This document shows, piece after piece, positions 1 to 64,000 of a stretch of DNA of 64,000 nucleotides. The notes under the pieces were generated by a model. That model did no database searches and was not told the origin of the DNA. It worked only from the letters and a program-made list of their open reading frames with translations. The stretch comes from Eledone cirrhosa. Its lineage: Eukaryota. Every line of letters begins with the position of its first letter. Position 1 is the stretch's first letter. The translations under genes and the position numbers were made by a program. The stretch covers positions 248,062,001 through 248,126,000 of the forward strand of contig OZ024743.1 in assembly GCA_964016885.1 (NCBI GenBank), in the 5' to 3' direction.

Positions 1-1942
1 ACAGGAGTTACCTCCGCCTACTACACTTCACCAGTTGCGTCACTTCTTAGGCCTAATCAATTTCTATAGGCGTTTCATTCCTCATTGTGCTAATTGGCTA
101 TCTTCCCTTACTGACATTTTAAAAAATCGTCGTAAGAAGAATGAAGACATTTCCTTGACACAAGGACAGCTTCAGAACTTCCAGTCTGCCAAGACAGCAC
201 TCGCTAGTTCTTCTTTGCTAGCCCACCCGGTACCAGAGGCCAAGCTTTCGCTTTGTGTTGATGCATCTAATACCGCTGTGGGAGCAGTTTTACAGCAGTC
301 TTACGCTGAAAACCAACAACCTTTGGCATTTTTATCGAGGAAGTTGAAACCAGCAGAAACGCGTTATAGCACGTTTGGGCGGGAATTATTAGCCATATAT
401 CTGTCGGTGAAACATTTCTCTCATATTCTTGAGGGGAGAAATGTTACGGTTTTTACCGACCATAAACCGTTGACCTTCGCTTTGAGGGCCAAAGCCGACA
501 GATATTCGCCCAGAGAGACAAGGCACCTGGACTACGTTTCACAATTTACAAACGATATCCAGCACATTGCCGGCTCGCACAACATAGTTGCAGACGCATT
601 GTCACGTTTGCCAATTAGCTCCATCTCGTCATCCCAGGAGATCGACTTAGGTCGTTTAACTGCAGACCAACCTGCACTCCAATCGTTGGACACTCTTTCT
701 ACTGAATTTGCGACTTGCATTTTCAAATATCTGCCCTTGTCCACCACCGACAGGCAGATTCTATGTGATGTATCCGCTGATGCACGACGACCACTTGTTC
801 CTGAGACTCACCGTCGAATTGTGTTCCTGGCTTTGCACAACATTTCTCATCCAGGATCTGCTGCCACAGTTAAATTCATAACAGCCAGATTCTTCTGACC
901 AAATATGAGGCGCGACATTGCTGCTTGGTGCCGTTCCTGTATCGCTTGCCAGAAATCGAAGATCCATAGACACATCCGAACTCCACTTGGTACTTTCAGT
1001 ACTCCAGATGCTCGGTTCCAACACATCCACATTGACATCGTTGGACCTTGGCCATTCAGCAGTGGATATTCTTACATATTGACGTGTGTCGATCGTTTTT
1101 CAAGGTGGCCTGAAGCCATCCCTTTACAAGATATGACTGCTGAGACTGTAGCACGTGCCCTGGTATCAGGGTGGATTACCCGCTTTGTGGTACCAACTAC
1201 ACTCACCACAGACCGTGGTAGACAATTCGAGTCCCATCTCTTCTCTGAGCTCACAAAAATAATTGGAGCTCAACGGATTCGGACCACAACCTATCATCCT
1301 GCTTCAAATGGAATGGTGGAACGATTCCACCACCAATTAAAGGCCGCTCTTCGCGCCTATCCAGACTCTCAACGTTGGAGCGAGTACCTTCCTATTGTGT
1401 TATTAGGAATTCGGTCATCAATAAAGGAGGACCTTGGGTTCTCCACGGCCGAATTAATTTACGGTGCTCCTCTAGCGTTGCCTGGGCAAATGCTTGTCCC
1501 TGTTGATCTTGCTTTCCAAGATCCGCTTTCCTACGTATCCCATCTGCGTTCTTATTTTCAGGACCTGCCGCCGATGGATACGAGGAAGCAAACTGTAAAA
1601 CCTGCGGTCCCGAGGGATATTGCCTCGTGGACCCATGTGTTCGTAAGGAACGATGCTGTGAGACCACCCCTCACACAACCATACTCTGGACCCTACCGTG
1701 TGTTAGCACGCACTGACAAACATTTCACTGTAGACGTTAAGGGGTCCAGAGAGACAATTTCGGTGGATAGACTGAAAAGGCACACAATGACGCTCATACA
1801 CCGAGCCACAAATATCCCAATCTTTCTCTCTTGTGCATACACCTGCTCCTTCTGCCCCACCTTCACCTACATACAAGACTACGACCCGTTCCAGTCGGAG
1901 AGTCCACTGGCCCCAAAAGTTCTGCCAAACTATTTTTATGTG
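1..1942 (+). pseudogene. Ty3/Gypsy LTR retrotransposon pol (RT connection, RNase H, integrase), inactivated; 5' part outside window
   Basis: ORF 35-898 has LRHFLGLINFYRRFIP, DAS, ELLAI, TDHKPL and N.VADALSR (RNase H). An in-frame TGA at 896-898 replaces the W of FFWP. ORF 905 onward has the HHCC zinc finger, the HIDIVGP/TDRGRQF/NGMVER DDE core and a GPY motif. A frameshift follows VDRLK and the tail reads [10 protein letters not shown]...*. Confidence 0.95.
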
Positions 1943-2534
1943 AACTGGCCATTGGAGCCTTATATTTTTTTTTTCTTGCTGTTCTTGTTATTTATTGATT
2001 TATTGTATTACAATATACCTCTCATTACCATTTCACTGGATGTATATATATGTTTTTCGTTTCCTTTACAACGAACATTTTAAGCTATATTCTTCTATTT
2101 GCCGGTTTATAAATTTACCACGTAAATTTGCCGTTGAAAACCGCGCATTTGTTAAGAATGCTTATTTCTCTGGTCGCTGGCCTCTTGACTCTTCCAGGTC
2201 AACGCATTCACAACAGCAACAACTAAAACCAGCAGAACAAGCCAGACAATTTATTTCTGCAGCACTCTGCCTGTGAGAAATTCCCTTCGGAAGTTGGAAA
2301 TTTCATGTTATACCACAGACCAGAAACCACCTGCATTCATTCTCTGGAACACATTCTTTACTGCTGTCATGTGATTGCACACATGTTAACTGTATTTTAG
2401 ATATTTGAACTTTTGACCTCTTCTCGTACTTTTATTACTTTGTACCATAATTTTCATGCCTCTTACATTCTCGCCATCTTACTCCATGCATGCTTCTTTC
2501 GATTTTTATGTTTTAAAAATCTGGCGGGAGATAA

Positions 2535-2966
2535 TGTAGCAAGAGTTGCCTCCCTTGTCATGACAATCTCATCACCGCTCTCTAGACAGGAAGTAGCTGG
2601 AGTTGCTTCCCTTTGGGATTGACAGACTCCCTGTTGGTCACTTCCGGTCAACTCTTATAAAAGGAGCAGGTTACCACGATATCTCCCTCTTGCCTCCTGA
2701 TTTCTGAAGTGGTAACACCTGCGACCGTAGCTTGTGATGATTCCTTCTTGATGATCCTTCGTTACCAAGAACAATGCAATTTGCAGCCTGAGAACCTTAA
2801 GATGTTGATACCAGCCAGAAAAGATCTCTTCTTTTCTCTACCAACTTCAGCCTCGAGTTATGACCATCGAGTAACAAATCCTTAATATTTAATGCCTTTG
2901 ACTTCCATGAAGTAAAAACTTTATTATAACACACACACCGGTATTTACTGTCTTTTTTATGTTATA
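2535..2966 (+). mobile_element. 3' LTR of the Gypsy element
   Basis: Starts TGTAGC right after the purine tract ggcgggagataa and contains TATAAAA. Ends tgttata, the same terminus as the LTRs at 7209 and 9074. Confidence 0.8.
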
Positions 2967-3006
2967 TGTACACCGATACTAATCTCCTAAAAGTCTTTCA
3001 TGTTTC

Positions 3007-3009
<3 letters not shown>

Positions 3010-3096
<87 letters not shown>

Positions 3097-3107
3097 TCTC
3101 TCTCTCT
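3010..3107. repeat. (CT)n microsatellite
   Basis: Near-perfect CT dinucleotide run. Confidence 0.98.
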
Positions 3108-3170
3108 GTATGTAGTTCAACATCTTAAAAGTGACAAGTGCTGTTTAGGTTCGATACGTTTCCTTTAGAG

Positions 3171-3490
3171 AAGTCATGGGCAACCTGCGGCCCGCGAAGC
3201 TTTCTGAATGGCTCACCTAAGTCACCTAAATGAAATCTTTCTGATTTTTTAACCCCAACTTTTCAGTCGTTATTTATCTTTCTATCATTTTTACGATCGG
3301 GGAAAACAACGTGTACGAATTCTGAAGAAACAAATCAAAACAACCTGAGTTACCGCCCTTTTTTTAATGTGGGCACCAATGTAAATTAGCGTTTGCGGCC
3401 CGCCTGATGATAAGCCATATCTCATGCGGCCCACCTGATGATGAGCCATATCTCATGCGGCCCGCTTCTCAAAAAAGGTTGCCCATGCTG
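3171..3490. mobile_element. hAT (Charlie-like) MITE
   Basis: TIR core catgggcaacct/aggttgcccatg, perfect 8-bp TSD ctttagag at 3163-3170 and 3491-3498, and subterminal gcggccc repeats. Confidence 0.9.
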
Positions 3491-3899
3491 CTTTAGAGTT
3501 ATAATAATGATTTCTACTTTAGGCACATGGTCAGTAAGTTGGGGTTGGGGGTGAGAAATCAATCCAATCTACCCCAGTACTTGTCCTCATCCAATCTACA
3601 GGTGTATGTACAGAGCAGGCCTGTTTACTGGGACCATGCTCACTACTCTCATCCACCTTTCAACAAACTGGCTTCACTATCCACCCTGATTTTTCGGGCA
3701 AATAAAATTGGAAAAGGTTAATTAGGACCTCGTCTCTCCTCAACCCTTTCAATCTACCACACAACCTCTTTCACCATAACTACCAAACATATAGAAACTG
3801 CCTGCCCTTCTTGGCTGAAAGCCGGAGGCGATCTACACTGATAGCCGGATCCATTCATTAAAACGAAAAATGTTCATAGGCGTTCATTCATTTATACAT

Positions 3900-5010
3900 A
3901 TAACGCTAAAATGTTGAAGGTAGTTCAGTATCTATTTTCTATATAGAGTTCAAAGAGCAAAGATCAAGTCCAGTCCATAAGTTGACATTGTCAAGCCATC
4001 GTTTTGACTCCGGCATCTGCTTGTTACCAGCCAACCTTCCTTCCAGGCATAACCTACTCACACCACGAGTTGATCTTTTTTATATGGCCGTATAGTTTGA
4101 GTACTCTTGACTTGACAATTGATGTAGTTGGTTTAAGTTTGGTAATGTTGAGCAGCTCACTGATACAGATAAGGTCGCTGAGCCGCTTGCCAGTCATAAG
4201 TCTTATGATGTGGTTCTGGAATGTAGAGAGCTTCTGAAGTGACCTTGTCGTCCAATTAACACAGTCAAGACCATATAACACAACTAGTTGGATGTAAGTA
4301 TCAAAGATCTTAGCCTTCAAATGATAGGAAACTTGTTTTGATGTTAGTACTTCCTTGTTCTTGTTGAAAGCTGCCCAACCTAGAGCGATTCGATATTGCG
4401 TAGCAACCATTCCATTGTTGTTTGATAATAGTTGGTGACTGAGATATACAAACACCGTAACTTGAGCAATTTGCTGGTTGTAGATTGTGAGTTGGAGATT
4501 GGCATTGTTTTTATCAGTTATCATACATTTTGTTTTGGAAATGTTGATGTGTAAGCCAGCCTCCGGCGAATTTTTGACCAGTACATTCAGAAAGTCTTGC
4601 AGATCAGTTCTGGAGTAACTCATGATGGCCAGATCGCCTGCATAGCTAAGATTTGATAGGATTTTATCTCCTATCTAATGGCCAGAGGAGCGTTCTTCTT
4701 CAGTTTGGTAGATAAATGCAACTATAACTATACAGAAAAGAAGTGTTGATAGTACATCCCCCTGTTTAACTCCCTTCAAGATGTCTATACAGCATGTAGT
4801 TCCCAAGTCTGTTTTGATGTATGCTGTTGAGTTGGTGTAAGTTTCTTTCAATAGGTTGATGTATTTTTTGTTAATTGAGGTCTGGTTTAAGAGTTGCTTC
4901 AAGCTGGGTAGTATCACGTTGTAAAAAGCTATTATGAAATCAATGAAGGTAATGTGCACAGGGTTGTTGAATTCTATTGATTTCTCAATGATTTGTTCAA
5001 TAGCTAGGAT
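3900..5010 (-). mobile_element. Degenerate RTE-like LINE reverse transcriptase fragment
   Basis: ORFs 4675-5121 and 4054-4623 contain GVKQGDVLS.LLF, GLHINISKTK, FVYL, RIALGWAAF and LKLYGHI, with stops and frameshifts. The 3' boundary is approximate. Confidence 0.85.
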
Positions 5011-6070
5011 CTGCTGAATGATAATATATAGTAGCGCGTCTCCCTTGCCATCCTCCGGGGAAACGCCTTCTCCATTCTGTCCGCCGGGGCTGTGGGTGGG
5101 CCCCATCGCGTACCAATACATTAGTTAAATACCATTCTTTCATCTGATACAACACAATAAAGACTAAAGTGTCTCAAAAATTATGAGAGAGGTTTCCCAG
5201 TGCTCCTCGAGATATTGTTATATTTTGCTCTGGTAGCGGTTCTTTTGTTCACCCCTTTCGCCTGCCTTTTGTTGTGTGTGGTCCCAGATGTGTGTATTAC
5301 CTGCTTGTATGTTTTTCTTTTTTCCTTTCCCTTTTCTTTCTTTTTTCTCTTTTTATTTGTAATATTATGATGACGGTTATGCTGACAAATAAAATGTGAA
5401 AGTTGCAACTTATAAAACTGGAGGCGTAGAACAGTTCCATGGTTTTTCGTTATCTTTTTACTAGCGTCTACAAAAACTTGCATTCCACTTTTACACAGGA
5501 TGTTGATATTCAAGTATGTCATGGTCTATTTATACCTAAAATAAACTATATTAAAAAGGTGGATTTGGAGACTCACTTTAAAATACTTAAAATTTCCAAG
5601 GACCGGAAATTTTCACTAAGTTTGCTCGTTTCCGCTTTATGAAATATTCAAAAAACAAAATAAAACAACAACAACATCAAAAACACAAACAAACAAATAA
5701 AAATATCCAACGTTTGCATTTTGGGCGAAATAAAGTCTGTTAGGCGAGACTTCACAAAGAAATTTCTCTGTAATTGGATCTTTAGCAGAAGAATATAATA
5801 ATTGTTTCTACTTTCGGCACAAGGACAGCAAATACTCAGTACATTACTGGTACTTTATTGTATCGGCCTCATAAGGATGAAAGGCAAAGTTAATGTATTT
5901 ATCAACACGAATAATTATCATGATGTGTATTTGTTGTAACAGGAAAGGTGTGGTTTTGTTATATCAATACATGTAAGTTGAATTGAGATTCGGCTGTAAG
6001 TCTCAAGCTGTTGTTGCTGTGAATATAACTCTGGAAAGAATATTTCCATATCACATTTACGGGAAATGGC

Positions 6071-6459
6071 TGTGGTAAATAGCATCACAAGACTTTAGCA
6101 TGTTTTTTACCTAATTTATTAACAAAGGTTAAGAGGTGGATTAAGCTGGCATGCCAAAAGAAATGAAATAAACCAATTAAGATTGCAAGAGAAGGTACGG
6201 TCGACTGGCTGAGGCGTTGGTCAGGCCCGTAGTAATGTTTTGTCGTTACATATTGTTTGTGCTTGCGGAGCATAAGAATAATTGGTGTTTACCTAGCAAG
6301 GTCAAGCTGCAAGAGACAGATTTATGAATCGCCGCGGGAATTTTTCCCTCTGGGGCGGAAGTCGAGATACATTCTCCTACGCTGGCGGCAATTGGCTGAA
6401 CTGAGCGAAACAACGCACGGAGAATGTATCCATGAGCCCTTAGAATGTAGGTCACTACA
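6071..6459 (-). mobile_element. Solo-LTR-like element (TGTAGTGA...TTACCACA)
   Basis: The first ~130 nt on the minus strand align with 43571-43700 and both copies share the TG..CA termini. No TSD seen. Confidence 0.6.
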
Positions 6460-7208
6460 GATCAATTTTTCTTGTTTCCTTTTTTGAAGATTGGGGTTAT
6501 CACTCCCGATTGCTATCGCTTAGTTACCTTACCAGAGATCCAGGCCACCCGGCACACCAGATAATATCTTCTCTATTTAAGGCATTTAATGCCTCAGACC
6601 GAACTTCATCCTCCTCAGAATCTCTGCCTCATTAGTGCTCTTTAATTTCTCTTGTGACCTCAGCCTCCGAGAGGTTAGTCATTGCTCCCAAAATATGTTG
6701 TGGTCGGGTTTAGATCAACAAAGTATTCTCTTTACCTCGCGAGGATGCACTTCTTTGAAGAGAGGAGAATCCTTGACGCCCTTCTGATAACAGGCGTGGA
6801 GGAGGACTTCTTATTACAAAGTCGGCAGATGGTCTGTCAGAATACTTTATTTGCTGATTTGAAGTTGGATTCTAGCTTAAACCCAAAGTCCTCCCATGTG
6901 TTGACTTTGGACGCCGTTACTGACCCTACTGCGACTGAGAACATGGGGACGGTTTCGCTACATCTGCTAATCTGTCAAATTCGGTACAATTCGACACAGT
7001 TCTAAAACCAAAGGAGTTGGAATATCGGTGTTGAACCTGTATTCTTCTTTGATTGCACTCTTCTCAGTGCTACATAATGATGTTCATGCGAGAATAGCGA
7101 TGTTGGCAGGGCTGTCACTACCATTAAAGCAAACTAGGCAGTCACCTATGGCTCAAACCTCAGCGAGGGCGCATTGCTCAACCTTAAAGGACCACATCTC
7201 TATACGTC

Positions 7209-9558
7209 TATAACAGGACACTGGGTTGTATGTACAATGTTTATTTAACAAGGTTGAGCTATGTAGAGCAGAATAGTTGACATGCCAAGAAAGATGAAAG
7301 GATGAATTAAAGTTAGTTGTTTACCGTTTGAAGTCAGCGCGCAAGAGACCAAGAGGTCTTTACATTACCATGTTCAGGTTGCCAGAAAGTATACCCTCGG
7401 CGGAACGTGCCTGGCCGAAGGGCCAGGCAGGTTAAAAGAGAGGGAGATAGCTTTCAGCTCTCTCGTTTTATAGTTCCCTGGACGGAAGTTCCTAAGGAGG
7501 TTCTGCCACCTCAACGGGAAGTAACTCCAGCTACCTCCTGTCTAGAGAGCGCTACTAGTGATGTGATCGTCATAACAAGGGAGGCAACTCTTGCTACATT
7601 ACCCCCCCCCCCCCCCGCCAGATTTTTAAAACATAAAAATCGAATCAACCATGTATGTAGAAAAACCGATTAGCAACCAGCAAAAATCCCAAACCAAGGA
7701 GCAATCAGCCCAACCGAGCATGAAGGGCACAACAAATTTCAAAAATATATATTAAAAAAGCATGCAAGAACGTGAAAGGATATCAAGGAAGCCAACCGCT
7801 CTTGGCCAGAGAACGACTGGACATCTATCTATCCATCACACAAAGATACAATGTAATCAACCTAAGAAGAGGTCAAAGGAGCAAAGAAACGTGCTCGAAC
7901 ATAGTTGTTTTTTTTTTTAAAGTTCAAATGTTCAAAAATAAAGTTAACATGACAGCAGGAAAGAGAGTGTATCACCAAGAGAATATATGCAGGTGGTTTC
8001 TGGACTGTGGTACAACGTGAAATTCCCAACCTCCGAAGGCGGTGGGATTTTCTCACAGGAAGAGTACTGCAAAAATAAATTCTGTGTTTTGTTCTGCTGG
8101 TTTTGGTTGTTGATAAAGCAAAGATGAAGCTGTGTTGTTGTTGTCTCGCGGAGTGAGCCTATTCGATGTTGTTTCAATTCACAGTAAAAAGTTTCCCAGA
8201 AAAAATGAGTTGCGCAAAGTGCTAGAAATAACAGCCAAAGTTGATGGTCGATGTTGAGAACGCGTTGACCTGGAAGGGTCAAGAGGCCAGCGACCAAAGA
8301 AATAAACATTCTGAATAAATGCGCAGTTTTCAACGGCAAATTTACGAGGTAAATTTCTAAACCGGCAAATAGGAGAATATAGCTTAAGGCTGGAGAATCC
8401 TATGGCGTGTGTTATCTCAGTGAGTCTAGGTGTGTACTCCCACACGTACCGAAACAAGGTTAAAGTCAAGTTGAAAGAAAAATATTTCTATTGAGCGAGA
8501 AAATGGCGCGAAAATGATAGTGCAAGAAGTCGTTGGCAGCCATTTTGAAAAATGTGTGTGTGAACGTGATAATATGATGAAAAAGAAGGAATAGCTATAT
8601 TCACTTTGTATATGGTGGGCATGCAATGTTTTTTTGTTTTTTTTTTAAAGTGATGAAAAAGTAGCGAAAAAGGCTTAGTTGAATGAGTAAGCGAGCTGTG
8701 ATGTTCATCAAAATTGACATGTTGAATATAAGAATACAGGAATCCAAGTCTTTTTGAGTGTTCGTTGTGAGACGGACGAAGGATATATCCAGTGATTGAA
8801 ACACATTTAAACGATGTAAACACGTGAGGTGAAAAGCAAAATTTTTTCTTGTTTGTTTGCTGTTGAGGAAAAGATTACTTATATTTTTTGTTGTAGACAG
8901 TTTCGGAGAAAAAAATCCATGTGGAATATTGTAGAAAAAATGTTGTAGAAAAAATCCATGTGGAATGTTGTTAGAGGAATTTTTTATTTTTGAAATACTA
9001 ATTAATTTTTTTTTTTTTTTTTTTATATTCACACAACACTAGATCCTATTATTTTTTTCTCGGGGTCACCAATTATAACAGGGACACTGGGTTGTATGTA
9101 CAATATTTATTTACGAAGATTGAGCTGAGTAGAGCTGAATAGTTGACATGCCAAGAGAGATGAAAGGATGAATTAAGGAATTCAGAAGACACGGTCCACT
9201 GGCTAAAGTGTTGCCAGGCCGTGGTTATTGTTGTGTTACATGTTGGCTAGTGATTTCACCACGAAAGAAAGTTAGTTGTTTACCGTTTTGAAGTCAGTGC
9301 GCAAGAGACCAAGAGGTCTTTACATTACCATGTTCAGGTTGCCAGAGAGTATACCCTCGGCGGAACGCGCCTGGCCGAAGGGCCAGGCAGGTTAAAAGAG
9401 AGGGAGATAGTTTTCAGCTCTCTCGTTTTATAGTTCCCTGGACGGAAGTTCCTAAGAAGGTTCTGCCACCTCAACGGGAAGTAACTCCAGCTACTTCCTG
9501 TCTAGAGAGCGCTACTGGTGATGTGATCGTCATAACAAGGGAGGCAACTCTTGCTACA
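7209..9558 (-). mobile_element. Non-autonomous two-LTR retrotransposon (LARD/TRIM-like) related to the Gypsy element
   Basis: 5' LTR 9074-9558 and 3' LTR 7209-7598 are near-identical apart from a ~90 bp indel. PBS TGGTGACCCCG at 9061-9071 and G-run PPT at 7602-7619. 4-bp flanks cgtc/cgcc. No gag/pol-like ORF inside. Confidence 0.88.
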
Positions 9559-9850
9559 CGCCTTTGTATGATTAAATGAAATATATAATTGTTTCTACGT
9601 TAGGCACAAGGCCAGCAAATACTCAGTACATTACTGGTACTTTATTTTATCGACCCCGTAAAGATGAAAGGCAAAGTTAACCTTGGCGGGATTTGAACTC
9701 AGAATGTCTATACGTATTTGTATAACTAAATGAAATATATAATAATTTCCTACTATCAATAAATATATCACTAAACATATTTGTAATATAGCAGCGTTGT
9801 GGAAATATCAAAAGGGGTGAAGAGAGCCATATAGTGTTGTGGCCTGTCAT

Positions 9851-10426
9851 ATGACTTGACACGAGTGAGTGTGGAGTGTATAGTGGAAAATGCAAGCATA
9901 GTAATTTTCTTAGTGTGGTCAGATCAAGAAGTGGTAAGACATATGTAACCTTAACGTAGTCGTCAGAGATATTCAACGCGACACTATGTGATAAAACTGA
10001 CACATTGAATTACAGGTACAACTCATTGTTTGCAGACAGAGTGAACTGATTTTAAATAAAGTGTCTTGCTCAAGGATACATGCATCAGCTTACGAAACTA
10101 TTATATTTAGGATAACGGGGCGCATTTCTATCCTTGGGTGCTAAATCTCCAATCTTATCCAGAGAATCACTCTGAGGCTTTTTAGTGGTGATGGCGAGTG
10201 CAAGTTTCACAGAAACTACTTCTTTCGAACCTCAAAGGAAAACTCCGACTCTTTGCTAATATGATGTATCTTAGGCAGGAATAGTTGGCGATCTACAAAT
10301 CACCTCTTAGCTGTTTTACCCCCAACAACATAAGATTGGTTATGATATACTGTGTCCCGTTTCAATGGCCATTTGTGGACTTTAGAGTGTGCTGCAGAAT
10401 TATCGAAGCCTATGTGTCTTTGTGTG

Positions 10427-10483
<57 letters not shown>

Positions 10484-11349
10484 TGTGTGTGTATTGGACT
10501 TCCGTCAATTTTAATGATTAGTGAAATTGAAGTTTGAAATTTCATATTAGATAATACTATTAATTGAAAAATACGTAAGTGGACGTAACATTTTTGTGTG
10601 TTCTTAAAATTATTCTTCCGCGATATCATTTTTGAGCGCGCGCGTGCGTGTATGTCTCCGTGTCCATGAAAATACTTAATTGCGTTAAAGTAGGTAAAAG
10701 GGAAATAACTTTTTAAAGGGACGTGACTCTGATCAACCTTAGCTGTTTGATTAATAGATATCCGGTAAATGAGTACCAGACTAAGTACTGGGGTGAATAC
10801 TTATAAAGGCGATCCTTAGCATGACCGTAATCCAGTGCCTGCAATCTGTAAAAGAATAAACTGTCATAGTCTTAGACCCCCGCATAATATACATAGCACT
10901 GATTGAATATCATTAATAGATCTTTTTTGCAGAATGCTCCGTTCACACACACACATACGAAACAACAAGAGAACCTCCAACCTTAACTAAGCATATGCCT
11001 CGTGTATAGACGCAATATATCCAACACATTGGACGAGATATTTTCATTTTTTCCAAGGGATATCTATAGTCAATGATATCCCATTTGTCAACGTAGCTGT
11101 TGTAAATACTGTTCAAAGTTATTCAACCGTACGTCATTGTATTTCTACAAAATAAACAAGCTTCCATTAATGACTTGACACGAGTGAGTGTGGAGTGTAT
11201 AGTGGAAAATGCAAGCATAGTAATTTTCTTAGTGTGGTCAGATCAAGAAGTGGTAAGACATATGTAACCTTAACGTAGTCGTCAGAGATATTCAACGCGA
11301 CACTATGTGATAAAACTGACACATTGAATTACAGGTACAACTCATTGTT
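9851..11349 (+). repeat. 180-bp direct repeat (9851-10030 and 11170-11349)
   Basis: atgacttgacacgagtgag...caactcattgtt occurs twice and appears identical by eye. Confidence 0.92.
10429..10492. repeat. (GA)n(GT)n microsatellite
   Basis: Dinucleotide runs. Confidence 0.97.
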
Positions 11350-11676
11350 GCGCAGATTAGAATGTGAGTACTACCGAGTGTCTGCACATATAATGATTAT
11401 ATCAATAGTCTCATAGAGTTCATCTCTGCAAAAATCGTGTTTACAAGAACAACTTTATAAACACATTACTTCAATTCGCTAAAATAATAAATATATTTTT
11501 TCATTGATTCTAAGATAGAATTGTTTAATAAATTAAACCACTATTATGTATTGCATAATTTTCGTAATTTTATTAAATCTAAAAATATAGCAACTTGCGT
11601 GGTTGTTCACAGGAAGCTCCTGCACGCCAACTGGCTGCAGTAGGTATATCCAGTTAAACATTCTCTCAGTATCAAA

Positions 11677-12615
11677 ATGGCTGACCTCGAGAATATGGAG
11701 AATATCGCGGAGGCTATAAGATTAACTCAAAAAATACGAGCTAGTGTTTCCCGAACCTTTTCAGATTTATCAAATGGGTTTCACAACTCACAAGGAATTG
11801 AGAAAAAATGTCTTAATGAGCTACAGAAGTCTTTATTAGCAATCAATAATGATTATATGTATGTGTTTTCTTTTGTTATTTTTAACATGTGCTGTATATG
11901 TTTTTTACGTATCTTGTTTCATTATTTGTTTATTAAATGTTTATTAATTTGTTGATGCTATGTATTAACTTAAATCTCCTAATCTATTGACAGTGTGAGC
12001 TTTCTTTGTATTTCCATTATTTCATGTAGTTCCCGAACATTTTATTGCGGAACCCTTATACGATTTTCCAAAAATCCCTGATCCCACACCTAAAGTTTAT
12101 GAACAAAACCATACCACTAATTTAAAAAAGACATTAAATGAACCAAACATTGTTTTAGAGAGAGAATTCATTCAAATTATAAAGAAAAACATAATAAATT
12201 TTTGTTAAATTTTATCATAATACTGATCTAAGTTATTTTTAAATACCAAATCAAGGATTTAAAAACTAGAATTAGTTACGTGTACATTTTAATACTAGAT
12301 GGGATTATACAATTACATAGAACGTTTCATAATTGTACCTGCATTGTCAGTTATTGAATCTACTGGAGACGTGGAAGCTTTTGCTTAATTAAGTTGGTAG
12401 TCACCGATTTCATAGAGATTAAATGTATTAAATTAAATCGCAAAATATGTCGGTGTGCGTTCATATCATTTGCATGTCAAAAAATTTAAGTTTTCCTTTT
12501 TCATACGCACACAAGCAAAAACCTGTCTGTAGAATGGTATTTTTGCTAATATATATTATTTGTGAAAATTGTACTTAGAATAAAAAAAAAAGCATACACT
12601 GTTAAATGTAATGGA

Positions 12616-12648
<33 letters not shown>

Positions 12649-12778
12649 TATATAGTTTGTGGTGATAAGACTGAGGACACCACTAATTATGTCAGTACTC
12701 GATACATGGGGAAATGTATAGTGGGTATAGAGATATGTAAAATGGCGCGGTGGTCCGGATTTTACATCTCTCTCTCTT

Positions 12779-12827
<49 letters not shown>

Positions 12828-15800
12828 ATATATAAAGGATAAAGATCCCATAACTCCTTGTGGAGTCATAGAAGCACCGTCTAGGACACTTTTAAACCTG
12901 GTGTAGTCCAACCCTCTCCAGGTCTGAACACAGCCGATTTATTCTATAGAAGAATCGACCCCAGTACAAATATGTGTGTGTACCCTTTTGTCTTGCGAGA
13001 CCCAAGGCAAATGCACAAGTAGAATGGTAGCACACAATCAACTCTGTAAGGACATTGGCATTAGAAAGGGCATCCAGCTGTAGAAACCAAAAATTGAAAG
13101 TATATGAGACAAGGTTCTCCAATTTCAAACTGTTATAACTCGTCCCGTCCATGCCAGCATGGAAAGGGGATGTAAAAGATGCTAATATGTATTAATTATG
13201 AAAATTGTACTAAAACTAAAAAAGAAAATGGACACAGTTTAAAGTAATTGAAATTGTACTTCATGAATATCTTCAAATGAAGATATGGAAATCATTAATA
13301 AAGAAAAGCTGTAATTTGAGGAAGATTTGAATGTTATTTCTAGCAGGTCAAGCTAGAGTCTCAGATTTTGCTGAAACTATTCACATTTATTAATTTGTTC
13401 CCATTCATTGCTGTCTTAGTTTAAATCTCACCTGCTTAGTTCTTGGGTGAATCCATGGCCTAGTTTAACACCACCATTTGATCCTTGGATGCTTTTAGCA
13501 GAACTCACTGAAAGCATTTGAGCCAGGTCTCCAGTTTAAAGACACCTTTCTGGCCTGAAAAAGGATCATGGACACTATACTTCTTGACTAAAGCGGTAAA
13601 AAGAAAAAAAGTATTCATATTCTATGTTTAAATATATTTTCTTGTTTTCAGTGCTTTAGAAAAGGTTGGCAACAGTTTGAATCCCATTGATCGAGTGACT
13701 AACAGTTTTAATTTAAGCCTTGATCCTGGTATTGACAAAACACCTCTATATTCACAGCTCTTATATACACACAAATGGACAAGCAAGGTTAGATATTTCT
13801 TTTTTTAATTTTAAATTGATTAGCAAAAAAAAAAAATATGCCTCCAGCATGGCTAAATCCATTATTGCTAAAACCAAATATAGATAATTGAAATATTTCT
13901 ACTAATTACTTGTTAATGGTGTACAAACAAAACTATGTTGTTTAACCCTTTAGCATTCACTTCATTTTATATATACTATCATATTTTCATGGTAAAGACT
14001 TTATCTTACATAATATCGAAACTATGAGATTTTGAAAGTATTTATTTTGAGAACAATACCTTAACATCAGTTTGAGCGACCAGTTACAGCCAGTTTCAAC
14101 AGAAAGAAGTAGAGAATTTTGGCCGGTTTGAACACTAAAGGGTTAATATTGTCATAGACAAAATATAACTGTTTTTTAACCCTTTTGTTACCATATTTTT
14201 AATGAAAGACACTTCCTATAATTTTCAAAAAATTTGGAAAGATTTAGAAATATGACTAACTTTTTCATTAATAATCTCTCGTTTGGAACATAAAAAAGGT
14301 CCTTACATAAAATTATGATAGAAAAAATTTAGATAGATATAAACATTTTAAAACAGTTTAGTATCATAGAAGCTGGAGGTAGTTTGAAGCATTTAAATAT
14401 TAAAAAGGTTAATTAATTGAATTTTTCAATTTAAAAAAGAAACCTATGCTGTACATGTTTAATATTAACAAATTTTCTTTTGTTTTATCTTCAGACTCTT
14501 GAGCTCTCTAACCAAGCTTTCTCAATCTTGAATCAAAGCCATCTTCACCGATCAGTATATGCTAGTGCCAGCTCCAAACGCTTGCGTCGTCAATCTCCAA
14601 TAAGTCATTCTGTTTCAACAACGTAAGTGAATATTTTTTATTCATTTGGCTCATAGCCTGACTCCCTATTGATTATTCCTGTTGCATCATTTCATCATTT
14701 CATCATTTCATTTTACGTCCACTTTTTCCCTGCTTGCAAGGGTGGGGTGGGAACTGATTTTGGCTTGATTTCTACAGCTGGATGCCCTTCCTAACACCAA
14801 CCTCATTTACAGTGAGTGCTGAGTGCTTTTTTGCTGTGGCACCTCCACGACCACTTTGCAGTGGAATGATAGGGACCCCAGTCCCTATCATCTCATTTCT
14901 ACAGCTGAGTAAACTGGAGCAATGTGAAATAAAGTGTCTTGCTCAAGGAAACAACACATCACCCGGTCTGAGAATTGAACTCACAACCTTTCGATTGCAA
15001 GGCCAATGCTCTAACCACTAAGCCATGTGCCTGCATGATAGTAAGAAATAATACATCATCAGATAGACATAAGAAAATACAGACAAGCCAACAAAACAAA
15101 CCTATTCCTTTGCAAAGATGTGTATCCTCTTATTGATTCATTTTGTTTGTTGACCTGGCCTGAGTTGGACAGGTTGTTGTAGTCCGAGTTCTTATTCAGA
15201 TTTATTGCTTTAGATAAGTCAGAGAACCACACCTCGCCTCTGCGTTCAAATTTTTGGCATGATTTCTGTAGTTGAATACCCTTTCTATCATTAACCACTT
15301 AACAAGATACATTGGGTGAATTTTATCATGGTACCTATAATCTGTGAATAAAATTCAGAATAGAATCTATCCTACGCATTTGTAAATAGTTCTGTGAAAT
15401 TAATATGGTGATATAGTCACCAATAATTATATATATTTACCTATGATTTGCATGGATTTTGAAATAATACTATTAAAATGTAATTTTTTTTATTCTTTTG
15501 TCACCATATTTCTAAAGAAATGCTCTGTTTGGAGAGATTTACTAAAATTATTGATAATTTCATTATTAAGATGTTATTTGTAACATAACTTTACAAAAGA
15601 TTCTTATATCAAGTTATCTAGAAAGATTTTAATTTGACTAGTAACCCTGTAAAATGGGTGGTTTTCTTACATAGAACCGAGGGGGATAGGATTTGATTAA
15701 AAGGTTTTTACATAAAGTTATGATGAGATGTTTCTAGATATGTATAAACACAAATATAAGCAACTGTGTTTTGTTATCAAGAGTCAAATAAAGTTGTTTT

Positions 15801-18731
15801 GTATTTCTGATCACAAGTCTGAGAGGTACTAACTATATTTTCTCTCTTTTCCAGTGCTCTTGATGTATGTTTAGCAAACTGGGATCGCTCTTTCCCAGAT
15901 ATGTCTTTTTCTATTTTACGTCCTTTAGGCAACTGTGGAGTAGTCCAGGTGAGTACTATTAATTGTTACATGTATGACAACTTAAATGATAGACAGTAGA
16001 GTTATTTCTTAGATTTTGTGCAGAGTCTGAATAAAGATTTGTTTGCCCCTCTTTATTACTGTTTAGTCGGGAAGAGGCAAGACCAGTGTCCATGATCCTT
16101 TTTAGGACCTTTGAAACTGGTAGGAGGGAGGAAAGAATCTTTCAATTAGAAATCTGGTCCAAACATTTACAACAGAATAGACCCCATTAAAGCACACAAA
16201 AAAAAACATTAACCCAAATGATGGATTAAGTCTTTGTTCAAAATAAGCCACAGCAGGATTTTAACTTAAAATGCAAAGAGGTGAAATATACTTCAAAGCA
16301 TATTGTCCAATGCTCTAACAATTCCACCAGTCCACTACCCTTCCAGGGTGAAGTCTTGAAACCAAGATAATCTTTCTGCTGAACCATCCAAGTAGCTTAT
16401 AGACCTTAGTCTATGTCTGCTCTCATTAATAGATACTCTCCAGTAAATATGGCAAGAATAAAATACTGATTCTCTGTTAATCATTCTCATATGGCACTTC
16501 TGCATTCATTAATTCCCTTGGCTTGGCTATCTTGATAATTATAGATGCTTAATTCTCATTGAAAGCGTGCTGCTTGGTGGTTGAAGTGTTAATGTCTTGT
16601 CAATCCCCATATCAGTTTGTATTTTAAATAAAGCACTTCATTTCATGTTACTCCGGTTTACTCAACTGAAGAAATGATTACTAGTAGCTGGGGTTTGTAC
16701 TCTCAGGTATTTGACACCATATGAAACCAGAATAAACTCTTGCCTGGTGAACCTCTTGACTCAAGTCTTTAGGCAATTGTCATTAAGAAAGCATTACCAT
16801 TTTTTTGGCCATTTTGTCAAACAAATGAACCAGTGAGTGTGCCTCAATTCAATGGGCTCAGTGTGGTTATTCAACCTGCTAAAAATAGCATTGAAATCTC
16901 CCTCTAATTACACACTACCATCTTGAAGCATTATTGGAGTGATTAGATATAATGTCTGAAGGAAGTTGCACCTCCATTTTACATGCAACATTTACAGTGT
17001 ACTATACATTTTGAATTGAGATAGGTCACATGCTGTTTTTACACCATATTTTTGTGGGAAAAGGTACGTCTTGTACATAGGTATAAACGTGAATTACATA
17101 GTTTTCTATTTCTTTTCTTTAGGTTACTGTTGGTCGTGCTATGAATGTTCTAGTCATTCTTAGGGGTTTGATTATAGAATGGGTTCGAGTTAAAGGTTTC
17201 ACTGAAGACTTCTTTACAGATGATGGAAAAGTAAGTGTACCATTCAACAATTGACAGTTATAAGCAATCATTTATCTAATCAAGAACTTTCACTTATTCA
17301 TGATGTTATTCCACTTTATTTTAACTAATGCTTTAATGAATTTTGTGTTTCAGATAAATGTATGGTCAAAGTCAAAATATCAAGTATTTCAAATGGCAAG
17401 TTACTATAATTTTCTTTTCTTGTTGAAATATATTTTTCCTCTAGATGTAGGTATGGTTGTGTAACTAAGAAGTTTGCTTCAGTCCTACTGTGTGCCACTT
17501 TCTGCAAGTGTCTTTCACTATTGTCCTGTGGCAGCCATTGCCCTGTGTATGAATTTCATAAATAGAAACTGTAGGAAGCCTGTTGGTTGTATGTGTGTCA
17601 TCATCATCATTTATGTCCAATTTCCCTGCTAGCAAGGTTTGGGCAGGTCATCATAGACTCTAACAACCCATCCAACCATTGCCAGCATAGAAAGCAGATG
17701 TAAAATGATGATGATGATATTCTTTCCATTTTATCATATTTAGGCTTCTTTTTGAGAATGTTCTTGCTGTGATTATTAACCATGCCCTTTATCTCATATG
17801 ACTGTAAATATTTTATTTCTGCAGGTTACAGACCATGCAAGTGCTGCTATGCTGCATTTTTACTCACCAGTTATTCCAGATGTTGCTGTTAAGTCATTCT
17901 TAGTAAGAAATAATGTCATCATCATTATTTAATTATCTGTTTTCCCTGCTAGTGTATTATTACTAAATCTTTGCTGCTGCTCATGTGTGAGCAGTGCCAT
18001 GAAAATTAGAGAAGCTTGTCATGTGACCAACAAAGTTGTGTCTTGTTTTAGCTTAGCGAGTGGTCTTAAAATGCTTGTTGTTCTTGTTGTATTCCCCTGT
18101 ATGTTGTTAAAACAAAACTCAAGTTTTTCTGTCACTGGCTAACAAAATTTTGGCAGAAAAAGAAGAAAATAATAAATTGGCTACATTCAAAATTATTTCT
18201 ACCTATCTCTCAATGTATGTTTGACTCTATAATTATTCTGTTTCAATTGGCTGGCCTTATGCTGAGAGAGCAAATCATAACATGACTAAGGGTTACCTGG
18301 ATTTTCATTTTTTGCTTGTTTCTAGAACCTTCCTCAGGATCCTAATATTATCATTATTGTATGTGGCAAATGCAAAAGGATAGGTGGCATAATAAATGTA
18401 ACAATGGCACTCCTAAGATTCTATCAGAGATTAAAATTCTACTTACGAAATGTTAAAAGTTTATCTTTCTGTATAACATTGTTTCTATGAAGTTGGTGAA
18501 ATTTCTTTTACAATACTCCCCAGTCCTACCTGCAATTGATTTCATTAAACTTTTAAATAATGCTCTTAATTTTTATTGTTTTCTATTTTTTTTCAGACCT
18601 GGCTGCAAAAATATAGTACATTATTCTCTGCTTCTTGCCATAAATGCAACCGTTATTTACAGAGTGGGCTCCCACCCACATGGCGAGATTTCAGGACAGG
18701 TGAGCCTTACCATGAAGTCTGTCGAGGTTAA
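11677..18731 (+). CDS. MED27: Mediator of RNA polymerase II transcription subunit 27 (300 aa, 8 coding exons)
   Basis: Exons 11677-11858, 13652-13787, 14495-14622, 15855-15948, 17123-17230, 17354-17395, 17825-17902, 18597-18731 join in phase (903 nt). Motifs LSLDP..DKTPLYSQLL..HKW, WSKSKYQVFQ, VTDHA and C..C...LQSGLPPTWRDFRT.EPYHEVC match MED27. Confidence 0.96.
13946..14142. mobile_element. piggyBac-like TTAA MITE
   Basis: ttaa|ccctttagcattca ... tgaacactaaaggg|ttaa; a homologous copy lies at 55042-55238. Confidence 0.75.
14686..15035 (-). mobile_element. tRNA-head / CORE-like body / RTE-tail SINE
   Basis: A-box tggcttagtgg and B-box-like gtgagttcaattc, central ccttgagcaagacactttatttcacattgctcc, 3' end shared with the RTE 3' UTR, and a GAT-rich tail. 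Same family at 27411, 47157 and 56161. Confidence 0.85.
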
Positions 18732-19574
18732 TAAAAGGACTTAGCACCATTTAAAATCCACTTGCTGTTCTTTTTAAAAAATATTCAAACATGAATGAAC
18801 TGAGATATTTGAAAAATAGTGATTGAACAGCACCGCTGTTTAACATCTTAACATCCTGTACTACATGAACCGATATTAACAAGACATTCTTGACTACAAC
18901 TGCATCACATTAAAAATTCAAGTCTTTAGTTTACAGCAAATTTTCACAATCTGTCCATTATTAAAGGTACTATAAATATTTGAATTAAAACTTTTTTTAC
19001 GTTTTTGGATGCTAAGATATGAAATTGATTTGGAAAATTTTGCATGATTTTATTTATTTCTAACTTTACAGTTACAATAAAAAATCAGTGTTTTTGAATG
19101 GAATCGGACAATAAATGTTTAAGTTATATAATGTATCCCTTAAACATTCAGATAAATTTGATACACTTGTAAAGTAATCTGTTTTTGTTGTCTTAATCTA
19201 TATTACATTACATAAGCATTTCCAATTTGATTCACTTGTTATGCTGGATTAGTTGTTCGCAAACATTCTACTACCACATACCCTTTTTATTTAGATTAAT
19301 TTGACTACATCCCCAATACACGATTATTCCCTCTCTCTCTCTCACCTCCATCCCATCCTGATTATAATATGGTAAGAATAATAATTAAGAGAGAAATGTT
19401 TATACTTGGAGAATAATGTGTATATGTGTTTAACAAAATACTTGAAATTTTGAACTTCTCAGACCTGTTCAGTACTACATATGGACCTCTAGGTTGTGAA
19501 CAACTAGATAAGATTATTGATTGTTTTGCTCTGATGTTGTTATATAACAAATCATTTTTATGCCAGCTATACTA

Positions 19575-19790
19575 AAAATTATTAAACGTCTCCGGAAAGA
19601 ATTGCTGGACAGATTTTACAGGCAAAACCAACCAGCAAGATACCCAGGGGCAGACTCCGAGCAAAATGGTTGGATAACATCCATGAGCTTGGCTGGTCAT
19701 GCTTGGGAATCCAGTGGAGATGGTTGCTTCTGACAGGAGTGTTTGAGGACTCTGCCTTCACGACCCTCTCAGGAATAAATGAGTGAAGAT
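19575..19790 (+). mobile_element. 3' end fragment of an RTE LINE (same family as 23590-24750)
   Basis: Aligns with 24600-24745 (tggttggataa.atccatgagcttg.ctgg...gaccctctcaggaa). Confidence 0.65.
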
Positions 19791-22700
19791 GTAATAAATT
19801 AAATTGCTTAGTAATTTCAGTAAAGTTTTTAAGCTTTATTTTCCATTAACTAACTCCCCAGCAAATTTATTTTGGGATACTTTAATAAGCAAAGTCTGAA
19901 AAATTAGTACAAGCACTAGCTGGAATTAACCCTGCAACAGACTGGCATCCTGTTCAATGAAATTCTTGTACTCTGTTGCTTAACACCAATAAAATTGATG
20001 TAAGCTCCAGCATGATGAGTCTCTGCTCTTGGAACAGGATTTAACTGTGAATCACATGTCCCCAGTATCATTATAGAGACAGTACTGGGGATTTTCGATG
20101 AAACTATGATGCACATGGTGTCTTAGTTGGATAGGACTAGTCATGCAATTTTTAATTTTATTTTTTGTATCCATTTTCCAATGCTTGTATGGTTAGGATA
20201 GTGATTTTGCTGAACTGTATTGCTAGGAGCATGTAGAGTAGCAAATTAGCTGAGCTGATAGAATGTAAGGCAGAATGCCTTGCTGTATTTATTCCAGGTT
20301 GCCATGCTAAGAGTTTAAATCCCTACAAGGACAACTATGTCTTTTTCAGCATCTATATAATAAATGACCAGTCAAGGGTTGTGGATTGGCAAGATTGTTA
20401 GAGCATTTGAGGAGATGCCTTGCAATATTTGTTCCACCTCTTTGCATTCTAAGTTCAAATCCCACTGCAGCCTACTTGAATGGTAGTCTTAATCCATTAC
20501 TTAGTTCAATACCATCTTACATCTTGGGTACCTTTAGCTAAATTCACTATGTTGCATGTACTCAGACAGGGTCTTCAGTTTAAGAATATCTCTCTCTCTC
20601 TCCATATACCCAATTTTGGAGTCTTTGAAAAGAGCCATGGCTACTGCCCTTCCCTCCCTAACTCAAGTTAGATCTCATTAAAGGGGTAGAACAATAACTA
20701 GAGAGATTTGAACTTATAACTATGTGATCAGTTGTCCTAACATTAATTTTCCATTAAATTTATTGTATAAAATTGGCTGCTTTTCTATTTTGAAGTGGAT
20801 GTGTTATGTTATAAGGTGTAGCTAAGTTTTCAATCTTTAGCTGGGATTGTAGAATTATTTTTATTTAATTACTAGCTGACATACCCAAGTAAACAGATAA
20901 GAGAAGACAGGTAGAAAAGAAAACGACTGTATTGGATGTGTTTTCTGATTTACAGTATGACGCGAGACCGTGGTGTGTGTGACAAAAAAAAACTGTAAAA
21001 AATCTTCCAGATACACCAGATTCTTTGTGTTGCCGTCCATGCAGAGTATATGAAGATTTCTAAGTGTTCCCACTTGTGATCAACCTGCATATAACTGTCC
21101 ATGGGTAAAAAGCGATTCTCTTGTATTCAATTCTACAACGCTGAACCTGGGCTTTATTTGTGGTCACTTTTCGTTTTTGTGTGATGTATGAAGGAACCAA
21201 CAAACATCTCTCTTTTATATTATGTATAGGTTATTTGTCCAGTAGTGTAAAGCATTGGACAAGCTTTGGGGTATATAGTTACAGCCTTTACGTTCCAAGT
21301 TCAAATCGTGCCGAGGTTAGCTTTGCCTTTCATCCTTATAAAATAAAGTACCAGTAATGCATTGGGATTGATTTAATCAACTTTCCCTACCTTTCAAATT
21401 GCTGGCCTTGTGCCAAAGAGTAGAAATTTGTTTGTCCAATCCATGCAAGCATGAAAACAGACAAAATGATGCAATAATAATGCTGTTCTTTTTATTTCTT
21501 TGTATAAAAAAACATATCTAAACAAATTGTTTTAAAAATATTTTATTATTTGTCAGTTTAATATTTGTTTTTCATATTAAGATGACCAGATTTGCCATAA
21601 TCACGGCAGACATGGCTGTGTGGTTAAGAAGTTTGCTTTGCAACATGGTTTTGGGTTCTATCCCATTGCTTGATACCATGTGTGCCTCCTTTTATAGTTT
21701 TGTTAACTAATGCTTTGTGAGTGAAATTGGTAGAGAAAAACTACAAAGTTTGTCAATTGTGTTTGTGTGCTTATCTCTATCTCATTGCTTCACATCTGAC
21801 ATTGCACTGATGTTTGATTATGTCCTGCCTGATTACACATGCAAAGATTCATTACTTTTTTTTTTAAATGAGGGTTGACATCAAGAAGGGTATTATCCCT
21901 GGAAAAAAAAATGCATTCCAGCATAGAAAAATAAACTTAAAAACAAGGCTGATGAACATATCTCAGATCTAATCTTTTTAGCATCTGCAATTAACACCTT
22001 TTGGTCATGGTTTGGATGTGTTTAAGGTCATTAGATGTTTACTCCATGCTCTGTGGTCAAATTTGCCTTTCATTCTTTCAAGGTTAATAAAGTACCAGTC
22101 CAGTATTAGAATTCATCTCTGGAAGAAATTGTGTTCTAACTTGGAGAGAAATGGTCTCTGCCAAGTTTAAAATGCCCAAGACCTGTTATATGTCATGAAG
22201 ACATCTCTACAATTTCAATTGGAGTTCAGAACACATAGATAGATGGGTGGAAAAACTTACCAGTGTGGCTTGGTTCAGGCACATATCAGCAACTACTGGT
22301 GCCAAGCCAGTTTCTCAACTTAACCTTCATCCTAAATTAATGTTCAATCCTGCAATCATCTATTCAACATTCATCACAATGCAACAGTTTTATTATGGCT
22401 ACAATAATTCATTATATGAAACAGATCTTTAATTAACAATATCATTTTATGTCCACTTTTCATGCTAGGATGGGTCATTATGATCTAAGCCAGTTCTTAA
22501 TCATAATTACTGCTCTCCTTGACAGATCAGGGACCTTATTGCACTTGTATGTGCTGCATTTTTGCATGGTTTCTATGCCTGGATGTTTTTTCTAACACTA
22601 ACCATTTTACAGAGTACATTCTATTGTGACAATAGTGCTACAATTATCTGAACATTCTAATAATTTAATGTCCTAGCTCTCTATCAGTCTGCCACATATT

Positions 22701-23179
22701 GTTACACCTTTTTATATATATATGTGCAACATTTAAAACAAGCATTGATGTTTGTTTATATCCTGCAGTATAGTGGTTCAGTAAAGATGAGAAGTATATA
22801 GCCAGTGGTGGACTGGGTCTAAAAATATTGGTTGCCACCAGATAAAGGGAGCCCAACTACATTACTATCATTTAATTTTTATAACGAATAAATAAAATTT
22901 TCAAAAAGTCTTCTCTATTTCAGTATATGCAATTGACCGTAAAATTGTAAAGTAAAAATACGGTTTATAGAATATATTAATAATTTTTTACCATCTTCAA
23001 TAAAAAAGATCCTTATGAAATGTACACATCCACAAAATAGCAGTAATGAGCTTTGGTCTTTCACACTCAATATATATATATGTATGTGTGTGATAGTGTA
23101 TATATACAAAAATGTTGTCTTCATTTTCCATAGGGACTTTAACAGTAGAACTGACAGTGTTCTGACGTTATATATATAA

Positions 23180-23490
23180 ATATTGTCATACTACCAATAA
23201 AAACACATGCACCTGTTGGTTTTCACTTCAATTTATTACAAATTTCCAGTTGGCTGGTTTAATAACTGGATGGTTTATTTATTGTCAAAGCTCTTTCATC
23301 AGACACTGTGACCTCCTCAGTGACAATAAACAAACAACCATCAGGTTATTAAACCAACCACCTGGAAATTTCTAATAAATTGAAGTGAAAACCAACGGGT
23401 ATGTGTTTTTATTGGCACCATGACCCTTGCTATATGTTTCAACACATTTTCAAATAAGAAATCTTGCAAAACAAATACAAAAATGAAGTG
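23180..23490 (-). mobile_element. (TA)n-flanked fold-back element with central hammerhead (Penelope pseudo-LTR-like)
   Basis: Inverted arms 23194-23287 and 23321-23415. The outer tail resembles 46570-46650 and 51228-51295. Confidence 0.75.
23278..23330 (-). ncRNA. Type I hammerhead ribozyme motif
   Basis: Minus strand: tttattgtca-CTGAGGA-g gtca cagtgtc tgat-GAAA-gag-CTT-tgacaataaa, with a 10-bp stem I. Confidence 0.75.
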
Positions 23491-23589
23491 TATATATATA
23501 TATATATATAAAGCTGCTGGGGAAGATGAAATCTGGCCTGAGATGTGAAAAGCTTTAAATAGAGAAGGTATTTTCTGGCTGACTTGTGT

Positions 23590-24750
23590 GTGTCAGTTGG
23601 CCTGGGTTTCTGGAAAGGCACCGAAGCAATGGCAATCTGGAGTGATAATCCTATTTTTCAAAAAAAGTCGAGAGCGATTGTTCCAATTACAGAGGGATCT
23701 CATGTTAAGCTTCCCTGGTAAAGTCTATGCTAAATGTTTGGCAGGGAGATTGTCGAGTTCAAGTTAGCTGATGAACAGTTCGGTTTTCACCCTGGATGCA
23801 GCAGTCAACCAAATATTCACACTGCGGCAGGTATTCGAGAAATCGTGTGATGTATATTCGTGTTTTGTTGATCTTGAGAAGGCATATAACTGCATTCCTT
23901 GGGACCTGCTGTGCAGGAGTGTGGGATTGATAGTCAGCTTCTTGCTGTCCTGATGTCTACACGAATGCCCGAGTATTTGTGTTCGGATAAATGGTGCTAA
24001 ATCAAAACCATTCAATGTGGGAGTTGAACCCTGTCAAGGGTGCATACTATCACCTCTCCTGTTTATTATTTACAAGAACAACATTGACATGCGCAGCCGG
24101 GCTGGAAGTGGTATCATGACTAATAGATGTAAATCAGTCGGCTAGAATTTGCAGACAACATGGTGTTACTTAACTCGACAGGTGATTTTCGACTTGGACT
24201 TGATAGGTTTGATACCGAGTGCTGCAAAAAATGAGACATCCATCCTCACAAGGAAGCCTGCATAGTGCACTCTACATATGAATGGAGTTCCACTAAAGCA
24301 GGTAGAAGTTCAAGTATCTTGATATCATGTTCATAAGTGATGGAAGGCAGGAGGCTGAATTAAGTGCAAAAATGGCAGGAGCCAGTGCAGTAAAGCTTCA
24401 GCTTCAGCATTCAGTAATCAGAAGGGAGGTAGGTGTAACAGCCAAACTCGCTATCTTCAGTTCGGTATTTGTGCCAACCCTTACATGGTCATGAATCTTG
24501 GGTAATGAGCAAAAGAATACAAGTGGCTGAAATGGGATTCCTCTGAATGGTCTTTGGAGTAATGTAGTCACTCCAGGCAGAGCTTTTACTTCTAGAAGCT
24601 AGATGGTTGGATAATATCCATGAGCTTGACTGGACCCGCTTGGGGATCCAGCCGAATTAGTTGGAGACGGTTGCTTCTGACAGCAACTGCTGGAAGGAGT
24701 GTTTGAAGACTCTGCCCCATGACCCTCTCAGGAACAAGTGGGCAAAGAAT
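23590..24750 (+). mobile_element. Degenerate RTE LINE (RT to 3' end)
   Basis: Remnants NYRGIS.LSLPGKVYAKCL, QIFTLRQVFEK, CFVDLEKAY, QG..LSPLLF and FKYL, with many frameshifts. Confidence 0.85.
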
Positions 24751-25858
24751 ATGTATAGATACTACCACTGCTTCCTGTTTTATTGCTTGTTATGTGGGAC
24801 TTTACCCAATGCTAGCCAAAATCCCCTGGGAAAATGACCAAGAGAAAGTCTTCTTGTGTGTGTGTGTGCTTATATATATATGCATGTGTGTATGTATGCA
24901 TTCATTCTGACTGCCTGCAGTATCATATATTAATTTGCTAGGAAATTGTTTGACCAACTGCTTTGCTTGATTGTTTTATTTGTTTTTTATAAATGTTTAT
25001 TCATTCTCTTCTGATATATTTTTTGAAAGCAAAGTTTTTGCACTGGCCCATTTGCTGTCAAGCAAGCTGACAACCTGGACAGTCTGCCTCTATATATAAC
25101 ACATTTCAAATTAAAGTATGAGTTGGTGTCAGGGAGGACATCTGGCCACAGAAATAACATTTCAAAAAGCTTAGTCCAACCCATGCTAACATTGAAAAGT
25201 AGGTGTGAAAATGATGATAAATCGTTTAGCCAAATTGGAGATGAAAGTAAAAAAAATAAAAATTTAAATAGATTTAAAAAAACACCTTTATACATCACTT
25301 TAATTTCTTTTTTTATCTTTAGCAACTGTTATTTTAAAGTATAGCATATTTAACTGTGAGTGTATAAAAAGAAATTGTACATGAATAATCTGACTACATA
25401 CACTACACAGCAATATATATAATATATACATCAATCCTGAAATATTTCTAGTAAAAAACAGTTGTACATTTCTGTAATTAATGAAGGACATTGCATGTTT
25501 AAATAAGTACTCTGTAAGCATATATCATCATCATCATCATCATCATAACAGTCACTAAATTCCAGCAGTTAGTAATCTCTAGCAAGTAGCAGTTTACTAA
25601 CTATCATTAGCAAGATATATGTTGATAATGATAACAGAGAATCAGAAGTTGATAGTTACAAGTTTAGGATTGAAACAATCAATAGTTAGCCTAGTTGTTC
25701 ATAGCTTTGTTTACAAGATGTAGAAGCTATTGCTGATTAAAAATGTGTATATGAGCATCCATTTGTGTTTATTTAATAAATATAAACACAAATAACCTCA
25801 TGTCCTCCATCAATATATATTAATATTGCCATCTCGCCTCTCTTAAAAAGGACCTTTG

Positions 25859-28800
25859 TCAAACTATAGAAAGTAAACATATTATGGTTGTATATGTATG
25901 GTAAAGTTTCGGTAAAGTCCGGTTGATATCAACTTTACCATTTTTAAAAGCATCTTCGTTGGGGAGATGAGTGAAACCTACTTCTCCTGTTCCAAAGAAT
26001 CCAACCAGAGGAGTTTGGGGGAAAAACTGTCGGAAAACAGTTGACTCAACATTAGAGATACCATAGTGATGGATTCCACGGCCAATACAAGTAAACATGA
26101 AAGCAAAGCTTTGTTCTTCCGGAAGTTTGCAGTTCTTTAACTTGCGCATGCTGGCTTCAACTTCTTCTTTGCTGTTGATGTGTTCCTCTATAAGAACAGA
26201 TGCAACTCGCAGACGAGCACCACTGAATGCAATGCAGAGTAGAGATGGATCAGACTGACTGGAATTAAAAGAGAGAAATGAGTTTAATTGGAATTTGAAA
26301 TGTAGTTGCCCCAACATCAATGACTATTAACAATAATCATTATAAACAATATTTGAGAAAATTGAGTAAAGCAGCCTGGGAGATGGAAAAATGTGGTCAG
26401 AGGCACCTCTATCCGCTTTTTTCCATTTCCAGGGTATTTTACTTGATTTTTCTCAACTACTGTTATAGTCACTTACATTGGGATGTCTACTTTTCACATT
26501 TTCTCCATGTCAACCAGAATGAAAAAGAACTAATACAATTCAAAAAAACTTAACTAGATTGAGCTTAACTTGCTGAGGTACAATTTGCATTTCATCTTAT
26601 TGGGGGGTATAAAATAATGTAGCAATCCAGGGTGAGGGATTAGTGGAATTGTAAGAGCACTGAATAAGAAGCCTTACAGTATTTGTTCCAGCATCAAATC
26701 CTGTTGTGGCCTATTTGTGTAGCAGACTTAATCTACTGTCCAGTTTGAATACACCACTTTGGCCTTTGGGTGCCTTTAGCAGAATCTACTCTGTTGAAAG
26801 TCTTTTGTACCAGATCTCCAGTTTGAGGATACATTCTTCCCTCCCTCCTACCAGTCATGAGAACTGCCCTTCCTTCTCTGATTAATCATTAAAAAAAAAA
26901 CACTATTGATGAGTTATTTACAAGATCTAACGCACTCTTTTTGAAATAAATATAGAATTACCATATATACTCGTATATAAACCAGGAAATGTGTCAGCTT
27001 ATATTCAATATTTTGCTGATTTTCACCAACTTCAAATTCTATGTAAATGAAGTGCTAAAATATTTTGCTTTGGAGATATTACACCAATTTTACTTTGGAG
27101 GTGAATATTACACCAGCTTCACTTTGGAGATGAAATTTGTTTTTCCTATTGTTTTTGATGTTTTGAATGAAAATTGCCTTCTAAATGGTTGGAAACTGGT
27201 AAAAAAATCATTATGTAATGAAGTTGTGAAACAAAAACTATACTCTAAACAACACTTAAAACATATTAAATATATTCTCCACTCATGAGAATTTCAAAAC
27301 CACACCATCTAAACATACTGTGTTGATTAGCTGCCTTAGCTTATACATAGGGTTTGGATTTTTGCCCATTTCTCAAACATAAAATAGGGGTCAGCTTATA
27401 TTCAAGTATGCACATGGCTTAGTGGTTAGAGCATTGGGCTTGCAATTCTCAGACCGGGTGATGTGTTGTTTCCTTGGGTAAGACACTTTATTTCACATTG
27501 CTCCAGTTTACTCAGCTGTAGAAATGAGATGATAGGACTGGGGTCCATATCATTCCACTGCAAAGTGGTCGTGGAGGTGCCACGGCAAAAAAGCACCCAG
27601 CACTCACTGTAAATGAGGTTGGTGTTAGGAAGGGCATCCAGCTGTAGAAATCAAGCCTGAATCAGTTCCCGTCCCACCCTTGCAAGCAGGGAAAAGCGGA
27701 CGTAAAATGAAATGATGATGATGATGATGATATGGTATGTCAAATTCTTCCCTACAAAATGTAGGTGAAAGTGATGGACTCAGAATCATGAAGTAGTGGG
27801 TTTGACTCCTGGATTGGACGGTGCATTGTGTTCTTGAGCAAGGTGCTTCATTCATTTCACATTGCTTCTCAAGATAGGATTGGGGCTCCCTATCATTAAA
27901 ACACCCAAGAAATCTCCTATGAAATACAACTCGTAGGAAGCCAGCTAAACCTGCATAGGTGTGAGGTGTAATTTTTTTAAACTTTCTACAAAATGTGGAT
28001 CATATGTGTAAACATAAAAAAAAAAATCAATAACAAATCAAACCAATCAAAATAACAGAATGCAGGTTGCATATTTTGGGGATATGCTATAAATTCAATT
28101 TATGCTGTTATTCTAGATTTAACATGATACATGAATGATAAAGTTTACTAGTTGTGAAAATAGTTAAGTGCTTTGATTTCTCGAAAAAACAAGTGATTGG
28201 CAATTGAATTAAAGACAACATAGGATAACAAAGGCTGTTTAGTTTTGTCAAGGAAAATAACCTCTCTATAATTAGTGCCATTATAAACTGCACCTATTAC
28301 ACTCTGCTAAGTGGATGGTGTTAGAAAGGGTATCCATCCATAAAAAACATGTCAAAAATAAATATACAAGCAAGCTTTGATCCTCTAACCCATCTAGGAG
28401 GACAGTAACTGTGAATAAAAAATGACATAATTCATACCAGCATGAAAAACAATGATGAAGTTGGGTATTATCATAATCATCATTGTTTTTACATCCGTTT
28501 TTCCATGCTTGCATGGGTTTGACAAGATCTCTTTAGCACAGTACCTCTCCATTATTAATTTCTTTGTGAGATATACTTCCTAAAATTTTATATACAAAAT
28601 CACCTTAATCTTTTCAATACCAACTCACATATGGTTCTGTAATAAAACAGTCCATTTTAAAGTGTTCATATCTAAATTAAAACCTTCCATCATAATTTTA
28701 TGTAAGAACTTTGCTGTCATTTTCTTAACATCAATCTAACTATAAACTTATTTTACTAAAAACCTTCCAAATTGTTTTACTATTTTCAAAATTAATTGAA

Positions 28801-31800
28801 ACATATTCAGTGTATTTCATGAGATATAGAATAACAAAAGGGTTTAAAATAAATAAAGAAGAGTAAGGTTACATCACTCACCCTCCAGAATCATTCAAGC
28901 ATTTCTGAGGACAAATCAAATTGTCAACATATCCGCCAACAAGAATAGCTTCGGGAAAATATTGCATTAATGTATAGCCTATTTCTGGTGGACAGAGCGG
29001 TTCATTGCAGAAAAACAGAAGTGCCTTTACATCATCTTCAGGAATATGATTCGTTCCTGGTCCTAAAATATCATCAAACTGTGTGGTACATGTGTTGATG
29101 TCAATGGTAAAACTGTGGATTTGTAAACTTTCCAATTTAGGAATAAGTAGGAAAGACAAAGATTTTTTATTTTCAATCTCAAATGACTTGTTGGTTTCAG
29201 ACTTTGTCCCTGCATCAGAGAAAAGGAGAACAGGAGAAATTTAATAGTAATGCATGAAGGTTTCTGATTTAGGCGCAAGGCCAAATTTAAGAACAAGGGG
29301 GAATTATGTTACATTTACCCCAGCATTTGACTGGTACTTTATTTTATCAACTCCAGAAGGATGAAAGGCAGAGCTAACCTCAGCAGGATTTGAACTCAGA
29401 GTGTAAAGGGTCATAACTAAATCCTGCAAAGCATTTTGTCTGACACTCCAACGATTCTGCCAATCCACCACCAAATGTCAGAATAATAAAACACATAAAT
29501 AGGGAAAATAAACTCATCCTTGGAGACAACATAGGACAGAAAATATTCTTCAGTCTTGCCAAGTACATGATATCCTCCATAGGGCTGGCACCATGATAAA
29601 ATGCACACAGTACACCCTGTAAAGTGATAGTGGTGGTTCCACGATAAAATGTATCCAGTACACTCTGTAAAGTGTGAGTGCTGATGCCACAATAAAATGT
29701 ACTCTGTACACACTGTAAAGGTAGAGTTAGTGCTACAATAAAATGCACCAAGTACACTCTGTAAAGTGGTTGGTGATAGGAAGGGCATCCAACTGCAGAA
29801 TCCATGACAAAACTTGAATATATGTAAGATGTGGCCCTTGACTCACCTGAGAGGATAGTAACTTGGTCTGTGACAACTCATCCAACCCATACTAAGAGAG
29901 AAAAATGGCTATTAAGTGATGATGATGGTAGTGGTGGTGATGCTGATGATGGCAGTAGCAATAGCAATGATGATATTGATGATAACTGCTTTACTTACCT
30001 ACAACACCATCAGCAGATATAGCAAGGAAATTGCAAAAACTGGGTAGTAATTGCTTTAGAAATGTACCAATGTCCAAGCGCATACATTTGGCAGTCCTGT
30101 GGAAGCGGGTCATGTGATTGCCTGGGAGTTTGAGTGGGTCATCAAATAAAGTTGAGGAACAGAACCCAATGAAGTTAGCAGGTTCATGCCATATCTCCTG
30201 AAAGAAAAAGATAAAAACATTATAGATAGTGTGCATAAATAAAAAATTTGATAATTGTGTTTCAATCTATGTAAATGCGTGTGTGTGATTAGTTTCGCAC
30301 AGCCAACTCGCCACCCCGCCTCATAGCAGTACCACCCAGTACTGGGCCCCAAAACTGTGGCTACACTGTGAGATGGGTCTAAGCTCCTCGTTTCAGTGCC
30401 ATTGAGTACTGGGCTCCGAAAACATGGTTGTGTTGTGAGACAGGTTTGGCATGGCCAACTGGCCTGTCCCTCCTCATAACAGAGCCATCCAGTCCCACAC
30501 TGTAAACGTGGTTGGTGTTAGGAAGGGCATCCAGTTGTAAAATACCCAGCCAAATTTACAGTACTTGCCGGTGCAAGACACAGTCAACCCTGGCCAGACT
30601 TGACTCTCGGCATGGACAACCCGTCTAACCCATGCAAGCGTGGAAAAATTGACGTCAAATGGAAATGATGATGATATATATATAACACCACTGTCATTAT
30701 TTTAACAGCTATTTTTTCCACGATGGCATGAATAGGGTAGAGTATTTTGAGACAAAGATTTTCAAGATGCCTTTCCACTTGCTTCTCCTTTTAGTTAACT
30801 CTTTACGATATGCAGGGATACAGTGTACCTATTGTAAAAACAAAAATATAATATATATAAGAGGGTGTAGTAAGATATCAGGTGGACCATAACGCACCAG
30901 AGTACTCAATACTTAGGGTAGTGGAGTGGGTAATAGGAAAAGGACCCCGGCGGCTGAGCTCCGGCCGTTTCGACAGCTAAATCCAAACTGTATTTATATA
31001 TATATATTTGACAGCTAGATCGAACTATATTTATATATATATATATCATCATCATCATCATCATCACCGTTTTACGTCCGTTCTTCCACGCTAGCATGGG
31101 TTAGACGGGTTGTCCTGTTGTGGGCAGTGTCTGGTCGGCTGACCATGCCTTGCTCATACAGGAACTGATCTGGCTTGATTTCTACAGCTGGATGCCCTTC
31201 CTAACACCAACCTCATTTACAGTGAGTGCTGGGTGCTTTTTCGTGGCGCCTACACGTCCACTTTACAGTGTGGGCTGGGTGCTTTTTTGCCGTGGCACCT
31301 CCACGACCACCTTGCGGTGGGGGGGGGGGGGCATATTGTTTATATGCTTCAGCATGTACCCATGGGAGGTCGGGTACCCTGTATTACTGCGTGACGCCAG
31401 AAGTCACGGTCGTGTGTCATTGACTTTGAGAGGTGTAGTTGGGTAAGGTCGGCTTTTATCACCTCATCCCAAGTCATCTTGGGTCTCCCCACTCCACGGT
31501 TTCCATCAACTTCTAGTGCTCTGCACCTTTTTATGCAGCTGTCATCCTTCATACGCATCACATGTCCATACCAGCGTAACCGCCTCTCCTGCACGCAGCA
31601 TTTGATTCCTCTTATGCTCAGTCTCTCTCTCAATTCATTTATGCTTTGTCGTTCACGTATATTACTGTTACACATCCATCGGAGCATGCAGGCTTCGTTT
31701 CTCTCTAATCTACGTAAGTCTTCCACCTTCAGCGCCCAGGTCTCACTACCATGCAACATCGCTGTTCGGATACACGCATCATACAGTCTGCCTTTCATTC

Positions 31801-34800
31801 TGAGGGAGAAGCCTTTTGCAGCTAGCAGTGGTAGTAGTTCCCTAAACTTCTTCCATCCCGTTCTTACCCTAGTTATTGTACTTTCTGAGCACCCACCTCC
31901 GTTGCTAATTCGGTCACCTAGGTAGCAGAAGCTGTCTACTGTTTCTACAGGGCCCTCCCAGAGATTGGTGGTACTTGTTTCCTGTGGCTGTTTGCTTGCT
32001 GTTTCAGCACAGCTGCTGCATGTGAATCCTACATTCTTAATTAAGCTTCCTGAGATCCCGCTACATCTCTTGTGTACCCATTGTTTGCATTTGGGGCAAA
32101 GAATGGAGTTCCTACCTACACCTTTCCTACATACTGAGCAAGGCCATTTCCCTGAGGGGATCTGGGTTCTGTTTTCTCGTCTACTTATAAGGACCTTAGT
32201 CTTTGTCATGTTGACTTTGAGGCCCTTTCTCTCTAGTCCCTGCTTCCAGGTTTGGAATTTATTCTCTAGTTCTACCATAGATTCAGCTATGAGTGCGAGG
32301 TCATCAGCATACAGGAGTTCCCATGGGCATCCGGTCTTAAACTCCTCCGTTATTGCCTGCAGGACTATGATGAACAGGAGAGGGCTAAGAACAGAGCCCT
32401 GGTGGACCCCAACCTGTACGCTAAATTCCTCGCTATACTCATTGCCATATATATAGTTAAAAAGTGAAGCTGAAAATACACAGAAGTATATTTAAAGATT
32501 ATTTTTTTCTTTAATTTGACAGAATTAATAATTTTATAATTGTTCTTCTCTGAAGACCTGCTGTCCAGCTCCCCTGAGAGTTTCTTTCCACTTAATATCT
32601 AATATTTGATAAGATTGTGTTACCAATCAAAACCAGTTAAATTTAATCCAACAATTATAAAATTATTTATTCTGTCGGATTAAAGAAAAAATAATCTTTA
32701 AATATGCTTCCATGTATTTTCACCTTCACTTTTTAACTATAACCTTTGTTTTGTATAGAACTTTACATTCCTTTTTCAACTATATACATATAGTTGTGAA
32801 GGGGAGTGGCTGAGTGGTTAGAGAATTGGATTCACAATTGTGAGGTGATGAATTCAATTCTCGGACTGGGAGATGTGTTATGTCCTTGGGCAAGACACTT
32901 TATTTTAGTAGGAGCTAGCCTTCCAGGCCTCCTGTCAAGCTTCATACTCATCTTGGGGTCATTTTTGAGACAATGTTTTACATGGGTAGGAACAGAATTT
33001 GAGAGGGCTAACATTATGACTAAATAAAAGTGGGCATAGTGGTCAGTGCAGGGACAGAGAGGGAGTGGGGGAAGCAATGTCAATGATGAGACAAGAAGAA
33101 TATTACCAACCTCGTGTAGAAGGCCATTAGTTATTGAGGGTTGAAATTTTTCAGATCCAGAAGAATACTTTTTCCATTTATTCAAGTATTAGACAACAAA
33201 GCATCTTCCTTACCACCATTAATGTTATCATCACCACTACTGTTGTCATCGTCAACACTATCACTGCTTCTGCCGCTATAATTGTTTACTATTTTATTTT
33301 TTTATAAGCCAACCCAAAACTACCTCTGCTGCTATCGAACAAAGCGACCCATTTTAAACGGTTTTGATTTAAATTATAATCTTTTAACGTAATTTTAGTA
33401 AATCCTTCCAAATTCTTCACCGATTAATTCAAATATAGTATATTTTATTAGAAATATGGTAATGGAAGGATTTCATTTTCACATTCTTACATGTATTGGA
33501 TAGATTTATCCAGTTTGAATTATCATCACAATAAAAATGTGTGCCCAGAATGGTAATAAATGAAGAGAAAGCCTTATAGTTGGCTGCTCATTCCAAAATT
33601 ATAGTGTAGGTTTACCATATCACTGTGTGCTGTAAGAGGTGACTAAAAGGGATGGTGCTGGGAAAGGCATCCAGTCACAAAACATTGCATCAAAAAGGAT
33701 CTCATGATGTGTATGATTATGCCTGTTATGGGAGCCTGCTTTAGATGGAAATATGCCCTTAAAATGACTATGTTGTTGCCCATTCGAAAATGAATTACAA
33801 AATGTAGAAAAATGTAATTTATTACTGCTTGCACAATACGTTTTATCATGGCACCAGCACTACCACTTTACAGTCCACTCTGTAAAGCGGTAGTGCTGGT
33901 GCCATGATAAAATGCACCCAGTACACTCTGTAAATTAGTTGTTGTTAGGAAGGTCATCCAGCTATAGAAACAATGTTAAAATATAGAATGCTTGAGTAAG
34001 ATGTGGTTCTCCAATCCATCTAATCTTAGACTGTGATAACCTATCCAACCCATACCAGCATGTAAAGAGGACATAAAATGATGATGCTGATGATGCTGGG
34101 GCATCCTCATCATCATCTACAGTTTTGCCCTTACTTGCAATAAGCCTTTGATCTTTGTCGCAAGCATCTCATTGTTTTCATCTTCATCACACTCATACAT
34201 ATTCCAGCAAAGCTTCTGCCGTTTTTTCTTGAGCTGTTCAGCAACAATTTTCCAAATTTTGCAAACTCTGAAAATTTTAAATAAGTAATAAAAGATAAAA
34301 TGTTTTCATAAAACTAATTTTGTTATCAATCATTTAGATTTCTCATAATTCTATTAGTGGTCAAGAAAGAATTAGAATCAACCATAACATGTCATGTGGG
34401 TTTGTGTGTTTGTACATATATATATATCTACACACACATACACACAATTATTGCTACAATAAAAAGGTCCCATGTTATAACCTTACATTTGACCCTGTAA
34501 ATAGTTACTTCTCCAAAGTTACTCATGAATGCCATTAACACATATATGTTAAACGTCTATGTGATTATATGGAGATAATTTTTTTTTTTTAAAATCATTC
34601 CTATCTTTACTCACTTCCACATGTCAGTAATCAACATAAACTATAGGGTTTCTCTTATGCAACCAATTAATTTATCAAAACAAATTTCCCAGTTTGTATG
34701 ATTGTTCAATATAGCCAGTAATTCTTGCACACCAATCCTGGGTTCCAAAAATACATTCAACACTATTCATTTTGTTGCTTCTATGTTGTAGTTGTTTGCG

Positions 34801-34811
34801 CCCTGAATACA

Positions 34812-34880
<69 letters not shown>

Positions 34881-36183
34881 ATATATTAACAAATGGAAAC
34901 TATATTTATAAAACCATATTTATTTCATTATACATATTTCAAGGGCCACCAAAACAGATTATGGTGCGCTTTCATCAGATAAAATATAATATAGATTAGT
35001 TTTATAAATAAATATTGACATACCCTGAAAAAATGCAACCTTCACGGTTGGAGTCTCCTGGATATATATACATCTTTTTTTTATTTTCACCATCACCCTT
35101 TTTGTTATAAACTTATGTAGTTTTGATTTGAACTGACTTTTACCTTACAAGTTAATCTGGAAAACGACTCTTCTCGCCCCCTTCCTGCTTTTTCTTCTAT
35201 ATTACACACGTCATTTTGAGCAGGATGGGAAGTATTTGAGACATGATTTGTTGTTCCTGATTTTTTTGATTTTTTTTATAAGTATAAACATTTCTTTCGT
35301 GGAATGGATGGTCTGAGAACTTCACTGTTATTCGCTTGTTTTGATCTACACTGTTGGTAATTTTTGAAATGCTAACACTGAAGGAGGGCCTTCTAAGTAG
35401 TAGATTGACATGCTAGAAATAGCAGCTAAATTCTCCTCAAACCACACCTTACCATCTTTTTAAAAAAAAAGGATACGTTCAATGTTTGAACGTATTGTCT
35501 GAAAATAAGACGGGGTGATCATAGCTGGAATACTTTGATCATAAGTATGCTAAATCAGAGCTGACCTGGAGCTAAATAACTTTCCAGCTCTTCTGTGAGG
35601 TTATCTTCTGAATTTCTATGATTAATTATCGATTTAAAAGACAATTTCTATTTAATTCATTTTTTAAAAGCTGGTTATCTTCTCGAAATGAAATTTAATT
35701 TTGAAATGTTTGAATAAACTTAAGTTATTTGAAATAGAAAAATTGTGAGTGCCGCTGTTTTGTTGTTATTGTCAAACAGGATCTTACACTTTGATAAATG
35801 AAAGCCAAGATTAGAAGACAGCGCCATACATTATTACGCCAGCATATTGACTGTGGGCGAAATTTGTCAATTAAATTGTATTTATATTTTCGTGGAGAAC
35901 AAACCAACTTTATGTTTTCACCGGTAAGGAAGATGTGAGCCTTAAATGTACACATGGAGAAGACTGGAGCCAGGTCATTTGTAGTAAGAGGGGAGGGGGG
36001 ATTCAGACGAATATCGGTAATATATTAGATACCAATAGATTGTGTTGAATATTTAATAGTTACAAACCTTGCACAGGAGTTAAGAGTTTTTGCTGGAAGG
36101 AAAGACAAGACTTTCTTAGTAATGTGAGGGAATTTAGTAAGCACAAAGCCAGCTGAACTACACGTTTTAGAGCAATCGACCAT
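25859..36183 (-). CDS. FBXO22: F-box only protein 22 (F-box plus FIST domain, ~391 aa, 5 coding exons)
   Basis: Exons 36068-36183, 34135-34267, 29999-30197, 28882-29209, 25859-26258 join in phase with GT-AG (1176 nt). F-box FVLTKFPHITKKVLSFLPAKTLNSCARVCKIW and C-terminal FMFTCIGRG...F...FP.TPLVGFFGTGEVG. A further upstream exon may end at 36282 or 36286. Confidence 0.93.
27411..27730 (+). mobile_element. tRNA-head / CORE-like / RTE-tail SINE
   Basis: Homologous to 14686-15035 and ends in (GAT)n. Confidence 0.85.
30860..31030. mobile_element. (TA)n-flanked short element homologous to 49260-49400
   Basis: ggaccataacgcaccagagtactcaatacttagggtagt is shared with 49287-49325. Confidence 0.65.
31046..32446 (-). 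mobile_element. 5'-truncated RTE-clade LINE with PHD-like finger, in an FBXO22 intron
   Basis: [23 protein letters not shown]4HC3 motif and RLRWYGHVMR. (GAT)n tail and (TA)n on both sides. Confidence 0.93.
32453..32785. mobile_element. (TA)n-flanked fold-back element with decayed hammerhead core
   Basis: Inverted arms 32453-32544 and 32650-32741. The loop contains tTGATAA-gattg-tgttac-caatc-AAAAc, a mutated CTGATGA/GAAAC core with an intact 5-bp stem II. Confidence 0.6.
34921..34986 (-). ncRNA. Type I hammerhead ribozyme motif in a (TA)n-flanked ~190-bp element (34876-35061)
   Basis: Minus strand: tattttat-CTGATGA-aagcgcacca taatctgttt tggtggccctt-GAAA-tatgt-ATA-atgaaata. 8-bp stem I including one G-U, and a long stem II. 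Confidence 0.8.
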
Positions 36184-37374
36184 TTTGGAGCTCTTTTGTG
36201 CTGAAAAGAAAGAAAATAGAAATTAAGTCCGCGAAATCAAACATTTATAAGATTGATGCGATTTTAACACGAAAACAGTACCTACCGTTCGCACAATACG
36301 CTTTGTCATTTGTTTCAAAACATCCTGTTTATGTGTTCGCTGGAACTGGCTTAATGGTTATATACTTCTGATGTTATTTAACTCGGAGTCAGCTCTGATC
36401 GAGTAAATTATGATCAAAAAGTACTCCAATCGTTATGACTATTCTGTATATACAAGCCGAAACCACTAGGTGTCGCGGTCAGCTTTTTACCTGCATTTAT
36501 ACTCACTCTGATTCTTCCCATGCATTGAGTACTACCCCGATTAATAGTCTCCCCGGTTTCGGCACCGCATATTTTATGTATATATAAATTATCAACACGA
36601 GCGCTAATTATATGCAAATTGGTATGCCTATTTTAGAATAATACTAAAAACAAATTGGTGTTAATGATATTATTTAGAATGTAGCAGGAGGTGGTGATGT
36701 TAGTTGGTACTGTGGTTCGTTGTTCACTTATGGATTACTTTGTGATGTGGTCACGTTTGTGTATAGTGTAGGCGAAGGAGATTGGTGTGCCTTATACAGT
36801 GTGACAAGAGATTGCGGGTGTGCAAGTGACCTACAATGTTCATGATGATGATGATGATGTGGGGATTCCTTGGGTGATTTATCCTGATTACATAGGTAAT
36901 GAAATAAAAACCAAATCGCTCCGTAAATATATTAATTTAATAACCTGCTACAAAGCGATTGTTGACAATATAAGAAAACAAGGCTTGATGGATGCGTGTG
37001 TGCAATAATTCCAAAGATGTTATTTACCGTGTTGTGTGGACTGAGTCGGACCTCTGCCGAGAGCGCCGAAGTGTTTCACTAAGCGCTACATCTGAGCTTG
37101 TTGTAAACCAACTGCATGTGCTGTGTTTCCTTTGAGAGTCGAGAGCAGAATGTTGTCAAGGAAATGTTATCTTTGATAAACTGTAGATGGCCAGTTTCTA
37201 TAGACTAACTTGCGTCATTTCGAGACAAAGAAAAATTGAACATCTATGTGCTACATGTTCAGCATGTGGTCACACTGACCAACTTTGCCAACATCAGCAC
37301 AAGAGTTCAAATTACTGCTACATATATACCCATCAAATGCATGTTTCCTTGTGGTCGATTGGATGATATACATG

Positions 37375-37418
37375 TCTTCTGATGAGGGTCCCATAACACC
37401 CTGAAATCGAATAAAAGA
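37375..37418 (+). ncRNA. Type I hammerhead ribozyme motif
   Basis: tctt-CTGATGA-gggt cccataac accct-GAAA-tcga-ATA-aaaga. Stems are short and stem III is near-palindromic. Confidence 0.6.
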
Positions 37419-37583
37419 TGTTTATAATTTTTTTTAATTTGCAGGGAAGTTTGTATTTTCTGGCATGTTTACATACCTACATAATAGATATGTGTATATA
37501 TTTATACATGTTGGTGCAGTCTCAGTTACACACTCTGTATTTATACAGATATAACTTTATCATACACTCTGGCTGCAAGCGCA

Positions 37584-37650
<67 letters not shown>

Positions 37651-37964
37651 TATAGTTATAGAGGTATTTATTTACGCTTTAATTTATATTTTTAATTATC
37701 GTGTCTATATTCTGCCTTTCATAGGTTATAGATTCCATACACTGGTGGTTTTTCCGTTTTATTGATGGCGAACTGTATCTCTCTCTAGTGCGTTACCTTT
37801 TCAACATAGTGTATTTTAAAGTGCCCAGGATTTCCTCTCCTTTCAGCACATTATTTACAGGGAACGGCGAGAGTCTATGGCTCCGTTAATGTATCGTGAT
37901 ATATATACATATATATACATATAAAATAAATAAGTCAAATATTTAAAATTTGGCTTCGTTTATT

Positions 37965-38019
37965 ACTGCTATATATATTTCGGTGACAGCCATCTTTGTC
38001 TGTGACCTCTTCAGGCAGT
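37965..38019 (-). ncRNA. Type I hammerhead ribozyme motif (left arm)
   Basis: actgc-CTGAAGA-ggtcacag..ctgtcacc-GAAA-tatat-ATA-gcagt. Confidence 0.82.
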
Positions 38020-38411
38020 CCGAATTAGTGTGGTAGAGACGAGTACACATGTTGTTGAGGTGTTTAACTTTGTCAATACTCTGATATGCCCAGTTCATTT
38101 TTTTGAGCTGACTCCAACACCAACACCACTACCAACATAATAGTAGAGGTCAGATGTACTTAACAAGAACAACCACTACAGATTGCCTCGCCTCAGAACA
38201 AATTTCTATAGACTTTTGACTGAGGAATGTTCTCACAACTGACCAATGGGAGGAGAGGATGTCCTCTGACGCTGAAATTCGTTTGTTTAAATTCATACGA
38301 TTCCAGTTCCTCAGTGAAATAACAACCCAACCAGGAACTGGGCATATCAGAGTATTGACAAAGTTAAACACCTCAACAACATGTGTACTCGTCTCTACCA
38401 CACTAATTCGG

Positions 38412-38466
38412 ACTGCCTGAAGAGGTCACAGACAAAGATGGCTGTCACCGAAATATATATCGCAGT
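38412..38466 (+). ncRNA. Type I hammerhead ribozyme motif (right arm)
   Basis: actgc-CTGAAGA-ggtcacag acaaagatgg ctgtcacc-GAAA-tatat-ATC-gcagt, with palindromic stem III ATATATAT. Confidence 0.85.
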
Positions 38467-38626
38467 AATAAACGAAGCCAAATTTTAAATATTTGACTTA
38501 TTTATTTTAGTTTATTTTAAATTACTCCGGAGTAACCAAACCAACCTGCACACTTCGTCGAGTGCTCCAATCTGCATACTGAGGTGTTGGTATACAACCA
38601 ACATATACTCAAAATATATATACATA

Positions 38627-39228
38627 TGGTGGCTGCCAACTCGTTTTCGAGTACGGCCACTACTTTATATCCATGTAGGAGAACCCCTACCGATGCGCTG
38701 AACGAGTATGACTTTTTAGTCCAGCCAGCAACTTGAAAACTCTGGTACAAACACTACACTTGTGACAATTATTGACACATAGTGCTGGGCCCATGGTACC
38801 ATGTGACGAAAAAGGCAGAGAGATCTCCAGATAGAAAGCAATGCCTGTGCCGTGAAGCTTTTATAGTGAGCAAAGGCACTGCACAAAGCCAGTCCCACTC
38901 TCTTAACCAAGATGATATTTACCAAAAAGAAGAACAAGTCAACATCATTGGATACCATCAGGGTTGCAGGTGTTATATCAGAGTTTTCCTTCTCTTAGAA
39001 TTCTGTCTTGACAAAGGCTAAGGGGTCATCTCTCCCAGTGATTTTGGATGGCCATTGACTCTTAAGAGGCCCTTTGACAGGTTTTGATTTTAGTCCTGCA
39101 GGATGTCCAAAGTCACCCTCCTCACCAAGAAACTTTGGTGGGGTTGCCAGTTTAGTCGCCAACGACCCGACCATGAGACAGGTTGTACTGGGATACATGT
39201 TACCAGTAGCTCCAACTGGTGACCTGAC
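38627..39228 (-). mobile_element. Short internally deleted RTE-type element (5' UTR-like start plus C2H2 finger and 3' end)
   Basis: The minus strand ends HKCSVCTRVFKLLAGLKSHTRSAHR* followed by hairpin actcg-aaaa-cgagt. Both ends abut (TA)n and no RT sequence is present. Confidence 0.6.
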
Positions 39229-39290
39229 ATATGTATATATATACATATATATATACATATATATATATATACATATATATATGTGGATTT

Positions 39291-39351
39291 TTTCATTCTG
39301 ATGATTGAAAGCAAAATTTGTTTGCTTTTAAGAAACCAATGGTAAATGAAA
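39291..39351 (+). ncRNA. Type I hammerhead ribozyme motif in a (TA)n-flanked ~165-bp element (39283-39447)
   Basis: tttcatt-CTGATGA-ttgaaagcaaa atttg tttgcttttaa-GAAA-cc aat g-GTA-aatgaaa. 7-bp stem I, 11-bp stem II, 3-bp stem III; predicted cut after 39344. Confidence 0.88.
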
Positions 39352-39469
39352 TAATTGCCTTATGTTGTTTATTACATAACTATTAAGCTCTGTTACCTAC
39401 ATAGAGCACTCTTTTTTCCTGGACTTTTCTGACGGAGTTACTTCATTTATATATATATATATATATAAA

Positions 39470-40186
39470 AAAGTGCAGGGCAATAAAAATAGACAGTAGC
39501 CACGGAGTAGGCAGACACAGAAAAACCTGGGACGACTTGATAAATTCCGACCTCACACACTTACACCTCTCCAAGACAATGTCACTGGACCGAGATCTTT
39601 GGCGCTACACAGTAATACAGAAGACCCGCCTTACCTAAGTACAAAGTGAAACCTACTACAGTCAGTAGGCATCTCTAACAAAAATACACCCGTCCCACCA
39701 CCCCTTTCAATGTAAAGTTATGTTGGTACCACAACATCCAGTCCGAAACAAATGAGTTCGTGTAGGTGTCACGACAAAAAAACACACAGTCCACGCTGTA
39801 ATGTGGCCATGTAGGTAACATGGTAAAAACCTCCCAGTCCACACTGTAAACGTGGTTGGTGTGAGTAAGGGCATCCAGCCGTAGAAAACCCGCAGACAGT
39901 CCTATGCGAGCAAGACAACCACTCTTGCCTCAAGTGGGAAAACTCCCGTCCAAACCCATGCATGGAAGTTTTCCCACTTGAGGCAAGAGTGGTTGTCTTG
40001 TTCGCATAGGACTGTCTGGCGGGTTTTCTACGGCTGGATGCCCTTCCTAACACCAACCACATTTACAGTGTGGACTGGGAGGTTTTTACCGTGTTACCTA
40101 CACGGCCACATTACAGCATGGACTGTGTGTTTTTTTGTCGTGACACCTACACGACCTCATTTGTTTCGGACTGGATGTGGTACCAA
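39470..40186. mobile_element. RTE LINE 3' end (+) fused tail-to-tail to an inverted copy of its 3' UTR
   Basis: 39470-39965 matches 45735-46250. 39968-40186 is the reverse complement of ~39720-39945. Confidence 0.85.
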
Positions 40187-40200
40187 TATACATATATATA

Positions 40201-42558
40201 TCATCATCATCATCATCATCATCGTTTAACATCCATTTTCCACACTAGCATGGGTTTGACAGGAGTTGTCCCACTTGAGACAAGGCTGGTCGGGTGACCT
40301 TTCTCGCTCATATAGGACTATTTGGCAGGGTTTCTATGGCTGGATGCCCTTCCTAACACCAACCACATTTGCAGTGTGGAACTGGGAACTTTTTACCGTG
40401 TTACCTACACGGCCACATTACAGCGTGGACTGTGTGTGTTTTTTGTTGTGACAGCTACACGATCTCGATCTCATTTTCTCGTGCTGTTGGTGGGAGTGGT
40501 AGGATAGGGTAGGGGTAGTGGATTGGGGTGTATATTTGGTTAAGAGGTGCCTACTGACTGTAGGTTTCGCTTTGTACATAGGCAAGGTGGGTCTTCTGTA
40601 TTACTGCATAGCCCCAAAAATCTTGGTCCAGAGACATTGTCTTAGAGAGATGTAAGTGTGTGAGGTCGGAATTTATCAGATCATCCCAGGTTTTTCTGGG
40701 TCTACCTACTCCGTAACTTCCATCAATTTTGATCGCCCTGCACTTTTTTATGCAGCTGTCGTCTTTCATACGCATCACGTGACCATACCAACGTAGTCTT
40801 CTCTCAAGTAAACAGCATCTGATCCCTCTTATTCCTCATTTCTCACTTAGTTCATTTATGCTTTGCCGTTCACGTATGTTACTATTACACATCCAACGGG
40901 CATGTATGTTTCGTTCCTTTCCAGTCTACGCAGGTCCTCTGCATGTAATGCCCATGTCTCACTGCCATGTAGCATTGCTGTTCATATACAGGCATCATAC
41001 AATCTGCCTTTCATTTTTAGAGAGAAACCTTTTGTGGCCAACAGCTGTATAAGCTCTCTGAACTTTTTCGATCCTGTTCTGACTCTGGCTACTGTACTTT
41101 CAGAACACCCTCCACCACTGCTGATTTCATCACCCAGGTAATGGAAAGTGTCTACTATTTCTATAGAACCATCTGGGCAATAGAAGGAGCTAGTATCCTT
41201 TGGACACTTGGTACTTATTGCACCTGAGCATTGGCCACATATAAAGTCTACGTTCTTAGATAGTTTACCTGTGATCCCACTACATCTTTTATGTACCCAT
41301 ACTTTGCATTTGGGACATAAAATGGAATTTCTGCCTACGCCTTTCCTACACACTGAGCATGGCCATTTCCCTGAGGGCACCTGTGCCCTATTTTCCTTTC
41401 TACAAATTAGAACTTTAGTCTTAGACAAGTTAACTTTAAGGCCTTTTGATTCTAGGCCATGCTTCCATGTTTCGAATTTCTTCTCTAGTTCAGCCATTGA
41501 TTCAGCTATGAGCGTTAGATCATCTGCGTATAGGAGTTCCCATGGGCAGCTGGTCTTGAACTCCTCTGTTATAGCCTGAAGGGCAATAATAAATAAGAGG
41601 GGGCTAAGGACAGAGCCTTGATGAACGCCAATTTTTACACTAAATTCTTCACAAAATTCATTGTTAATTCTAGCCTTACTGACTGTTTCATTATACATAG
41701 CTTGTATAGCTCTCACAAGCCATTCATCTACACCTAGTTTTCTAAGAGCCCACCAGATAATGGAGTGGAGGACTCTGCCAAAGGCTTTCTCCAGGTCTAC
41801 AAAAGCTAAGTAGAATGGTTTACTTTTAGCTAGGTACTTCTCCTGTAGTTGTCGTACAAGGAAAAGAGCATCTGTGGTACTTTTACCTGACACAAACCCA
41901 AACTGCATTTCATCTAGATCAATTCGCTCTCTGATTAGTTGCACTATAACTCTTTCTGTGACCTTCATGACCTGGTCAACTAACTTAATGCCTCTATAGT
42001 TTCCCCTATCTAGAGCATCCCCTTTACCCTTGTAGCAGTTAATGATGATGCTGCTACGCCAGTCTTTCGGTGTGACCCCATTCTGTATTACTTGGTTAAC
42101 TATACGGGTGACTATAGTGTGTCCCACCATACCAGATGCCTTCAACATCTCAGCAACTATCTCCGAAGGCCCAGCAGCCTTGCCTGTCTTCATATCTTTG
42201 ATTGCCTTACTTATACTACCTTTAACTTGCACCGCTGGTCCTTCTATTGGATCGATTTGGGGCAGACTATCTTTTTCCCATTTATTCTCCTCATTTAATA
42301 GTCTCTCGTAGTGACACTTCCAAGCTACCTTCTTATCAGTATCAGTGAGCGCAAGTACACCATTATCATTACGGACACACTTCTCCCCAACAATATCACA
42401 GTTTTCCTTGACACATTGTCTAGCAATCCTAAACACCTCACATTTTTGGTCCTCGCGTTGTAGAACATGCTTGAACTTTCTATCCTCTGCTACCCTTTTT
42501 GTAAGGTACACTTGTCTCCTAGCCACTTGATAGTGCTCTCTACTTACCCCATCCTGCC
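40201..42558 (-). mobile_element. 5'-truncated RTE-clade LINE with PHD-like finger
   Basis: [31 protein letters not shown] and C4HC3, with downstream stops and frameshifts and a (GAT)n tail. The N-terminal part of ORF 40982-42925 is microsatellite. Confidence 0.95.
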
Positions 42559-42576
42559 ATACACACACACACATAT

Positions 42577-42609
<33 letters not shown>

Positions 42610-42637
42610 AATATATATATATAAATATATATATATA

Positions 42638-42683
<46 letters not shown>

Positions 42684-42686
42684 CAT

Positions 42687-42721
<35 letters not shown>

Positions 42722-42909
42722 AATATATATATATACATATATATACATACATATATATATACATATATATACATACATATATACATATATATACATACAT
42801 ATATACATATATATACATACATATATATATACATATATATACATATATATATACATATATATACATACATATATATATACATATATATACATATATATAT
42901 ATACATATA
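42559..42909. repeat. Compound (CA)n/(TA)n/(TATAA)/(TACA) microsatellite
   Basis: Low-complexity run between two head-to-head LINEs. Confidence 0.97.
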
Positions 42910-45900
42910 GATCCGGGGAACACACAAGCCAGGTAGATTATATCCTTACCAGAAGACGTGACAGAGTGTCTGTTGTAAACACTAAATCCCTCCCCCATGA
43001 AGAATGCACCTCCCAACATAGACTGATAATTAGCGACCTCATAGTCAGGACGAGACGTACTCGACAGCAGAAGAGGACTATCCTCAGGAGAAAAATATGG
43101 CAGCTAAAGGACCCCACAGCCAGAAATAAATTTCAAAGCATATTACTTGATGCTTTCGACAGTAAGGAAGAGCATTTAGAGTCGGACAATATAGAGGGAC
43201 AGTGGGAATTTCTGAAAGCAAACCTGCTGATGGCGACAGACGAAGTCTGTGGCTGGAGCAGGCCTGTAGGCAGGAGGAGAGTAACATGGTGGTGGAACAG
43301 TAAGGTGGAGGGGTCAACTAAGGCCAAAAAGCAGGCTTGGAAAGTATGGCGGGATGGGGGAAGTAGAGAAGACTATCAAGTGGCCAGGAGGGAAGCTAGG
43401 AGACAAGTGTACTTCGCAAGAAGGGAAGCAGAGGAAAGAAAGTTCAAGCATGTTCTACAACGCGAGGACCAAAAATGTGAGGTGTTCAGGATTGCTAGGC
43501 AATGCGTCAAGGAAAACCGTGCTATTGTCAGGGAGAAGTGTGTACTTAATGATGACGGCGTACTTGCCGATGTAGTGACCTACATTCCGCGGGCTCACAT
43601 ACATTCTCTGTGCGTGATTTGGCTCAATTCAGCCAATCAGCGCCAGTAGAAGAGGATGTATCCCTACGCGCCCTGAGGAAGAAATTCCCCGCGAAGATTT
43701 GAAGAATCTCGCTCTTGTACCAGAAACTTCGAGCCAGCAACACGCGTAATGTAGCAGTGAGATATTGCACCCCTAGCCTCGCCGGCTTAACGGCGCAATG
43801 GCACATTCCCTTTTGTAACCTCTTTTTATCTGTAACTTCAACCATATAAATAAACAAACATTTCATCTCTAATTACTGCGGTTGAAGTCGTTATTATGTT
43901 ACTCGTGTCTCAATAACAACTTTAATCCATGCTGCTGGAATTGGCGACCTGACGAAAGGAATATTGTAAATAGATGGTAAATAGATCGAGGGACCTTCCC
44001 TCACGTCTATGTCAACAAGATAATCCAACAAGGATACTATCACTTACCACACTGGCAACTAACGACCACTGATTCTACCACCCTGCTAAAGTGGCGATAA
44101 CATCTATAACTAATACTGCTAAACTATCACCGACACTGATAAGAAGGTAGCTTGGAAGTGTCACTATGAAAGGCTACTAAATGGGGAGAATAAATGGGAG
44201 AAAGACAGCCTCCCCCACATCGACCCAATAGAGGGACCAGCAGTGCTAGTCGAGGGGAGTATAATAAGTAAGGCAATCAAGGATATGAAGACGGGTAAGG
44301 CGGCTGGGCCTTCGGAAATAGTTGCTGAGATGCTGAAGGCATCTGGCACGGTGGGACAGACCATGGTCACCCGCATAGTTAACCAAGTCGTACAGAATGG
44401 GGTTGTTCCGAAGGACTGGCATAGCAGCATCATCGTTAACTGTTATAAGGGTAAAGGAGATGCCCTAGATAGGAGTAACTATAGAGGCATTAAATTAATC
44501 AACCAGGTCATGAAGGTCACGGAAAAAGTAATAGCGCAACTAATCAGAGAGAGAATTGACCTAGATGAAATGCAGTTCGGGTTTGTGTCAGGCAAAAGTA
44601 CCACAGACGCTCTTTTCATTGTACGACAACTACAGGAGAAGTACCTAGCTAAAGGTAAACCCCTCTACTTAGCTTTTGTCGACTTGGAGAAAGCCTTCGA
44701 CAGAGTCCCCTGCTCCATTATCTGGTGGGCTCTTAGAAAACTAGGGGTTGACGAATGGCTTGTGAGAGCTATACAAGCCATGTATAAAGAAACAGTCAGC
44801 AAGGTTAGAATTAACAACGAATATAGTGAAGAGTTTAGCGTAAAAGTTGGCGTCCATCAGGGCTCTGTTCTCAGCCCCCTACTATTTATTATTGCCCTTC
44901 AGGCTATAACAGAGGAGTTCAAGACCGGCTGCCCATGGGAACTCCTATACGCAGATGACCTGACACTCATAGCTGAATCAATGGCCGAGCTAGAGAAGAA
45001 ATTCCAAACATGGAAGCACGGCCTAGAATCAAAAGGACTTAAAATTAACCTGGCTAAGACTAAAGTTCTAGTTTGTAGGAAAGAAAATAAGGCGGCGGTC
45101 CCTTCTGGGAAATGGCCATGCTCAGTGTGTAGGAAAGGCGTAGGTAGAAACTCCATTTTATGTCCCAAATGCAAAGTATGGGTACATAAAAGATGTAGTG
45201 GGATCACAGGTAAGCTAACTAAGAACATAGATTTTACATGTGGCCGGTGCTCTGGTGCAATAAGTAGCAGCAAGTGCCCACAAAATACTAGCTCTTTCAA
45301 TTGCGCAGAGGGTTCTATAGAAATAGTGGACAGCTTCCGTTACCTGGGCAACAAAATCAGCAGTGGGGGAGGGTGCTCTGAAAGTACAGTAGCTAGAGTC
45401 AGAACTGGTTGGAAAAAGTTCAGAGAGGTTATACCACTATTAGCTGCTAAAGGGTTCTCCCTAAAAATGAAAGGCAGGTTGTATGATGCCTGCATACGAA
45501 CAGCAATGTTGCATGGCAGTGAGACCTGTGCATTGTGTGCAGAGGATATACGCAGACTAGAGAGGAACGAAGCTTGCATGCTCCGCTGGATGTGTAACAG
45601 TAATATACGTGAATGGCAAAGCATAACCGAACTAAGGAAAAAATTAGAAATAAGAGGGATCAGATGTTGTTTACTCGAGAGAAGGCTACGTTGGTATGGA
45701 CACGTGATGCGCATGAAAGTCGATAGCTGTATAACAAAGTGCAGGGCAATAAAGATAGACGGTAGCCACGGAATAGGCAGACCTAGAAAAACCTGGGACG
45801 AGCTGATAAACTCCGACCTCACACACTTACACCTCTCCAAGACAATGTCACTGGACCGAGACCTTTGGCGGTACTCAGTAACAGAGAAGACCCGCCTTAC

Positions 45901-46296
45901 CTAAATACATAGTAAAACCTACTACAGCCAGTAGGCATCTCTAACAAAATACACCCCGTCCCACCACCCCCACCGCATCCACACCACCCCGTTCTATGTA
46001 AAGTTATGTTGGTGCCGCGCCGTCCAGGCTGAAACAAATGAGATCGTGTAGGTGTCACGACAAAAAAACAAACAGTCCACGCTGTAATGTGGCCGTGTCG
46101 GCAACACAGTAAAAACCTCCCAGACCCACACTGTAAATGTGGTTGGTGTTAGGAAGGGCATCCAACTGTAGAAAACCTGCCAGACAGTCCTATGCGAGCA
46201 AGACAATCACTCTTGCCTCAAGTGGGAATACCCCCGTCCAAACCCATGCAAGTGTGGAACACGGACGTTAAACGTTGATGATGATGATGATGATGA
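42910..46296 (+). mobile_element. RTE-clade LINE (APE end, RT, PHD-like finger, 3' UTR), interrupted by an LTR fragment
   Basis: SQVDYIL and SQHRLI (APE C-terminus), TWWWN, and ORF 44243-45904 with YADD and C4HC3. (GAT)n tail. The frame is open on each side of the 43569-44126 insert. Confidence 0.95.
43569..44126 (+). mobile_element. LTR-like segment (43571-44051) plus ~75 bp, inserted in the LINE ORF
   Basis: TGTAGTGA...TTACCACA, homologous to 6071-6459. Absent from the paralogous LINE at ~42345. Confidence 0.7.
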
Positions 46297-46480
46297 TATA
46301 AATGAAAAATGGCGTGCTGCGTTGTTGTGAATGTGATACATTACAATTAAAAAAGAATAAAAAAATAAAAAAATAGAATGGGACTATCCATCATCAGTGA
46401 TCTGGCCATCATATTTCTTCGCTATATATACATATATATATACATATATATATACACACTTATATATATATGTACATAAA

Positions 46481-46561
<81 letters not shown>

Positions 46562-46755
46562 CGTTTCTGAATTTGTTTAGCAAGATTCTTTATCTGAAAA
46601 CGTGTGTTGAAACCGATATTGTTATGCTTTGGGAGGGTCATGTTGCCAATAAGAAACACATGCACCAGTTGATTTCACTTCAATCTATTATAAATTAAAT
46701 TTATAAATTTCTGGTTGGTTGGTTGGTTCCACAACCAGACGATTGTTCATATATT

Positions 46756-46798
46756 GTCAAAGTTCTTTCGTCACACATTCTGTGACCTCTTCAGTGAC
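46756..46798 (-). ncRNA. Type I hammerhead ribozyme motif (left arm)
   Basis: Reverse complement of 46915-46957. Confidence 0.75.
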
Positions 46799-46914
46799 TG
46801 GGGATTCTTTTCTTTGTTTTTGTGCCTCTCCTTTGTTCTGTGTTACGCCAACTCCAGAAGATGGCGTAGGACAGAACAAAGGAGAGGCACAAAAACAAAG
46901 AAAAGAATCCCCCA

Positions 46915-46957
46915 GTCACTGAAGAGGTCACAGAATGTGTGACGAAAGAACTTTGAC
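46915..46957 (+). ncRNA. Type I hammerhead ribozyme motif (right arm)
   Basis: gtca-CTGAAGA-g gtcaca gaatg tgtgac-GAAA-gaa-CTT-tgac. Confidence 0.75.
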
Positions 46958-47101
46958 AATATATGAACAATCGTCTGGTTGTGGAACCAACCAACCAGAA
47001 ATTTATAAATTCTTAAATTTATAAATTTAATTTATAATAAATTGGAGTGAAAGCAACTGGTGTGTGTGTTTCTTATTGGCAACATGACCCTCCCAAAGCA
47101 T

Positions 47102-47156
<55 letters not shown>

Positions 47157-47160
<4 letters not shown>

Positions 47161-47459
47161 TGTGAGTTCAATTCTCGGACCAGGTGATGTGTTGTTTCCT
47201 TGAGCAAGACACTTTATTTCTCCTTGCTCCAGTTTACTCAGCTGTAGAAATGAGATGATAGGACTGGGGTGGTCCCTATCATTCCACTGTAAAGTGGCCA
47301 TGGCAAAAAAGCACCCAGCCCACACTGTAATTGAGGTTGGTGTTAGGAAGGGCATCCAGCTGTAGAAATCAAGCCAAAATCAGTTCCCGTATGAGCAAGA
47401 CAACCCGTCTATCCCATGCTAGCGTGGAAGAACGGATGTAAAACGGCGATGATGATGAT
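47157..47459 (+). mobile_element. 5'-truncated CORE-like/RTE-tail SINE
   Basis: Same family as 27411-27730, inserted in (TA)n. Confidence 0.8.
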
Positions 47460-47523
47460 ATATATATAACCCATGCTAGAGTGGAAAATGGACGTTAAAC
47501 GAAGATGATGATGATGATATATA

Positions 47524-48943
47524 CATATGTGGTCCATCGTGCTGTAGTTTTTCCGGAAGCCGGCTTGCTCTCTCGGTTGCTGTTCATCCAGATGACGTGA
47601 TAACCTGTTCAGGATTATCTTCATGAACAGCTTGTACACGTGAGACAGCAGGCATATGGGTCGGTTGTTCTTTAGATCTTCTCTATTGCCCTTCTTGTAT
47701 AGCAGGATGGTATTCGACTCTTTCCACTGCGAGGGTATTCTTCCCTCGTCCAGATATGTGTGAATCGCTCTGCGAGGATTTTCCAGAGGTGCTCTTTGCC
47801 TGACTTCAACACCTCCGAAGTTATGCTGTCTTTCCCTGGCGCTTTTCCGCTTTTCATCAAAAGAATACAAGATGCCTCTTTGCGTCGCGTTCGTAGACTA
47901 CGAGAAGGCCTTCAACAGCGTCAAAATCAACGCAGTTCTGAACTCGCTGCAGGGGCAAGGAGTCGAGGCGCAATACGTTCAACTGCTCAAGGAGGCGAGT
48001 TCCGGATGCACTACCGACATAGCTCTGCTGTCATCACCCGTATGAGTGCAGTCGAGAAGGGAGTGAAGCAAGGAGATACGATCTCTCCAAAACTTTTTAC
48101 TGCGTGTCTCGAGCAGATCATCAGAGGCATTGACTGGCAAGGCGGTGTCATACTTACCCACCTCCGTTTCACTGATGACATCGTACTCATCACTGAAACC
48201 ACGGATCAGCTTCAGACCATGCTGACGGAGCTCGACATCAAAAGCTCTGCAGTAGGCCTCAAGATGAACCGCATGAAAACGAAGTTCATGCGATCCGACA
48301 ACGTACCAACAGGTCGAATGGTGGTTGGCGGTGATGAAATAGAGGAGGTGGAGGAATACGTCTACCTGGGACAAGAAGTGAACATGCGCCGAGACATTGA
48401 GAGAGAGATCTCGCAGAGAGTAAGGGCTGGATGGAAGGCGTTCAATGGCATAAGGGATGTGCTCAAGGGGAGGTTGGACAAGACCACTCGCGCCAACCTC
48501 TTCAATAGCACAGTTTTACCTGCAATGTTATATGGCAGTGAAACTTGGGCTACAACGAAGAGAGACGAGCAGAGGCTGGTAACGGCTCAAAGAGCCATGG
48601 AGAGATCAATGCTAGGAATCTCGTTGAGAGAGTACATCAGGAGCGAAGTCATCAGACAGAAGTCCGGCGTGAGGGACGTCATCACGGAATATATGCGCAG
48701 CAAGTTCAGATGGGCTGAACAAGTCTCCTGGTTCACCGATAATCGCTGGACCCGTGCAGTTGCCGAGTGGTACCTGCGCAGGCAGAAACGACCACTCGGA
48801 AGGCCTCCACGAGGGTGGAGTTACGATTTTAAGAATACGATTGGGACTACATGGATGAGGAAAGCACAATCCAGAGAGTAATGGACGGCATGCTGTAACC
48901 AGCGGCGCTGAATGGATGCCCAACAGATTGGTCAGTCAAGGTG
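47524..48943 (+). mobile_element. Second RTE family LINE with inverted 5' segment (47524-47859 minus, 47861-48943 plus)
   Basis: Minus: MKSGKAPGKD...RPICLLS...QAGFRKNYSTMDHI. Plus: EYKMPLCVAFVDYEKAF...GVKQGDTISPKLF...FTDDIVL...YVYLGQ...RPLGRPP. Confidence 0.92.
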
Positions 48944-48975
48944 ATATACATATATATATACATATATATATATAT

Positions 48976-49230
48976 ATAATACAAATAGTGAAAACAACGA
49001 AATTAAACAAAATACGGGTAATTCATAAAAAATAATGAGTTTTACTATGAATTACCCATATTTTGTTTAATTTCATTGTTTCACTATTTGTATTATTTTG
49101 ACTCTGCTTCCAATGAGTTATATCGTTGAAATTTTGTATTTTAAACTTTGCTTCACAACATCTACATACGGATTACATTGAGTTCTTCATACGGCTTGGA
49201 CCCTATCATTAATTGGTGGATTTATCTGCG
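48976..49230. mobile_element. (TA)n-flanked fold-back element without a visible ribozyme core
   Basis: Inverted arms ~48976-49028 and ~49047-49097 plus a unique tail. Confidence 0.6.
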
Positions 49231-49257
49231 TATATATATATATATACATATATACAT

Positions 49258-49477
49258 AACGAAAGAGGTGTGGTAAGGAACCAGATGGACCATAACGCAC
49301 CAGAGTACTCAATACTTAGGGTAGTAGAATGGGTAATAGGAAAATGTTTGACCCCGACGGCAGAGCTGAAGCTGTTTCGACGGCTATTTCTGGACTAAAT
49401 TCATTCACTATTTAGTCCAGAAATAGCTGTCGAAACGGCTTGAGCTCTGCCGTCGGGGTCAAACATTTTCCTATTAC
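49258..49477. mobile_element. (TA)n-flanked fold-back element homologous to 30860-31030
   Basis: Arms 49333-49400 and 49410-49477. Contains cGAAACggc but no CTGANGA. Confidence 0.65.
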
Positions 49478-49498
49478 ATATATACATATATATACATA

Positions 49499-51217
49499 TG
49501 TCATACCAAAAGATTGCAGTAGCATCATTGTCAACTGCTACAAAGGTAAAGGTGATGCACTAGATAGAGGTATAAAGCTGATGGACCAGGTCATGAAAAT
49601 AACAGAAAGAGTTATAGCACAGTTGATTAGGGACCGGGTGAAACTAGATGAGATGCAATTTAGGTTTGTACCAGGAAGAGGCACCACTGATGCCCTCTTC
49701 CTTGTGAGGCAGTTACAGGAAAAGTACCTAGCTAAAAGTAAGCCACTCTACCTGGCATTCGTCGATCTCAAGAAAGCCTTTGACAGAGTTCCACGTGCTA
49801 TAATCTGGTGGGCTCTTAGAAAACTAGGAGTAGATGAATGGCTTGTGAAAGCTGTACAAGCCATGTATAGGGGAGCAGTCAGCAAAGTTAGGATTAGCAA
49901 TGAGTATAGCGAGGAATTTAGCGTACAGGTTGGTGTCCACCAGGGCTCTGTTCTTAGCCCTCTCCTGTTCATCATAGTCCTGCAGGCAATAACGAAAGAG
50001 TTTAAGACCGGATGCCCATGGGAATTCCTGTATGTAGATGACCTCGCACTTATAGCTGAACCTATGGTAGAACTAGAGAAGAAATTCCAAACTTGGAAGC
50101 AGGGACTAGAAAGAAAGGGTCTCAAAGTCAAGTAGACAAGAAAACAGAACCCAGATCCCCTCAGGGAAATGGCCTTGCTCAGTATGTAGGAAAGGTGTAG
50201 GTAGGAACTCCATTCTCTGCCCCAAATGCAAACAATGGGTACACAAGAGATGTAGCAGGATCTCAGGAAGCTTAATTAAGAATGTAGGCTTCACCTGTAG
50301 CAGCTGTGCTGGGACAGCAAGCAGCAAACAGCCACAGGAAACAAGTACCACCAATCTCTGGGAGGGCTCTGTAGATACAGTAGACAGCTTCTGCTACCTA
50401 GGTGACCGAATTAGCAGCGGAGGTGGGTGTTCAGAAAGTACAATAACTAGGGTAAGAACGGGATGGAAGAAGTTCAGGGAACTACTGCCACTGCTAGCTG
50501 CAAAAGGCTTCTCCCTCAAAATGAAAGGCAGACTGTATGATGCCTGTATCCGAACAGCAATGTTACATGGTAGTGAGACCTGGGCGCTGAAGGTGGAAGA
50601 CTTACGTAGATTAGAAAGAAACGAAGCCTGCATGCTCTGATGGATGTGTAATAGTAATATACGCAAACGGCAAAGCATAAATGAATTGAGAGAGCGACTG
50701 AGCATAAGAGGAATCAAATGCTGTGTGCAGGAGAGGCGGTTGCGCTGGTATGGCCATGTGATGCGTATGAAGGATGACAGCTGCATAAAAAGGTACAGAG
50801 CACTAGAAGTCAATGGAAACCGTGGAGTGGGGAGATCCAAGAAGACCTGGGATGAGGTGATAAAAGCCGACCTTACCCAATTACACCTCTCAAAGGCACG
50901 CAGTAATACAGAGTACTCAACCTCCCATGGGTACCAGCTGAAGCATATAGACAATATGCCCCACACCCTCCCACTGCAAAGAAGCACCCAGCCCACACTG
51001 TAAAGTGGACATGTAGGCGCCACGGAAAAAAGCACCCAGCACTCACTGTAAATGAGGTTGGTGTTAGGAAGGGCATCCATCTGTAGAAATCAAGCCAAAA
51101 TCAGTTCCTGTATGAGCAAGGCATGGTCAGCCGACCAGACACTGCCCACAACAGGACAACCCATCTAACCCATGCTAGCATGGAAGAATGGACGTAAAAC
51201 GGTGATGATGATGATGA
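49499..51217 (+). mobile_element. 5'-truncated RTE-clade LINE with PHD-like finger (same subfamily as 31046-32446)
   Basis: AFVDLKKAF, QGSVLSP, YVDD and C4HC3, with small deletions, a stop and a (GAT)n tail. Confidence 0.93.
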
Positions 51218-51467
51218 TATATATATTTGTTTTGCAAGGTTTTTGATATGAAATCGTGTCGAAACAAATATTGTTATACTTGGGGATGGTCATATTTTTG
51301 TAATAATATTGCCAGAAATAACAGAACACACTCACTGTTTGGTTGGTTTTTGTTTCTGTATCTTTTAAATCTCCACTGTTAATTCATTTGGTCCTCAATG
51401 TTTATCGTTGACTGACCAACGGTCAAAAATACAGATATAATATAGATATAAACACATATATATAGTC

Positions 51468-51511
51468 TAACAAAGTTCTTTCGTTGCACATCTGCAACAT
51501 CATCAGTGGTA
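51468..51511 (-). ncRNA. Type I hammerhead ribozyme motif in a (TA)n-flanked element (~51226-51720)
   Basis: tacca-CTGATGA-t gttgca gatg tgcaac-GAAA-gaa-CTT-tgtta, a relative of the 46915 motif with covarying stem II. Confidence 0.7.
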
Positions 51512-51726
51512 CTATTATGTTTCCCCTGTTGTATTGTATATCTACGCCATTTTTATTTTATCTGTTTATTTATTCATTTTTGTCTTCTTCTCTGCGCTTG
51601 CGTGTGTATAGTGTTTGGTGTGTGTTCGCGTTTGGGTGACTGTTTTGGTTATTGTATTCTGTTAGTTTACTAGTGTGTGTTTATATGTGTTTGTTGTTAT
51701 TCTGCTTGTGTATATATTTATTTATT

Positions 51727-51944
51727 TATACATACATATATATACATATATATATACATACATATATATATACGTACATATATATATACATACATGTGTA
51801 TATACATATATACATACATATGTATATACATATATACATACATATATACATACATATGTATATACATATATACATACATATATATGCATACATATGTATA
51901 TACATATATACATACATATATATATATATATACACATATATATA
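51727..51944. repeat. (TA)n/(TACA)n compound microsatellite
   Basis: Low-complexity run. Confidence 0.97.
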
Positions 51945-51949
51945 ATAAT

Positions 51950-52425
51950 GAAATTATTGTGTAGTGCTCAGGTGCACTACAACTCATCAAAGGTGCATGT
52001 ATAGTACATAGAATAATGTTCAAATGTCAGGAAAATGAACAGTGTATGAGTCATGAAATAAATGTGTGCGTCTGTATGGAGGGGGAATATTAGGTGTAGT
52101 GTTGGTGAATTTCAGGAAGCATGGAGGTTTTAAAGGAATCAGTGTCTCGACAGTTAACAACTGGTGCAGGTAGTTTGTTCCATGGAGGTTTTAAAGGAAT
52201 CAGTGTCTCGACAGTTAACAACTGGTGCAGGTAGTTTGTTCCATGCTTCAGCAACACTGAGCGTGAAAAAGTGTTTCCGAAAGTCATGGGAGCTGTGCTG
52301 TTTTCTGACTTTGTGAGCTTGCCCACATGTGTTAGACACATGGAAATCAAAAAGGTGCTCAGAGTTGTTGTTAGCAAGATGGTTAATGATTCTGTGGGTG
52401 TTTACCAAGTCAGTTGCCAGACGTC
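51950..52425 (-). mobile_element. CR1/L2-group LINE 3' end with 61-bp tandem duplication
   Basis: HKVRKQHSSHDFRKHFFTLSVAEAWNKLP...SFK is a typical CR1-group ORF2 C-terminus. 52120-52180 is repeated at 52181-52241. Confidence 0.75.
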
Positions 52426-54074
52426 AGAACATATATATATATCATCATCATCATATATATATATATATGTAATTTTTAAAAATTGGAGTAAGATTTAACT
52501 GCCATTTCTAACAGGTCAGTGCCACTGAGAAGAAATAAGTATTCTCCAACTGCTTCATTTACAAATATATTTGTTTAGGGCTATATATGGATTTGAATGC
52601 AGAGTAGTAGTTCAGCAGTGTTGCACTTCATTTAGCAAATAAAACTAAATTTTGTAGCTTATATATTCAATTCCCCCAAACCTGTTTATTAAGATGATGA
52701 TAGAAATATATTAGTATTCCTTCAAAACGACTGAAACCATCAACTGTGTCAACAGAGCTACATGGTATTGTAGGACTCTTAAATAAATCATATCTTATTA
52801 ATATATTAAATACTGCTTCTATATACATTTATGTCTAATGGAAAGAAATTTACAACTCATATCTATGTAGGCTTAGTTGGTTTCCTGTGAGGTTGTATTA
52901 CATGGGTGTTTTATTGATAGGGCCCTAGTCATATGAAAAGCAATGTGAAATGAACCATCTTGCTCAAGAACACAATCTGCCACCAGTACAGAAATCTCCC
53001 CCACAAACTTATGATTGAGAGTCCAACACTCTAACCACTAGACTATGTGCCTTCACAGACACATCCTTTCCATGATGGGAACAGCATTTAAAGCAGATGT
53101 TTAAGCGGCTAGTTGCATTTATGAAGACCTTCAACTGGCAAAAGTAAGAAAATCTTCGACAATCTTAATATGCTCGCTATTAACATCAATACCTGAGGAA
53201 TAGTTGTTTCTGATAATAAAACGATACAAAATTTTCCCAGCAATCAAATGGACAGCTCAAACCTTAAAAAGCAGGTTATTCTGTATACAGTTAGCAGAGA
53301 TTTTTCTTCCCATACACTACCTTAATCATAACTGTTCAAGAAGTTAGTCTTCTGAGACTAAAAGATGTCACATGAAAGTGATGTAGCTGAAGTGTGTGAT
53401 TGTCGGAGAAAAATTACTTTTCAACTGTAGGAAATGCTTAACAGTGTATTCTATGGATTCACATAAAACCTGCGCCATTCTCTAATAATATGACATCAAA
53501 TTATCTACTGGTGATAGGGATGAATATACCTACCTTCCATTTATTGCCAATAAAAATTATTAGTAACCAGATTTTTTTCAATTACATCTACTCAACTATT
53601 TTTTTATCCACTGCTGCACAAAACCTCAGTAACTGACAGCAAGTGTTGATTAGATAAGCCAGAGTTTGAGCAGCTTTGAGGCTCCCTCTATGCATTATGA
53701 CACACTATCAAGCTGTGTTTTCTCTGTATTTTTATACTTTTATGGTCTTCTCCTCAATATTTTCTGAGTGTTATATTCTTATACTGATTCCACTTTAACT
53801 GAGTCATCCCTCCTGCCTCAACTCCTCCTATCACTTATCTAGATAGTTAAACATTTTGTCAAATCCTTCATTTCTAGAACTACTTTTACATGGAATACTC
53901 CAATAATATTCTAACAAGTCTTTAACCTACAATTCAACTGAATCACCCAGCTATATATATATGTCTCCTCTTAACAGGGCCTGAAATACCTAATATAACA
54001 AACAGTGGTTTCTAACACAGGCACAAGTCCATATATTTTAGAGGGCAGTCCCTCCTGTAAGATAACATGATAAA

Positions 54075-54772
54075 AGAGCATCTAGGCCCCCTTGCAGAGT
54101 GATCTTTGCTGGTGACATGACAAATAAAGTATCCAGTTTACCCTGTAAGGTGGTCATGTTGGTGACATGACAAGAAGCAGCCAGTACACTGTGTAAAGTG
54201 GTTGCATGATGGCACGACAGAAAGCGCCTGGTCTGTCCCATATGTTCGTCAGGTTGGTGACATGACAATGCGCATCCAGTCTGCCCTGTAAGGTGGTTGT
54301 GTTGGGGACATTATAAAACACTGAGTCCACTCTGTATCATAGTAATGACACAATAAACGCCCAGTCCACCCTGTAATAAAGTGGTTGTGATGGTGACAAC
54401 AAAAAGCACTCAGCCCAACAGTGGTGACACAATAAAAAGTGCCCAGTCCACACTGTGAAGTGGTTGTTTTGGTGATGTGACAAAATGTGTCCAGTCCATA
54501 CTGTAAAGTGGTCATTTTGGTGCCACAATAAAAAGCACCCAGTTCTCACTGTAAAGTGATCGTGTTGGTCTCATGACAAAAAGTGACCAGTCATTTTGGT
54601 CATATGATAAAAAGCATCTAGTCCACACAATAAATGTGGTTGGCATTGGGAAGGACATCAAGTTGTAGAAACCAAGCCAGAAACAGTTCTGTATGAGCAA
54701 GACTCAGTCATCTGATCTGACTTGTGTCACAATGGGACTAACATGGAAAAATGGACATTAAATGATGATGAT
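54075..54772 (+). repeat. Diverged ~40-bp tandem array derived from the RTE/SINE 3' UTR, ending in the SINE tail
   Basis: More than ten units resembling caccagtccacactgtaaagtggttgtgttggtgacatgacaaaa, followed by ggaaggacatc...(GAT)n. Confidence 0.75.
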
Positions 54773-55041
54773 AGTTCATATCCCACCACTGGACCACAAC
54801 TAATCATGAAAGCTACAATGAATGGATGAGGATTGTGGCTCCCTGCAACCTTAATCAAGCGATGAAGATGATAGTTACTTAGATCAACCACAATACTTGA
54901 CTGGTCCTTATTTTCATAACATCAGAAGGATGAAAGACAAAGTCAACCATGGCAAGATTTAAAATTAAAAGTAGAAGTACCAAGTAAATACCAAGTATTT
55001 AATCCCAAACTCTACTCTTTCAAAAATGCAGTGGCCTTTAA

Positions 55042-55238
55042 CCCTTTAGCATTTACAATACTCTATATTTACAGTAAAGGCTTTATCTTAAATAATTATC
55101 TCACATAATATTGAATCTACAATATTTTGATGTTATTTATCTTGAGAACAGTACCTTAATGTAAGTATGAGGGGCCAGTATGAACAGAAAGAGGTGAGAG
55201 GGTTCTGGCTGGATATGGCCAGTTTAAATGTTAAAGGG
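55042..55238. mobile_element. piggyBac-like TTAA MITE
   Basis: ttaa|ccctttagcattta ... taaatgttaaaggg|ttaa. Confidence 0.78.
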
Positions 55239-56159
55239 TTAAATAAAAAATAATGATTCCCAATTTTGGTTCAAGGTCAGCAATTTTGGGATAATTGATT
55301 ATATTGACCCTAGTACTTAACTGGTACTTTATTTTATTAACGTCAGAAGGATACAAGACAAAGTTGACCTCGGTAGGATTTGAACTCATAACATAAAGAG
55401 TCAGAACAATTAATGTTAAGCATTTGTTCGGTGCTCTAACAACTGCCAATCCACTGCACTAAAAATACAAAATAAATATTGTATTTCCTTCATCTAACAC
55501 TCACCTATATTACATGTCCATACTAATACAAACATCCATATTGTATATTACATACTGATTGATATTTTTTGATAAACAACTTTACATTAGAAGATTATAT
55601 ATAAAGTTATAGTTTAGCGCAGTCGCCCTTAATGTGGTCAGTGAGTGTCAAGAGAGCATTAGATGTTTAAAAGGGTCATGAATTTTCTTAGAAATATAAT
55701 GTTTAAACCAGGTACACATTCTTATATTTTAACCCTTTAGCATTCGCATTAATTTTCAAATGTCATGCTTACACATTTTCACTGGGACAGTGTGTTATCA
55801 ATGAGAAGAAACATAACTGTTTGTCAAATATTGAAGCTAATATTTTTAAATTCTTCTCAAGCACAAACCCACAATTAGTTATTTTTTCAATTTAATTATC
55901 AGATGAACATCTTATTTTACAATTGTTTTTTATTTGAAAGGTATTCAGATACTCATATATGTGTTTGATTTATTAACACTAGTAATAAAGATTATTGTAT
56001 TTTATTTAAGATTTAAATTCTAATGTCATTCTTTGTTCGAAATTTTTATTATTTATATGCACTAGTAATATAAATCTAAACTGCAATGTATCAACATGAA
56101 ATGCAGTTCCCCAACCCATCTAGGAGATCAATAGCTCTTGATTAAGTACGTGGTCTGTG

Positions 56160-56550
56160 ATCATCATCATCATCATCATTTTACGTCCGCTTTTCCCTGC
56201 TTGCAAGGGTGGGATGGGTACTGATTTTGGCTTGATTTCTACATCTCGGTGCCCTTCCTAACACCAACCTCATTTACAGTGAGTGCTGGGTGCTTTTTTT
56301 CCGTGGCGCCTACATGTCCACTTTACAGTGTGGGCTGGGTGCTTTTTTGCCGTGGCACCTTCACGACCACTTTGCAGTGGAATGATAGGGACTCCAGTCC
56401 TATCATCTCATTTCTACAGCTGAGTAAACTGGAGCAATGTGAAATAAAGTGTCTTGCTCAAGGAAACAACACATCACCTGGTCTGAGAATTGAACTCACA
56501 ACCTTTCAATTTCAAGGCCAATGCTCTAACCACAAAGCCATGCACCTTCA
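56160..56550 (-). mobile_element. tRNA-head / CORE-like / RTE-tail SINE
   Basis: Homologous to 14686-15035. Confidence 0.85.
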
Positions 56551-56854
56551 TGATGACTCCTGATGACTTAGCTAATTCATACCTAAATGAAAAAGCAGTC
56601 AGCCATTAAATGATGATGATGATAAATATAATTTCATTACATAAATCTTCACCTCCTTTCATAATTTCCATAAAAATTTAATATAGAGGACAAATAACTA
56701 AAACAAAACACACACTGGATGGAAAAGTATAAGAAAATATGAGTAACAAACCACTGCACAAAATAAGCATTTGTTTGTTTGTTTCAATATACATATTTTA
56801 TTTAAAATATATACTGGTATATAACAGTTTTGTGTTAAACCTTTCTAAAACTTT

Positions 56855-59800
56855 CTATTCATGCCAGTCTGGTGCAGCCCAACCAGGGAGAGCAGTGCTG
56901 TATTCCCAGCCATGACCCTGCAAAAAAAAGGGGGAGGAGGAAAATATTTCTGTAAATTATAAAGAAATAAAATGACAAACATGTATCAAATAGTGTGTGT
57001 ACCCAGTTTTTAGAATAGTTACACCATGTTCCCATATGACCTGAGAAGCAACTAAAAGGGGTGATATCAGGAGGGGCATCTAGCTGTAAAACATTGCCTC
57101 AAAATGCCCCATCTAACCCATGCTAGTGTGGAAAAGTGGATGTAAATATAATTGTTTCTACTTTTGGCACAAGGCCAGCAATTACCCCAGTACTTACTGG
57201 TACTTTATTTTATCCACCCCATAAGGATGAAAGGCAAAGTTACCCTCAGACCGTAAAGGACTGCACCTCTATGCTGCAAAGCATGGCGTCCAACCTTCAA
57301 TCGATACTGCCAATCCACCACCCTTTGAATGTAAATATAATGGTTTCTAACATAGGCCAGCAATTTCGGGGAAGAGGTGAGTTGATTAAATTGATCCCAG
57401 TAGTGGAGTGATACTTTATTTTATTAACCTAAGAAGGATGAAAGGCAAAGTTGAACTCAGCAGCATTTGAACGTAGAGCCAGAAGAAATACTTCAAAGCA
57501 TTTCGTCCGATGCTTTACAGATTCTTAATGTAGGTATAATCTACAAATTTAGGGTGAAATTTAATTAAAATTTTTACAGTTAGCCTTATGTTAATGATGG
57601 ATCCTGAACGTACATCTAATGAATTAATGTGCAAGTAATTGAGTATTTCACAAATATGTGAACCCTTGATGCAATTCCCAAACCGAATCAGCATGATACA
57701 ATGTGACAAAGCTAAACCTTTGAGTTACAGTTACTGTCTAATAGATGGGCTTTCACATAGTTTCCATTTAACCATTTTCATTTACAAGGCTTTTACACTT
57801 ACCCAAGATGTCACTCAGTGGGATTGAATCAAAAACCTTTTGATGGTAAAACTAACTTCTGAACAACTTAGCCATGCAAATGAGCTTTATAAATTGTAGT
57901 TATACTGTTCTTGTGTGTAATAAGAAGTGATTAAAAGAGTTTGTGTCAGGAAGAGCATCTGGTTATAAAACATTGTAAGCATAGTAAAGTCAATGTAATG
58001 ATGATGATTTTCTAATATGCACTACGTTGTACATAAATATTTATTATACATACATTTATCTTCTATTGATTTTTAAACATTCAATCAATATGGAATAAAG
58101 TTGATAAAAATGCCTATATGCTGGATTGTTTTCAACTGATACCATACAAACTAATAAAACAAGGACAACAGATATTCATTAATTTTATCTGGTTTCCCTG
58201 TTCCAAAGTTTGGAATTATATTTACAATTAAATTTATATATACAGGAAGCATAAGATTAGTCATTACATGACCAGGACTTCAGACCTTGCAACTGCCACT
58301 GTGTTGTGCTCTAGTAAAAACTACATTAATTACCTTTATCAATCCAGTTTACAAAATAGATGATATAAAAAAATGTTGTTCACCCATCATGTTTGATAAA
58401 CAAAGCAATTAAGAATGTAAAGGTAGGGAAGGCAGCTGGACTATCTGGTATAGTTGCTGAAATACTAAAAACATTTGGTGTGGTAGGTTACGGGTTAGTC
58501 AAATGCATAATTAATCAAGAAGTACAGGATGGTGTCATACAGTGACTGGCACAGTAATATCATTGTAAACTGCTGCAAGGGCAAAGGTGATGCACTAGAG
58601 AAAGCTAACTACTGAGGCATCAAGTCGATGTACCAGGTCATGAACGTTATTGAAAGGTTTATAACACAACTAATTATAAACAGAAGCAAGCTAAATAAGA
58701 TGCAGTTCAGTTTTATACCAGGCAGAGGTATTACCAATGCCCTCTTCCTTGTGAGACAATTGCAAAAGTACTTTGCTAAGCGTAAGCCTCTACATCTAGC
58801 ATTCAGTGATCCAGTGATGGCCTTTGACAGGTTCCCTGTTCTGTAATCTGATGGGTGTTTAGGAAGCTAGGTGCTCAGTCAACTTCTGTTCATTAATCTC
58901 CTTTAGACCATAACAGAGGAGTTTAAGACCAGCTGTCCACAAGAGCTCCTGTATGCTGATGATCTAGTCATTATAACTGAATCTATGGAAGAGTTTGCAG
59001 TGAGATTCCAGGCATGGAAGAAATATCTACGATCAAAAATCTACTTAACAGAAACTAGTCTTAATAAGTAGGGAAGAATACCATGTAAGAAATGTTGCAT
59101 TAAGGACATAGGACATGGCAACCTCTCTAGTGTTAGTGACATGATAAAAAAAAAGTCAAGTACACTTTGTAAAGTCGTTGGTGATAGGAAGGGTATCCAG
59201 CCATAGAAAACCTGCTAATTGAAGGAGTGAGATGACTCTTCAGTGGTGTCAGACATGAGAACTTCCCCAGTGCTAATGCTATAAAATGCACTCAATGCAC
59301 TTTGTAGAGAGAGAGAAAGTGTGTGTGTGGGGGGGGGGGGGGGGGGGGGGCACGTGAACAAAATGTGACCCCAGATCATCTGAGAAGTCAATAGCTCCAA
59401 GTAAATACTGACTTTGTCTGTGATGACTCATCCAACCCTTGCTATAACAAGAACTGACATTAAATGATCAAAGCGTAACCTATAGTCAGTAGGCACTTCT
59501 TAACCAAAATACACCCCCGTCCCACTACCCCTACCCCCACCGCTATCTACACCACCCCTTTCGATGTAAAGCTATGTTGGTACCACAACATCCAGTCCTA
59601 AATAAATGAGGTCGTGTAGGTGTCACGACAAAAAAACACAGTCCACGCTGTAATGTAGCCGTGTAGGTAATACGGTAAAAACCTCCCAGTCCACACTGTA
59701 AATGTGGTTGGTGTTAGGAAGGGCATCCAGCCGTAGAAAACTCGCCAGACAGTCCTGAGCAAGACAACCAATCTTGCCTCAAGTGGGACAATTCCCGTCC

Positions 59801-62800
59801 AGACCCATGCTAGCATGGAAGATGGACGTTAAACGATGATGATGATGATGATGATATATCATCATCATCATTTAACATCACTTTTTTCATGCTGGCATGT
59901 ATTGGATGAGCTGTCAGTATTTAATTGGAGATACTGTCCCCCTAGAAAAAGCCAGTCTCACATGTTCCAGTTTCTACATCTGGATGCCCCTCCTATCACC
60001 AACCACTTTACAGAGTATATGTGCGTCTGTACTTTTGTTAATCTGTCTCTTCTCTTCTGTATTTGATATTGCTAATGCAGGCAGTGATATTTATTTATGT
60101 CCCGTGGCTCAAGAGTTTAACAATGCAAAGAACCATACCTTACTTTAAAAGTTTGGCATCAAGAAAGGGCAACTGGCCATAGAATTCTGCCTAATGAAAA
60201 TCTGATCCAACCCAAACAATGAAAAAAATGGATGTAAAAATGATGATGACTCAATAAGAGAACCCATGTGTGTTAACTTTAAAAATTTACCTTGTATCTC
60301 AGTGCATGTAAATACATGACCAGATCTTTTTCTTGTGGGTCTGTATATTGGGTCTTGCAGTGGATGCAGTTTTCATCTGGTATCCACTTTTCTAAATCAA
60401 ACTTTGGCCGAGGTATCTCAGTATTATTGATTGTGTCTAATATTTCAGCCTGCTCACAAGTCTTTAATCGTTTGGCAGATGGTTCTTCTTCCATATCTTT
60501 TACTTGTTCATCAATAATATCTTTGTGGTTGGAATTAACTGATTTCACTTCTTTTAATTGTTGCAGTCGGAGTTCAAAATTCGGATTTGGTCCAGCGACC
60601 CACAAACCAATATTGTGATTTTTCATCACATGTTCACTGACCTAAAATAATAAATCATTATTGATCATAAATATAATTATAATTTATTCAAGTGTATGTG
60701 TGTGAATGAGAAAGAGATTGAGAAACAGGAAAGACAGAAGGAGAGAGAGAGATTGAGTAAAAAAGAATATTTTAATATTAATGAGGTGGTACTGGCAACA
60801 CGATAAAATACACCCTGCCCACTCTGTAAAGTGGTAGTACTAGTGCCAAAATATAAGCATACAGTCCACCCTGTAAAGTGGTAGTGCTGAAGTCATGATA
60901 AAATGCTCCCAGTTTATGCTGTAAAATGGTTGGTGTTCGGAAGAGCATCCATCCATAGAAACTAAGCCCCAAAACAGATCGTACGAACAAGATGTGGTCA
61001 CCTGACCTGTATGTGATACTCCATTTAACCCATGCAAGAATGGAAAACAGACATTCAATGGTGATGATGATGATATAGACAGAGGCTTTGCCTGTGTGAT
61101 TAAGGAATTAACCACAAGTTTTCAGGCTTATTCCGACTGCATGGCACTTTGAGGAAGTGTTGTCTACTATAAATTGGGTTGACCAATGCCTTGTGAGAGA
61201 AATTTGGTACAAGAAAACTGTGTGGTAGTCTTCCATATATACATATGTATATAAAAATATACACACCTCTACACGTTTATGTTTACCCATGTCTGTTTCT
61301 ACGTTTACACTGCTTAATAACTAAAACTGTTTGGCTCAATAAATAGAGCACAATAAAAAGAAATGGAAATTGATAATTATATATATATTTGTGTAATAAA
61401 AAGTAATAATTGGATTAATGCTTCTTGTAATTAAAACATTTTGAGTTAACAAGTTAACAGTTTTTGTGTATTCTGAAATGGCTAAATACATCAAGGTTCA
61501 AACATGGTTGTTTAATTCAGAAGTTTACTTTTCAACTACATGTTTGCAAGTACCAGACTTGAAAAAATAAGTACTGGTATAATCAACTATATCCCATGAA
61601 GCAGGTGTCCCAGCATGGTTGCAGTCTAAAGATTGAAACCAGTAAAAGTATAAAAAGAATCTTAAGATCAGTTTTCTTTTATGTCAATTTAAAATAGCTA
61701 TCTACAGTGTGTTTGCAAACACAGTATATAATCATATATTATCATCATCATCATGATTGACGTTATATAAATGGTTGGTGTTAGAAAAGACATCATGCCT
61801 TAGAATTGTGCCAAAAATGAAATGCTCCAGCAAGATGTGGTCATCTGACCCAACTAGGGAGGCAATAATTTCAAATAAGAACCCACTCAGGCTATACAAC
61901 TGTCTAACCCATGCCAACATGGAAAGCGAATGTGAAAAATGTTACATGAACATATAAAATACATGTTATTGCTGTATAGATTCAGTCTTTATAAAAGTCA
62001 TATTTTTCCACATGCCAATTATAGTTGATGGGTCTATAATATACATCCTGCCATGCAATTTCATTTTGATTCATAATACTATCTGATCTAACTTTTCTAA
62101 ATCTACTTGAATCTACCCCCACTTCCCAAAACTAAAACATTACAATAGTCTGAAAGAAAATAATAAACCCGCTGCTACACATACAAAAAAAAACCCTGAT
62201 ATCAGCTTAAACCAATAAGAAAGCCTCTACATGGTTGTTGAACTTACTAGGATTAGAACCAAATCTTCCTTAAATGAGACCCTACCATGAAAATGGATAT
62301 TTAATGATGATGATAATGATAATTGGATAATGTGATATCGCATATATTATTTCCGAAAAAAAGACAGGATGGTCAAAGTTAGAATGCCTTTGGTTGCACT
62401 TCTCCTAGATTAAAGCTGACTTAGGGGTTAAACAACAACAGCAAATGATGAAGGCTTTACCTTTTCATTATCAATTTTGCACTGAAAAATAGTTCCTTTG
62501 CCAGCTTCTGGTCCCCAAGCTGTACCATTATAAAGTGGATCATTTATGATTGGATGTCCTTTCAGAAAAAAACAAATAATATTAGCACAATATCTCTTTT
62601 ATATCATATCATAGCATAGCATCAAGACAAAAGAAATTAATACATATTTCAACAGTTTTCTATCCACTTTTAATGAAGCCATGGGTTGAATATATGTTGA
62701 ATATAAAAAGTGTCACTACCAGTGATAGGAAGTCGAATTTGAACTCAGAACACACAGAGTAGAAACAAAGTTTCCTTCAACTAAATTCAATCACAAGATA

Positions 62801-63881
62801 TTAGTTGGCCTAAGGCTATAGTAGAAGACACTTGCCCAATGTGTCACACAGTAGGATAGAACTCAAAATGATGTGGTTGAAAAGCAAACTTCTTAACCAA
62901 ACAGCTATACCTCTATTATCAAAGATTGGCCTCATAACTAAATTCAGATATTGCAAGACCAATGTTCTAATAATTCCATTGATTCACTACCCCTGGATTG
63001 GTACTTTATCAACTGTGAAAGGATGAAAGACAAATTTGATCTCAATGGTATTTGAACTCAAGGTGCAAAGATTTGGACTGGTGCTTGACTTTGCCAATTC
63101 GCTGCCTTTAGATCAATAGTATGATTGAACAATGGTCAGTTTTTCAGTTAGTAAATAGAAACAGAATGAAAGGAAATATTTACCTAAATATTGTAAATGT
63201 ACACGCAGCTGATGTGTTCGTCCTGTGTAAGGAACACCTGGAAAATACAAAGTTAATGAATGTGAATGAATGCATGAGAAATTAATATTGTTAATTAAGA
63301 AGAATTAGGTTATGAATTGGTAGATTTGTTTGGGCATCAAATGCTTTGTAGTATTCCTTCTGGCTCTCTCTACTCTGAGTTCAAATTTTGCCAGGGTCAA
63401 TCATATTCTTTCGGGATTGATAAATAAGGTATCACTTCAAGTGTGGTGGATTGGTGGAATCAGTATTGTCAGACAAGGTGCGTTGCAGTATATGTTCTGG
63501 CTCTGTATGTTCCAAATTCAAATGGAAAAGTGTATGTAATAATGATAATGTTGATGACAGTAAGAATCAAAGCTTATTTTCTTAAAACAAATATTATGCT
63601 ATCTTTTATTCAATATAACTCAATAGCTAACACAAAGTTTTTAACCTTCAGCACGCTGTCAGCAACAAATTGCGACAAGAGAAGCAATTCATTTAAAAAA
63701 ATTCAGCGTCCTAAAGATTAAGATTTGAGAAATATACTACTTACACCTAACAACACTCGATTTTCCATTGTAACTAAGGCGGTTAAAGAGTGTCTTGCTT
63801 TCTTTTCCACTAGATCGAACTTGCCACAAAGATATTTTATGATTAATGCATTCCAGTGGTTGATCAACTTCAATATCACCA
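56855..63881 (-). CDS. RPUSD2: RluA-family RNA pseudouridine synthase RPUSD2-like, last five coding exons (5' part beyond window)
   Basis: Exons 63745-63881, 63184-63237, 62461-62558, 60291-60641, 56855-56917 join in phase. Motifs [38 protein letters not shown], C..C...DP...DLVMYLHALRYK and WEYSTALPGWA. AATAAA at ~56797-56802. Confidence 0.92.
58400..59080 (+). mobile_element. Old, heavily decayed copy of the PHD-RTE LINE
   Basis: [21 protein letters not shown] and ELLYADDL remnants. Confidence 0.8.
59476..59855 (+). mobile_element. RTE LINE 3' UTR fragment with (GAT)n tail
   Basis: Matches 45915-46296. Confidence 0.85.
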
Positions 63882-64000
63882 CTGAAAAGTTAAAATAAAA
63901 GTAATTCCGTATAAGAATATATATTGAATTTTGCTATATTGTGTATTAAATATAAAATATAATTGAACATTGTCGAAAAGATGAAATAAATTTGAATTAT

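What the first reader, a model, noticed from the sequence alone, without database searches (positions are those of the whole stretch)
37922..38625. Young inverted pseudo-LTR pair with back-to-back hammerheads differing at the cleavage base
The 175-bp arms look identical by eye except at position 17 (AUA versus AUC, both permitted NUH triplets). Stem III is the palindrome ATATATAT, suited to dimeric cleavage. Inverted arm + spacer + arm + tail is the classic Penelope 5'-inversion product. Transcripts from either strand would contain one sense ribozyme and could form long dsRNA.
Basis: partly seen in the sequence, partly recalled or inferred. Interest (0 to 1): 0.75.

Follow-up and report, generated by a model that had tools for sequence, protein, structure and literature searches.

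The report
Twin-primed stub of a Penelope retrotransposon
This mirror-image repeat is a short, truncated copy of a very abundant jumping gene of a known kind (a Penelope-like retrotransposon) whose end carries a predicted self-cutting RNA; the one base that differs between its arms is likely an ordinary mutation, and the mirror shape likely arose when both cut DNA strands copied the element's RNA from two fixed start points.

Summary
In detail: 175-bp inverted arms with one mismatch, at hammerhead position 17. The piece is a 5'-truncated, 5'-inverted copy of a high-copy Penelope-like element. Longer copies have the pLTR-ORF-pLTR form and the motifs of the Hydra clade, not Neptune. The hammerhead fold is supported by covariation across 24 diverged motifs; cleavage was not tested. 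The AUC variant is background mutation: genome-wide AUA 3294, AUC 7, neighbouring A>C control 8. Back-to-back hammerheads are common (11 pairs among the first 100 listed motifs) and already in print. On either strand the antisense arm would pair with the one sense ribozyme, so the two cannot cleave as a dimer in cis. The added result is family-level: copies end at two fixed sites about 95 nt apart, and inverted pairs join one end of each type (23 of 23 classifiable independent pairs; lone arms split 17:17). In some pairs neither arm lies within the other, which favours twin priming over fold-back. The scan has already reached this reading on other DNA (53 notes, at least 15 genomes). Verdict: ordinary new member of a known kind.

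The parts
37922..38096 (-). Inverted arm: 5'-truncated pLTR copy with the short ('site A') end, corresponding to 38335-38509. It stops one 10-nt TTTATTTTA unit before the family's usual site A (38519-38522).
37965..38019 (-). Minimal type I hammerhead motif with the family-typical AUA triplet (N17 at 37970)
38095..38096 (.). 2-nt microhomology (TC) at the head-to-head junction of the two arms
   Evidence: family alignments extend to 38095
38097..38614 (+). Direct copy: 5'-truncated 3' UTR / pLTR plus tail, with the long ('site B') end; no coding sequence left
38097..38334 (+). 'Spacer': the element's own sequence, present in other copies at 93-96% identity; includes a ~150-nt module that recurs upstream in the 3' UTR
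38293..38301 (+). Family hotspot of 5' ends (44 of 76 arm starts fall in 38286-38311); a short palindrome in most copies; not used by this copy; possibly the RNA 5' end (untested)
38412..38466 (+). Minimal type I hammerhead motif: stem I 38412-16 with 38462-66, core 38417-23, stem II 38424-49 (one pair lost by C>A at 38432, shared by both arms), GAAA 38450-53, palindrome 38453-60, N17 = C at 38461 (rare variant)
38467..38472 (+). AATAAA directly after stem I (polyadenylation-signal-like; function untested)
   Evidence: sequence
38510..38614 (+). One-sided tail between the two fixed ends (about 95 nt from family site A). In full-length copies it runs on into the 5' leader; site B lies 55 nt before the ATG in L236.
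37899..37921 (.). Left (TA)n-like target microsatellite; 37909-37922 matches 38614-38627 (14 nt), a possible but unproven target-site duplication
38615..38627 (.). Right (TA)n-like target remnant, shared with the start of a neighbouring unrelated repeat

Best explanation
This is a truncated, non-coding copy of a high-copy Penelope-like retrotransposon with Hydra-clade motifs, sitting in a (TA)n microsatellite, whose two arms were likely made by twin priming and whose single arm difference is likely a neutral mutation. Shown: family membership, the RT/GIY-YIG ORF in longer copies, two fixed outer ends, the one-of-each pairing rule, and covarying hammerhead stems. Inferred: the element's protein nicked both target strands; one 3' end primed cDNA at RNA site B (38614) and ran to 38097, the other primed at site A (38509) and ran to 38335; the two cDNA ends annealed through 2 nt and were filled in. 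The hammerhead is cargo of the pLTR and would act, if at all, as a dimer in the parent's tandem transcript. At this locus any read-through RNA would trap it in a 175-bp duplex.
For: Family: 40 near-full-length matches at 93-100% (self included) among 40 scored of 3572 candidates; 3294 exact 25-mers, 0 for the reversed control. Parent: pLTR-ORF-pLTR in L236, inverted arm + ORF + pLTR in L237 and L238; RWK, DKT, RT motifs, CxCx5C, CxxC, CxH, and only one Cys inside the GIY-YIG core match the Hydra definition. Two ends: 29 A, 57 B, 3 other of 89 arms; 46 A, 46 B, 13 other of 105 arms in 60 loci not chosen by end type. Pairing: of 33 diverging pairs 25 A+B, 1 B+B, 0 A+A, 7 unclassified; without a duplicate locus (L145) and a nested locus (L146, two rows) 23 of 23, p=1.2e-7; 23 of 24 if the B+B row is kept, p=1.5e-6; lone arms 17 A, 17 B, 5 other. 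Sister families: 5 of 5 pairs long+short. Six of 18 directly joined A+B pairs (5 of 17 without L145) are not nested, three with no overlap at all. Arms share a rare variant in 12 of 33 pairs against 2.6% of 9960 unrelated arm pairs. A Penelope-like protein cleaves and extends both strands and starts at two RNA sites that bound the tail in vitro (PMC11167929). Ribozyme: 81% of cells paired vs 60% shuffled, 0/500 shuffles as high, 16 of 17 pairs with two-sided changes.
Against: This copy's short arm lies wholly inside its long arm, so for this one insertion fold-back is not excluded; twin priming is inferred from the family. Nine of 18 joined pairs share one 5' end and fit either model. One B+B pair (L045) among 28 in the earlier, biased set. 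Shared rare variants could also come from one source locus or from conversion between arms; the window's own shared change (38432) also occurs in 3-4 other single arms and missed the rarity cut. The related-sequence caveat applies to one search's shuffles, and the motifs were found with a pattern that fixed the core. PAc is a Poseidon, not a Hydra, element, and showed no strand difference in start site. The target duplication is ambiguous.
Confidence: 0.72

Rival explanations
1. Same element, but the inverted arm arose by fold-back or self-priming: one cDNA (or an antisense RNA, as proposed for Adineta Penelopes) snapped back on itself and was copied until site A.
For: Proposed in PMC3846280 (passages). 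This copy's short arm is nested in the long arm with a 2-nt microhomology. Many junctions centre on a short palindrome at 38293-38301. It explains shared variants.
Against: It cannot make pairs in which the short-ended arm reaches further 5' while the other holds the tail (6 of 18, three without overlap; also L052, L055, L061, L075; L237). Lone arms end at site A as often as at site B (17:17), so A is a start site in its own right.
Confidence: 0.17
2. Two independent insertions, from different RNAs, into the same (TA)n tract in opposite orientation.
For: Tracts are hit repeatedly: converging and stacked copies occur (L063, L144, L153, L157, L189).
Against: No (TA)n at the junction; strict A+B pairing; 11 diverging vs 1 converging pair among 100 listed motifs; excess of shared rare variants.
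Confidence: 0.04
3. A functional, host-kept locus: two ribozymes with different cleavage triplets, or a hairpin RNA source for small RNAs or A-to-I editing.
For: A 175-bp duplex is predicted on both strands (-383 and -405 kcal/mol for the whole element); arms are unusually alike (P about 0.01-0.04 under family rates).
Against: AUC is at background rate. Both arms carry a stem II change that weakens the fold (stem II z -1.7 vs -4.9 for the family form). Similar pairs are common. The surroundings are repeats; all stop-free frames of 170 aa or more in the window looked transposon-like or low-complexity by eye.
Confidence: 0.04
4. A DNA transposon / MITE with 175-bp terminal inverted repeats, or an assembly fold-back artefact.
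For: Long, near-perfect inverted arms.
Against: The arms are not terminal (105-nt tail), arm length and junction differ from copy to copy, most copies have no second arm, and longer copies lead into an RT ORF. The left arm stops at a family-specific site and differs by one base, which a fold-back read would not give.
Confidence: 0.02

Closest known systems
Hydra clade of C-terminal EN+ Penelope-like elements (Craig et al. 2021, PMC8557442; e.g. Hydra-1_Obim listed in its supplement)
   Same: RWK, DKT, CxCx5C linker, CxxC and CxH around the E and N, no CCHH, C-terminal GIY-YIG, hammerhead near the 3' end, (TA)n target.
   Different: Longer (about 4 kb in L236, with low-complexity inserts and a repetitive 3' UTR, vs 'generally <3 kb'); clear pLTR (Hydra-1_Obim is listed as 'no pLTR'); a different hammerhead; thousands of copies; tail about 95 nt rather than 30-40 nt.
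Penelope insertion units with an inverted pLTR and one-sided tail (Adineta Pen2a, PMC3846280; Fig. 2 legend of PMC8557442)
   Same: Inverted 5'-truncated copy next to the direct copy; tail at one end only.
   Different: Here the ORF is wholly lost; the tail may be on either the longer or the shorter arm; the pairing rule is counted.
Minimal hammerheads of metazoan PLEs (Cervera and de la Pena 2014, PMC4209133)
   Same: Short stem I, long stem II, palindromic stem III, predicted dimer; that paper already notes dual motifs 100-700 bp apart on opposite strands.
   Different: Sequence family only; cleavage not assayed here.
PAc (Poseidon of Anolis; Frangieh et al. 2024, PMC11167929)
   Same: Two fixed RT start sites bounding the tail; AT-rich targets; both strands cut and extended in vitro.
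   Different: Other clade. PAc sites lie inside the ORF and the hammerhead overlaps the ATG; here both sites and the hammerhead lie upstream of the ATG. One-site-per-strand pairing was not reported in the parts read.
LINE-1 twin priming (recalled, no call)
   Same: Two target-primed cDNAs joined head to head by microhomology.
   Different: L1 inversions do not usually duplicate sequence and use no fixed second site; here the arms often overlap and both starts are fixed.

Membership tests
EN+ Penelope-like element | Single ORF with RT and C-terminal GIY-YIG endonuclease | tested here: met
   In family copies, not in this stub: RT motifs and endonuclease motifs read in L213, L041, L236-L240. Pfam gave no RT or GIY-YIG hit on the family's own fragments; homologue P0038 hits RVT_1 below cut-off.
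EN+ Penelope-like element | pLTR: direct repeat before and after the ORF (partial tandem) | tested here: met
   L236 has the window's pLTR at both ends of the ORF.
EN+ Penelope-like element | Adjacent inverted 5'-truncated copy and one-sided tail | tested here: met
EN+ Penelope-like element | Target-site duplication | tested here: inconclusive
   14-nt direct match at the flanks, but both are microsatellite and the right one is shared with a neighbouring repeat.
Hydra clade | RWK motif and DKG changed to DKT | tested here: met
   RMRWKAF and HADKTS in L213.
Hydra clade | CxCx5C linker; CxxC and CxH around the conserved E and N; no CCHH | tested here: met
   CNCRNPESC, CKLC, CRH; one Cys only between the GIY-like and YIG motifs.
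Hydra clade | (TA)n insertion preference and canonical hammerhead | tested here: met
   (TA)n directly or within ~30 nt after the 3' end in nearly all of the 30 copies (L023 runs on into the leader instead).
Hydra clade | Placement in the clade on an RT tree with named elements | not tested
   No named Hydra sequence was available to the tools; only supplement snippets were seen.
Neptune clade | CX2-5CxxC linker and CCHH motif | tested here: not met
   Linker is CxCx5C and the two cysteines inside GIY-YIG are missing.
Minimal type I hammerhead ribozyme | Intact core (CUGANGA, GAAA, UH) with covarying stems I and II | tested here: met
   no Rfam hit.
Minimal type I hammerhead ribozyme | Palindromic stem III allowing a double hammerhead | tested here: met
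   Predicted only: cofold of two sense copies pairs the palindromes, -30 to -31 vs 2 x -11.5 kcal/mol.
Minimal type I hammerhead ribozyme | Self-cleavage at N17 | not testable with these tools
   No assay. No excess of copies starting at 38462 was seen among 76 arm starts (3 start at 38466).
DNA transposon / MITE | Fixed terminal inverted repeats with constant length | tested here: not met
   Arms vary from about 30 to over 350 nt, are not terminal and are absent from many copies.

The most novel reading that the evidence does not exclude
Penelope-like insertions obey a one-site-per-strand rule: a protein dimer on one RNA primes one target strand at the inner site and the other at the outer site, so the inverted pLTR and the one-sided tail are a single twin-priming product and not fold-back. 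The sharp pile-up of 5' ends at 38293-38301 marks the transcription start, so most short copies are run-off products from the front end of the element's own RNA.
Probability: 0.55. Interest if true: 0.5.

Novelty: new member of a known kind. Interest (0 to 1): 0.22.

Why it matters
The locus itself is one of many alike and the cleavage-base difference carries no signal. The family adds a high-copy Hydra-type element with clear pLTRs and an unusually long tail. Its copies give a countable genomic test between twin priming and self-priming for the inverted structures whose origin PMC8557442 and PMC3846280 leave open. The two start sites are 95 nt apart and lie in non-coding sequence, which makes them easy to mutate in an in vitro assay. 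The same conclusion is already among this scan's notes for other genomes and another piece of this genome.

Tried and rejected
Rfam scan: no hammerhead. Pfam and PDB scans of the family ORF: nothing relevant. Homologue search with the endonuclease stretch: 0 of 75 candidates; with the RT fragment 1010 hits, nearly all unnamed. My first label, Neptune clade (notebook), was dropped after the motif check. Expression: no RNA holder listed; three runs of unknown kind held only as contigs were laid and none spanned the locus, so they say nothing on transcription, editing or the junction. Empty-site search through the right flank: the flank is another repeat that starts at microsatellites, so no empty site was found. 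Ribozyme-cut 5' ends: no excess at 38462. Shared rare variants were not dominated by A>G (3 of 16). My hand-made constrained fold was off by one base, so its +4.1 kcal/mol value is void and not used. Rows dropped before counts: 4 of 89 arms, 59 of 206 arms, L145 and L146 in the pairing test. The 60 loci are most of the first 78 matches listed plus three later loci picked because they were pairs, without knowing their ends. Literature searches for the twin-priming reading found no paper stating it for Penelope elements; the library lacks most subscription journals. Papers seen: PMC11167929 and PMC4209133, parts 1-2 of 4 each; PMC8557442, passages, section 11 and supplement rows; PMC3846280, passages; all others as listings only. 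Supplementary figures of these papers were not seen and may already show the end-pairing pattern.

Full report
Observation. The arms lie at 37922-38096 and 38335-38509, are 175 nt long and differ at one base, 37970/38461. Read in ribozyme orientation each has stem I ACUGC/GCAGU, core CUGAAGA, a long stem II, GAAA, the palindrome AUAUAUAU and N17, which is A on the left and C on the right. The ribozymes point away from each other. Rfam found no hammerhead and 71-nt folds were unremarkable. A 58-nt fold gives the hammerhead shape, and two sense copies are predicted to pair through the palindrome.

What it belongs to. The 529 bases right of the junction match a large family: 40 scored candidates of 3572, at 93-100%. 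All 30 fetched copies end at the same place, 38612-38616, nearly all followed by (TA)n, and most run further upstream than the window's copy. Longer copies lead into RT and GIY-YIG coding sequence. L236 has the full partial-tandem form, pLTR-ORF-pLTR, with the upstream pLTR running through the tail into a leader and an ATG 55 nt later. So the window holds only the non-coding 3' end. The protein has RWK, DKT, a CxCx5C linker, CxxC and CxH, and lacks CCHH. These are the features given for the Hydra clade (PMC8557442 section 11), not Neptune. No tree was built, so the clade call rests on motifs.

Is the hammerhead real? Inside this young family conservation says little, because copies drift after insertion. 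A core-plus-palindrome pattern finds 3864 further sites in the genome against 1 for the reversed control. Across 24 diverged motifs the stems, which the pattern did not fix, covary: 81% of cells pair vs 60% in shuffles and at most 56% when slid, and 16 of 17 pairs change on both sides. Without alignment, stem I averages 5.3 pairs vs 3.0 for permuted partners, and stem II beats shuffles at p<0.05 in 14 of 23 motifs. The structure is therefore under selection in the parent elements. Cleavage is untested. Published minimal hammerheads cleave poorly and only as dimers (PMC4209133) or only with protein, and were dispensable for insertion in vitro (PMC11167929).

The cleavage-base difference. The family state is AUA: 77 of 81 arms. 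Genome-wide exact 25-mers give AUA 3294, AUC 7, an A>C change three bases away 8, and the non-NUH AUG 16. The C is a background change in the right arm. Both arms also share a C>A at 38432 that removes a stem II pair; it occurs in a few other single arms as well.

Back-to-back arrangement. Among the first 100 listed motifs, 11 neighbouring pairs within 5 kb are diverging and 1 converging, so such pairs likely number in the hundreds (extrapolated). PMC4209133 already notes dual motifs 100-700 bp apart on opposite strands. On either strand a read-through RNA would contain the antisense arm first and one sense ribozyme second, predicted to form a 175-bp duplex. This would silence the ribozyme rather than help a dimer. 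No RNA data were available to test transcription.

How it was made. Copies end at two sites: A (about 38505-38524, here 38509, one 10-nt repeat unit early) and B (38605-38616). In 60 loci not chosen by end type there were 46 A, 46 B and 13 other arms. Of 33 diverging pairs 25 were A+B, 1 B+B, none A+A and 7 unclassified. Without a duplicated locus and a nested one the count is 23 of 23 (p=1.2e-7), while lone arms split 17:17. The earlier, biased set gave 25 A+B, 1 B+B and 2 other of 28; sister families gave 5 of 5 long+short. In 6 of 18 directly joined pairs the A arm reaches further 5' while the B arm holds the tail, so neither can be a copy of the other, and in three (one a duplicate) they do not overlap. 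Arms share a rare variant in 12 of 33 pairs vs 2.6% of unrelated arm pairs. With the in vitro result that a Penelope-like protein cuts and extends both strands from two RNA sites, the simplest reading is twin priming, one site per strand. The self-priming model of PMC3846280 fails for non-nested pairs but cannot be excluded for this copy, whose short arm is nested. One RNA versus two RNAs from one source is not resolved.

A further family feature. 44 of 76 internal arm starts fall in 38286-38311. This may be the RNA 5' end, or a palindrome that anneals to itself and to (TA)n. This copy does not use it. No excess of starts was seen at the ribozyme cut.

Age. One difference in 175 ties for the lowest of 22 pairs, against 3.75% between unrelated copies, but the interval reaches 3.2%. 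The copy differs from the family majority at 8 of 518 positions plus a short deletion. It is probably among the younger copies.

Comparison and verdict. Structure, ribozyme type, target and clade are all described (PMC8557442, PMC4209133, PMC3846280, PMC11167929). Differences are a roughly 95-nt tail, start sites upstream of the ATG, and high copy number for a Hydra-type family. My searches found no paper stating the pairing rule, but the scan's own notes hold the twin-priming reading 53 times in at least 15 genomes; I had recorded it before that look-up, and those notes are not independent evidence. The locus is ordinary: interest 0.22.

Noticed in passing
window 34929-34978 (-): Another minimal hammerhead motif with an 8-bp stem I, from a different family.
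   Followed up: partly
window 39298-39344 (+): Hammerhead motif with an 11-bp stem II that folds as a monomer; its stem III (ACCA-A-TGGT) matches that listed for Hydra-1_oBim in the supplement of PMC8557442.
   Followed up: partly
window 37379-37413 (+): Hammerhead-like core with a short stem II, downstream of sequence that looks like another decayed retroelement end (by eye).
   Followed up: partly
window 38628-39228: An abundant ~600-bp repeat (747 candidates, best 40 at 97-100%) that begins right after (TA)n or (TACA)n in all 15 copies viewed and often occurs twice nearby. Not identified.
   Followed up: partly
window 39465-40751: Nested inverted repeats (192, 163 and 68 nt arms) of another dispersed family; its central hairpin gives a sub-threshold Rfam microRNA match.
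   Followed up: no
window 30498-31224, 32452-32741, 40194-46303, 42351-43567: Further inverted repeat pairs, 77-91% alike.
   Followed up: no
window 2-2080; 31352-32491; 44123-45901; 47703-48878; 49416-50637: Stop-free frames that resemble an LTR-retrotransposon pol gene (first) and LINE reverse transcriptases or other transposon proteins (labels recalled from motifs, not tested).
   Followed up: no
family coordinate 38293-38301; e.g. L135, L151, L155, L173, L185, L189: Hotspot of 5' ends; several pairs are near-perfect palindromes centred there.
   Followed up: partly
G000 genome-wide; L081-L120: At least 3864 sister hammerhead cores; one sister family is mostly lone short-ended arms, unlike the 1:1 split of this family.
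   Followed up: partly
L144 and L145 (G000:C1, about 1 Mb apart); L031 and L032 (G000:C4, 10.6 kb apart): Near-identical insertions with shared flanks: segmental duplications or assembly duplicates.
   Followed up: no
L032:3750 onward (+); L044:2176 onward (+); L047 (minus strand): Long frames of other elements near family copies: 620 aa Helitron-like, 1156 aa LINE-like, and a 687 aa frame like another Penelope clade (labels recalled).
   Followed up: no
L041, L236-L240, between RT and endonuclease and in the 3' UTR: Low-complexity inserts in the ORF and a 3' UTR built of repeated ~150-270-nt modules; homologue P0003 has an asparagine-rich insert at a similar place, recalling the N-rich inserts of PMC3846280.
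   Followed up: no
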